A stretch of DNA of 64,000 nt. Source: Amphiscolops sp. MND2022 (taxonomy: Eukaryota). The position numbers and the translations under genes are program-made. The DNA lies in contig OZ076409.1 in NCBI GenBank assembly GCA_964187785.1, forward strand, positions 51,338,001 to 51,402,000, written 5' to 3'. The notes beneath the pieces were generated by a model that was not told the DNA's origin, did no database searches, and worked only from the letters and a program-made list of their open reading frames with translations. This document shows positions 1 to 64,000 of the stretch, in pieces (within the stretch, counting starts at the first letter, position 1; each line of letters begins with the position of its first letter).

Positions 1-412
1 ATCATTATGTTGTTTTTCTACTTATTTTAAGCGGTCGGTGATACATTTATGATCGACCGATTCCCGATAGTCCGTACATTGAAATTCTGAAAACACTACT
101 AAACGGACATTTGTCTTAATAGCTGTCGTGAAAAACCAACTCTTTGATTGTCAAGTAACGATATACCAAGTAATTAACCTACAAGCTCTTCAACCTCACC
201 CAGGGTTGACCGTTTTTCTTCTCTATGAGGGTTTTCTTGACCGAGCCTTTTCTATTTCACAACCAGAAGGGATATTAGAAACACTGGTGATAGTTTGTTC
301 TAGATTATTACCTCTCAAAGTTTGGGATTATGGTAAGTCCACACTTTCACGAATTTTGTAATATAGGTTTAGTTTACCAATAACCCCTAGCAAAAACTTC
401 GATGATATCACT

Positions 413-800
413 CATGTAAGTGTTATTGGTGCAAGTTCACTGAAGTGTATACACTTCAAAAGTGTATTACAGTCTCTTTGGGTTTGAACCCTTCAGTTCC
501 AAGTGGTACGCTCAAATGGTCTTTTTTAAAATATAAAAGTTTTAAAAATTACAAAACAGATAGTTATATGGCATAGCATTATGAACAACTCCTTCTCTTC
601 CAGTTACTCATTATTCGGAAAACAGTACAGCCTTTACCCCAGAAGATTCTTCAACTGAATTATCAAAAATGAGAACCGTACATCACGTGAAAAAGCCTTA
701 GTCTACTCTGAACAAATTGGTGCACCTCATGCATCTGATGATCTTCGTGAACAACATTCCAATGTCATTTGTTCCACGCAAAACTCTTCCTCGTCGAAAA
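413..800 (+). pseudogene. Degenerate SGNH/GDSL-hydrolase-like accessory ORF (homolog of 4262-4800)
   Basis: Hand-translated fragments HVSVIGASSLKCI (413-451), QIVIWHSIMNNSFS (557-598) and LVYSEQIGAPH (698-730) align in order with the ORF at 4262-4800. Confidence 0.5.
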
Positions 801-2419
801 CATGATATTCCTCATCCAGTTGCAGATATTCAATTATGGTCTTTTTTCATTAATTCGGAGCATCAAAACTACTAAACGATTTTTCTCAAATACAAGAAAT
901 CCTAGCAACGAACCCTCTCAAAAAAGAAGATGAAAGAAAGATTGTAGCAAAGACTGAAAACAAGAATAACGTTAGAAGTCTTTTTTTCACCTTTGAGATG
1001 TGTTCTGTGTAGTCGTTGAACAATTAACTCGTGGTTTCGTTTGCGATTTCGTTTCTCGACCTCGATGTTTGTGATTTCGTTGATCGACCTCGCTTCGGCT
1101 GTATAGTAATTTGATAAAATGTCTTTAGCTGAAAGTAGTGCCACCACACAACCAGCCACTGGAGATAAAAAAACTTACCCGTCTCAGAGGTTGTAGCAAA
1201 CGTGCTCTAATTAGATTGGAACCAAAATTGATGAACTTACGACCACTGCAATTGGATCTTCAATCAAGGTCTTTCAGTGTGACGGTTTGCTAAAAACTTT
1301 ACGAGACAAACATTCAATGAATCCTCAAGTCGATTCTGAATTTCGTGTATTGAGAGGAGATGAAGATGATTTAGCCACTAACTTAGAACAGCAAACGCAG
1401 TTCCATTTTTAGGCTAGCGGTTAATCGCTGCTTAATCTGCATTGATTGATAAAAATAAAAAAGAACGTTTTTGATCTCCACGTAAGCTATTCACAAACCC
1501 TGTTTCATCGTGAGGTGCTGCAGCGAGTTGAATGAGGCTTCCTAAATTTCGGTTATCTACATTCATCGGATCATACACTGCCTGGCACATATGTCACAAC
1601 CGAACCAAATGTGACACCTCCCTACAACCAAAGGAACCAAACTCTGACCAAATGGCTTCCGAATTATCCTGATATCAAGTGTCATCGCTTGAATCTATTC
1701 AGTAGGATATTCAGAGGCAGCCCCTTGATCATGGAACCACTAAAAAGCCTTTTTGACTATGAATTCAATTTCCAATAGAAAGGAATCTAAGAAACAATTC
1801 ACCACGAGACATTTCAGTGGTGACATTGAAATAAAATACTCTGCTTTTTTTCACATATCTTGTCACATTTCGAAATTCATTGGAATGCCCAATCAATCTA
1901 CGGGCTCTCTTAGAATTATGTTTACAAGCCAGTTTCATAAAGCAGGATGTTGCAAAAGACCACATGCTCTCGCCGCATCGCGTTCAGCAAAATATTTTAT
2001 CTTCGTGTTCTTTGCAGAGGAACCCGAAGCATTTTCCAGTGAAATTGAATGTCACCGTCGAAATTAATCTTCATTTCATTCCAAGTATCGCAATTACCAA
2101 TCCTGATATAGAAACCGTTGATCGTTTCAGTTGATTTTTTAAAACTGATGCAGACGTTATAGAAGATATTTGACAACAAATAAACGATAACGGTTTTTGT
2201 TTTCCGAATTCCATATTGTGTTATGTTGTGTCGTGCCTGTGTACTGGCAGTAACAACGTTGTCTTTGAATACAACTTCAAATTCTGAACCCCAGAAACTT
2301 CTTTTAAAGTTTATGGAAACGGAACAAATATCTGAATCAAAGCACATTGGATGAGCAACATTAGAAAGAAATTATCGATAGTATTATATGTTTTAGTAAT
2401 ATAAGTTATAGTATTAAGT

Positions 2420-2920
2420 TTGGACCCCACAAATTAGGTCTCTCGAAAGCGAACACATTGAAACGTTTCATTCGGCTGGAATACACTTTGCACCATTATA
2501 TCGAACTCTATCGATAATATTCAGATTTGATTCACTAGAGGTCCAAATTTCTAGAAACCTCGGGTACTTCGGTCTACGATGATCGCATGAATCTAGTGGG
2601 TTATAACTGAAATTAGGAAACTAGACGGATTCGGAGAATATCCTATCACGGGAATGATTAAACTAACATCATTTCAGTTTGACAGTTGCATCAACGCCAA
2701 ACACGAGTGTTGGTTCGACACTTTCCTCGGACAGAATTGAGACATAAGGGAAAAATTTGCCCGTATTGTTAACACCAGCTCCAATTGAGAAGAAACCAAC
2801 AAAAGAGGGAACTACCCAAGACTCAAGAACCTGGGAAATCTCACCTCCCGAGAGTTTCAATCTCAACCCCTGACGACGGCTGCTCGCACAGAGCATCGTC
2901 AGCCGAAACGTCGTGTAACA
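2420..2920 (+). mobile_element. Penelope-like element (PLE) 3' fragment: GIY-YIG endonuclease C-terminal remnant plus 3' region with hammerhead motif
   Basis: Fragments SLESEHIETFHS (~2440) and RSKFLETSGTSVYDDRMN (~2540-2592) resemble the C-terminal part of PLE GIY-YIG endonucleases. A PLE-type hammerhead core follows about 280 bp later. Confidence 0.5.
2864..2919 (+). ncRNA. Minimal (PLE-type) hammerhead ribozyme motif, probably degenerate
   Basis: The core reads CTGACGA (2870-2876), an extra C, stem II GGCTG...CAGCC with an inner TGCTC/GAGCA hairpin, GAAA (2905-2908), then CGTC giving a GUC cleavage triplet. Stem I pairing is weak. Confidence 0.55.
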
Positions 2921-3650
2921 AGTCTGCTACGGTGTGATTAAAACCCTAATCTGATGTCTGTCATTAGTGTGCATTGTTTCATCAGTACAGTTGGGGCAGC
3001 CCACGAGCTCCATTCCCTATTATCAAATCTTTCAAGCTGAATGACGTAACTGTTGTGCTTCAGTTTTGGAGATCCTTCATTTACGTTAGTGAAGCTAACA
3101 GCTTGTTACAAGAATCGAGTCAAAGTTTTTGCTGTTGGAATTGAACAATACCGAAATAAAAGCAGCCAGAAAAGAAAACAAACCAACAAACCACTTTTCC
3201 TCAAACGACAGTGGGCCACATCAAAAGGCAAGTCTTACGGAAAACATTATGTTGGTAAGCCAGACAACGTTTCATTGAGGCGACTATTAAAACAAGTTTT
3301 GAGAAAAGAGTAGCTAGGAGCCTTTGAGCCCCGGAAAATAAACTTAGTCAAAAATTGTCCAGTGCAGCACCGCTATTGACGCAAAATAAATTTTATAGAT
3401 AGGGCCTCAAAAAAATTTATCATACACTGCAATCCTCACAAGAACCTGAAAACATCAGTACTCGATTTGTGAATAAGTGCTTCGATGTAGTAAAATTTGG
3501 CAAAGTACATAAGTCACATAGCTGCAGCTTCACGATCACTCGTGGTTCTGCAGGCAACGTGTAGTCGACGGTCATGATCCTGATGTGGTAGGCAAGAAGC
3601 AACAACGCTAGCTGAAGAGCAATGTGTATTCGGACCTTCGACATGTATGT

Positions 3651-4022
3651 TGTTGTGACTCAACATTTTGATCGATGAATTTCTTTGATTGCTCATTGCA
3701 AGTTCTCCTCAATGAAATTATTCGAAAATTAAGCTTTGCACCTTTGCAAGATTTAGAAACGAAACTCAAGAAAAGAAAAGAAAAAGAGGAAACCAAATCC
3801 TCAGATAAATATATTTCGAAACTGTCCCCTCTGTGTTACCCCTCCTCTTTTCTGATTACTCTTATATAATAAATATACTTTATATAATATCAGTTATTTT
3901 ACTGGTCTCAAACTTTTGCTAATGTTAGTCAGTGTTTCCGGGCATTTCCTGACCAATCATTTTATGGCCACTGTCCCCACGACTGCTACGACGAATTCAC
4001 CCATTATTCGAGGTCAGTAACA
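3651..4022 (+). repeat. 5' LTR of BEL/Pao element (372 bp)
   Basis: Starts TGTTGTGACTC and ends CAGTAACA. Direct repeat of 10243-10669 except for a 55-bp indel and scattered substitutions. Confidence 0.95.
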
Positions 4023-4028
4023 TAATTT

Positions 4029-4042
4029 TGGCGCCCGACGTG
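4029..4042 (+). promoter_or_regulatory. Primer-binding site (tRNA-Lys-like)
   Basis: TGGCGCCCGACGTG lies 6 nt after the 5' LTR and resembles the tRNA-Lys PBS TGGCGCCCAACGTG. Confidence 0.75.
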
Positions 4043-4261
4043 AAAAGTCGATCCCACTATTCGTGTCTGTTAACACGTTGGTTCCAATTCGTTTCGTTTC
4101 TGGGATTCTTCTTTCTAGTTGTTCCAATCTTCGTTACGTCTCCTGTTCATCCTTTTGTTTTATTTGATCTATTCGAACAACTTTGAGGAGTTACATTTTT
4201 TGTTTCACCTACTTTTTCATTCGTTTCGTTATGTTCCGCTTTTGTTACACTATTGTGACTT

Positions 4262-4800
4262 CTTACATCATGATTCAGCTGTCTCGATAATATCCTAAAG
4301 TCAACGTCCATCCCTCATTCCTTTCGTTGTTCACTCTCCAAAAGAACCTTTGCAATACGAGGACTTAGTTTCAACATTTCTTCGAATTATCGTTTCAAAG
4401 TTTTGCAAAATCTTCTTCGTCGTGGCCCACTCGCACGCAAACAAAACATAGTCATTTGGCACGACGTTATTAGTAACAGTCTCTCGAAGCATCAGAGCAA
4501 TAATTACACATCACTGTCACCTGAAAAGTTGATTCAACTCCTTTTGAATTCCGAAATTGCATCCGCGCCATTGTTTACGTTCAACGGAGCGGAAGTCCAA
4601 ACACCCTGAAAGAACTTTTTTCATTTGGAATCCTCATTTTAGACGCTCAAAAAAAATTGTTGTCTCAACGAAAACGAAGGACTCCTTCTGTCATCCGTTC
4701 GTTGAGTAGTGTTCACCCGTCCGTCGCTTGCCTTAGACTCCCATCTACTTCGCATTGTAGTCAAGCATCAACAAAACCTTGTTTCACTCCTTAAGAAACA
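4262..4800 (+). pseudogene. SGNH/GDSL-hydrolase-like accessory ORF between PBS and gag (one stop, at least one frameshift)
   Basis: Hand translation: *FSCLDNILK...TFAIRGLSFN...QNIVIWHDVISNSLSKH...[frameshift]CIRAIVYVQRSGSPN...SLSSVHPS. The order of S, G, N and HP motifs fits SGNH blocks I, II, III and V, by inference. Confidence 0.55.
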
Positions 4801-4996
4801 GCGCAAAAACAAGCGAGACAGGCTGTCCTCCCAGGCTCATCAATAACATCTGTTGCTGACGACTTTTTGATCCTTGTGACACTCACTAAGTTCGGTTTTT
4901 CGCACGGGTCGATCAGGGTGAGATTAGTCGTTCGTAACATCTTTCCAGAAAAAGGAACATCTTTCGTTTCCATCCAAACTTTTCAACTGCTTCGCA

Positions 4997-7900
4997 ATGC
5001 CTCCCGAAACTTATAATTTACGCAATCGTGAGCCGTCTAACGGTGATGATGCCCATGTTGCCGTCTCGGCCGACACTCAAACTGTCGACTCTGAGCCTTC
5101 GGAAATCAACACTATCCACAGCCTCATTTTGTTACAGCAGGAAGACGTTGCAAGTTTGTTATCTTTTGGCAATGATTTGCTGACTAACTACACTGATTTT
5201 GATGATATTAGTTCCATTACGTCGGAATTAACAGCTGCTGAAGCTGAGCTAGCTCAATTGACGAAATCTTTAGCCCTTCACATCTCAACCACAGACTTCG
5301 CACCTCATGCCAACAAATTGACATCTATCAAACTCGACATTCGTCGCTTCAAGGTATCTGTGGCTAGAAGCAAAAGATCCTCTTGTGGTGGTGGTAACTC
5401 TAACTATACTCCGGCACCGGCCGCTGCAACTTCTGACCACGACAATCTTTCTTCACCGTCTTCGCATCATCCCCACGGAGACGACTCTACTGCTGTACCT
5501 CCATTAACCAATGCCGTTTCATTTTCATCAACCACATTTGAGCCCAATATGCCATCGTCAAACAATCTTCAAACTAATTCTTTCGGTATTACGCAATCGG
5601 TCGACACATCTACGCATGAAAATGCTATTGATCCAGCGTCCATCAGCACGACCAACGCCCTTCATGACAATACAGACACTGTGCCACCGCAACGTGGACT
5701 GACCTTGCCAAAAATTCAACCACCTGTTTTCCAGGGCGATCCCTTGGCTTGGTTAGATTGGTTTGGTCTTTTTTCCGCTACCATCGACAGCGCTGCAATT
5801 TCGCAAGCGGAAAAGATCATCCACTTACAAACTCTTGTCTCTGGAGAATCAAAAGCATTAATTGCAGGTTATGGTTGTAATCCCGCGATGTACCAGTATG
5901 CACTATCTAGATTGAAGTCAACATACGGCAAACCTGATTGAATTGTGATGTCATTTCTTCAACGTCTCCAAACATTCAGGCAACCATCAATTGATGATCC
6001 GAACTCCATTACGAACTATGCGAATTTCATCTCTTCTCTAGTCGATACCTTCACACAATTAAATTTTCTCCATGACATTCACTCCACCGTCAATCTTACA
6101 ATTGCACTTTCGAAACTGCCGGCCGATGGCTAAATTGGAATCGCCACGTGCTTCCGCAAAACATCAAAGACCCGTCGCTCAGAAATTTTGCTCCTTGGCT
6201 TCAAAACTTCACTACAGCTTGTGACAGCTTTATTTTTTTCTCTGACACTAAGCACAACTCACGTTCCTCCTCATCAACAAATGCGCGACCTCAAGGCCAC
6301 AATTCCAAAACGCCGTTCGTCAAACCGTCTTCTCAATTTAGTTTATGTCCGGAGAAGAAAAGTTGTGTCTACTTGGGGAGCTGCGGGCATTTCAAAGCAT
6401 TTTCTCCAATAGACCGCAAAAATTACGCTAAGAAGTACCACTTGTGCTTCAACTGTTTGAAGGGTCATAACTTCAAGGATTACAAGTCAACAAAAGTTCG
6501 TCAGCAACCTGGATGTATGAAAAAACACCACACCTTGCTCTATATTGACAGACAAGGTCAAAATCAATTTCAATCTTCCACATTGTCCACTTCGCGGCTG
6601 CTAAAACCCGGTCTCCGTCCAATTGTGCCTGTGACTGTTTCATCGGGTGGTTAAACTGCAGACGTGTTCGCCCTTCTAGACACAGGCAGCTCAGTGTCTT
6701 TGATCACCAAGAAAATTGCTGGACATTTAGTCGGTCACTTACCAGAGTCGTCCCCTATTCTTTTTGAAGGCGTCAACACTACATCAACAGTTGCTGTTAT
6801 ATCACTCGACTTGACAATTGCTCCTTACAAAGCCGCAACGGCAATGCCATTGCGCAATGTTTTGGTGGTGCCTACCTTGAACCTCCAAACATTTGATTCA
6901 GCGCCCATCAATTCATTGTGCCAACACTACCCTCACCTGCAACACGTCTCATTTCCGTACCTAAAACAATCGACTGTCGATCTTCTCATCGGTTCAGATC
7001 AATTCGACCTCATTCATAGTCGTACTGTGATTCGAGGGCCACCCAACACACCTTGTGCTAAGTCGACAAAACTTGGTTGGACAACTGCCGGTCGTTCGAC
7101 ACTTCCGACAACATCTGCCACAAACGTTACAAATCTTCGATCTCGACATGAAGCTCTCTTCCAACATGTTCAAGAGTGGATGCACATTGATTGCTCTGGC
7201 ATCACGAGTAGCAAAAAGAGTCTGTCTGCTGAAGATCAGCAAGCTCTCTCCATCTTGAAGAAAACTACCAAACTTGTTGACGGACACTGTGAAATTGGCC
7301 TCCTTTGGAAGAACCATGTCTCTCTGCCGAACAACAAATGGGTAGCTCAAAAACAGCTATCGTCACTTGAAATCAAGTTGGCATGAAAACCTCAACTAGG
7401 TTCTCTTTACGAAGCGTCCATTGCGACCGACATTGAGAAGGGATACGTGTCTGTTGTACCTGACTCCAAAGCGAAATGAGAAGACGCTTGGTATCTTCCA
7501 CATCATCCTGTAACCAATGTAAATAAACCTGGTAAAATTCGAAGAGTCACCAATGCATCATCAGTTTATCAAGGTACTTCGCTGAATTCTAGTCTTCTGA
7601 AAGGACCTGACTTGTTGTGTAACCTTACTGGTTTGATTATGCGCTTTCGCGAAAAATGTGTTGCCTTATCCGCTGACCTTGAAGCAATGTTCATGCAAGT
7701 TTCGGTACCCCTTTCAGATAGACGCTTCTTACGATATTTATGGCGTAACGAAGTTCATGAGTGCAATCGCCATATTTTTGGTGCCACAGATTCACCCTGT
7801 GCTGCTTGCTACGTTGTTCGACAATGCGCCGAGGACAACAAAACTGCCTATCCTGACGCTCCAAATTTGGTCGCTCGTCACATCTACATGGACGATCTCT

Positions 7901-10160
7901 ATGTGTCGAGAAAAAGCTGACCCAAAGAACTCTACTGAAGTACGTTTCTTCAATTTTCGACCCTCTTGGTATGTCGTCACCTATTCAAATTCGCGTTCGA
8001 ACCTATCTTCAACAAATTTAGAAGGATAACCAGCATTGGGATCGTCCAATCGCGCTTGAAGCTTATCCTGAGTTGAAAATTTTTTTCGAAGATGTAGCGA
8101 ATCTTCCGACAGTTCACATCAAGCGACATTGTTTCGAAGCTTCCAAACAACCAGTTCGTAAAGAATTACACGTTTTTAACGATGCTTCTGAAAAGCAATA
8201 GCTAATGTTGAATGTTGTATTTCTTCGTACAGTGTTCTCCGACAAAACCGTGAGTCTCAGTTTCATTCTAGGAAAAGCTCGAGTAGCACCAATCAAGAGA
8301 ATGACCACCCCCAATCTCGAACTATTGGCAGCAACGAACAGAGCTAAATTGGCTCAATTCATCAAAGGAGAGCAAAACCTTTCTTTTGACACAATTGCAT
8401 ATTGGACAGACAGCACTACAGTTCTATCTTGGATCAACTCATCCGAGAGCCGACACAAATTTTTCAGTGCCAACCGTATATCCATCATTCTCTCAACTTC
8501 GACTGTGTCGCAGTGGCGTTACGTTCCCACAGACTTGAATCCGGCCGACGATGGTACTAGAGGAACACCGGTTTTAAAATTTACATCCGAGTCACGATGG
8601 CTCAAAGGACCCGATTTCCTTCTGAAAAATCCAGAGACTTGGTCAGAAAGACCAAGCATCGCACCCGAATGTCCAAATTCTTGCTTCCCTCTGCACCCAA
8701 TTGACGCAATCGTATCTTTTCAAAATTTTAGTCAAAGGAATCGTCTCCTCAAAACCGTGGCATTCTGTTATTCATTGTTGGAGAAACACCGTCGCATCAA
8801 CGATAGACTGGGTGTTGTTCACCTTATGAAAGCATTCAGATGGATCTTATTGGAGACTCAACGAACTTTGTTTCCGGAAGAAATCAACGCTCTAAGGAAT
8901 CAAAAACCTCCTGCGTCTAACTCACGAATATCATCGCTTTGTCCATTTCTTGATCGTCAAGGTATTCTTCGCTCTCGTGGCAGGCTTTCCAAAGCTAAAT
9001 ATCTGCTTGTGGCTTGTTACCCAATCATTCTTGATTCTAAACATCCGGCAGTAAAACTCTTTCTCCTCCATATACACAAAAGCAACTCCCATGCTAGTCT
9101 CGAACAGTCTCGTAGCATTGTTCAAGAACAGTTTTGGGTTCTGCGTTGTCGGTTTGCACTCAAGACCATCATCCATCATTGTATTCCTTGCAGTAGGATA
9201 ACCAGCACGTTGACTATCCGATCATGGCTGATCTACCTGATTGTCGCTTACCTTCCGCGAACCAATTTCCATTTCTTACAACAGGACTCGATTTCGATGG
9301 TCCGTTTCCCATCAAAAACAATGGCCAATTCGAGAGTCGATTTTGCTTGCTATTTACTTGCCTTGTCACAAGGGCTGTTCATATCGAAACTTGTGCTGAT
9401 CTTAATACAGAGACAACCCTCATGGCATTACGTCGTTTCGTTTCTTTACGTGGAAATCCACAACAAACTTACTCTGACATTGCAACAACTTTCATCAAAG
9501 CTAGTAAAGAACTGAAAAATGGCATTGAGAAACTTCGAACGGACAATTCCTTTCGCGACTCCTTGTTACTACTCCATTTGGGTTGGCGCTTTAGCCTTCA
9601 TCATCACTTCATTTTGGTGGTTCTTGGGAGAGTTTGGTGAGGGTGCTCACGAATGTCTTTTACCGTGTAATTGGTTCTCGAACTTTGACTCATGACACCC
9701 TCTCGACATTTGTGTTCGAGGTTGCTGGTATGATGAATGGTCGACATCTAACTCAAGTATCCAGCGATTTCCGAGATGTGGAACCAATCACACCAAACCA
9801 TTTCCTGCTGGGCCGTCCATCGCCAAACTTTCTACCCGGCATTTTCTTGGATCAGTCAGTTACTATCTCCAGCAGTTGAAAGCAAGCACAACAGATTTCT
9901 GATCAGTTTTGGAATCGTTTTCTGAAAGAACACATGCCTACTCTCTTCAAGCGTGGTAAATTGTCTACTCGAACTCAAAATTTGCAGCCTGGCGACTTGG
10001 TTTGGGTACTAGAAAATTTTACGCCATGTGGGTTATGGCCAATGGCAAGAGTTGACCAAGTGTTTCCGGGGGCGGATGGAGTCGTGCGATCTTGTTAGAA
10101 CGACCTATGGCTACATTCACAGACCAGTCGTAAAGTTGTCAAAAATCCCTGTCGACATCG
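4997..10160 (+). pseudogene. BEL/Pao gag-pol polyprotein (gag, Cys/His knuckles, aspartic protease, RT, RNase H, integrase), broken by stops and frameshifts
   Basis: Motifs include LPKIQPPVFQGDPLAW (gag), LCFNCLKGH...C.KKHHTLL, FALLDTGSSVSLI (protease), WYLPHHPV, IFGATDSP and YMDD (RT), GKARVAP..PNLELLAA, WTDS and NPADDGTRG (RNase H), and GLDFDGP, FTCLVTRAVH and PITPNHFLLGR (integrase). Confidence 0.93.
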
Positions 10161-10242
10161 TAAACAAAACTTGAAACTTCGCTTTAATTTTACCTGAATA
10201 GTGATATCAACTTTCATCCAAACCCTTTTCGGGGTCGGAATA

Positions 10243-10669
10243 TGTTGTGACTCAACATTTTGATCGATGAATTTCTTTGATTGTGATTCATACGTGTAAT
10301 CTTTTGAGTAGTTTTCAAGTTGTTGTTGTTTCGTATTGCTCATTGCAAGTTCTCCTCAATGAAATTATTCAAAAATTAATCTTTGCACCTTTGCAAGATA
10401 TAGAAACGAAACTCCAGAAAAGAAAAGAGAGAGAGGAAACCAAATCCTCAGGTAAATATATTTCGAAACTGTCCCCTCTGTGTTACCCCTCCTCTTTTCT
10501 GATTACTCTTATATAATAAAAACACTTTATATAATATCAGTTATTTTACTGGTCTCAAACTTTTGCTAATCTTAGTCAGTGTTTCCGGGCATTTCCTGAC
10601 CAATCATTTTATGGCCACTGTCCCCACGACTGCTACGACGAGTTCACCCATTATTCGAGGTCAGTAACA
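10243..10669 (+). repeat. 3' LTR of BEL/Pao element (427 bp)
   Basis: Runs TGTTGTGACTC...CAGTAACA, preceded by the purine-rich GGGGTCGGAATA and followed by the TSD TATGA. Confidence 0.95.
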
Positions 10670-11094
10670 TATGAGACAAACGCATCGAGACTGAACAGTG
10701 CCTACACTGCCCGCTTAACAGGGACGTCAAGCATATACCACGTTTGACGTTTTTGAACGTCATCTTCTGGCATACCGGATTATGAGAGAACAGGCTTCAA
10801 AAATTCGAAGAAGCCAAAAATGATGTTACTGTCAAAACGGTTGCTGAAAAGGTTTGTCCCACAAACTGAAGAAAGCGGAGCAACAAAAGCGCTAGAAAAA
10901 CCGTGGAAAGGGGAAGAGCATGAGAACAACGCTTGCGAAAATACAATTGCAAGAAACCGGAAATCTAATTGGTGACTGCTAATAGTGCCAAGATGGATTG
11001 GAGAATGTTTGCGTACATTTTTCATGTTACTTTTTAATATAAAGTCTACACCTTGAGTCAAATATCGTAATTCATATGCAAGGTAAACCCCCAG

Positions 11095-12379
11095 TAACGG
11101 CATCCTGTTATCAACGAAATTTTGACACTTTTTGAAAACTTCGTTCAAAACTGACGTGGAACCCAGACATGACTTTGGCGAAGTACTTGTTAGCAAAAAG
11201 TGTTGAAAGACGGTCAAAGAAGCCGCCACGCAAGAGAGAGAGAGAGAGAGAAAGATAGAGCGAAACAACAGAGTATTGACCGTGCAACAAGCTGAAACGT
11301 GCCAAATCCACGGTGTTCGCCCGCAGAATTCCCTATTTTACGGTGCTGAACCCAGGAGTTCGATGACAGCCTAAAGAGTGTATCCGTGCCCAGCTCGAGC
11401 GCTGGTGCCATGTGGCCCCAGTATCCACAGTTTTCGCCGAACTGGACTCTATTATCGTAATTTGAGTGCTTTTTGTGTATTTAGATTGGATAATACTCGA
11501 GTGCTATTTTCATGAACGTGTTTGCATTTACCAGCTTCTCACTGGAGAAATTCAGTTATCTACGACCCTACCTTTTTTACAAGCTATTTACGCGTTGGTT
11601 GCAAATTCCAGCGCAATGCCCGTGATTCCTAGCAATTACAGAATGACTTCAGGCCAGAGAGCGTTCATTAAGACGGTTCCCCTTCCTCGGGACCGGCAAC
11701 CCTTAGGAGGCTAAAATGAGCTGGTGTCATGGTGGTTTGTCCCGGACCATATCCATTATACCAGTTTCAGTTCCTCCTCTCTATCATCACGTCACAAAGT
11801 CTTAGCGCTTGCCGTTACACTTGATTTGAATCTGGAATAGATTTCCAAGACGAATCCATGAGCTCATTAGAAAATATTCTCAGTAAAGTCTCGTCAGTGT
11901 TCAAAAGTACAAGCTGGTGAATGGAATATGCACGATTACACAAACTCTTTCGCTATGGGCAACGTAATGTGTATACACTTAGAAGCTTTGATTGAAAAAG
12001 GAATAAAGCAGAAATCGAGAAGAAATTATTTTCAAACATCTGTGAATTGCAACTACGATGCATATTTGCAAAAATAAGGACAAAGTTATGGATACGTTTC
12101 GAAAGAACGTGAACTATTGTATCCTTAATTAAAAGGAATATTTCATGAGCTTTTAATAAGGATAACTTAGTTCAGGTTCTTACGAAACCTATCCATTACT
12201 TTGTCCACAACATCTTTAAAAGTTAGAATTTTGAAACCATCAACTCCATTTCTATGCTGCTGCTCATTGTGTTGCAAATGACCAAAAATTGAACTGTTTT
12301 TAATTGTTTTTGAGACACTGTTTCCCTCCGAACGTCTTGAGGACATTATTGTTCTACTAGGAATAATGTAAGGGAAGTA
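11095..12379 (+). repeat. About 1.3-kb direct repeat, copy 1 (copy 2 at 18697-19996); contains an (AG)n microsatellite and a long hairpin
   Basis: Colinear, imperfect match from TAACGG(C/G)ATCCTGTTATCAA to GAATAATGTAA, with several indels. Confidence 0.9.
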
Positions 12380-14430
12380 GCACACGTCGCTACGGGTGTT
12401 GAACAGGTTTTTACAGGTATTTTCAGCCTTTTGAGCCATGCAAGGCAGTGGCAGATGGATGAAAAGCCACACCAGAGCGACGAGGGGGTGAAATGGATTG
12501 TTGCGGTTCGTTGTTTCTGGTTTCTCGAGTGACGTCCGAGAGGATTGATGTTTGTTGGACAGCGAGTGCAAGTGCTAACGATGCTTTTGGTCCAAACTGC
12601 GTGTCTCTAGGCCCGGGTGTGGGGAAAACGCTTGGCGAAGGCACGTCCCTTTGACCAGAAGTGTCGCTCAGATGGGTCATGGTTCGGGAAAAAATTGAAA
12701 AGACACGTTTTTTGTATTTTGTAGGGAGTTGCTGGTGCAGGTCTGTAACGTTTTTTTACAATGTAACGACATCCTATGGCACGCTTTTGAGCAAAGAAAG
12801 CAGAGATTTTTCGCATAAATAGCGTTTTTTCGTTTTTTTTTGGGGGGGGGGTTTGCCTTGGTTGGAGCACGACTACTCCGTAAGTCCAAAGTAGCGTCGC
12901 AAGAAGTGAGGCAAAAATAGGCTCGAGGCCTGAGACAGTCGACAAAAATCAATCGACCGTTGTTGTGGCTCTTAAGGGTAGAAAAATGTGATTTTTGTAA
13001 TGAAAAAGTGCAAAAAGTGGAAAAAAGGCTCACAATTCACCTAAACCTGCAAGTGCGATCAAGTATAAAAGACTGACAAACTAACCGACTGTAGTTTCGC
13101 GAGCGAAACACAACCCTAGGGCACTGGAAACAACTTTAGTTGCAAGTTTAATTACTTCTGGGATCGTTGATAGGTGAAAACCTTGCAATTTTGGCCGTTT
13201 TTGATCATTTTAGAGTGCAATGTCTAAACTCCTACAGTGCAAACTTTTTTTGTAACGGGAGCCTGCGCGCTCTCATTTTCTGTTTTATTAGAGAAAACGA
13301 CGTGTGGGAGTGAAAAAGGCATGTAAAATTCCTTTTAAGTGGTAAGAAAAAACGCACTGAAAACCACCTATTTAGACTATAACCGGACTGTCTGTCTATC
13401 AAGATTAAGTCATCGTTTTGATAAGCCTAACTTGAAAGTGGTAGGGTTCTCCCAACCACCACAACATTAAACGTTAGTGCCGAAAATTTGATGATCATAG
13501 CGCTGACCAAAGTCGAGTGAGGCTCACTGACGTTCTGACTTCGGAAAGAGGTAGAATAGTCGAAATTAGCCAAAACTGTGAGACTGAGAGTGTTCTACAC
13601 ATAACGAGCACAGCTAATTGAGGGCTTGTGGCAGTGCTGTGAGCAATGGGGCAACACGTTGGCCCTGTTTTGCCTGCCGTCCTTTTTGTAGTGTCAACTC
13701 TCTTAGCCCATTTGTGAAAAAGTGTCAAAAAAGACAGTTTCTGCTAAGATAGTGTCTGTATGCAGTCGTAATCTGAGGAAAATTCTCGGGCTTTCATCGG
13801 ACCCTTGAACGAGCATTGAAGGTGTTTACCAAGTTTCGTGTCGATTGGTGCCTTATTTGTTGAAAAATGGACAAGATTTGCAAAAAAGAGGTGCAAAAAA
13901 AACAATTTTTGCGAAATTTTTTGGAGGTGCTTGGACACTTTGGTTGAAAAGTGGGTGCTAATTGCCATCCACTATCGTAACTTGTGCTGGTTTGTTAACT
14001 GATTGCGAAGAAACCAAACCCTTTTACCCGTGCTTGGAAATTTACGATAAGAGTGCAATTTGACTCCTACTGATACATAGGTGTACCGCACGTCTGTACC
14101 AACGTGAAACAGTGTACAAACCTCGGAGCTCAATTCGGTACTCATTTCCATGTACCAACGGGCGTGACGAATACAAGCCACTTCTGTTTTTTGTACTCTC
14201 CAAGAAAATCAAAAGTTGTCGTAAACGTCTCGTGCTTGTCTCATTGAATGTGTAACTCTAAACTAAAGTCATTTTCTAAACTTGTGAGTTGTTAATAATT
14301 GCGTGATCGAATTTGAGCTCTCTACGACCTGTCCAAGTGATTTCGACCCATTTGAGACGTGCATAACGTGTTTTTGACTGGAGTTCTGACCGAGACGACC
14401 GGCGGTCCCGTATCCTCTGGAGGTCCTCAG

Positions 14431-17400
14431 TGGTATCACAGGTCGTCCTTGGTCATCCAGAGCGTGCTAGTGAACGTCGACTAAGTGCGTGCCGACCAGT
14501 TGACTGACGAGAGTGACGGCGGTGGTGCTGAATTGAACTTGTCAGTACTATCGGTAACGATATCTTGCGTGATAAACTTGTGTACGACCGTGTAACAACC
14601 GCCGAACAATGTTTTGCGCCGGCCCGGTAGCCATCGCCAAGCTGCTTACCCGTGGCTTGACTGGCGCCGCTGAGTTGGTTGAATCTAACACGTCCAAAGA
14701 GACCAAAACCGGCAAAACCTATGAACTGAGTTCGATACAACGCGAGAAGTCAGGGAGTAATTGCAACCTGAGTTTGCAGGAATGGCTGTCTGTGAAGTCG
14801 TTAGTGACCGGTAGGTCCTTTTCAGAAGCTTTGTCTGACAGAGTGTCTGCTGAACAGCACCGACAAGAGGAACAGGACGCAATGGCTCCTGCTCGAGATT
14901 CGTCGCTGGTCTAAGAGGAACTGATCCGAACAGGACAATGGATCCAAGACACGTGGAGTGAGTTGACGATGTGGCCTCGTACGGAAGGGTTTTGGCCCAT
15001 TCCCAATAGGCGGCTATCAATGCTACGCCTGGATAAGGCGGATGCACGAGGGCACCCAACTACGGCAGCAGTCCCGGCAGCAAAGACACTGACTCCATCC
15101 TGGAAAGCATGACGTACGTGGACGGGATGAACTACGCCAAAGATCGCCTGGAAGCCAGTCAAACCAAAGCTTTCAGGAAACGTAAAAAAGTGCGACCACC
15201 GACGTTATGCACGCAAGACGAGCTAGGAGGTGATAATGCGAATTCTGTGAGTGACGGTGCTACTTTTGTTGCATCATCGCGGCGAAGTTCTTCGGCCTAT
15301 CGAGCAGTGGAAGAAACTGCGGCGGCCAAAACTATCATGTTGGAAGCAGAGGCCGAGGCAAAGCGTGCCTTGGCACGGTTAGCTGATGCCCGTACTGAGT
15401 GTAGCGAGTAACACAAAATGATCACTGCTGAGCTCGAGGCAGTCTGCAAAAGTGGATGACACGGGGTGTCGCTTGGAGGAAATGAAAGACTTATTTCTCC
15501 AGCGCGAACTGCGTCTGGAACAACAAATGGGAGAGCTGAACACTCGCATGCATACGCTGAGTGCAGCAGTCCAGGGAGAGAAACCGAAGCCCGACACACC
15601 CACTTCATTCAACAAAAACTTTCGTGGTGCCCCATGCGGAACCTATTCCACTGCGAGGCTTGGTGGACATGGGGTCTGGGGTGTCAATTCTGACATTCTC
15701 TGCCTTCAACCGTGTCGCTGTCCAAACGGGCGCAATACTAAAGCCCTATCAGATGGATTTGTAGGCCGCTAACGGCGAAACGATCAAAATCTTCGAAATG
15801 GCGGAGCATGTGCGCTTCCAGCTAGAAGGTTACGAACTGGAGACCAATTTTGTGGTTGTGGATGACGCAATGGGTGTCGATGACTTCCTGTTGGGTCGCA
15901 ACTTCCTGGAGTTGTACCGTTCCTCGTTGACTTGACCTCCATGAAGATCTTGGTATGCGCGCTTGTGCAACCATTCTGGCATCTCGCCGAGACTCAGGTT
16001 GGCGATCCCACGTCAGCGGTCCCAGTCGCTTTGTCCAAGATTTAGGGTTGCAATGGTTTGAACGCACGGTGGCAAAAGCAAAAGTGGTCACTACTGACCC
16101 TGATCAACTAATTTTTCAAAACGAAGTGCTGAACGCATCCATTGCGGACACGTCACTGCAAAATGTTGTGTTTTTAGAGGACTACGTTGGCGCTGTCAGT
16201 GAGACAGGCCACCGCTTCGTCAGCGTAATAAACTTGAATAGCAACCCACAGCGCGTCCGTGGCGGCACACACCTGGGCACTGTGGTACCCGTGGCCCTTG
16301 TTTACCGTGCCATTCCACAACAACTGGCCAATGCAACAACTAAAACTGAGGTCGATAACGACCGTAATGACTCTTCTGTTTGTAAATTATAAGAAGCCAT
16401 GAAGTACTGAATCTCAATTAACTTCTTCATCTGAATTCGAGTTTTGTCTTCTACAGATCCCACTGAGGAAGGTCTTTCTGACCGTGAGGAGAGGAAAGGT
16501 ACTGACCCTGAGCTAAAGGCTCCTATACCAGTGCCAGGTCCTAGCTTCAGGAATTAAAGGATCACTGGTGCTCTGAGGCAAGCGCATCCTTAGAAAACAT
16601 ATTAACCGAATTCGATGATTTGTTCATGAAGCATAAGGCCGACATAGGGCGTTGCACCATTGCAAAGCGCCCCGTCGATGTAGAACCTGGTGCCGTACCG
16701 CATCGTGAAGGTGCGTAGAGGACGTCTCCTGAAAAAGCTGAACGTGCCAACAAGGAGGTGCGCAACCTGCTCGCTCTGGGAGTGGTCCAACATTCGTTGT
16801 CCCCCTGAGCAAGGGGCATCGTGATGTTTAAAAAGAAGAACGAAGTGTTGCGGTTTTGATGCGATGTTTGCCATTGAAAGAGGTAACCGTCAAGGATGCG
16901 TACCATACCCCCTGCCCTGAATTGATAAGAGCTTAGCTAGGCTAGGCAAAGCCAAGATCTACACAAGTATTGATCTGGTCTGAGCTTTCTGACAAATGAC
17001 AGTAAGAAAGGCGGACCTTCAAAAAACTGCCTTTGCCTCTGTGAACTTGGTCTCATCGAATGGAGACGTATGCCTTTTGGCATGTGCAATGCCTCTGCCA
17101 CCGTCCAGGGAGCGATAGCTCGAGAGCTACGCAAAATCGTCAACCGGAAAGGCTGCATGGTGATGGCGTACATTGACGTCATCGTAAATGCTACTGAGAC
17201 CGTGTACGACCACATGGTTTGCCTCCGTGAAGTCTTTGAGTGCTTGCGCGAAGCGGGCTTCACGATGCGGATAGCCAAGTGTGACTTCATGAAGTCGAAG
17301 ATCAAGTACTAGGCCGGCTAGTTTCCGCAGAAGGCGTAAAGAGTGACTCCAAGGTGGTTGCAAAACTACGTGATTGGGAAATTCCTCGCAACAAAACTGA

Positions 17401-17590
17401 AATGCAAAACTTTCTGTGCTTCGCTAATAATTACCGGACATTTATTCCTTGGCACGCCAAACAGGTGACACCTTTACATGCCAACACTGGAGTGAATGCC
17501 ACCTTCGCGTGGAGGTCTGACCAACAACAGGCCTTCAACGAGATCAAAAAAAAACGTTGATAGAGGCGACTGCTGACCAAATCAGTGCAG
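14431..17590 (+). mobile_element. Decayed Ty3/Gypsy LTR retrotransposon (gag, protease, RT, start of connection/RNase H), 3'-truncated
   Basis: Protease LRGLVDMGSGVSILT (~15650) and DFLLGRNFL; RT HKADIGRC, MPFGMCNASATVQ and AYIDV (decayed YIDD); then LRDWEIPRNK..FANNYRTFIP. Many stops are present. A possible PBS TGGTATCACAG is at 14431. The element is cut at about 17590 by a Helentron-type element. Confidence 0.85.
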
Positions 17591-18406
17591 TTTTTAGTCG
17601 GCGCTTCATGAAGTGAAACGCGACTATTATAGTGGCTTTGCATTTTTTTTCAATCCACACTAACTGACCAAAATAGTTCTTAAAAGTTCTACAAAATATT
17701 AATGCACCAAATTGCACTATTTGGCCTAGCGAACTGAACCAAAAAGGTTTTTCCTGTTTTTCCGCGTAACATACCATACCGGGCGAGACCAAAAAGTCAC
17801 CCCTTCCAATTATTTTTGCTGTTTTGCGTCAGAATGGATGTTGGAATATCCCAAAGGGTCCACCTTACAGCTTTTTCGACACTGTGTGATTTTTTTCCGA
17901 AAATAAAAAATTTCCCCTTGCAATTTTTTGATGTTTTACGACAGAATGGATGTTGAAAAACCCCAAGGGGTCCCCCTTTCAGTTTTTCAGCATTGTGAGA
18001 CTTTTTTCCCAAAAGTTTTTTCTCTCCAAATGGTCCCCCCTTCAATTTCTTTGATATTTTACAACTGATTGGGTGTTTAAAATCCCAAAGGGTCCCCCCT
18101 TTCAGTTTCTCGGCATTGTGAGATTTTTTTAAAAATTTGTTTTTTCTCCGAAGGGTCCCCCCTTCAACTGCGACAAAAATGTTGACAATTTCGGAAGTGT
18201 CCTTTTTTTAGCGCGCCAGGGGCTCGCGCTGGCGGGCCCCGGCGCGCCAGTCGGTCCATTTTTTGGAGTATGTAGTTTTTTAAACAAAAAATTTCGAGTA
18301 TTTTCGATTTTCGAGTACTGTAAAAGAGAAAACTTGACACTTGGAAGTCTTTTTGCTGTTTTTGAGCCTTGGATATGGCGCCGATTTGGGCCGGTCCCGG
18401 CTTGTT
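17591..18406 (+). mobile_element. Non-autonomous Helentron-type (HINE/DINE-1-like) element
   Basis: The 5' end is TTTTTAGTCGGCGC with an internal inverted copy CGCGACTA. Internal AAGGGTCCCCC tandem subrepeats follow. The 3' end has the subterminal GGCGCCGA(T)TT, a GC-rich stem and CTTGTT. Confidence 0.7.
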
Positions 18407-18696
18407 AGTTTATTTATTTAGTCTGTATTTATAGTGCGCCGTGGATGTATGGCCTTTGAGTGCCGAAATTCCTAGCTCTCGGGCTGGTGCTAAAAAATTT
18501 CACGTTTTTTGTAAAAATACGAGGTTGGAAAGTAAAAACCAATAAGATCCCAGACAGCGCTACTCTAAAAGCAGATGGCAAACGAGGATTTGTCCTTGTT
18601 CAATGATGTATCGACAGCACTGGAAGCAACCCTGTTCCTAGACGTGGTCCTGCGATGCTTGCCGGGGACGACCAGCCAGAAGCCCGGGGAGTGGTC

Positions 18697-19996
18697 TAAC
18701 GGGATCCTGTTATCAATGAAATTTTGACGCTTTTTGAAAACTTGGTTCAAATCTGACGTGGCACCCAAACATAACTTTGGCGAAGTACCTGTCCGCAAAA
18801 AGTTTTGAAAGACGGTCAAAGAAGCCGCCCGAGAGAGAGAGAGAGAGAGAGCGAGACAACAGAGTAATAACCGTAAAATAAACTAAAACGTGCCAAATCC
18901 ACGGTGTTTGCCCGCAGAATTCCCTTTGTTACGGTGCTGAATCCAGGAGTTCGATGACAGCCTAAAGAGTGTTTCCGTGCCCAAGGGTTGTGCCCAGCTC
19001 GAGCGCTGGTGCCCTGCCGCCCCAGTTTCCACAGCTTTCGCCGAACTGGACTCTATCATCGTAATTCATGTGCTTTTTGTGTATTTAGATTATAATATGC
19101 TCGAGTGCTATTTTCATGTTCGTGTTCGCGTTTACCAGCTTCCCATTGGATAAATTCAGTCATCTAGGACCATACCTTTTTTACAACCTATTTACGCGGT
19201 GGTTGCAAATTCCAGCGCAATGCCCGTGATTCCTAGCACCCTTAGGAGGCTAAAATGAGCTGGTGTCATGGTGGTTGGTCCCGGACCATATCCATGGTAC
19301 CAGTTTCAGTTCCTCCTTTCTATCGTCGCGTCACAAAAGCTTAGCGCTTGCCGTTACACTTGATTTGAATCTGAAATAGATTTCCAAGACAAATCCATGA
19401 GCTCATTAGAAAATATTCTCAGTAAAGTCTCGTCAGTGTTCAAAAGTTCAAGTTGGTGAATGGAATTTGCACGATTACACAAACTGTTTCTCTATAGGCA
19501 ACGTATTGTCTATACACTTAGAAGCTTTGATTGAAAAAGGAATGAAGCAGAAATCGAGAGGAAATTTTTTTCAAACATATGTCAATTGCAAAGACACTTG
19601 CTTGATAGTTATCAATTGCAACTACGATGAATATTTGCAAAAATGTGGACAAAGTTATGGATAGGAAAGAACGTGAACTATTGTATCCTTATTAAAAGGA
19701 TTGTTTCATGATCTTTTAATAAGGATATTATAGTTCACGTTCTTACGAAGCCTATCCATTACTTTGTCCACAACATCGTTAAACGTCTGAATTTTGAAAT
19801 CATCAACTCCATTTCTATACTGCTGCTCACTATGTTGCAAATGACCGAAAATTGAACTGTTTTTTAAATGTTAATCCCTTGTTGAGATTAATTCAAGCGT
19901 TTTTGAGACACTGTTTCCAGAAATCTCGATGACCCAGAGAAATTTCTCTGAACGTTTTGAGGACATCATTCTACTAAGAATAATGTAATGAAAGTA
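18697..19996 (+). repeat. About 1.3-kb direct repeat, copy 2, immediately downstream of carboxypeptidase gene 1
   Basis: Colinear match to 11095-12379. Confidence 0.9.
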
Positions 19997-20165
19997 TGCT
20001 AGTTAGATTTCCAGTGATGTCTGTTAACTGAGTTTTGCAGGTGCAATAGTTAATTTCTTTCCGTTGATTGTCTCAAAAAAGTCTAGATAAATGTTCAGTT
20101 TTAGGTTTATGCGAAACAATTGTTTAGCCACAGTTTGTGCTTATTGAAGTTTCTCAGTTGTTTCT

Positions 20166-23100
20166 TCAAACGTATTTGTTCTCCAGAAATGCTTTGAACA
20201 TGTAGAGGGCTGCAGCTGGCTTGTATTCCGGGACTGTATGCCCGGCTCCCCTCACAGTGCTGAACTGAAGGTGGGGCCCGTAGCTCTGCCACCAACCCCC
20301 GATCTGCTTGTCAGCCGTGAACCACGCCTGAAAAACAAAAAATCAAATCTAATATGAAACAATACCTTTCAGCGTCGAAACAGAAACTTCTTTTATCGCA
20401 CAAGCTTCAACAGATTTTTTGAGATAAAACTTATTGAGCCTCCTCGTCAAATTATAACGAAGTCCGAACAAAGGAAATATGTTTTAATATTTTTGGAATT
20501 CACAAATCGAGCAGTTCTGGAGGACCATTTTGATTCACCCATGTTCTACTTAATCATGGAGGACGACGCAAAATGACCGGTTCTTAGGCTAATAAAACGG
20601 CCGATTACGTAACTGTAACGAAATGGTCGATTTTAAAGCGCAAGAGAAAGACATGATCAACTACGAAGACACATCTACAGTGCCTTACCTACAGGAGCAA
20701 AGCGGTTGGTTTTGTGAGAAAAACCAAATAAAAACTCCTATCTTTTTTGTTCATCTATTTATCCACTATATCCTATTTTGATTGCAAAAAATCCCATTGT
20801 AATTCTAAACACACTTTGTGTGCGTTTGCATCAAATTTAGAACCCTTACTTACGTCATAGCTCGAGGTGCTGTTATATCCCAGCTGGCTAACAAAAAACT
20901 GGTCACCAAGGAAGTTACAGGCTGCATCTACATCTCCGTTGAACACCAGACTTCTAATCCCATTGTCCACTGAAAGGTTCGGACATTAGATAGAGGAAGA
21001 ATAATAGTATTGCTTGATGTTTGGAATCAGTATGCACTCGATCAAACTTAAGAACTAAACAGCCACCGTCGCAGGCACTTCATTTGATGTCATCATTTAG
21101 GATGGTAATTTTTTGCTATGCGTTTCAATGGAGCATCGATGAGGAACAATATCATTGATACCTTTTGAAATGTACCATAGATTTAATAACACTTGGTTAA
21201 AAAAAACATGAACATTTCTTTTCATCACTGTTTTGTTTTCATGAATTTCAATGAATCAAACCCATTGAAGAAACTATATTAGTCTATCTTGTGGGGAATA
21301 CAACTAGTTTAGTTTTATTATCATACGTTTTAGTTGATTAGATAATTGAGGAATCTATACAGCCCTTCCCTTTTCGGAACAAAGACAGATACTGTGCCCT
21401 AATAAGTATAGACGACAGAGAAGATTTTTGGCTGATAATTTTCCATCGCACTAAAATTTTTTGGCATGTTTTCATCATAACGAAAAAAGATAAATTGCAT
21501 ACTTATCGATGCCTATCAACACGTTCAACAATTACCCAAAATGTGGAAGGGTTCCACCACATCGTCGTATTGCCTGATGTAGTTTATGTTAGTGCTGCAA
21601 ATCTGCCATTGTCCCAGACTGCTCTCAATATGCAGGGCTTCCCTCACATCTTGTCTGTTCAAGTACGTAGTTGCACCCACTGCGTCTACACAGGGCACAA
21701 TTGGGTCACCGGACAGAATCTTTTCGAGACTCTTGGCCAATCTCTTGTTATTACCAATCAGAGGTCGGAACAGCGATTCTTCTGTCAGCTTCGCTTTCGC
21801 CATTTCACCTGAGATAAAAAAATATTAACCCTAATCGACCCAGCGTTACCATATGGCAACATACCTTTTTTTCAATTTCTAATCCATTTTGCCAGTAGCC
21901 CATATTCTCTAGCACAGTTTTTCCTCAAACATTCCTTGGTACCTAGATTGGTTTGAATGACACAAGACTTAAGAAAAATGAATATGTCTCCAAAACTGAG
22001 AAAAATGACTTTTTTGCACAAAAATGGTCCTTTTTCTCCTAAATTTCCGTTTTCAACGAAATCCAGAATTCTCAAAAAACTTTGACCCATAACAGAAACC
22101 AACCCCATACACTTGCACAACCACTACCTTCGCAAATGATCCCAATAATATTCTGTTGTTACTACAAGCCCCCGCCCAGCGGAAAAAGAAAACTAAACGG
22201 AAAAAGAAACTAAAATTCTGAAGGAGGGGGCGCGCGGCGACAGGGGCTCACCTGAGCAAAATGAAAGCCCAATGCCAGATCTTTCAAACGCGCTATGGCT
22301 CATTTCTCTGGTAAGCGTAGTTGTGGAGATATTGATGATTTAAAATTTTTTATCGAATTTTTTGAAAATTTGCAAAAAACTTGGGTCAAAGAGGGTTAAG
22401 TCCTTTTTCGCTCTTTTCTAAGTTGCACAAAGGGTTGGAGAATAGTACAAACCTGAAGCAGGAGTTCTGCCGTAGTAGCAGGTGTCGATGACGTCATATA
22501 TGTTGAGGTACTGCGAGTGGATGGCTTTGAGGACGGAGAGCAACTGGGCCTGGCATCTGAGAGAAGTGCCACTTAAGAAATCACACTGAATTTTTGTGCC
22601 TGAATTTGGAAAAAAATACTGAATGAACATTTTGACTAACTGAAATCACACAAGATTCCAGTCAAAAAATATTACGCTCTAATTTATTTGGATTTAACTC
22701 CCAAAAAGTGTTCCATTCAAGACTGTTGAGGTTTTTCAACATCACATCTCAGCATGGTTTGGCTTCTTCTCTGTAACCTTCTCATCTAAAATGAGATGCA
22801 CTTTCGTTTCATAACTTCGGTGATTGGTCATATGAATTTTCAATTTGTGTTAAGATGCAGCTTATTGCAGTTTCGGGAAATGAGCATTTTTGAGAGTAGA
22901 CAACTTTTCATCCCCTTTGAATAGTTTCCTCTACCTCATTATCGAAGCAAGTGATCTTTGTAAGCTGGTTGCTGGAGTAACCTGTTTCTTACTTGGACAA
23001 TAACAGTAGCTGAGGAGCCTTTTGTAGTGATCGATAGAGATTATTCCGTGGTTGTAGGCAAAAGTGATGAGCGAGTTTGTGTTGTTGTTGTAGCTCAACA

Positions 23101-26100
23101 GACCATTTCCAATGGCGAAACCTAAAATTGTTTTTAAAAAACTTGTTTCAAAAAATAGTCCAAACAATATTTTCAAAGATATATACATTCCTTATCTGTA
23201 AATTTGACAAAGCCAAAAAAGGTGTTGATCAATGCAAAAACTTCTGTGCTCAAGAACCACAAAACAGCTAGAGGGACGTCCCAAATTTCAGACCATTACG
23301 TTACACGTAAAATGAAGAGTTCATTATACAAGACGCCCGCTGAGCAGCGAGATATTTTCCGCCTAAACTTTTCTACAACTAAATAAACTTGAGGCTCAAG
23401 AATAGCCAATGCACTATTAAAACGCAAAGAAGTTCTAAGACAGGAAAGCTTTGATTCACTTGGTCAAAGAGTACCCCCTTGCTTTGATAGCTCATTTCGG
23501 CTTGAGAAAAGTAGTTTTGCGATGTGAAATTCGTTTCGCTATCATAAACTTTACCGGGAAAAAATCAAAAAAATGGATTTTTTTGTGATTCCTGTTGGGC
23601 AAAAAGTGGTTTCCTAGTCTCAAACGTATGTCTTGAGGTAATTTTTGGCTCTGATAAAATGGTAAAAGCTTGAAACTAGGTCCATTGCAAATTTAAAACT
23701 AGGTCCTTTGCAAATTTAGGAAAGTTGAGCGATCCCCGTTTGTTATATTAGTGCACATAATTTCACCAGAAATGTCAAAAATTGGAGAACTTTTCAAACA
23801 AAAAACTACAGATGTCTCTTCAAAATTAGGCCTACTGGACACCAAGTTTAACTGGTTTTGAATGTTTACACCATTCTAACCCACAAAGTAGCTCGAAACA
23901 CCTTCCTTTTGAAGGTGCACTCCGTAACTAGTGATTTTGCTGGGAGGTTTTTGAATATTAAATATTGGATGAATGAGGTCGAAATTTACGTTCCCAAATA
24001 AAGTTTTTTAAAGTTGGGCAAATGAACCTGTCTGATATCTTTCTGAAACACTACCGGTAGCTACACGTTTCAATCCGGAGAACATGGTATGGCTGATTGA
24101 AGTAAAATTTCGGAAAGGTTCCAAAATTGGGACTATGTTGTTGGAAATAAAGAATGTTCGGACACATTTGTTGTAAACTCGAAGAACTTCATCCCACTTT
24201 TTCCCAATTGCGTTCTGGATACATTATTGTTTCAACGCTCAGGTCATTAGATGTTCTATTCTTCAAAAACGTTCGTGGTTTGAACAAAAAATGGGATTAG
24301 TTTGTTGAACAACGAGATTTTTTGTTGTTTCATTGATTTTTGGGTGTTTTTAGGCCAATTCCAACAAACAAATGCAGTTATCTCTTCAATATTGCCTACT
24401 GGAGATAACCGAAGTAGTTATTGTTGAGGTTTGTCAAACCATTTTATGCAAACCTTGTAGAAAAAACTGCCTAAATTTGTAAAAAAAAACTTGAAAGTTC
24501 TCAGTTTATCCACATCTTGGGACATTCAGAGGATACTTTTGACCTAAAATTATGCATTTTTTAAAGCACGTGCTTCAGATCTGGAATTTTTTGAACTTTT
24601 TATTTTACCGAAAAGTTCCAATCTCAAATAAAAAATACCTGAATTTGTCGGAAATCGACGAAAATTTTGAAACTTTTGACAATATCGATTTTTGCGGTCA
24701 ATTTTGAGACATTTTCCAAACGAAGTCTGCAAATATTCCTATAAAAGCCTACTGGAATATGAGTTCAGTCGTTTGTTGAATGTTTGCTAACATTTGGACT
24801 CCAAAACGATTCAAAAAGTACACAGGTTGCACAAAAACGAAGATGTTGAATTTTTTCATTTCCTTTGGAGTCTTTCTGAAATGTTTTTGAAGCGAAACGC
24901 GGCAATGTTCTCATCAAAATTTGTAATGCAAAATTCGTTCTTTTGTTGTTGAGTTGATTGTGTTGGAACCTAAAACAAAATCGTTCAAAAAATGTACAGA
25001 AATTGCATCAAAAACGACAAAAACTTCAAACTTTTTTGACGTTTCTGGCTCAATTCGAGGCATTTTTCTTTTACAAATAGAACTTATCTCGTGGTGAAAG
25101 CTCACCGATACAACAAATTTGCCCATGCTTCAGGCGTTTTTACAATCTAGTCCTCGAAGTCTATCAATGTTTTGACAAAAATGGAACAAAAATAGCGAAA
25201 ATCGAAAATATTTCGAAATTTTGTCTACTTCGATGACCATTCCGGAGAGTTTTCGTTTGAAAAATTGCATTTGTCTCTTTTCTAACCATACTAGACAACA
25301 CATTTTTTCCTTGTTGACACTTTTCAGCGTTCCAGTTGACGAAGTCTGTCGAAAATTAGGAAAAGTGCACAAAACCTTTGAAATTCGGAAAATTTTTGGG
25401 GTTTTGTCAATTTGATACATTTTCAATCAGAACTTTGCTTTTATCTCTTCAAAGAAAAACTACTGGAAAACCAACTTTTTCCTTGTTGACGCTTTAAATG
25501 TTCCAATCCTCGAAGTCTGTCAAAACTTCAACAAAAGATGCCTAAAATCTCCGAGAAATGGAATTTTTCTTGGGAATTTCGTCAATTTCGGGGTTAATTT
25601 GAGACCTTTTCACCTGAAAACCTAATAAATTCTTCAAAAAAGCTTACTGGACAACCAACGTTTTCCCTGTTGACCCCTTAAAACATTCTAGTTGGACGAA
25701 ACTTTAACAAAAAATGCAAAAAAAACCTTTGAAAATTGAAAAATTTTGGTTTTTTTTCTATTTTGGTGTTAATTTGAGACATTTTCATCTTAAAAAAACA
25801 GCAATAAACTCTTCGGAAAAGCCTACTGGACAACAAATGCTTCCCTTGTTGACCGTTTTCGACGTTCCAATCCTTAAAGTCCGTTGAAAATGTTGGGAAA
25901 AATGTACAAAATCTTTGAAAATTGAAAAAAAATTGGGATTTTTGCTTTTTCGGTGTCATTTTGAGATTTTTTCATTTGGAAAAGTGCAATTATCTTTTCG
26001 AAAAAGGCTACTGGACTACGAATTAGTTGCATGTTGAGTATTTCCGATATTCTAATCCACGATTTCTACCGAAAATTTGACAAAAACTGCATGAAAACGT

Positions 26101-28525
26101 TAAAAATGGGAAATTTTGCAGTTTTTACTAATTTGGGGTCATTCTTGGGTCTTTCTGGGGTCCTTGAGGTCAACTAAAAAAGTCCGAAAATCTCCACAAA
26201 TACAAATTGCACGTAGCCAAATTTATGTGAGTTGAATTCTATGGGTTAAATATAAAGTTAAATATAAATTTGGTGCTTGGCAAATTTTGTAAAAAAAAAC
26301 CCGTTTGATTTTAATATTTTCCTTTCCCATATGAAATATGGGCGGAAAATCATAATAACAGCCCAAAAGCAGTACAGTGGCTTGTGAACCGCGACACACC
26401 TTTTAGCAACCAAGGTTCAGTACAAATACATGTAGTTTGACAAAAGTACGTCACTATAATACCCGAAGAAGGTTTGAACAGCGTATTTTATTGTATTGTG
26501 CTCCATAATCACAAAAGCCTATTCTACTTGTTTTTTTGCAAGAACAACTTTGCCCTTGGCTCGTTTAATTTCCAGAAAAGAGGTTGGAGACAATTTCAAC
26601 AAGACTGGCTCAAAAAGGAACAAACGGAACCTTTCATGTGGAAAGGGCTACTTCACAGAAGTGTACTCAAAAACACAAACTGGAAGACTACAATCTGACA
26701 CTTATGAAAGGTTTAAAAAAGCATCAGCGTTCGTCAAATTAGGTCAGCAAATTTGTACAGAAATTGACCGCATAATTTTTTTTCAAATATAATGAAAATC
26801 GGCCAGGTACCGTTGATTTTGTGAATAACAAATTCTAGTCGAGACTGTTGGAACTTTTTCGCTGCATGCAGGATGTACTTTTTAAAAGACCTAGAAAATT
26901 GAGTGAAGTTCCGTAAGTCTTGTAGGATAACACTGTTTAACACCACTACTGCAAATAAATTTGAAAATATTTCTCACATTGTTAACAACATGATAACGTT
27001 ACTTTCACACGTTATTTCTTCGATCTAACCTTTGAGCATGGACTGCAAAGGCGAACTTGTCTGGAAGATCCTGACAGTGAGAGTAGGCACGTAGACACCA
27101 GCGTAGCTTTCACCTGTGATGTACAAGTCTCTTCCTTGGTATTCCGGGAACTTTTGCAGGAAATGCTCGAGAGCAATGAAGTTTTGAAGAGAAGCTCCGT
27201 CATCGGACACAGTACAGCGGCCGTTTTTCGAATAGGAGTACCCAACACAGGCTGGCGACTCTGAAAAAATGAGTTTAGAGACGAAATAAAAATAGAAGAG
27301 TAACAGTGAAAGAGAGAGCTCGAAACACCCAGTATTCTCAAATAGTTTTGTGACGCGGTGATAAAAAGGCTTGAACGCTTAAAGTCGGTACCCCACTTCA
27401 GGCTCAAAAGGCAAACGTCGTTTTTAAAAAAAATCTCATAGTTACTAAAACATTCACAGCAGTTTGCAAGCAATTCACAGAGCAAACTTCGCTTCTGTAT
27501 ATACAAAACGAAGAATGCTGTAGTTTGTTCATAGCTTTCTCATAACCCAACAACTTAAAAGTCATTTTTCCATTTAGAGAAATTGAAGATCGATGAACGA
27601 AGAAACAATAAGCTCGAAACACTGTGTAGAGTAGCTCGAGTTATAGGGCAAGCATTTGGAATACCTAGATAAATCATGTTGGCGAAAAGGTTCCAAGCGT
27701 AGGGATTCTCAATGAGACTGTCACCACTTTCATCTACCAACAAGGGTCCGTGTTCAGACAGCATACCATCCATGGAACTGCATCCAGGTCCCCCATTGAG
27801 CCAGAGCACCAAGGGGTCACTTTGAGGGTCATTCTGGCTCTCCACAAACCAATAGTGTAGCTGAATGTTTCCATCTTCTGACCCATCCAGGTATCCAGAG
27901 TACTGGTTGTACTTTATTTCACCAGAGTACCCTGGAAGACTGGTGATCTGATCTGGATGACCCGCTTGGCAAATTACTGAAACCAATTTTCCCAGACAGT
28001 TTAAAATGAAAAATTCTGAAAAAATGAATTATAGGCGGAAAGTTTTTTTGTTTCACAAATGCACTTTCGTAGTGTTTCATGAATACTTTGCTACATCTGC
28101 AGATAGGAATTCATAAGACTTCCGCAGAGTTCAATACAGGAAATTATACCACTCTAGCCTTACATATAATTCTATGAGTGAAATGGTATGGAATAGAAAA
28201 GATTCAATTAAAATTGGTTGGTATTTCACTTTTTCGTTTCATCCGCGTACAAAAAACTTCATTCCACGAGTGCAAAAAAATCATTATTTAGGAAATTTTT
28301 TTTGCAACCTTTTTCAGGCAATATTGTGATGTTTCGAGAAAACTTCTTTAGCATGTTTTTTACGAATACTTTAAATTCAGCATTAACTTAAGCATAAATT
28401 CAGCATAAATAAATTCAGAATCACAATTTATTAATTTTTCAAAATTAACGACTGATTTCGTTCAAAGCTGGAAACTTACCCAGGCAGCAACATAATGCCA
28501 ACAGTGGCACGAATGTTGATCGCAT
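20166..28525 (-). CDS. CTSA-like: Serine carboxypeptidase S10 (cathepsin A/lysosomal protective protein-like), paralog 1, 8 exons, 471 aa
   Basis: Exons are 28525-28480, 27976-27665, 27260-27030, 23121-22993, 22599-22453, 21808-21536, 20969-20854 and 20327-20166; all are GT-AG and phase-consistent (1416 nt). The signal peptide is [15 protein letters not shown]. Motifs: [16 protein letters not shown] (Ser), [16 protein letters not shown] (Asp), GAGHTVP (His). Confidence 0.93.
21829..22395. mobile_element. piggyBac-type MITE in intron 5 of paralog 1
   Basis: TTAA flanks both sides (21825-21828 and 22396-22399). Termini are CCCT...AGGG with imperfect TIRs (CCCTAATCGACCCA versus reverse complement CCCTCTTTGACCCA). 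Confidence 0.8.
23760..26400. repeat. Intronic non-autonomous element with degenerate ~180-bp tandem units
   Basis: The motif CTACTGGA...TTGTTGA recurs at about 23832, 24397, 24749, 25460, 25644, 25823 and 26009. The distal end (26170-26310) resembles 43840-43985 in paralog 2. Confidence 0.6.
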
Positions 28526-29156
28526 TATCAGAAGTATAGTTCTCTTTTTTCTCTTGACAAACTTCAGTCAGCAGTCAACAAGTTCAAATTGAATTTTGGT
28601 TTTTATCATCAGGCTCCTCCTCAACGTACGTTGACAAACACTTATCCACAATTTCTTTCGATTGTTTGAGAAATCTGCAAACTCAAATGCTGATGTGGCA
28701 GTGTTCAATTGATAATGCAACACAAATTTTAATCTCTATTCAAATTCGATTCGAGGTGCTATCAATCTGAAAGAATTTGAGTTTAGTTTTGTAGTTGATT
28801 CGGTGCCGCATAATGTACTGAAGAAAGAACATTTCATGGGTAAATTCCAAGGGATAAGAGCCTATTCTTATCAAAGTTTTCTTTCTTTAATTTGAAAGGA
28901 CTTGAGGCTTGTACGTCATTTGGCATTGAAACTAATTACGACCCAAAAGGTTGCACACCCCTTAGCCCATGACACAAAAAAGTCTAGAAGCTTTTGTTGA
29001 TCTAAACCGTCGCAAGAAAGAGAGAATTTCAGGATTATAGAGAAAGAAGGCTCGAAGACAAAGTTATTATTGGTTGCCTTAATAACTAACCTGAAAGCAT
29101 ATACAATTACCATGTACCGTCGTTAAGGAGAATGTAGGCTACCCTATAGGCCAATC

Positions 29157-30522
29157 TTTTGGTCAAGGTCACGCTAGCTGTGAAGACGTGCTAGAAACAA
29201 AGTGAAACGTGACCATAAGAGTGGCTTTTTTCAATCCACGAACTGACCAAAATAGTTCTACAAAGTTCTACAAAGTCTTAAGAGGCTAAATTGTACCATT
29301 TGACACAGTGAACTGAATCATAATACTTCTTTCTTCTTTTTAAAGGAAGAAGCCCCCTTTCGATTATTTTCCACACCGTGAGACTTCTTTTTCGAAAATT
29401 TTTAAATATCTTCAAAGGGTCCCCTTCAATATATTTTTGATATTTTGCAACAAAATGGATGTTAAAAAATCACAAAGGGTCTCCTCTTTTACATTTTTTG
29501 GCACTATGAGACTGTTCAAAATTCTCATTCTTTCTTTTTAGCGTAACATACAAAACGGGACGAGACTAAAGGGTCCCCCTTTCCATTTTTTGGCACTGTG
29601 AGACTTTCCGAATATTTTCTTTTCTCCAGAGAATTTCCCAAAGGTGTCCAAAGAGTTACCCTGAAATTTTTTGATAATTGGCAACAAATTGGATGTTAAG
29701 AAATTCCTGTAACGTCCACCAGTGCATGGCCAAAATTTCGATTAAGAAGACCAAAAATGTGCGAGTCAAGATGGGCGACCTGGCACGTCTTTGAAATCAA
29801 AAAAGTACAGAGAGAACAAAAGAGTCATCCCCCTCATCCCGAACACACCGAGAAACCCGTATAGTCAGACATTCGAAGACATCCAGAAATTGAAGAGAGA
29901 CGAGAAGCCCAGTGTTGTGCCATATTTTCCAGACAATTTCCTGGGAAAACCGAAGAATGGAGGTACAACCTATCAATGGGTTGTTCAAGAAACCCTGAAA
30001 ACTCCTTGAAAGTGCAGAATGTGCTAATTTCAATTAATTTCATGGTTGTGAGTGTTATTTTGCAGATCGTGATGGGACAGGATCTGGTAGATCCTTGTAT
30101 TTGCAATTTAAGATCTTATTCACGGAATAGAATGTACTTCAGCTAAACTCCTGTTTTTGGACCTCGGGAGTATGTAGGAGCGCGCAGGAACCTTTAGGAA
30201 CGTTTTTACGTGCTTCTAGGACGTGTCAGGACTTTGAGTGTGCCGGCTCATCGCCACGGAGCTCTCATTCAAGGGATCTCCTTAGACCAACGGAAAGTCC
30301 CCTAGGAGACCTTTCCGGGTCTAAAGACTAGAGTCTAGGATTATAGTAGGATATTGGTCTCCTGTTCAAGTAATCTAGGCATTGTCCCAGTTCTAGAATG
30401 TAGCTGTTAGCTTGACGCTACACCCAAAGGGTCCCCCCTTTTGGATTTTTTGGGTACTATGGAAGATTTTGCTATTTTTGAGCCTTAAGCGGGGCGCCGA
30501 CTTATTCCTTTCCCGCCTTGTT
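29157..30522 (+). mobile_element. Helentron-type non-autonomous element carrying a nested solo LTR
   Basis: The 5' part matches 17610-17750, AAGGGTCCCC subrepeats are present, and the 3' end is GGCGCCGACTT...CCTTGTT. The left boundary is approximate. Confidence 0.6.
29708..30422. mobile_element. Probable solo LTR (715 bp)
   Basis: The segment TGTAACGTC...GACGCTACA (TG...CA with short inverted ends) splits an AAAT-CCCAAAGGG subrepeat of the host element. The TSD is not clean. Confidence 0.55.
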
Positions 30523-31189
30523 CTCAAGTCCAGACACTTCGGTCTCATTCCCAGATGCCAGTCTCAGTGCCAGTCAGTCCCAGATGTTTCAGTCCCAAAA
30601 ATACAGATATATCAATTCTAGATATTTGGCAAAGGTGAGGCTACCTGCTGTTGTGCTTTTGTTTCCTCAACCAACTGCGCTCTTTGTCTTTTACACCAAT
30701 CAAAATTTTCACAAGTTTCGCAGAATTTGCTTTGCACGGTTGAAATTCTAAAATTCTAAAAAAATTTCTGTCTTCACAGCTTAGAAGCATTTGAACAAAA
30801 AATCTTGAGAAATTCTCAAAAGCTGTTTGTTCCTTCGTCGTTCAACTTTTGGTCATTCTAACCACTGACGCTTTCAAAAGTTTTTTTAAAAAAGCAAATA
30901 TACTGCCAAAATCTGGAAAAGAAAAGCATATTGGTCCATTGATGCTCTTTTTCGGCCATCTTGTTGGTATTCTTTCTTGAAAAAAGATCAAATATCTCCA
31001 CAGATACAAATGTCGGGAACGTTTTTCGCGATTGATTTTTTTTGGAAAAACCATCATTATTTGGGTTTTAAAATAGCAGGAATCGGAATAAAAATTAAGG
31101 GTAATGAAAAATATAATGTGGGTGAAAAATGTTCCTACACCAAATGATTTTGAACCAACAACTTATTCGTTTTTAACATCATTGAAACA

Positions 31190-34100
31190 TTGAAAACAAT
31201 AGCAAACAGACAATCTACTATTTGGCAACCATTTATCGCTCAAGGTCTTTTCACGACTTTGAACTGAGTACCTTCCTGATTGGAAATTACAGTAAAACGG
31301 ATAAAGAAGGTGAAGTAGAAGAAAATTTCTTATGGTGCATCAGCCCAAAAGCTTTATACCAAACGACACAGGCAGAATATCAAACCGAGCCAGATAAAAT
31401 ACCAATCAGAGCTTTGATCTGAGTTATCAATGAATTTTTCTTACCGAAAAGAAAACATATTAAACCTGGGGCAAATTCTGCTGAACAAGCTGAAAAGACC
31501 GGACGACTTTTGGCCAAAATTGATAGGAATCACAAAAGAAAGCAACTTTTGAAGCACAACAGTCGAAGAAGTGCTAATTTCAGAATTCATGACAGCAATC
31601 ACAGACAAGAAACTCCGAGGCGATATTGAAGAAAGATAAAAATCCGAAAAGAGATGAAGATCACAATCGAATTGAGCAAACAAATTACGTATCAAAACAA
31701 ACACAACAAAAACAAAAAAAAACAAGTATAAACTGGGAGAAAAAACCTATACAAAAAACAGACCGATTCATAGCAAGACCGAAAAGTAAATTCAGCAACA
31801 GCAGACAATGCAAACTCTGCAATGCACCGACATGTAACCCAAAACAGAATTGCCCTGCACTAGACAAATCATGCAACATTTTGGGACAGAAGGGTTGTTT
31901 CGCAATTACATGCAGAGAAAATCAAAAGATAGAAAATACCCGAAAATGGAAATACAGCAATTGGAGGAGAAACTGACCAATCAGAGTTGAATTATTCTAG
32001 AATCAATAGCAAGCATAGTTGACCTGAACAAATACTCGACAACAACAGTGGAAATGAACGGGACGGAGGAAGAGTTTATTATAGAAACCGGATCACCATT
32101 CTCTATTATTGCCGACAGATAGCAAAATGAAGGAAAAAACCGAAATACAAAAAATCAAATACCGATTTGAGTATGTAAACAAAATGAGGAGAAAGACGAA
32201 TGGAAAATAACGGCAGTTACTGAACATGAAAAACAAAACAAAACATGCAGGTATTAATAACCAAAGAGACGATACCACAACTCGTTCGCAATGGACTCGC
32301 CAGAGAAATCACACTTACATTAGGAAACATCCAATCGGACAAAAGCAACCAGTCAGAGAAGAGATGAATGATCAATCAAGATCCGGATCTCAAAAACAAC
32401 ACCATCATAGAAAATGCCGAGATGTACATACATTTTACACAGGGTCAATATTCGGTAAATTAAAATCAAAACCAACAATCCTACATCTACAGGAGCCAGT
32501 CGGAGAAACGTAAAAGAAAACTTTGTGCGAAATCCGACGACTTGGAAAGAGTGGAACACGTGGACGAAGATTGTAGTGTTTCCCGCGTGGTGATAACTGT
32601 AAGGAGTTATAAAGTGGTGAAAATTGCTTTCGATTCACGGAAATTGAATGACAGATGCACACAAGTCCGCCCACACTGGCCGAATAGAGAAAAAAAGCCC
32701 TTTCAAAATTCGGTGGAATTAACGAAAGACCGGACAAAAGAACTGATGGTATCGAATATATCGAAGAACTANNNNNNNNNNNNNNNNNNNNNNNNNNNNN
32801 NNNNNNNNNNNNNNNNNNNNNNNNNNNNNNNNNNNNNNNNNNNNNNNNNNNNNNNNNNNNNNNNNNNNNNNNNNNNNNNNNNNNNNNNNNNNNNNNNNNN
32901 NNNNNNNNNNNNNNNNNNNNNNNNNNNNNNNNNNNNNNNNNNNNNNNNNNNNNNNNNNNNNNNNNNNNNNNTTATCAGACGAACGACGCCGATGGTGCGT
33001 ACCCGCTATAGAACAGAAGAAACTGTAGCGGACACTACCGATTTGAATAATGGTCTGACGGGCTTACGGGTTTGGTGATACTCCCTCAATGTTCCTGAAG
33101 AAAATTGTTCGAATGCTAGTCCTTTTTACGCGCGAAGGGTTAGACGGCATTGTAGGGATTACACGAAGAGTAATGAAAGAACATGAAACAATCCTGTTTG
33201 ATGTGCTAGAAAAACCTAAAAAGCTGGATACCGTGCAAGTGGAAGAAAATACGAGTTCGTCCCAAACAAAACAAAGTGGCTGCGGCACGACAAATACAAA
33301 TAGTGACAAAATAGAACGAAGAAAAACAGCAAGCTATTTTGAATTGGAAACACCGAGAAAACCAGGAACAACTGATATCACATCTCGGGGAAATGCGATA
33401 TCTAGCAAAACTTCCGGAACAGACCGTTAATCAACGGAGAATATTAAAGAAGAACACAGAATGGAAATAGGAAGAAGAACAATAAAACACAAAACAACAA
33501 TAAAGAATTTGTTGACCGGAGAACCAGGCCTGGAACATTGATTGGGCAGAAGATGAAAACAACATCGTAACAATCGATGCAAGCGAAATTGGTCTCAAGA
33601 TAAATCTATCGTAGAACTATTCAGAGGGAAAATTAAAACCAATAGCATTTGGAGGCAAGAATGTTAAACGACAATGAAAAAAATATATGTAATAATTGGG
33701 ATATCAACAGTTGTTTGGGGATCGCAAAATACTTCGATTTCATCAATATGGAAAAAAGTATTCATATCACCGACCACTAAGTTTTAGAACCTTTGAATTG
33801 AAGGAACAGATGAAACAAGCATTTTAGTGCTAGGTTAATCAGATAGTTAGATCGGTTAGCAGACCGAGGTGTTACAATACACCACATAGGCCGTAGCAAT
33901 AAAGAATTCACAGATGGCCAGGCGAAGCTCCAAACGAAATGCAGAATCAGAAGATGAACCGGAATAATTTGAATAGGTCAAACAATACACCAAAGAACCG
34001 AAGCAGAGGGTAAGGTGGTCCGAGGGAATGTAGAAAGTCTAAAGTAGTCACTTACTGTATTTTGATCACTACGAGTAAAACCAAATCACACACTGTAACG

Positions 34101-36387
34101 AGCGAAACACGTAACACGTATTTACACTACTAACGTGTTTTTATTGGCTGTTAGTCGAACTAGAAAAATCTTGCTAATTCGTTGCGGCATACGAATCGTA
34201 ATGTTTTTATTGTTAACTTGAAAATTACAGCACGGGCGACAAGGAGGCTCATTACGTCCAAATCAAATGAATGATCGAAGCTATAACTGAAGAGAAAGAA
34301 TTCATGGAGGATGCAAAGGAAAAAGCAAGCATTTAGGCGTGTGATGTTAGCAAGAACCGCAATGATCGCAGCACAACGTTTATAAACGGCAACAATCATA
34401 GTCACAATCGAACTCCGGGAGAAATATGTAAATACGCTACATTTCGGTCTGGCGTCCGCAGCAGAACTCTTCTGGTGGCCAAGCATCAAAAAATACTTAG
34501 AAGAAGCTGTGTGAAGAAGAATACTTAGTGAAGAGCTGTGTAGCCTGTGTTGCATCGAATAATCTAATACAAAAATTATTATCTGAAAATCAAAAAACCT
34601 TTAACGAAGCGAAATAAAAAATCCAAATCCTTCATTGGGATATTTCACAACAAAAAATCAAACAGTGAGAGCCAAATATTAAAAGCAATGGAACGTTTCC
34701 GCGAGTAGCCACCCGTGAAATAATGTAAAAACTCTTGAACAAAAAAACTGAACTTCATAACGCTAAACTTTGTTTAGGGAATTCCGAGGAAAATCAAATC
34801 GGATGGAGACAGACGTTTCAATTTGAACGATAATGTTGAATTCTACGAATCAAAATGAATTGAAACTGCACGTGGAGAGTACATAGAGGCACGAGAGTAG
34901 TTGAAAGATCAATACAGACAATTGAGAACCTTAAACACCTAACTTTGGAGATACATTATGCCTGACCGAACAACATGTTAACAGAGCATTAAATGTAATG
35001 TTATTTAAAACTCACACGGGAGTAAAGTTAACATATTCGAGGTACTCCGCGGTAGAAAACGGAGAACCGAACTGACCATTCTATTAAGACATGGCAAATC
35101 GTACTTTTCAGATTGGTCCGAACTGTCTTTTCAAGCGGAGAAAAAGCGTGACACGAGGCGGAGAATATGAAGCCACAAAATAATTAGTAAGGGCAAAAAC
35201 CAACGCCGAAGTAAGAACGGTGGAGAAACAACCGAAAAACTTCGTTTGGTAAATACCTTTACATGTTTGCAGAGAAAAATTACAATAAAAAATCATGAGA
35301 AAGAAAAGAACATTGATGAGAATTATATAAAAAATACAAACCGCGGTAGGGGGAACAAACATACTGTGATTACCGAAAATTGAAAACTGATTCATTGAAA
35401 ACATATTTCAGCACCGGTTGTTTTTCAGAGCGAAAGGAAGAAGGCAATGCAATTGGGCGACAAAATAACACCGGCTAATCGGAGCTGCCTTCGTGATGTG
35501 GACGGACAGAACATTCAGGGGAACAAAAAACTAAGTGGCATCAAGAATGGCGTATTGAAAATCATCTGAAACCGCACCCTGAAACCAGAGTCTGAGTCCG
35601 AAAGTGAAGAAGGGGAATGAGAAGTGCAACAAGAGGGCGAGATGTACAACACGGATAAATCTCAAAGATGCGCTGAATTTTAATACAGACGATAGAATAC
35701 AAACCGGTGAGAACGAAAATAAAAATATAAAAACCTAAGAAATAAAAACAGAAAGTTTATCTGATAGAAGACCAAGCCGAGAATTTAAAAAAGTGAGAAG
35801 ATTCGGTTGAGTACCATTCACAGAAAACTTTGAATGAATTACCAGTAAGCATTTCAGAATTGAATTGAGTGAAATCTACAGAGACTATTGGATTTTTAAG
35901 CAGAGAAACACCAGATGCCAGAACCCTCCGAAGCCAGAGGAGTCCCAAGAGTGGGGAACGTTATACGGTGTAATACGTTGTCCGAAATCATTCGTTTCAG
36001 CCAATCCAAACAGAAACTAAAAACGATTCCTGAAACTGAAAACTAAAATTCTGAAAAATAGTAAAGAAGATTCCATTTATGTTGATACATATTTAAAAAC
36101 AGCATGTGCATTAGATTAGTTTTGTACGGAACCATTGCTGATACTTTTCTTTTTTGATAAAGTTGGTACAGTGAAAATCCTAAACTAATTGTGATGTTTA
36201 TGTAACAAAGCTGAATTAGAACAACTGAACAACTGGACACTTAATGTTTTAGTAACAGCAGTCTTCCTTTATAATATTTCACGGAAGATTCATTTGAATT
36301 GATATTTTTGTCGCATTTTTACCGAGAATTGAAGTGTCGAAAAAAACCTCAATGCGAAAAAGAAGCTATCTCAGCTTCTGTGTCGAA
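31190..36387 (+). mobile_element. Heavily decayed Ty3/Gypsy retrotransposon spanning the assembly gap
   Basis: Remnants include the gag knuckle CKLCNAPTCNPKQNCPALDKSCNILGQKGCFAITC, protease-like FIIETGSP (~32080), RT-like VVITV..VKIAFDSRKLN, RNase H-like IVTIDASEIG, PIAFG and ITDH, and integrase-like traces at about 34600-35100. Confidence 0.75.
32772..32971. other. Assembly gap (200 N)
   Basis: Run of exactly 200 N; the true length is unknown. Confidence 1.
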
Positions 36388-37150
36388 TGTAACGACAAGC
36401 AGTAACCGTCGTGTTTCTCGTTTATAGAGTAGAGGTGGAGGAACCTATGGAAGGGGTATGGACCCGGGACAAGCGCCTATCGCCAAAAGTCCATTTTGCC
36501 TCCCGACTCGAAACATGTCCCATCAGGGAGGAACTCCCGCTTATTTAGAGCACTTGTAGACATATCACAGTCTGTTACTGCTATCTTTGACGAACATCTA
36601 AAAACGAGCGAGCTCGTGCTAACCAGTTAATTTGCCTCTATCACAGGTTTGAGAATAAAACAAGAAATGGTAGCTCACGAGCTAGGACACGGTAAAAACA
36701 CTGCAATTTACATTTTAATTGGCATAATACAGCGGTAAGAAAGGGGCCACAAGCACCGCATGCAAAATCAAGAGAAACGACTCGTTTTAGGAGTTGTCTA
36801 CAGTAATAGCAAGGGGTAATGCTAATGGATACGCGAGTTTTAATCAGCTCTCAGTCTCAACCTATTTAGAGTTACGACACGACTACGATACGACTACGAT
36901 ATATGAGTATTCTCTGTTTTGTTCTCTGACTTTTTTGTTTCTGATTTTTCTGGTCTCCCATGGTATTTTGCGTTGTTTCGTCTTTTTGAAATCTGGGGAC
37001 TTTTGTTTGGATTGACACGGTCATCAATAACGGCAAATTATAGTCCTCTGAATTTTTGAACTTTTGTGCATAACTGTACCATAGGGAGACGTTACATAAA
37101 CTTAGTCTTTTCTCCGAACAAGTCGAGAAAGACATTACATGGCGCCCCGT
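36388..37150 (+). repeat. LTR-like segment followed by a PBS-like motif
   Basis: TGTAACGAC at 36388 runs to GACATTACA at 37139, followed directly by TGGCGCCC. Internal 36487-36530 is an inverted homolog of 54430-54472. Confidence 0.5.
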
Positions 37151-37534
37151 CTAAGACTGTAAAAGATTTCATTTGAAAAGGTTTGCGTGGAGCAATCCGG
37201 AAGATCCCGATAGTTGAAATCGTCTCACTTGAATCAACAGACACTCATTTCCATGAGAAAAATTTTCCATATCGAGGATATTAGATAAGAAGTTACAGAG
37301 AAAAACAATTTTGCGAAACGAAAAAAAGTGGGGTCACAAGCTATGTCTACAGTTTTCTGGATTATTATACAAAAAAGGTAAAATATGTAAAACTGATCCA
37401 CTTGATTGATGAATAAACATTAGTTGGCGCCACACTTGAGACTCAAATAGAGCAACTGTTGCCAAAAACCTCACAGTGCTGGAAACTATTCAGAACATGG
37501 ACTCAAGGAAAAAGAGTCTCAAAATAAAAATAGG

Positions 37535-38225
37535 AACAAGACAAGAACGTCTCAAGTCGGCACCCCGCTTAAGGCTGAAAAAGTGCAAAGTTTTTAATTT
37601 ACGGACAGGACGTTCCGAGGAAAATGTCACAAACAAAGTAGTGGTTCTGGAAATACCCTACGGCATTCTTTCGTGCTCGGAAAAAACGTTTCTCTAACTG
37701 AAAACAAGCAAAAAAGCCCACAAATTTGAAGATGGGATCCTTCACACTCTTTAAGCGAATTGCTCTAACTGTCAACATGAAAAGAATTGAAGGGCGGACC
37801 TTTCCGTGAAAAAGTTAGAAATTCGAAAAATAGTTGCACACTGCCCAAAAACTCCAAGCAGTTTCGAGTATACAATAAATACTATGAAAAAACTTGAAGG
37901 TAGTAACCCTTTAGTTTTCTTGGGCTCCGTGGTTACCCTTTGGAACATAAGTATAAAGTCTGTAAAAAGTTTACCAGTAAGTTGTTTTGTAAAATAGCTT
38001 TCATGGAAACTCAAGCAGTGAGCAAAACCCCCAAATGGGGCCCCTTTGGTTTCGTGAAGCTTTGTAATCGAAAAGAAGAAAAAATATAGCGAAAGACCTT
38101 TTGCACTTTTCTGGTTTTCATTCGATCTTAGGTGTCCAATAGAACTTGCGGCAACCTTTTGCAGTTCGAATGGATTGAAAAAAGAAATAAAACTAGAGGC
38201 CAAATAATTCGGCACTCGACCGAAG
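37535..38225 (-). mobile_element. Degenerate Helentron-type non-autonomous element
   Basis: AACAAGACAAGAACGTCTCAAGTCGGCACC is the reverse complement of the family 3' end. The far boundary is approximate. Confidence 0.45.
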
Positions 38226-39363
38226 AAATTGTTCTTTTTTGACTGTTAGTTTGGAATCTATTGTTACCCAAAAAGTTACTGGCGGAAAGGAGGGCTTCTT
38301 AGAAAGTTTGTACTCTTTCCACAAATTGTTTAACTTCATTTGAATGCCAGAATTTCTCTTGTATTAAAGCGGTAACTTGGTTGTGAATCAGAAGCTCGCG
38401 TGATGTAATTCGGAAGAAAACTATCTTTGGAATCGTCATTTTCTTCCATATTAGCTATGCTTTTCTTTTTGTGCTACTTATGATTACGTATTACTCAAAA
38501 ACTTTGTATTTTTCAATTGCGCTCACGGCCAAAGACATTGTGTGAAAAATCATTGACAGGTTGCTTTTTAAAATGTCACAATTTGACAACTACATTCCTT
38601 GAGTTTTTCGGACACTCGTTTTTCCACTATAAAAACGAAACGCCAACATTGGCTCTGATTAAATGATTCTCATCATAAACATTTCTCTGAAAATACTGTG
38701 ATGGTAGCCAAAAAATATGAGAAATGATTTAATTTTCGGACAGTGAGAGATTTTCGACACTTTGATGCTGATGGACAAAAATGACAAAACGAACAAAAAC
38801 TAGGCACTATCCAATACTCTTTGTAACAGAAACTATCTTCTGTCGGTTTTGCTTCTTTCAGCTCCCATTGGAAGGGAACAAGAAGTTCTGGATGTTGCAA
38901 TTTTCGTGAAAATGGAGATTAACATTATTTTTTAAATTTTTTTACATAAACGCACGAAAGATGCCTTTTCATTTTTGAACAATGTTTAGTACTTGTGATT
39001 TATTTGTACCTTTTTAGAACTGTTTACTATTGAGATCAGCTGTCTCTAGTTTTTTGCATGGTAGCTCATTTTTGTCAGTTTTTCAACAACTTGAAAATCA
39101 GTGAGAGCTTTGAAATGATGAAGGTAGCAACTGATAATAAAAGAAAAAAGCTATCAACGTTTTGGGACAGCATTCAGAAGTGTCAGCAAGATTGTGAGCA
39201 AACTTTAAAATGATCATTGGGAACTGTGCTGAGAAAAACTAAATTCTGATAGATTCGTTTTTCGATCACACACTTTATTTTTAAAATAGTTAATCGTTCA
39301 ATGTGGAGTTTCAGTTTTTAGTCGTCTCAAAGTACGAGTTGTTGTTTGTGCATATCAAAGCTC

Positions 39364-42300
39364 TCAGACATATCTGTTTGCGAGGAAGGCCTTCCACAAG
39401 TAGAGGGCTGCAGCTGGCTTGTACTCCGGAACTGTATGTCCGGCTCCTCTTACAGTACTGAACTGAAGACGGGACCCGTAGCTCTGCCACCAGCCCCCGA
39501 TCTGCTTGTCAGCCGTGAACCACGCCTGAGGCAATACAAATATCAATCAACTGTACACGATGACGGCTTTTGATCAAAAGTTATTCGAAACCGTAGTTAT
39601 GCGATGCAACAGGTATAGTGGCTACCAGTTTTACTGAATGTTTTCTACCTGTTGTCTACCTCATTACTTACTTACTGAGCCTAAACTTCTGATGTTCTGA
39701 GTCATATCGAGAATAGATCATATTAACCTCGGCAGTACACGAGAAGTTGAAAAAAGTTATGGAAAAAAGCAAATTTTTGAAATGTATTTTTGCGAATTTT
39801 CACTTTTCCAGTTACTTTTTTGCCGGTGGCTCGAAAAAAAAACTATATTGACACATAATGACTCATTCCAGTTAGTCCAATAGAGTGTCGGTAAGAAAGA
39901 CAAATTTCGTTTTCCTATATGTTTTTTTTGTGTTTCATAATTTTTTATTAATTGCAAAAAATCTGTGTCCTCATTTGAGGACGAAATCACTGTCGAGGTT
40001 AATGCTTGTATCTCATTGGCTGAAATTGACTACTCCCAACCTTAATGAAGAAGTGCTCTTGTTGTATTGGCTTGACATTGTTGCGAGTTCTTCAGACTTT
40101 CGAACTGGCATTAAAAACTAGCCTACTATTCCGACAAGTCCTGATGTTGGGGTGGAAAAGTGGAAATATGTTATGCTAACGGAGTAACTGGAAGTGGTGT
40201 TGTATCCCAAATTATCAAGAAAATACTGGTCTCCCAAGAAGTTGCATGCTCCATCCACATCGCCGTTGAAAACAAGACCCTGGATTCCATTATCAACTGA
40301 AACCGTATGTCATTTTCATATCAAACAGCAGACAATTTCAATGGACAAATCTAAATTAACATAAGAAACAACAACGAATCATATGTGGAAATTCTCAGGA
40401 AAAATAGCATTCAAGCATATCTATTGAGTTTAGATGATTTGAGAGAACAATGTTTGTGTTTAATTAATTTGAAAACACGACGCCCGCTGCGCACTGGGAT
40501 GTTTTCCGCTTTGAATAGCTTAGCAACAACATAACACCATGAAAGGTCTCCGGACTGGCAAAAAACTTGCCACAGTAAGACTAGGGCACTTTTTCACGGA
40601 CTAAAAACATGGACTAAAAAAGCACTACGTTGAAAAAAGGGTGACAGGTTCAGATTCTCCGATTTTGGTATTTTTGCCAATTTCTAAAAAATTGACAATT
40701 TAAGATAGAAACCAAACCTAAAAGTGAACAGATAATATTTTTTTTGTCAAAAAAGAGCAAGTGTTCAAACGTTGACAATCGTTACGCTGTCTTTTTCGAT
40801 ATTGATGCAAGTATTCGATTCCTTCCCAAAATCGGTGATCGCAACTTACTCAGTATGTGGAATGGTTTAACTAAATCGTCATATTGTCTGATGTAATTGA
40901 AGTCAGTGTTGCAAATCTGCCAATCACCCAAACTGCTCTCGATGTGCAGGGCTTCTCGTACGTCTTGTCTGTTGAGCCAGTTGGTAGCCCCAACCGCGTT
41001 CACACAGGGCACAATCGGCTGGTCTTTCATCATTCTGTCAAGGATTCTGGCCAATCTTTTGTTACCCTGTAGGAGAGGTCGGAAAATGGTCTCTTTTGTC
41101 AACTGGGCTTTTACAATGTCGCCTGGAACATACAAAACTATGTCAGTAAATGCCCAGTAGTTACGGAGAAACTATGAATTATACAAGAGGTGAGTGGCAC
41201 TGTCATGTTTTTCGCATACTGGTACCAAAGATAATTTCTAAGGCAATCTTTAAGGACATCGTTTAAAATGTAAATATCACAAAATCACGAATTTGTGGTT
41301 TTTCCGAGTTTTGTCTTTGAAAAAATTGCTTCTGGCCGAAATTACTCTGAGATGTGACCTAAAAAACATAAAAGAAAATTAAAAATTCATTCAAAGTATA
41401 TATGAAGTTGATAATTTACATCCTAAAAACGTATTTGCTTCAAAATCCGATTCGAAGGATTCCCTATACAATGCATGCTTTATTGAAACTGAAGTTTGTC
41501 TTCAGGAAGAATTTTCAACAAGAGGCCTGTGTCATTGCGAGATTTTTCATATATTCTGGTGAAACGCAGACACTGTTAATTTTAAACAACACGCCCGCTG
41601 ACGGCGGGATATTTCCGCCCCAAACTGTTCGACTACGACATGTTTTAGAGGCTCAAAAGTAGCCAATGCACTTTGAAAATACATAGAAGTTTGAAAGAAA
41701 GAAACTTTTGACAATTTTTGATTCCACTCATCCCATTTTAAAAGGAAACACCTGATTTAAAAACACGCTAAGTACCGAATTGTTACGTTGTTGAACTAAG
41801 TGAATACCAGTATCTAACCTACCAAATTTTCATATGTTTATTTAAACTAAAAGTCACTAGATATTCCAAAGACTGGAAAAATTTGATGTCTTCGACTTCT
41901 TTGAGTTATTTGGACGCGCTGTTCAAAAAAGGAAACTGTATATATCACTTACCAAATGCCTACCGGATATCGGATTCAGTCGATGGTGAATATTTACACC
42001 CACGAATAAGTTCAAAAATTTGACAAAAATTGCAGTGAAACATTAAACAATTTTGAACTTTTTAGGGGGTATTTTTGCGTTTTTTTTCTACCTGGAAAAC
42101 TGCCAAATGTTTCATTGAAAGGGGTACCGCATAGCTAGTTATTTCATTTGGAGCTGTATTAATAATAATCAACAAACAAAAAAGGTCAAAAAGAAAAGAT
42201 TTTTTACATCCTTTGAAAATAAAATCTCCGTTGAAAATTAGATAATTTTTTTTGTGCATTTTTTTCGAAAATCGTACTGGTAGCTACATGTTTTGACTCT

Positions 42301-45300
42301 GAGCCTATATATATTTTAATTTAGGAAAAATTTTCGGAAAATGTTCAAAATTTGGAGTATGAGGTCGACAAACCAGATACTTTGGAAATTATAACTCCTT
42401 TGTCCTCAAGTTCGAGGAACCTTATACCGTTTTCTTTCACAAGTAGCATTTTGAATAGTCTATTGTTTCAACATGAGGTCAACGGAAGTCCTCTGCAACA
42501 AAAAGTTTTTGAACTGAACATAAAATGTCACGAAGTTATCAAAAAACGAGGTTTTTGTTATTTTCTGTCGGCGCCTCTTCCTTTAAGGAAAAAAGCCCGA
42601 CTATTACAGTGGCTAGTTTTTTTTTCTTTTTTTTCGTCAGACCACAGAGCTCTTCGCGTATGTACCACTTTTTACAGAATTTGATGAGACTACTCAAGCC
42701 AAGTCAGGCCAATGGAAACTTAGTGCAACGGGTCCCCCTTTCATTTTTTACCTTTTTTACGTAACCTACAAAACCGGAAGAGACCAAAGGGCCACCCCTT
42801 GCAATTTTTTTTCGGCACTGTGCGAAATTTTTTTCGAAAATTTTTTAAGGTCCTAACCCTTTTCATTTTTCGGCACTATGCGACAATTTCGAAGTTTTTT
42901 TCAAAAAAATTTTTTTTAAAAATCTCAAATTTTGTTCCCAGTTGGGAAACAGTGATTTTCCCGTCATATCAAGCATGAAAGGCACACTTTGGGTGTCTCA
43001 AAAGTGTTTTCAAAGCTTTTCATGAATACGTCCTGATCATATTTAGAAACCTTTGCGCTTCTTGAGCTTTAGATATAGCGCCGACTTTAGATGTTCCCGT
43101 CTTGTTTGGATTTGAGGTACTTTGAAGGCCAATTTTATCTGAGATTTGAATTTATACTTTCAAAAACGATAACTAATATCGGGCTTAGTCGTTGTTGAGT
43201 ATCGTTCTACTAATATGTTCCACCAAATTGCTGTTAAATTATACAACAAGAAGCCCGCTAAGCACCGGTATATTTTCCGCTGAAAATGTAACGCTTCAGT
43301 CCGGGTTCAGCCATGGCGCTTTTTTAGTTACTTGAATATTATATTGTTACTAGCAAAATAGTCAAGTAACGAAGTGGAGTGGAGATAAAGTGGAGTTTTG
43401 GCAAAATGTGTTTTAAAAAACGCGTCACAGATCATGATTTTCCTCCCCCATTTATGTGGGCGGAAAATAACAAGCTGCAAAAACGCTAAATTTTCACAAA
43501 ATTGATTTTTTAAAATCTTTGGGTCATTTTGAGGTATTTTTCTTCCTTGAGAACTGCAAACTTCTCTTTTAAGAACGATCTTTTCGAAGCTATTAACGTA
43601 CCAACGTTTATTAATTTTGAAAAAAATCACTAAATTTATACCTTAGACCAATTTCGGTCATTTTGAGGCCATTTTTGATGTTACAAGAAACTGCCCAAAG
43701 AGCCCACTTGATACTGCGTTTTTTTTATCGCTGAATGCTTCGAATTTCTAAACATAAGTTTAGATTTTTCAGCTTTTCATCCATTTGGAATTATGGCTTT
43801 TCATCAGGGTCACTTTTTCGTCATTTTGGAGGCTTTCGGGTCAACAGAAAAGTCTAAAAATCTCGACAAATACATATCGCATGAAAATAAGTTTACGTCA
43901 GTTGAATTATTCGGGTGAAACCATTTAACTGTGATATAAATTTGGAACATGGCAAATTTTGAAATAAAAACGCGGCTGATTTATATCGACACGTTTCCTG
44001 GAAAAAATGAGATACAAAAGTGAAACACTGGTGGGTGTTAAACCCCACACTCACACTCTTCCTTGTAAACAACTCGAATACAAGATCTAATAAAATTCGA
44101 AAATTGGGTAATTAAATAGAAATAGCGCATTTTCAATCGAAATTGGCATTATTTCAGAAAATGGTACTCTTATAGTTCAATTTGAAAAGAGACAGAAGTT
44201 CGACACTAATTGAAAAACTATTTGTAAGAAAATGTGCTCAAAGCCAACAAAACAAAAAAAAACATTCCAGGTTGAAAAAAATCTTTTAATAGCTGAAAAA
44301 TCAATGAAATCGAAAGACACACTTCAGTGAAATGGATTGCTCTTCTTAAAAGTCGCACTGCGCCGAATTTATGTAAAGAGGGGACAATCATTGATTTGAT
44401 CAAATGATTTGAAAACGCCTAATGGCAACATGCGAATTATGAACAAAACGAAGGAGAGACTCCCCGGGGAAAAGAAATAAACTCCTCACAGTGCGAAATA
44501 AAACTTTAGGTCTCCTGCAGTTTTTCAAACTAATTAAAATGTATGAGAGTCAAAAAAAGCACACCTGCATGCACTTTTGATACTAGGCAAACTCTGAAAT
44601 TGGTCCAGAGTCTTCTCGAAAAAAAGCTGCACAGCACTTACAAAATACAACGCCAAATCGCGATAGATTGCCCGCGGAGCATCCCATTTCTGGCCTCAAA
44701 GACCATATGAGCGTGCCTAGAAGATCTTTTTCATGAATTTTAATCCAATTTTAATTTCATTTTTTTTGTAAATGACTAGATTTCTACAAATTCAATGAAG
44801 ATTTAATCAAGCCTAGGTTTAGCCCTTACAAGGACCAAACCTCGATATAATTTATTCTTTGACTCTTTTGATGTTTCTCTCTCTGTATAGAATAAAGTTG
44901 TCAATTCATTCCAGGCACGTTAGTTAAACAGATGACCTTGGGAAGGAGGAGTGTCGCCATAGAAACAGGTGTCGACCACGTCATAGATGTTGAGATAGGG
45001 TGAGTAGATGGCGTTCAGAGCAGATGCCAGTTGGGCCTGACAGTTGTACGACTGACCACTCTGGAAGTCACACTGGATCTCAGAGTCTGGAACAAAGACA
45101 GTCAACAAAAGATTGCATAAATTTCATGGAAATTCATGTGCTCCCAGGTTCACCATCATGGCTTATGCTCAGCTTTTCATCATCCATGGCATCATGACTT
45201 TTCATCCATGATCATTCATGAATCATGGATGTTTTTCAAGAATCCAATCAAAAGTAATGAAAATACGTCCAAGAGTCTAAGTTTAGTAACTGCATATCAG

Positions 45301-48300
45301 AACCTTTATTTCGATATCGGAACCTCAATCCAATAGAAATCTAAGTTATCATTGGACTTTTTTTGCATGATGAAAACTCAATTCTCAACGGGAAATTTTC
45401 AAGGGAACAGAACTCAAACAAAATTATAGAATTCAGATCTAAAATGCTTCTAATCTATCCTTCTTTACGTCATTATAGAGGCTTATCGTTAGTTTCACTT
45501 TAGTAGCCGAAGAATCGTTTTTCGAAGAAAATCAAACGAGTTGTGATTTCTATTCGAGGTCGCTTACCAGGACAATTGCAAGAAGAGAGGAGGCCTTCAT
45601 AGAGGTCAATAGAGATGATTCCATGATTGTAACCGAAAGTGACAAGCGAATTCGTATTGTTTGCGTAACTCAGAAGTCCATTACCTACGGCGAAACCTGG
45701 AACAGAAGCATCACCAGTTTGCATCAAACACTAATGTTTCTGTTTTTTTGGAAGATTGATTTTAGTTGCAGTGATGTAATATGTAATACGAATTATATTC
45801 AACTATCCCCAACCTTTCACAATGTTTCATTTTAATGAGTGAATTGAAGAGTTAAAAACAAAGTTAAAAATGCAACGTATGAAAACGTTGTAACCTTTCA
45901 GCATAGATTGTAGAGGCGAATATGATTCGTATATTCTCAGAGTAAGGGTAGGTACATAAACACCACCGTAGCTTTCGCCTGTGATGTACAAGTCTCGGCC
46001 TTGGTACTCAGGGAACTTTTCCAGGAAATGATTCAAAGCGATGTAGTTCTGCAATGAAGCGCCATCGTCAGATACAGTGCAAGTTCCATCGTGGGCATAC
46101 GAGTATCCCACACAAGCAGGTGATTCTGAAAGCACGTAGAATAATGTTGGTGAAAGTGGAACTTTGAAAGAAATTTCTAATCTGGAAGTTGAAATATATG
46201 GAGGAAAAAACTAGAAGGATACCGCTGGGCATCTTTGTTTTTTTTTTGCTATACGCTTTAATGACGTCACAAAGCTGTAAAAAAATTGAAAAAATGTAGG
46301 CACGGTTCAATAAGCCAAGAGATGAAAGACATGAAAGCATTTTCTTCAAAATCAATAGATGTGATGTTTTTATTGAATGATATGGGTTGTTGCACTGAAG
46401 AAATCAACTGCGAGGAAGTGTCAGTTATTGACGTTTACCTTTGTATGATTGAGCGGATCAGTATAACAATGCATGTGGTTTCATTTCAACATTGTGCTCC
46501 TATTTCAGATATAAAACAGATACTCATTTCAACCGATAACTCCGTTTTTAGTCAGCGCATTTTATCAAAATGAGCCCGACTATTACAGTGGCAAGTTTTT
46601 TTCTTTTTTTCTTCGTCAGACCACAGAATGTATGCGTAGTGGACACTTTTTACAGAACTACTAAAGTACTGAATCTGCAAACGGGGAGCGCATTTAAGAT
46701 AGTTCAAAGGGTCCCCCCTTTCAGTTACTCCATTTTCATCGTAAGATACAAAACCGGACGAGACTATAGGGTCCCCCCTTTGAGTTTTTTCTGCACCCTG
46801 CGACTTTTTTTCGAAATTTTTTTTTGTCTCCAAAGGGTCCCCCCTTCAAATTTTTTGATATTTTACAGCAAACTGAAGTTCCAGAAAGCCCAAAGGGTCT
46901 CCCCTTTTAGGTTTTTCGGCACTATGAGACTGGCTCAAAATTCTTATTCTTCGATTTTTCGTTTTTTTTTCGAAAATTTTTTAATGTCTGAAAAGGGTCA
47001 CTTCAATTTTTAAAAATATTTTGCAACATAATAGATATTTAAAAATCCCAAAGGGTCCCCTCTTTTAGATTTTTCGGCACTAAGAGACTGTTCAAAATTG
47101 TCATTTTTCGTCTGAAATTAGGTTTTCTCACTATATATCTCCCAATAATTTTTTCCAAAACTATCCGAAACTTGGACGTAATATCCTGAGTAAAGTGCTA
47201 TATCCGAATTTTTGACGTTATATCCAAATTATATTCCGTTTCACTGAGGAGGAGGAGGCGGAGGTTCGAAAAGCGTTCCCATTTGTCCCAGTACGCTATA
47301 TCCGAAGTTTGAGATGTTACACCCCGCAACAAATTGGATTTTCAAAGAACCCAAATGGTTCCCCCTTTAACAATTTCAAAAAGTTTGAGTTTTTTGAGCT
47401 TTAGATATGGCGCCGACTTTAGACGTTCCCGTCTTGTTAGAAGTTCAATTGGGAAATAGTTCAATTCTGGCAAATATGGTTATGCTTCCATGAATGAAAT
47501 TGTAGTCAAAGTGTTACTTTGTGTTTTGATTGGATAACGAGATCTTATTCAGTAGAAATCAAATTTTTGTTCAGTTTTTTGACCCACTTGGACCTAGCTT
47601 CGAGTTTTTGACTGATGTTTGAAATCGAGTGTTTTGATATAATGCGGGGAGCGGGGACAGAAGTCAAGGACTCTTATACTGGTGGTGAAACGGTCAATAA
47701 TTGGAATGCTCCTGCATCTTATACTTCAATTTGAGCTACCTGAAAAACAAGAACCAAACAAACCCAAATAGATCATATTCGTCATCAAATTCCAAGCGTA
47801 CGGGTTCCGAATGAGATTGTCCCCACTTCCATCCACTAACAGAGGTCCATGCTCGTACAGCATACCATCCATGGAACTGCATCCAGGTCCCCCATTGAGC
47901 CAGAGCACCAATGGGTCACTCTGAGGGTCATTCTGGCTCTCCACAAACCAATAGTGCAGCTGAATGTTTCCATCAGTTGATCCATTGAGGTATCCAGAGT
48001 ACTGGTTGTAGTTAAGTTGACCCGAGAAACCCGGCAGGCTTGTAATTTGGTCCGGATGTCCAGCCTCACATTTGTCTGAAAATGGATTTGAGTCATATTT
48101 TGAGTTGAAAATATTTGTTCATCTCAAGTGGTCTAATCTCGAAATTTTTTGACGTCATAAAATGCATAAAAGTGTTTTCAAAATCTCGTATTGTAGCGAC
48201 AATTAGATTTGTCCAATGAACAGAATACTAGCAGGAAGTCAACATTTTTACTGGAAAATGCAATTCACTGCTTTTTCTGTGCTGAAATGTATTAAAAAAT

Positions 48301-48416
48301 CATTGATTGACAAAATTTTCTTTCGTTTACTTGTTTGAAAAATGTAGCAAGCAGTTCGACTTACATAAGCAGGACAAAAAAACCACCAAAGGTATTAAAG
48401 CTGGGATGATCTTCAT
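39364..48416 (-). CDS. CTSA-like: Serine carboxypeptidase S10 (cathepsin A-like), paralog 2, 8 exons, 474 aa
   Basis: Exons are 48416-48365, 48075-47764, 46125-45895, 45696-45568, 45086-44937, 41122-40850, 40296-40181 and 39525-39364; all are GT-AG with the same phases as paralog 1 (1425 nt). The signal peptide is [17 protein letters not shown]. Motifs: [32 protein letters not shown]. Confidence 0.93.
42561..43106 (+). mobile_element. Helentron-type non-autonomous element (intron 5 of paralog 2)
   Basis: 5' end TTTTCTGTCGGCGCC...CCCGACTA; 3' end AGCGCCGACTTTAGATGTTCCCGTCTTGTT. Confidence 0.7.
46545..47438 (+). mobile_element. Helentron-type non-autonomous element (intron 2 of paralog 2)
   Basis: 5' end TTTTTAGTCAGCGC...CCCGACTA, internal AAGGGTCCCC subrepeats, 3' end GGCGCCGACTTTAGACGTTCCCGTCTTGTT. 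Confidence 0.72.
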
Positions 48417-49913
48417 AAATACGCTAGTTGAATATCAGCAGCCGCTCAAGAATTTTAGTTTTGAGGTATTACTTTTATCAGTGAGGTCCCGTTTTCCTTA
48501 TTTAAAACTAAACATTCATATCTATCGATTTGTTAAGTTGTTGGAATGCTTTGAGATCAATCAAACATTATGTACAAACACTTGTAAGCCTACCTTATGT
48601 TTTGTGCAAGAAATTTGTTTCTAGAGCGAGGTCATTGCAATCTTTGAAAGTTTCGTACTTTATCAGTACTTTAAAGAACATTCAGCATCTGATGGTATTC
48701 TTGAGTTCAACTTTGAAGGTGTCCTGAAGAAATTTGAAGCACAATGTTTGCTTTTCAATGTCCAATTCCAATCTTTGGAGGGAAATTCTATGCGATAAGA
48801 GCTGAAGATTGTAAGAAATGTTCCAATGAGGGCGAGGACAACCTTCTTCCAAGCTATTATTCTCAAGCGAAGCTGAAGAAGTTTCGGGTACAAAAACATT
48901 TTTTAAAATGAACTGTTTCTTGCATGACCCATGTTCATATGAATCTAAGATTTCAAAAACCTCAATAAAAACTGAACTACGATGAAACTCACAGAAAACT
49001 TTAACCAGAGAATCTTCTATTTTGAGCTACTGCTTCTTCATTGTGAGAACCGTCAGAAGCTTCTCTTTGCAAACAAAGAGTTTTACGAGATTTATATTGT
49101 TTCTAAAAGGTTTCGTTGAGCTTTGCTTATAAAAAGACCGACGTATTAACATTTGGCCAGTTTTGATATGTCAGAGCACAACTTTCCTCGAGCTCCCCTT
49201 CTTAAATTGTTTTTCCCAATTGGGGATAACGCATATCCGGGATGTGCAAGGAATGACAAAATGTGACAGTTTAACATTCCCGAAGATTTTAACGGCTTGC
49301 CGAGTCTTTCTCTAGTAATGGAATTTTATTTTGCTTGCATTTGTCATGAAATTGACTATTCCACAGCGAGAGCTGCTTTTCTTCTGATATTTGTTTTATA
49401 TATAGTTTTAAAGGAGACTACAAACTCAAACTCCTCGTTTTGTCTTTGGTTGGGCTCCGTGCACCATTTTCCTTTAGAAACCACGGTGTTTTTCATGTTC
49501 AGTATAACAATGTTTAGGACAAAATTTTGTTTGTTCATTAAATATGCACAATGCTGCCATGCCCTTCAGTGCATAACAAAACTGTTGCAGAGTTTCGTTG
49601 TTATGCTGTTTCGTCGAAAAAAAGTCAAATTCTGTCCGGTGTCTTGTTTCCCTTTTTCAATATAATTGTTTTTTTTGCGAACTGACAGAAGGTCTTTGAC
49701 TTTCGCCTCCGCAAATTTCACCCAGTGTAAAATATCTTGAAACTCTTGCCAAGAATCTTGCATATTCTTGAAACCCTTGGTAAGAATCTTGGCAAGATTC
49801 TTACCAAGAGCGCCAAGAATATGTACGATCTTGCAAGATCTTGTCAAGAACTTCAAGAAAAATGCCAATTTGTTTAGACCAAAAAAAACCCTAAAAAAGT
49901 GATTTTAGTACAA

Positions 49914-50443
49914 AACAAGACGGGAACGTCCCAAGTCGGCGCCATATCTTGGGCTCAAAAATATTCAAGGAACAACTATTGGAAAAATTTGGAAAAAAAA
50001 ATTTTTTTTCAAAAAAAATTTTGATTTTTTTTCGAAAAAAGTATTTTTTAGGTCGCACAATGCCGAAAAACTCAAAAAGAGGCCATTCAGGCTCATTCAA
50101 CGTTTTCTACAAACCGAAAACTTCAAAAAAATTCAAGGGGGTACCCTTTGATAAATTTCGAAAGTTTTCGAAAAAAGTCGCATAGTGCCGAAAAAAAACC
50201 CAAAGGGGGGACCCTTTGGTCTCACCTGTACTTTTGGAAGCATTAAAAAAATTTATGGTTTAGTGCGGGATTCGAACCCACGCTCTCCGGCTGGGTCGAA
50301 GATAGAAGATGAACAAATATGAAAGATGAACAAAAATTGTAAGAAAAGTGGACCACTCAGAGTGAGATTGTCAACTGAAAAAAAAACTACTCACTGTAAG
50401 AGTCGGGCTTTTTTCCTTAAGGGAAAAGGCGCCGACTAAAAAA
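49914..50443 (-). mobile_element. Helentron-type non-autonomous element nested in the CMC-like MITE
   Basis: Left end AACAAGACGGGAACGTCCCAAGTCGGCGCC; right end AGTCGGG...GGCGCCGACTAAAAAA. Confidence 0.75.
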
Positions 50444-50704
50444 CACTCAGGAAAAACCAAGAAGTACCAAGAATCTTGTCAAGAAATCCAAGAAAATCCA
50501 AGAATCTTGCCAAGAAATCCGGGAAAACCCAAGAGTAAGCGGGAAAATGTCAGAGATTATTGGATGATAATGAATGAAATTGCATGAAAAGGTCTTAAAT
50601 TTCATTTATTTTGGTAAAAGTAATGCTGTTAAGCACCACTTCAATAGAGAATTGGCGAGCTGAATTTAGTTTACTGAATTAGTATACAACAGTTCCACGT
50701 CTAT

Positions 50705-51090
50705 AAAAAATAGTGATTTTTAGACGTTATTTCTAAAAAAAGTGATTTAGGACGTTATTCCTGAAAAAATGATTTCAGACGTTATTCTACCAGAATACGG
50801 ATATTTTAAACGTCATTCCAGTAAAATACAGTGTTATTAGATCTTATTCTACCAAAATACAGTGATTGTAGCCGTTATTCCACAAAAATAGTGATTTTTA
50901 GACGTTATTTCACAAAAATAACGATTTTGGACGTTATTCCTGAAAAAAGTGTTTTCAGACGTTTTTCTACCAGAATACGGTCATTTTAATCGTTATTCCA
51001 GTAAAATACAGTGATTTCAGACGTTATTCTACCAGAATACCGTCATTTTAAACGTTATTCCAGTAAAATAGTGCTTTTAGACCTTTTTCT
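50705..51090. repeat. Minisatellite, ~28-31-bp unit, about 13 copies
   Basis: Repeated unit AAAATA(C)AGTGATTTTAGACGTTATTC. Confidence 0.85.
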
Positions 51091-51912
51091 CCATCCCATC
51101 TAGACCATTTTCATCTAAAATTCATGACAATCTAACCTAAAATCAAAACATCTTACCTATCCAGCGGCTAGAGGAAACGCGGTGCCGAAAAGCGTCCTTA
51201 ATGCTACCCGGGTCATTAAGGTAACCCCGCAAAAGAAGGTTTTTTACCGCTCTAATGTAGTCAAACGTGACACGCAAATTTCACGCCCGAAAGATGAATT
51301 CGAATTTTTCACCTCTTAAATTTCTTGGTAGAAATCTTGACAAGAATCTTGTCAAGAATTTCAAGATTTTTTAACGGTCCAAGAATAATTCAAGATCTTA
51401 TCAAGGGTTTCAAGAGGTAACGGGAATATGCGGGAATATCCAAGATCTTGGCAAGAGTTTTAAGATAATATACACTGGGCATCCTAGGTACTCATTCGAC
51501 AATGTCTTTCTTGCCGCTGACGGGGTGACAAATAGAGTAGACTGAGACGCTTCCTGTTGATCACTCTGTAGTTCAAAAGGTTCAACAGTACTTTGTCTCT
51601 ACCTTCTTCTTATAGAGGCTAGCCTCTTATAGAGGTATTCAATTAAACAAGAAACTTTCGCAATTACCACAACGGCGAAGATGTCTTCCAACGCCAATTT
51701 TGGCCGGTTTTCTGCACCATCATTCCGTGACACAAGAGATTTCACTTTCCACATTTTTGGAGGTCATCTGGTTCGGCATTGTTAACAAGAGTTGATTTAA
51801 ACAATTTTAAAAATCACCGGATCTAATATTCGTAAAATTATCGACTGTTTTTTAATCGACTGTTCTCTTTTAAACAACCCATCAGAAAAGCCATTTTGCC
51901 CAACAATGCGAT

Positions 51913-52848
51913 CCCGTACTGGCAACCCACCGCAAACCACCGGTGACCACCAGTGGACCACCGGTGGAGACATTTTAGGGCTGCCAATTTAATGGGCTGC
52001 CAAATTTAATGAGACATTTTTGGGCTGCCAAAATTCTAAAACGGATTTTGAAAGTTCAAATCACGCGCTCGAGCATGCTTGTCAGTACATTTTTGCTTGT
52101 CATCATTTTTCAGCTGAAGTGAGTAATTTTTCTGGTTTGGGTAATTTTTTGGTTTTTTCAAAGGGTTGCCTTAAAGACCCGGGTAGCATTGTAGGTAAGA
52201 TGTAACGAATTTTGGGTTAGATTGTTATGAATTTTAGATGAGAAAATGGTCTTAATGGGGGGTGTAGAATAAGATATAAAGAATACAGATTAAATTATTC
52301 CACCCTCCAGGACCAGATTTGAAAGATCGCAGATCTAAAATCACTGTATTTTGCTGAAATAGGGCCGAAAATAGTATTTCTGATAGATTATCTTAAAACA
52401 CTGTATTCCCATGGAATAAGGCCTAAAACCACTGCGATTTGGTGGAATGAGGCCCCGATGTGTTTTTCTGATAGAGTAAGATCTAAAATCAGTGTATTTT
52501 GGTGGAATAGGGCTATAACGATTTTCCTGATAGAATAATATCTAAAACCATGTATTTTCATGGAATTAGTCCCAAAATTACACTGGAAGGATACCATTTT
52601 GGGATTGTTACTGATTTATTACCGGTGGAGCCATCGGTGGTCAGTGGTGTATTTATAGATTTCCACCGGTGACCACCGTTGGAGCATTCGGTGACCACCG
52701 GTGGAATCATCGGTGGACTACCGGTGGGATCAAAACTTTCCACCAGTGGCCACGGCAAAAGCTGCGGATGCCACCTCAGTGGTCCACCGGTGGGACTCCG
52801 GTGGATCATCGGTGACCACCGGTGGACTGCGATTTGTTTCCAACCCGG
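51913..52848. mobile_element. Second MITE-like element with CCACCGGTGG palindromic subterminal repeats
   Basis: Arrays of CCACCGGTG(G/A) sit at both ends and the CCCG..GCAAC TIRs are degenerate. Internal 52160-52260 is an inverted homolog of 51090-51230, and related ~30-bp units occur at 52330-52590. Confidence 0.55.
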
Positions 52849-52869
52849 TATGTCTTTTTCGGACAAAAA

Positions 52870-54560
52870 ATTCATCAATGTTTGCTTCAAAACTTTTTTC
52901 AAAACCTTATAACGTAATCCATTGATGAAGCATAACGGGATTGGCCTTCTTTTTAGTGGCTTGCCAATCTTGACAAGATTTTGCAAAGATTTACTTCATC
53001 TTGGCAGCCACGACAATTTTCTTAGGGATGTAATTTTTCATTTCGAGTTTAAATCTTTCCGAGACAGACCGAATTTTAAAAATTCAAAGATTCGGTTGAT
53101 TCCAAGAAAACATGTTTTGGTTTTGTTTAATTATATTTAAAGTCTGTTGGGCTTCATTCAGATGAGATATTGGTTTGTTGCTGAAATAAATTTTAGGAGA
53201 GTTTCAGTTTTGACAGTTAGAGTTTTCAAAAATTTGTTTTCGGAGTGGGGAATTGAAAAAAAATTATCTCTAATTATATCCAGGAGGCAATTACTTCTGA
53301 GATATAATAGATGTTTGTTATAGTGCAAGTGGTTTGAAATGTTTTCACTGTCCTCAAAGCATTGATCTTTGGTCTTACTCCACCGATTTCAGATATAAAT
53401 CCACTGATTAATAGTGATTCGTTGCAGTGATCTTTGATCGTGTTCCGGTGGTTTTAGATAAGACTCCAGCGCTATTCAGGTTTGATTCCATTATTTCCTT
53501 CATTATGACATCAAAATTGATTCAAAAACTTTTTCTAACGCTGCCTTTTCTTGCTAATCTGCAGTTCTTACAGAGCGTTTTCTTGACGTCTTAGAGTTAT
53601 TACGAGTTTTCATTGAAACACGCCCTTCTTGATAAAACCTTTTCTCGTCAACATGGGCTCCATGTCAAATTTTCATACTGTAAGTGATTCGCCAGCCATG
53701 AGTTCCATTTTTTGTTGTAATGTTTCAGTTTCTTGAATGTTTTGGCCGGTGTTTGTACCATCATTTGCTTCTAAAGACGTAAAAATTACATCTTCTTGAT
53801 CACTATTGACATTCACACAAGTTTGCTTTTCCCTGGCTGGATCTCCTTGAACAAGGTTTTTACAAGCTATTGTGGGATTTCAAGCTAATTGTTCTAGATG
53901 TAACATCACCCTATTGCAGGCCGCATTGTCACAAATCGAAGTCTGAAACCTTTGAAGTAACCGTAAGTTACGCTGACCGCGAAAGTTGTCTAATAAGCGA
54001 GCAAGTTTGCTAAGGTACCAGTCCCCAAAATTGAAGAACTCTGAGTCCTAACAGCGCATCGAGAGACCGAATATAGCTAGAAAGATGGCAAGAAAACAGC
54101 GTACAAAAGGACTCCAGTACCAAGTGCTTTTCACGCGGAAACTGATAAGAAAGAACGCGATTCACGCACAACTTAGCACTTTTCTAGTAGTTGTAATGAA
54201 CTCTCAAAATGAGTCTTTTGGTTCTATTTATGCTCGTGGCTCCTTTCGTGTTGTTGTACAATGCCGACAATGTTTCATGAAAATATCTTAGCTTGTGAGC
54301 TACTAATCGCGAACACTCGATTTCAAAGGCTGATTAGGCGGTGGTGTTGAGCGAGGAAAAGCACAGTGCCCGTTATTTACAGCAGTTGCAGACTGGGACA
54401 GGTCAGCGAGTAAGACGTGGAACTTCCTCCCTGACGGGACACGTTTTTAGCTCGGGAGGCAAATTGGACTTATGGGGACAGGTGCCTGTGAAAGGGCAAA
54501 TACCCATTACATAGGTTCATCCACCTTCAATGACGCGAAAAGTGACGCCTACTACTTGCC
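52870..54560 (-). mobile_element. Decayed LTR-element 5' portion (LTR plus gag-like remnant)
   Basis: 54430-54472 is the reverse complement of LTR-like 36487-36530. The downstream minus-strand sequence looks like broken coding DNA. Boundaries are approximate. Confidence 0.35.
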
Positions 54561-54769
54561 GTTGCACCAGCAACTACTGCCAAGATCAAGGCAAGGAATG
54601 TTGTATTCTCAGATATTATACCTTTTCAAGGCGAACTAAATCAAAACTCCAACGGATATCGACATCCGTTAGAACAAAATAAACATGCAGGTTGTTCCCA
54701 TTGAATTTCGTCAAACTTTACAGAAGTTTATCATCAATCTTCATAGCTTACAATGCCAAGATGTAGTTC

Positions 54770-55660
54770 TTGCATTGGACCAATTCCAAATTTCGGAACA
54801 AGATAAACAACGGTTTCTTGATGCCTACTAGTACGAAGCTACCAAAGATTTCATACGGTTATCAATCTCGGCGATCAATCTCGGAATCAACAGAACCACT
54901 GTATATAGCATAATTCGCACAGGTTCTGCGATTAACAGAGATCGAGGAGGGACAGGCGCTAACTGAAAAGTGGACCACGTGTGGGTAAATAGAGCAATTG
55001 AGTTTTCGGAAAACAACCCCCTGTTTGTTGATCCTAAAATAACCTAACGCAGAGAACTTAACGACACTACGCATGTCAAGACAAGCCTATGTTTAGCGAC
55101 CAAGAGGTGTGAATATTCATACAAGGTGTAGTCAAGCACGTTCGAGAAAAGGAGAAAGAAACTATCGAAAAGTAAGGGGTAACGTGGACCGTATATCACG
55201 TGGACCGCACATTTGAATTGCAGTATCTAGTACTCAAGGATTATCTCTCTATTGAATTTTTTGCTCGAAGTTTCATGTAGCAATGAGGGCATGGATAATA
55301 CCAAAGCATCTGGCAGATGTGCTTATGATGATGCGAAGCTTCTTGTTTAGCAAGATGTCCCCGACAATTTTACTCTGACGAAACTACATAGATGTTCACC
55401 ACATTCAAATGTGGCTGAAAATGCAATCAATTGTTGGAAACAAGCAAAAAAAGAATCCTCTAGCAATTATAAGGCACGAATTGATAGTGCCAACGGATTA
55501 ACAACTGCGAGAGGAGTCTCCAAGCTCATCGATTTGATACAACTAAAGACATTATCAGTTACACTGCACGGGTAGTCACGCCATCGAAATGTTCATCTTG
55601 GTACAACCACACAACCACGTATTTGCCAGCTTGTATTGGGCGAGAAAACAATCAGGGTTA
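54770..55660 (+). pseudogene. Tc1/mariner-IS630-type DDE transposase relic
   Basis: An HTH-like ISEQDKQRFLDAY...LGINRTTVYSIIR...RGG is followed by catalytic-domain remnants MDN (55291) and SPHSNVAENAINCWKQ (55396-55443), which resemble SPxLNPIE..W. Many disruptions are present. Confidence 0.65.
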
Positions 55661-56446
55661 ACTCAGGTTATTTTCAATTAAATTTGTTCAATTCTATTTG
55701 AGTTTTACGGTTCCTTCTCTTTCAATTTACTTATGATTGAATCCGTATTACTTTTCAATATTTGTTTGAATTCGATCTGAGTTTGATAAACAAGCAGGGC
55801 GTTTTGAATTTTTTCGCCCCAAAATGGTTTAGTATAAAACAGGGTAGTAAAAGAATCTCTTGTTCTTAGTATCTAAAATCTATAGCGATCAAAACATAAA
55901 TATATATATCTACGTTTTACATCTGGATTTCATTGTATGTAAATAATGGCAGGTATCGTCTATAACCGAAACTTGGTAGAGGTCATGACGGTTGAACCAT
56001 GTAACAGCTGAAATTTTAGCACCGAAACTTTGTATTTATACTTGATCCGTCATTTTCAAAAGTGTCACTGGGGATAAAAATGCTTCATTAAGTGCGTTTT
56101 TGACCATTCAGAATACTTCACCGTTCATACTTCTACTTCCGCGTCTTTATGTGATCACGTGGCAGTGACAATCAGGTTAAGCTACATTCCAAATAAACAA
56201 TCGGTAGTTCTGTCAACAAACATTCCCAACATTGCATCTGGTGAAAATCATTCGAATTATTTGCAAAAGGTTCTTTTTAAGCATGTCACTTGTTGTTTTG
56301 TTCCTGAAGAAACTAAAATTCTCAATTTCAGTCAGGGTCTTTAAAATTTTTTCCTCCACCAGTTTCTGCTTCCTTTTCATCGCAAACAACTCCTGTAACT
56401 TTACTTCAAGCCATATACCACTTGATTGAGAGGTGAAGCTGATTTT

Positions 56447-57124
56447 TTAGTGATGTGGGATACTTGGGTTTCGAGCCCAACTAAAACAATAAATTTCATG
56501 ATTCAATGTTGTGGAAAACCAAAGGGTCCAACTGTCGTAAGCACAAGTATCTGAGGTTGTGAATCCGTCTCTCTCACGATTACCTAGTGTCTTACTCTTC
56601 AAATTGTTTCTAGAGTCTGAATTACGCAGAACTTCAGAATATCCTTCCGGTCTCTCAGACGGAACGTTCCATCTCTCTCTGGTCATATGTCCGGACTCGG
56701 CCATAAGGGCATTTTGAATCTGAGGAAGAACTTGATTACTAATTGCTTCACTTATAGCTCTTTGAATCTGCACACTGACGCTGTTCATCATCTCATCCAT
56801 CTCCCGAGATATACGGGAATTCAACTCACTCGACAATCTGTTGATCTCGGCGTTAGAACTACCTCTAGCTGAGTTCTGGCCTAGTTCGGCATGTGGACTA
56901 GGTCCATCGTTCTCAGAGTTAGATAACCTATTTCCACCCTCATTTCCAAATTCGTCGCTAAACGGACTACCAGGTCTTCTGGCCTGGTTGCTATTTAGGC
57001 TCTCACTTCTTTCATTTCTATTATAATGGTTTCCTCCAAGCATTATGTCTAAATTCTCAATATCTGACAACATTTCTGCCTCTCTTGATTTTCTCGCTTT
57101 CTTTTGTTTCCTTGTGGTAGGCAT
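56447..57124 (-). CDS. Element-encoded protein N-terminus (basic N-term plus coiled coil; possibly gag leader), running out of the element at 56533
   Basis: This ATG-initiated 225-aa ORF begins MPTTRKQKKARKSR and has the helical segment EINRLSSELNSRISREMDEMMNSVSVQIQRAISEAISNQVLPQIQNAL. The last ~28 aa after CAYD come from flanking DNA. Confidence 0.55.
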   Translation of the reverse strand: MPTTRKQKKARKSREAEMLSDIENLDIMLGGNHYNRNERSESLNSNQARRPGSPFSDEFGNEGGNRLSNSENDGPSPHAELGQNSARGSSNAEINRLSSELNSRISREMDEMMNSVSVQIQRAISEAISNQVLPQIQNALMAESGHMTRERWNVPSERPEGYSEVLRNSDSRNNLKSKTLGNRERDGFTTSDTCAYDSWTLWFSTTLNHEIYCFSWARNPSIPHH

Positions 57125-58287
57125 TGAAACTAAACCGGGTTGAACAATTCAATTATTAAAACCGGAAAACTGACAAACGTCGTTGTAAAATCAATCTTTA
57201 TCAAAGCAAGGTTATGAAAAAAGTGTCTCCCTTTGCAGGAAAGTGACTATATATACTCCTGAAAGATGACACTTGCATTCCACGGATTCTTTGATCAAGA
57301 TAATATCATGTGGTTATGTCCTCAACAGGTCATGTGACAAATACCATTACTGCATCGGGTATTAATACTTCAAAGCAACTATTTTAGGGTGATGTCCCGA
57401 TTGGGAAAATTCCTAACATTTTACAATCACAACTATTCATTCATCAAAGGCGGCGTCAAAATATTTACTAGCGCATCAAATGAAATTTCCGTCTATCAAA
57501 GGAACTCGTACTCATCATGAATATAAATAACATTGCATACATTCCTTTCTGGCACGTGCCACCACGTGATCTAAATTAGCTTTGCAGCAGTGTGAAGCAC
57601 CTCATGTTATTAGGCCCAATACGGCCAATTGACATGTTAATGGTTATATGCGTTGATTAACCGATTAGCCCCAAATACATGTACTGCATCACTTTTCAAA
57701 GGAACGTAACAATTCCAATGGCCGGGAATAGCCGGCTAATTAATGGGCAAGTACTAATGAAATATGGCCTTAAGGGCATAGCAAAAGGTTGGGTATTAAA
57801 ATGAAGCATCAGTTAAGAACAAAGATCTGGCTATTATGAAAACACAAACTCAACAAACATGATTTGTTACATGTCAAATTATCACCTTATTTCAATCTTG
57901 AACTAATGGGACGGAACCGGCCATTTGACCAGTGTACCAAAAGAGAATATTAAAAGCGCGGCAACTGGCCTTACTCGGCCATTAATTAAATAGCATCAAC
58001 AAACGAGATTGCATACTGCGATATGATTGGTTAAGGTAACGTGCTCAAGTGACGCTGCCGGTACATTGCCGTACGTCACTTGAACTCGTTTCCTATACTG
58101 CCTTACAGTCGCTTGTTTCATTGTATTTTCTATCACTTTAAATTAGCGCCTTACAACTCCATCAACTCGATTGAAATTTCCAATTGTTAGATTTAACAGA
58201 CTAATTGTATATAAAATGAGTGTCATCACTGATCATAATGCACAAAATAACAAAATGGCGTGAAAGTTTGATATCAATTGTAAGTTC

Positions 58288-59070
58288 TTAATAAATAGGT
58301 AAGGTTCCGGGTACATATTCTTGACCAACTGCCGAAGTAGTTACCGTCGTGCCGTCACAGGCGGCAGCCTGCGACACTGCGGGTGTTATGAAAAGGAAGC
58401 ATCCCGCATTAAGCCCATTCTCGTAGGCCTCTTTCCTCAACTTCGTGATGTGCTCGGGCTCGTTCCTTGGGGTGGATCGTTCCATATACCATCTGACTCT
58501 CTCACTCTTGATTGCGTCTACAGAGCGGCCGCAAACCATACACCCAGTATATTGGGTCTCGCTGACGTTTTGGTAGGGCACCGAGTTCTGCACGTGATAA
58601 GACACATGAAAATCACTTACTGCGGGCTGGACCAGAGGAGTGTCCTGGCTTGGCCCCCTCTCATGGATTGGTGGAGACATCGGTGATTCTAGCACTGGCA
58701 GCAGCGTCTTGCAGAGCTCAATTCGCGATTTCTCCGCTCTTTTTGACGGGGCATAGCACCTTTCGTGATCAAATTATTTTGTGTCTAACTTGGGAGTCAC
58801 ATCTTGCCCCGGCTGCCTGGTGCTTGGTCCTGCGACCATTTCTTCCTCCATACTGCTAGTCGTCATGACACGTCCGGCAATTAGAATGGGGCTGGACACT
58901 ACCTGCTTCTCCACCCTTCTGATCATTTCGTCCGTGTCCGTCGACCAGTCTGAGTCCAAATCAACTGAGGTTTCCTCATCGCTGCTTATGTAAATGACTG
59001 AATCGCCTGATGAGTCTGAGTCCAGTTCAGCCATCTCGAAGAGCTTTCCAGATTTTGCGTATTTATCCAT
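58288..59070 (-). pseudogene. About 260-codon ORF (acidic SIM-like N-terminus, CxxC C-terminus) interrupted by one in-frame TAA at 58774-58776
   Basis: The track ORFs 58774-59118 and 58288-58695 are in the same frame, and the 78 nt between them are open (FDHERCYAPSKRAEKSRIELCKTLLP). The ATG is at 59070 and a TATA-like TTTATAAA lies at about 59140. Confidence 0.6.
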
Positions 59071-59252
59071 GATGAATTTTTTAGCTATTTTGAAGTTTCT
59101 GAAGGCAACTAGCTGCAAGTGAGATTCAAAGTTGAATGAATTTATAAAACTCTCCTCAGGCCGACTCGGGCCGTTTTCCCGGGGTTTCGTTTCAGCGGCA
59201 AAATCTTTGGTTAATCGGTCTGATCCATCGTAAACTTTCCTGAATGGAGTTT
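58739..59252 (+). repeat. Near-identical direct repeat, copy 1 (copy 2 at 63487-64000+)
   Basis: The offset is 4748 bp; I found only one mismatch by eye over 514 bp. Confidence 0.95.
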
Positions 59253-59978
59253 CTCAGCGGCGGTTCGCCCTTTGAATATCGGAACGCTGCCCCCCGAGCC
59301 CACCCTCTCAAGTAGGTAATAAGAGAGGTGTTAAGTTGACAACAACAAATAATACCGCTTTCAAGTGGGTAATCAATATCGAGCTTGATAGTAATTAACG
59401 GCATGCGTCAGGCGAAGTCTACCAAATGGCATCAGCCAATCAAATTTGAGCTTCGATAAATTTGAAAAACGAATAATAAAGATGGCGAAAAATAATAATT
59501 TGAATAACTAAAATGACGAAAATGATAAATCAAAATAATTTAAAATGGCGGAAATAGCAATTTGAGTAACTATAATAACGGAAGTCCCAATTAGGATAAC
59601 AAACGAAATGGAACAAGATGATAAACTGAAATAGGCTAAACGGCCGTAATCGGCCAATAATTCCATAAGTTGTAAATAATGAAGTAATCTTTGTACATTT
59701 CGCTGGCAGACTCCATGTACAGAATAAATATGTAAATAATCCCGTAATATTAGTCTGGTAATTCCTTCAGCCACGAACTCCAACTTTCTCTCTTTTAATT
59801 GTTACATTATTTGATTCACCTACTATTTACTCCTTACTCTTTCCATTATTCTCCTTTGTCTACGACCCTAGTTTTGCATTTATTGGGCTCACTCGTAATT
59901 CCATTGCCAGCATCACCTCCACGCAGGTCCCCGATTTCTTCTTCTTCTTTTGTCCGAATCCAGCTGTTCAATCCAATC

Positions 59979-62900
59979 ATGTCGGACCGACAAGGACTTT
60001 CCCCGGAAGAGCAAAGACTTCAGTGCCAAGAGATCGCTAACACAGGTTGGTTTGAGTAATCATATTTTGAACTAATTAACGTGATCAAGGTTAACTTTGT
60101 TCATAAACTGCTTCCTGTTTCCATCAAAAGACACGTGATAACACGTCTATTTAAAATTTCAAACACTTCCGGAAGATTTCTAAAGCGGTCAAAATGGACT
60201 TTTTCCAAGGAAGCACACCGCCAAATTTCATTTCTTTCTGTTTAGTTGGCCAGAATGAAGATGAGCCACAAACTTCTTCCAACACTGTTCCGGATCTCTC
60301 TGTTGCACTAATTCAAGAGGTTAGCCCGCCTTCTAATGCTGATCCAGTTCGGCCCCCTGTTCCTTCTCCTCCACCTTTTCCGCCACTGGTTCCTACAACT
60401 TCCCGGAATCAAACTGGGGAAATGACTCCCCTTTATAGTCCCGACAGTAACACAGATGTTACTTCTTATGCCGATGAGATGGTCCAACGGCTAGAGGATG
60501 CACATGCTAGGCGCATAGCTGAAGCAGACGTCACGATCGATACAGCTCTCAATACGGCCCTCAACTCGCAAGTTCCGGAGAGTAATTTGAATCCCCTCCT
60601 CCCAAGGTCAAGTACTCCAACTCTTGATGCTGAAACAGCTGGGCTGTCCGCCAACCTGTCGCAACTCGAGACTGCTCTTGGCGTTGTCATCGGTACACAG
60701 TCTGACTTGCCGATTCTCGTTCCAGTTCCTTTACAAACAGAATTGCGGGAGCGAAGTGATGGGGATAACGCGTCCTCCACTTGTGACTTTCCTGGGCTGC
60801 CCAAAGATAATCCAAAGGTCCACTTCTTGACCGATGACCCTACTGAGAGTGAGAAGACTGGTGACGACACAAGTCATGTAGAAGAACCAGCCCTCTACAG
60901 CTCTGTCCCTTTTGGATCTGAATCCGGAACTGAAGCCGGGGATGAGTCAGGACCAGGACATGACACTGTGGGACCTGGTATGCCTTCCAGCTCTCGGGGA
61001 CCTGATGACCACCTTCCAGAACTAACCGGTCGAAGCCGAGCCATCTTGAAGACATACTTTGCTGACACCAAGCCATTTAACCTACCGCTAGGACACCCCA
61101 CTGTGGCTTTTACTGAGGCCCAGATGTATCATTTGCTACGAGTCCTGAGTGATGAAACTCTTCGAATGTCCTACTCTACCATGGAGAAGATGGTCGTCGA
61201 TGCCGTCAGAGGTAAACCTACTGTTGCACCCTCTAAGACGTCCCACTTCCTCATCAGGAACAGAGCACAGACTCCAGGCAGATGGGATCAGAACGACCAG
61301 AGCTCTTCAGAAGCTGAGTACGACTCGAGCGCGGACTCCAGGGCCTTAACTCCTACCAGTGCAGGAGATACAGGAGATTCTTCCTTCGAAGGGGAATCGG
61401 ACAGTGCCACTGAAATGGCTTTGATTTCAGCTACCTTGGGAGGCGAATCCCAACTTGTTCGATCTTCTCAAGAAAAGGACAGATTTGCTGCCACATGTAC
61501 CACAGGTGGTGATGAGACCACAGGCCCCAGTAGTCAGGAAACTACACTTCTAGAGCTCCAACAGCAAGCCCGAGGGACAAAGGCGAAAGGTTCTTCTGGG
61601 CGCAAACTCTCCACTAAACCAAGAAAACTTGCCAGTCGAGGGGTCCCAATGCGGGAAGAATTTTTCGCCAAGATCGGGTGGACCCGATCTTTCATCTCTG
61701 GACCCGCTGATCCGGTACACAATCCACATATGGTCTGGTGCCATATGTGCAAAAAGAACTTTTCAATTCGGTCCAAGGGCGCTTTCGAAATTTTACGCCA
61801 CCATCGTACAGAGAGACACCTGCGACGAGACCAACGTTGGAGGTACGAACACCTCAAGAGTGTGGACCCATCCAGTGGGAAGATACGGCATCGGGTCCGA
61901 GGTCGGAATGGGAAAGTACTGACCGCAATCGAGCTGGCCAAAGAATTGCCGAAGTTCATTCACACTGAACTTGTAGACGTAGGAGAGAGATTTCCCTTCT
62001 ACGACGATTTCATGCAAGGGCGACCTACTGCCTTAGTCACCTCTGAGTCGCGGGCAAAACTACAGCTGTCCATCATAGAAGACTTCCTACAGACCCAAGG
62101 CGACTTCTCGCTGCTGAAGAGTCTGTGGTCGAGAATCAGTGCCCACACCGACTACCAGGCTAACTTGTGCGATTTCGATTGGTCAGAAGAGCGTATTACG
62201 GTGGGTTCTTTTCTGTAAGTTGACCAATCGCTTTTGCGTTATCGACCAAGTTACTAAATGTACTTGTCCATTTCAGGCCATCTTCCAACACTTCTTTAAC
62301 TGCGCTATGAACCACTTGGCAGAACAGATTACGGCTGAGCAGTGCTTTGCCATAGAGTTCGAGGACAGGGGCCCTAACCGGTACATGACAGCACGATACT
62401 GGGAGGGCCAAAATCTTCACCGGGTCCTCATCTGCAGGAGCCAACTACCAGCTACTGACCTGACCGGGGAACTGGGATCATTGTCCCGACTGTTGTCTGT
62501 CGTTTCCACCAAGGCTGACATAGTGGCGTGCTCCGGAAGCTCTGTCGATCTTCTTCGCACAATTGATTATTCTCCCCTCTTCTCCCGCGCTGTGCAGAGT
62601 TGTTTCCGGTTTGACCAATTGGATCTACCCAAGATGATGCATAAGACCAGTTACAGTGTCTTTGGCCACATAGATTTTTTCTCAGTCCTACGTGGTCTGG
62701 TTATCTCTCTTGGTGGAGCGCATTCCGAAGACTGGTACCAACGCAGTCCAGAGCTAGCCCAGGTAAATAACGTTCACCTTCCTAGTGTTGTAATCGTGAT
62801 CAATCAGGTGTTAACTGGGGGGGGGGAGGAGCGAATTCCCCTAGTTGTTCGAGTTTAAGTTGTGATTTCCTTCCCAGGCCATATCCAGCTGCAAATTGGA

Positions 62901-63222
62901 GCTCTCCACTTTACCGACCCTTTGCCAGGAACTGATCGAGGAGTGGAAGCCGATAACAAGCTACTTGACGACGCACGTGCCAAAGCAACAAGGTCAAGGA
63001 GTCCGTACTCGGGTAAGTAACCAGATCCTTACAGCCTTTAAATATATGCTGATTAGGAGTTGCTTGAGGTATATAGAAGGATGAGTCCCCATTTCCGTTC
63101 AGTGTCTATTGTACTAATACAGGGCCTTATTACAGGTGCAAAGTTTTGAGTGGGGGCTAATTTGTGACGAATTTATTCTTGTCAAGCTGGAACTCTTCTG
63201 CCGGATCGTCAGTGACTGTTAG
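59979..63222 (+). CDS. 5-exon gene, about 909 aa: disordered N-terminus, BED/C2H2-type zinc finger, putative degenerate hAT-transposase-like C-terminal domain
   Basis: Exons are 59979-60045, 60246-62200, 62277-62762, 62878-63012 and 63136-63222. All introns are GT-AG and join five reading segments in frame (2730 nt, TAG stop). The zinc finger is VWCHMCKKNFSIRSKGAFEILRHHRTERH. Confidence 0.8.
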
Positions 63223-63486
63223 TGTACCTTTATTATCTTTAGACAGGTTTTCTACTCTAAACTGCATCAATTCCTTTCCTTAGATAACACTAGCTTCATT
63301 GTCAACACTCATCATAGACGAGACGCCTCATTCTTCCTCTGTGGGGAGGTTTCCAAATTCGTCTACCAGCTGTGCTTCAGATGTTTCACTAGCGACTCGG
63401 TTCCTTTGCCAAGTGCCTGGTTTCTCCTCCTGGGATTCCAAGTGGGTGACGGAACCCTCATGACTGCTGGAGAATTCCTTGTCCGG

Positions 63487-64000
63487 CTTTTTGACGGGGC
63501 ATAGCACCTTTCGTGATCAAATTATTTTGTGTCTAACTTGGGAGTCACATCTTGCCCCGGCTGCCTGGTGCTTGGTCCTGCGACCATTTCTTCCTCCATA
63601 CTGCTAGTCGTCATGACACGTCCGGCAATTAGAATGGGGCTGGACACTACCTGCTTCTCCACCCTTCTGATCATTTCGTCCGTGTCCGTCGACCAGTCTG
63701 AGTCCAAATCAACTGAGGTTTCCTCATCGCTGCTTATGTAAATGACTGAATCGCCTGATGAGTCTGAGTCCAGTTCAGCCATCTCGAAGAGCTTTCCAGA
63801 TTTTGCGTATTTATCCATGATGAATTTTTTAGCTATTTTGAAGTTTCTGAAGGCAACTAGCTGCAAGTGAGATTCAAAGTTGAATGAATTTATAAAACTC
63901 TCCTCAGGCCGACTCGGGCCGTTTTCCCGGGGTTTCGTTTCAGCGGCAAAATCTTTGGTTATTCGGTCTGATCCATCGTAAACTTTCCTGAATGGAGTTT
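63487..64000 (+). repeat. Near-identical direct repeat, copy 2, including a second copy of the SIM-like ORF N-terminus (63522-63818, minus strand)
   Basis: The 114-aa translation is identical to 58774-59118. The repeat runs off the window end. Confidence 0.95.

Follow-up and report, generated by a model that had tools for sequence, protein, structure and literature searches.

Domesticated, inactive hAT genes are known, among them the ZBED family and DAYSLEEPER. Antisense extra genes of Ty3/Gypsy LTR retrotransposons have also been described. Those of plants, which include gene23 of maize Grande, the extra ORF of rice RIRE2, and TRP28 of Retand (Transposase_28, PF04195), lie between pol and the 3' LTR, are retained in most copies, and are predicted to encode nuclear, DNA-binding proteins (accessible portions of PMC7264820 and PMC11963269). 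The same portion of PMC7264820 reports no similarity to other transposons and describes their origin and function as unknown. A fungal example is brtn of Boty/BcGypsy1 in Botrytis cinerea (Zhao et al. 2011, as cited in the accessible part of PMC8365987), and bdelloid rotifer LTR retrotransposons have extra ORFs that pass from one type of element to another (PMC5408684, accessible part). Among DNA transposons, the VANC proteins of Arabidopsis VANDAL elements are accessory anti-silencing proteins proposed to act on their own element (PMC10398659, accessible part). Each VANC has its own matching targets, which are tandem repeats that diverge rapidly. Antisense extra genes of plant and fungal Gypsy elements are already known; among the papers listed by full-text searches for this arrangement, none was found to report an antisense gene of hAT origin in an LTR element, and subscription journals, Repbase, and supplements may hold one.

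The gene described here sits on the antisense strand of a Ty3/Gypsy LTR retrotransposon, in the stretch that separates pol from the 3' LTR. The window analyzed is a stretch of 64,000 nucleotides (positions 1 to 64000), and extended positions above 64000 carry the same numbering beyond its end. The features are as follows.

56533 to 58376, minus strand: 3' LTR, 1,844 bp, TG..CA ends
58288 to 59067, minus strand: small sense ORF of about 260 codons with an acidic N-terminus and C-x2-C, running into the 3' LTR
58739 to 63486, unstranded: first duplication unit, 4,748 bp, private to the window's copy
59068 to 59978, unstranded: AT-rich spacer between the divergent small ORF and antisense gene, with 31-bp repeats at 59471 to 59580
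59979 to 60045, plus strand: exon 1, 22 codons plus 1 nt (5 codons plus 1 nt in most relatives)
60046 to 60245, plus strand: intron 1, 3' half conserved at the DNA level
60246 to 62200, plus strand: exon 2, with an acidic Ser/Pro-rich region, conserved island, zinc finger, and helical region
61025 to 61207, plus strand: conserved 60-aa island (aa 283 to 343) inside the low-complexity region, in 38 of 38 copies
61679 to 61819, plus strand: finger, BED type by pattern, with W501, C521, C524, H541, and H547 invariant
62201 to 62276, plus strand: intron 2, GT..AG
62277 to 62762, plus strand: exon 3, first half of the predicted RNase H-like core
62763 to 62877, plus strand: intron 3, exactly absent in locus L136
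62878 to 63012, plus strand: exon 4, start of the putative insertion domain, without an RW motif
63013 to 63135, plus strand: intron 4, exactly absent in L090, L142, and L144
63136 to 63217, plus strand: exon 5
63218 to 63283, plus strand: intron 5, exactly absent in L136 and L150, overlooked in the original prediction
63284 to 63486, plus strand: exon 6 as far as the duplication junction, 68 codons (all 386 codons are present in the second copy)
63487 (in the window to 64000) to extended 68234, unstranded: second duplication unit
extended 64727 to 69194 (contig 51402727 to 51407194), plus strand: second, whole gene copy with complete exon 6, just outside the window
downstream of the whole gene copy, beyond the window, minus strand: pol and gag
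extended 75759 to 77602, beyond the window, minus strand: 5' LTR, 1,844 bp

Both LTRs of the window's element have TG..CA ends, with a 5-bp target site duplication (TSD) that was also called for 8 of 10 other copies. The pair differs at 1 of 1,844 sites, in agreement with the original prediction of an antisense gene within a young mobile element. Pfam matches to RVT_1, RT_RNaseH, and rve were found in that order in pol, and the integrase was without a chromodomain in the Pfam search. The gag zinc knuckle (zf-CCHC) matched below the cut-off, the protease was visible as a DTG motif only, and a TGG-starting primer binding site lies immediately downstream of the 5' LTR. At the 3' LTR junction, where a polypurine tract was sought, no clear purine run was seen and the small ORF reads across. 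That ORF has one in-frame stop in the window's copy, at a place where 13 of 13 other copies are open. Because this stop and the one in pol are both private to the window's copy, programmed readthrough was rejected for either gene. The spacer on the other side of the small ORF is a putative divergent promoter, and its 31-bp repeats contain YY1-like motifs. A search of Rfam gave no match.

The ATG at 59979 and four GT-AG introns do join five segments into a 909-aa frame open to 63222, as originally read. The end of that frame was misplaced: the stop at 63220 to 63222 falls inside intron 5, so that splicing adds a last exon of 386 codons, giving a predicted protein of 1,295 aa from six exons and five introns. 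Nor is the copy in the window intact, as had been claimed. It is cut by the 4,748-bp tandem duplication, whose junction falls 68 codons into exon 6 and would yield 981 aa, and the whole copy lies beyond the window. The two units show 3 differences, and the duplication is absent from 8 of 8 close copies; an interpretation of this repeat as an LTR pair was rejected in favor of an internal duplication. The N-terminus of the gene model is provisional, since exon 1 has 5 codons in most relatives and a conserved in-frame ATG occurs at 60194, in the 3' half of intron 1, which also contains the palindrome CTTCCGGAAG at 60166. Conservation of an ORF start within intron 1 at the protein level only was rejected, as third positions are also conserved (0.74, versus 0.56 in the finger).

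Splice sites of the gene are conserved among copies. For introns 2 to 5 in 23 loci, GT..AG was present at 89 of 92 homologous sites, with 1 exact intron absence and 2 sites off; intron 5 had GT..AG in all 23. Twelve more distant loci gave 39 of 48 exact sites, 5 exact absences, 1 shifted site, and 3 not found. Splice sites were kept even where synonymous sites were saturated. This pattern is not what chance would produce and, on the genomic evidence, points to a real spliced gene. Comparison of copies, a check proposed with the original prediction, indicated purifying selection: dN/dS was mostly 0.01 to 0.17 (0.011 to 0.165 in 29 of 31 exon-pair comparisons). In the low-complexity region, dN/dS was 0.10 to 0.25 in 6 of 7 pairs, the seventh pair being saturated.

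The N-terminal part of about 480 aa is rich in Ser, Thr, Pro, and acidic residues as originally described, but it is not wholly low complexity, because it includes the conserved 60-aa island. The W..C-x2-C..H..H finger and the peptide noted after it are present in the translation. The finger region is the best-conserved part of the protein, and its W, C-x2-C, and H-x5-H residues are invariant in 21 of 21 open copies; its BED class was assigned by pattern, without a zf-BED Pfam match. A run of at least 4 basic residues was found in 14 of 21 copies, and the C-terminal part has a basic stretch.

Predicted structure points to a hAT origin. Exons 3 and 6 were folded separately (pLDDT, 54 and 67), and each of their structural matches is weak alone. 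For the exon 3 model, Foldseek placed Hermes at ranks 1 to 4 (best E, 0.024; probability, 0.60), and VIA aligned model residues 1 to 90 to Hermes 153 to 265 (Z, 3.8; rmsd, 2.8; 80 residues). With the exon 6 model, Foldseek showed no hAT among the matches listed, and structure comparison ranked Hermes 4th of 48,161 (Z, 5.7; rmsd, 7.2; 152 residues; Hermes 378 to 599), the longest alignment among the matches listed. In this comparison of exons 3 and 6, the two map in order onto Hermes, in line with an RNase H-like core interrupted by a helical insertion domain. Atlas neighbors were mostly hAT-related families (scores of 0.90 or less). Sequence searches were negative: the gene exons had no Pfam match (including zf-BED and PF04195), the product had none in the PDB, and hhalign against 7 host hATs, exon by exon and with the whole core, had none. 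PF14291 matched nowhere, controls included. Searches found no long proteins containing exon 6 and no likely donor hAT in the host genome.

The catalytic residues are missing. The DDE triad of Hermes is D180, D248, and E572 (accessible part of PMC2533014), and H268 and W319 are the residues of its CxxH and RW motifs (accessible part of PMC4763223). With positions assigned by motif, no conserved Asp in strand 1 or 4 and no conserved last Glu were found in 21 of 21 open copies, a comparison that the original prediction had proposed. CxxH, RW, and E-x-x-FS were likewise absent at the homologous places in all 21; as a control, TRW was present in 7 of 7 host hATs. The product is likely, as far as the models go, a hAT transposase that has lost its catalytic residues. 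No inverted repeats of at least 40 nt were found in the window, and by that search the gene has no terminal inverted repeats (TIRs) of its own. An independent hAT element with TIRs and an 8-bp TSD was rejected, as copies stay alike as far as the Gypsy LTR ends. The ordered match to Hermes, the missing motifs, and purifying selection agree with the original reading, in which a large retroelement has captured a gene of hAT origin, probably no longer catalytic, and retains it on its antisense strand.

The intron 1 signature was found at 2,026 places in the genome, and a single-copy host gene was accordingly rejected. Among 46 loci examined, 39 are Gypsy elements with the same layout, and 7 belong to a giant CMC-type DNA transposon family. 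The gene is linked to reverse transcriptase and integrase, as proposed. The layout is shared over Gypsy elements whose gag and pol are only 47 to 78% alike. The whole gene is also present in a 35.3-kb CMC-type element that has no gag, no pol, and no LTR. It has 45-nt inverted ends and a 2-bp TSD (both ends were seen in 1 of 7 loci), a DUF1258 match (E, 4e-9), and Transposase_21 and DUF4218 matches below the cut-off. SET-like genes were also observed in this giant transposon. Its copies of the gene are without the small ORF and have an altered intron 1 palindrome; two B copies differ by 16 nonsynonymous and 10 synonymous changes, counts that do not demonstrate selection after capture. The giant DNA transposon has acquired the gene as well. 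Gene types have been swapped within the Gypsy elements, as copies with almost the same pol (dS, 0.05) can differ so far in the gene that exon 3 is only 62% alike. The swapped types, together with the gene in a transposon lacking gag, pol, and LTR, argue that the product is not tied to Gag or integrase.

We consider it about an even chance that this conserved antisense gene encodes a dead hAT transposase that a Gypsy clade has domesticated and that works in the nucleus, binding DNA to activate the carrier element or to counter its silencing. A hAT element would once have inserted antisense behind pol and lost its ends and active site, with its coding exons retained. Its introns would survive in the packaged sense RNA because they are read there as CT..AC and cannot be spliced. 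In at least four lineages introns have been lost exactly, presumably when an element recombined with a reverse-transcribed copy of the spliced mRNA. The BED-type finger may bind a site common to the clade, for which the intron 1 palindrome and the divergent promoter are candidates; against the palindrome count its fit to a host ETS-type site and its altered form in the DNA-transposon copies. Oligomers could form around the dead core, and the acidic stretch with its conserved island could bring in host transcription or chromatin factors. More tentatively, and with the balance somewhat against it, the product may be a portable animal anti-silencing factor, derived from a dead hAT transposase domesticated by Gypsy elements rather than by the host. 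It would have spread to about 2,000 copies, in old types that can replace one another, and a giant DNA transposon with SET-like genes would have received it, probably on two occasions.

The same origin could carry the opposite sign, with the protein, its antisense RNA, or both restraining the element, as a repressor through which it limits itself or as a control on copy number. Some retroviruses have antisense genes that modulate sense transcription, the gene and pol are tail-to-tail with 234 bp between them, and a dead transposase fold would suit repression. Antisense RNA has also been discussed as a brake on retrotransposition (accessible part of PMC7264820). Restraint is nevertheless unlikely, given about 2,000 copies with very young insertions in many subfamilies and capture by a second transposon, for which a benefit in cis is the simpler explanation; codon-level selection across the whole protein further indicates that the protein matters, not RNA alone.

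A role as an integration adaptor, in which the protein attaches to host DNA or chromatin through the finger and anchors the Gypsy integrase or preintegration complex there or aids its nuclear import, is quite unlikely. The predicted DNA-binding finger, the basic C-terminal stretch, the integrase without a Pfam chromodomain, and the main groups shared by deep gene and integrase trees would fit it. However, gene types swap freely across integrase backgrounds, the gene is whole both in the integrase-free DNA transposon and in Gypsy copies L132 and L140, which lost most of pol, and 10 insertion flanks shared no motif by eye.

It is very improbable that the product is still an enzyme (a nuclease or recombinase whose active site has been built anew) or that its hAT likeness reflects a shared RNase H-like fold only. 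The core does keep six invariant acidic residues, with E701 located in strand 1, and the structural scores are low, but no acidic residue is conserved at the strand 4 or last-Glu place, CxxH and RW are gone, and two separately folded pieces matching the same protein in the right order would not be expected from a generic fold. Scarcely credible is a selfish pairing in which the antisense gene and the divergent small ORF are matched to each other, as toxin and antidote or for germline drive, and favor carriers: the two adjoin in 39 of 39 Gypsy loci and both exist as deep, old types under purifying selection, but they reassort (of 17 supported splits in the gene tree, 10 disagree with the small-ORF tree), and the small ORF is missing from DNA-transposon copies.

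On the preferred reading of a domesticated hAT transposase, the origin of an antisense extra gene is likely traceable to a class II transposase: one transposon would have domesticated another's enzyme and handed the gene to a third. A retroelement here carries along a gene with five introns, and the exact loss of some of them would be a trace left by the gene's mRNA. Thousands of natural variants point out the residues and DNA motifs that matter and so make the function testable.

Like the Grande, RIRE2, and Retand ORFs, the gene is antisense, between pol and the 3' LTR, and under selection family-wide. Unlike them, it is without PF04195 in any exon tested, maps onto a hAT transposase, and encodes 1,295 aa with five introns in what is apparently an animal host. 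The brtn gene, as far as its cited description goes, is also an antisense extra gene of a Gypsy element, in a fungal host. Rotifer extra ORFs likewise belong to animal LTR elements and are mobile between types, and neither "transposase" nor "intron" occurs in the accessible text of PMC5408684. With Hermes and domesticated hATs, the modeled product would share the order of finger, RNase H-like core, helical insertion domain, and C-terminal segment; it differs in having no DDE, CxxH, or RW, no TIRs of at least 40 nt, and a 480-aa acidic N-terminal extension, and the keeper of the gene, in contrast to ZBED and DAYSLEEPER, is a retrotransposon and not the host. By analogy with VANC, the protein is transposon-borne and proposed to act on its own carrier, whereas its gene types, in an indirect test, reassort with small-ORF and LTR types. 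Should it act against silencing, the plant VANC factors would have in it a counterpart from an animal.

The assembly containing the window comprises 1.07 Gb, and the locus was read with 30 kb beyond the window end (extended coordinates carry the same numbering onward). The carrier of the antisense hAT-like gene, whose first copy begins at 59979 (+), is a minus-strand LTR retrotransposon lying across the window and the next 30 kb. The RT, RNase H, and integrase of its pol follow the Gypsy arrangement, an env-like ORF was not seen in the element, and its two LTRs differ by one mismatch in 1,844 bp.

Features of the carrier and neighboring repeats
56533-58376 and 75759-77602 (extended), minus strand: carrier LTRs, TG..CA ends, 5-bp TSD
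Start within the 5′ LTR: gag, 573 codons
Between pol and the 3′ LTR, strand opposite to pol: gene under study
3688-10671: BEL/Pao LTR retrotransposon, 337-bp LTRs 97% alike, ORFs broken
11095-12308 and 18697-19872 (span 11095-19872): two long direct repeats, 86-87% alike
42561-50442 and 50704-51089: inverted repeats separated by 7.7 kb, plus a tandem array with a 31-bp unit; likely non-autonomous DNA transposons

The gag frame begins ~590 nt ahead of the LTR end (56533-57125, minus strand; extended 75759-76350), so the primer-binding site falls within it and every 3′ LTR bears a gag fragment. A second accessory ORF, small and in sense orientation (58288-59067, minus strand), contains C-x2-C, is kept clade-wide under purifying selection, and had no Pfam match above the cutoff; it extends over the polypurine-tract position into the 3′ LTR, and a clear purine tract was not seen there. 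The window's carrier copy is young yet damaged: RT and the small ORF each hold an in-frame stop that is missing from 13 of 13 other copies, and the copy's 4,748-bp internal tandem duplication is missing from 8 of 8 close copies. A distant copy (L162-L163, G000:C6:51131058-51151057) has its own internal tandem duplication spanning the small ORF and exon 2, as in the window copy.

The region between the direct repeats is GC rich with short ORFs, none matching Pfam, and repeats and interior are possibly an old element. A strong A-rich skew covers 5 kb (31001-36000) and includes a 204-codon ORF with no Pfam match; near 32772-32971, self-BLAST was interrupted for ~200 bp, probably by an N gap. Downstream of the Gypsy element, a 4.25-kb unit is tandemly repeated (L032-L033, extended 80709-91075; 97-99% alike).

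The original prediction described an intact gene with four introns and an open 909-aa frame. The frame is open as claimed, but its stop sits two codons inside a fifth GT-AG intron (63218-63283). With this intron spliced out, the second, whole copy (extended 64727-69194) gives 1,295 stop-free aa; intactness did not hold for the window copy, which the duplication junction would cut short at 981 aa. Homologous sites for introns 2 to 5 carried GT..AG in 89 of 92 cases across 23 loci (one exact absence, two sites off). Twelve other loci are distant, exon 6 being just 30-37% alike; of their 48 sites, 39 were exact, five were exact absences, one was shifted, and three were not found. The introns measure between about 60 and 1,024 nt. 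Mapped onto the gene tree, the absences call for four or more events, with intron 4 lost twice and introns 3 and 5 once each; being exact, they confirm three junctions independently of RNA, and they suggest that reverse-transcribed spliced mRNA recombined back. Read along the sense strand of the element, each of the five introns is bounded by CT..AC, so packaged RNA would retain them.

Intron 1 contains a block conserved at the DNA level (60165-60245; palindrome, GCGG..CCGC pair, and in-frame ATG), kept over lineages whose synonymous sites are saturated. In 35 loci, 34 such blocks were found; almost all keep the intron's acceptor, and most keep its donor. The usual first exon has five codons in phase 1, and the ATG, 52 nt upstream of the acceptor, is also kept, giving two possible starts. 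A tight intron-1 pattern had 2,026 genome matches versus 0 for the reversed control, a lower bound because the window's own copy misses the pattern. In 18 of 18 elements scanned, each gene copy holds the palindrome once, and the rest of the element lacks it. It fits an ETS-type site and could bind the gene's protein or a host ETS-type factor.

By sequence methods (Pfam, PDB sequences, and profile comparison with seven host hATs), the protein matched no known family. The exon-3 model (pLDDT 54; helix, three strands, helix, strand) returned Hermes transposase chains at Foldseek ranks 1-4 (E 0.024); in VIA, its residues 1-90 aligned to Hermes 153-265 (Z 3.8), a rank-7 match outscored by ribosomal proteins and an integrase. 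The exon-6 model (pLDDT 67) placed 152 residues onto Hermes 378-599 (Z 5.7, rank 4 of 48,161), and no hAT was among its listed Foldseek matches. Folded separately, both models matched Hermes, with gene order kept and, ahead of them, a finger that is BED-type by its pattern. The structural likeness is weak but consistent, Atlas neighbors point to hAT as leads, and derivation from a hAT transposase is very probable.

Hermes requires D180, D248, and E572 (PMC2533014), and its active site includes H268 of CxxH and W319 (PMC4763223). Motif alignment of 21 copies open over 760 aa, out of 35 modeled, put E, Q, or A where the first Asp would stand, with no acidic residue at the position of the second and no CxxH, RW, or conserved last Glu; ERAFS matched once, in the tail. 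TRW is kept in seven of seven host hATs. Identity as an active hAT was rejected, the catalytic motifs being missing from the open copies. The host's long open hAT transposase ORFs (L124-L128; 597-697 codons, canonical motifs) include none close to the captured gene.

The finger region gave 7,735 first-look candidates genome-wide (150 scored, 75-100% alike). Of 46 loci fetched to cover gene types, all 30 close and middle loci lie in Gypsy elements of the same layout, and 8 of 10 distant loci are Gypsy borne; six further loci comprised one Gypsy and five non-Gypsy. Two distant Gypsy loci (L132-L133 and L140-L141) have lost most of pol but still have both LTRs along with the region of the accessory gene. 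An amiloride-sensitive sodium-channel ORF adjoins one gene copy. A profile search with the family gave 643 clusters (ten checked, all from ENA); one, P0263, had no match above 41% in the Amphiscolops assembly, so the family is likely present in another organism.

Seven loci hold the whole gene without gag, pol, small ORF, or LTR, and five of these are 98-99.8% alike across ~20 kb on four chromosomes.

Second carrier
G000:C2, about 29298731-29334035 (L167, L164, L146, L147): CMC/EnSpm-type DNA transposon, 35.3 kb

Followed to both ends at one locus, it has 45-nt inverted ends and a 2-bp TSD, and contains a 654-codon Transposase_21-type ORF, 88-bp arrays, the captured hAT-derived gene, and two SET-like ORFs with matches below the cutoff. 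Five young copies were seen; L148 and L160-L161 form a related subfamily. The Gypsy pol tail includes a stretch ~70% alike to the array unit. A Gypsy integrase tail remnant follows exon 6 in these copies, and their genes nest next to a Gypsy-borne copy (support 0.93-1.0), which together indicate transfer from Gypsy to DNA transposon. The two subfamilies have backbones 90-96% alike but gene proteins 75% alike with saturated dS, suggesting two separate captures.

In close pairs, dN/dS was 0.011-0.165 in 29 of 31 exon comparisons, and in both exceptions a prematurely stopped copy and a small number of changes are involved. The low-complexity region gave 0.10-0.25 and contains a 60-aa island present in 38 of 38 copies. 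Across gene types, synonymous sites are saturated, whereas pol dS is 0.05-1.4; the gene types are thus older than the pol lineages bearing them. Deep groups in gene and integrase trees are concordant, and the small-ORF tree conflicts at 10 of 17 supported gene splits, which argues that the gene was inherited with the clade and swapped as a cassette within it.

These comparisons establish a conserved, spliced-type, catalytically stripped, hAT-like antisense gene. Because the finger is its best-conserved portion, selection acts on the large acidic stretch, and no matching integrase, Gag, or small ORF is needed, the product would be a DNA-binding regulator. A putative role in activation or anti-silencing is favored over all rivals, at about even confidence. 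Putative self-repression of the element is considerably less likely, and putative tethering of integration slightly less likely again; leftover enzymatic activity, or a likeness to hAT in fold alone, is improbable, and a putative selfish pair of gene and small ORF is the most doubtful.

TRP28 identity was rejected, there being no PF04195 match in the exons tested. A hAT-derived antisense gene within an LTR element was not reported in the open full-text literature searched. The gene is not placed among VANC-type systems (PMC10398659). Its layout matches those of antisense extra ORFs in plant Gypsy elements (PMC7264820 and PMC11963269), whose origin the review PMC7264820 calls unknown, and of an antisense extra gene in a fungal Gypsy element, as cited in PMC8365987. 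The gene is real and is a variant of this known antisense-ORF kind.
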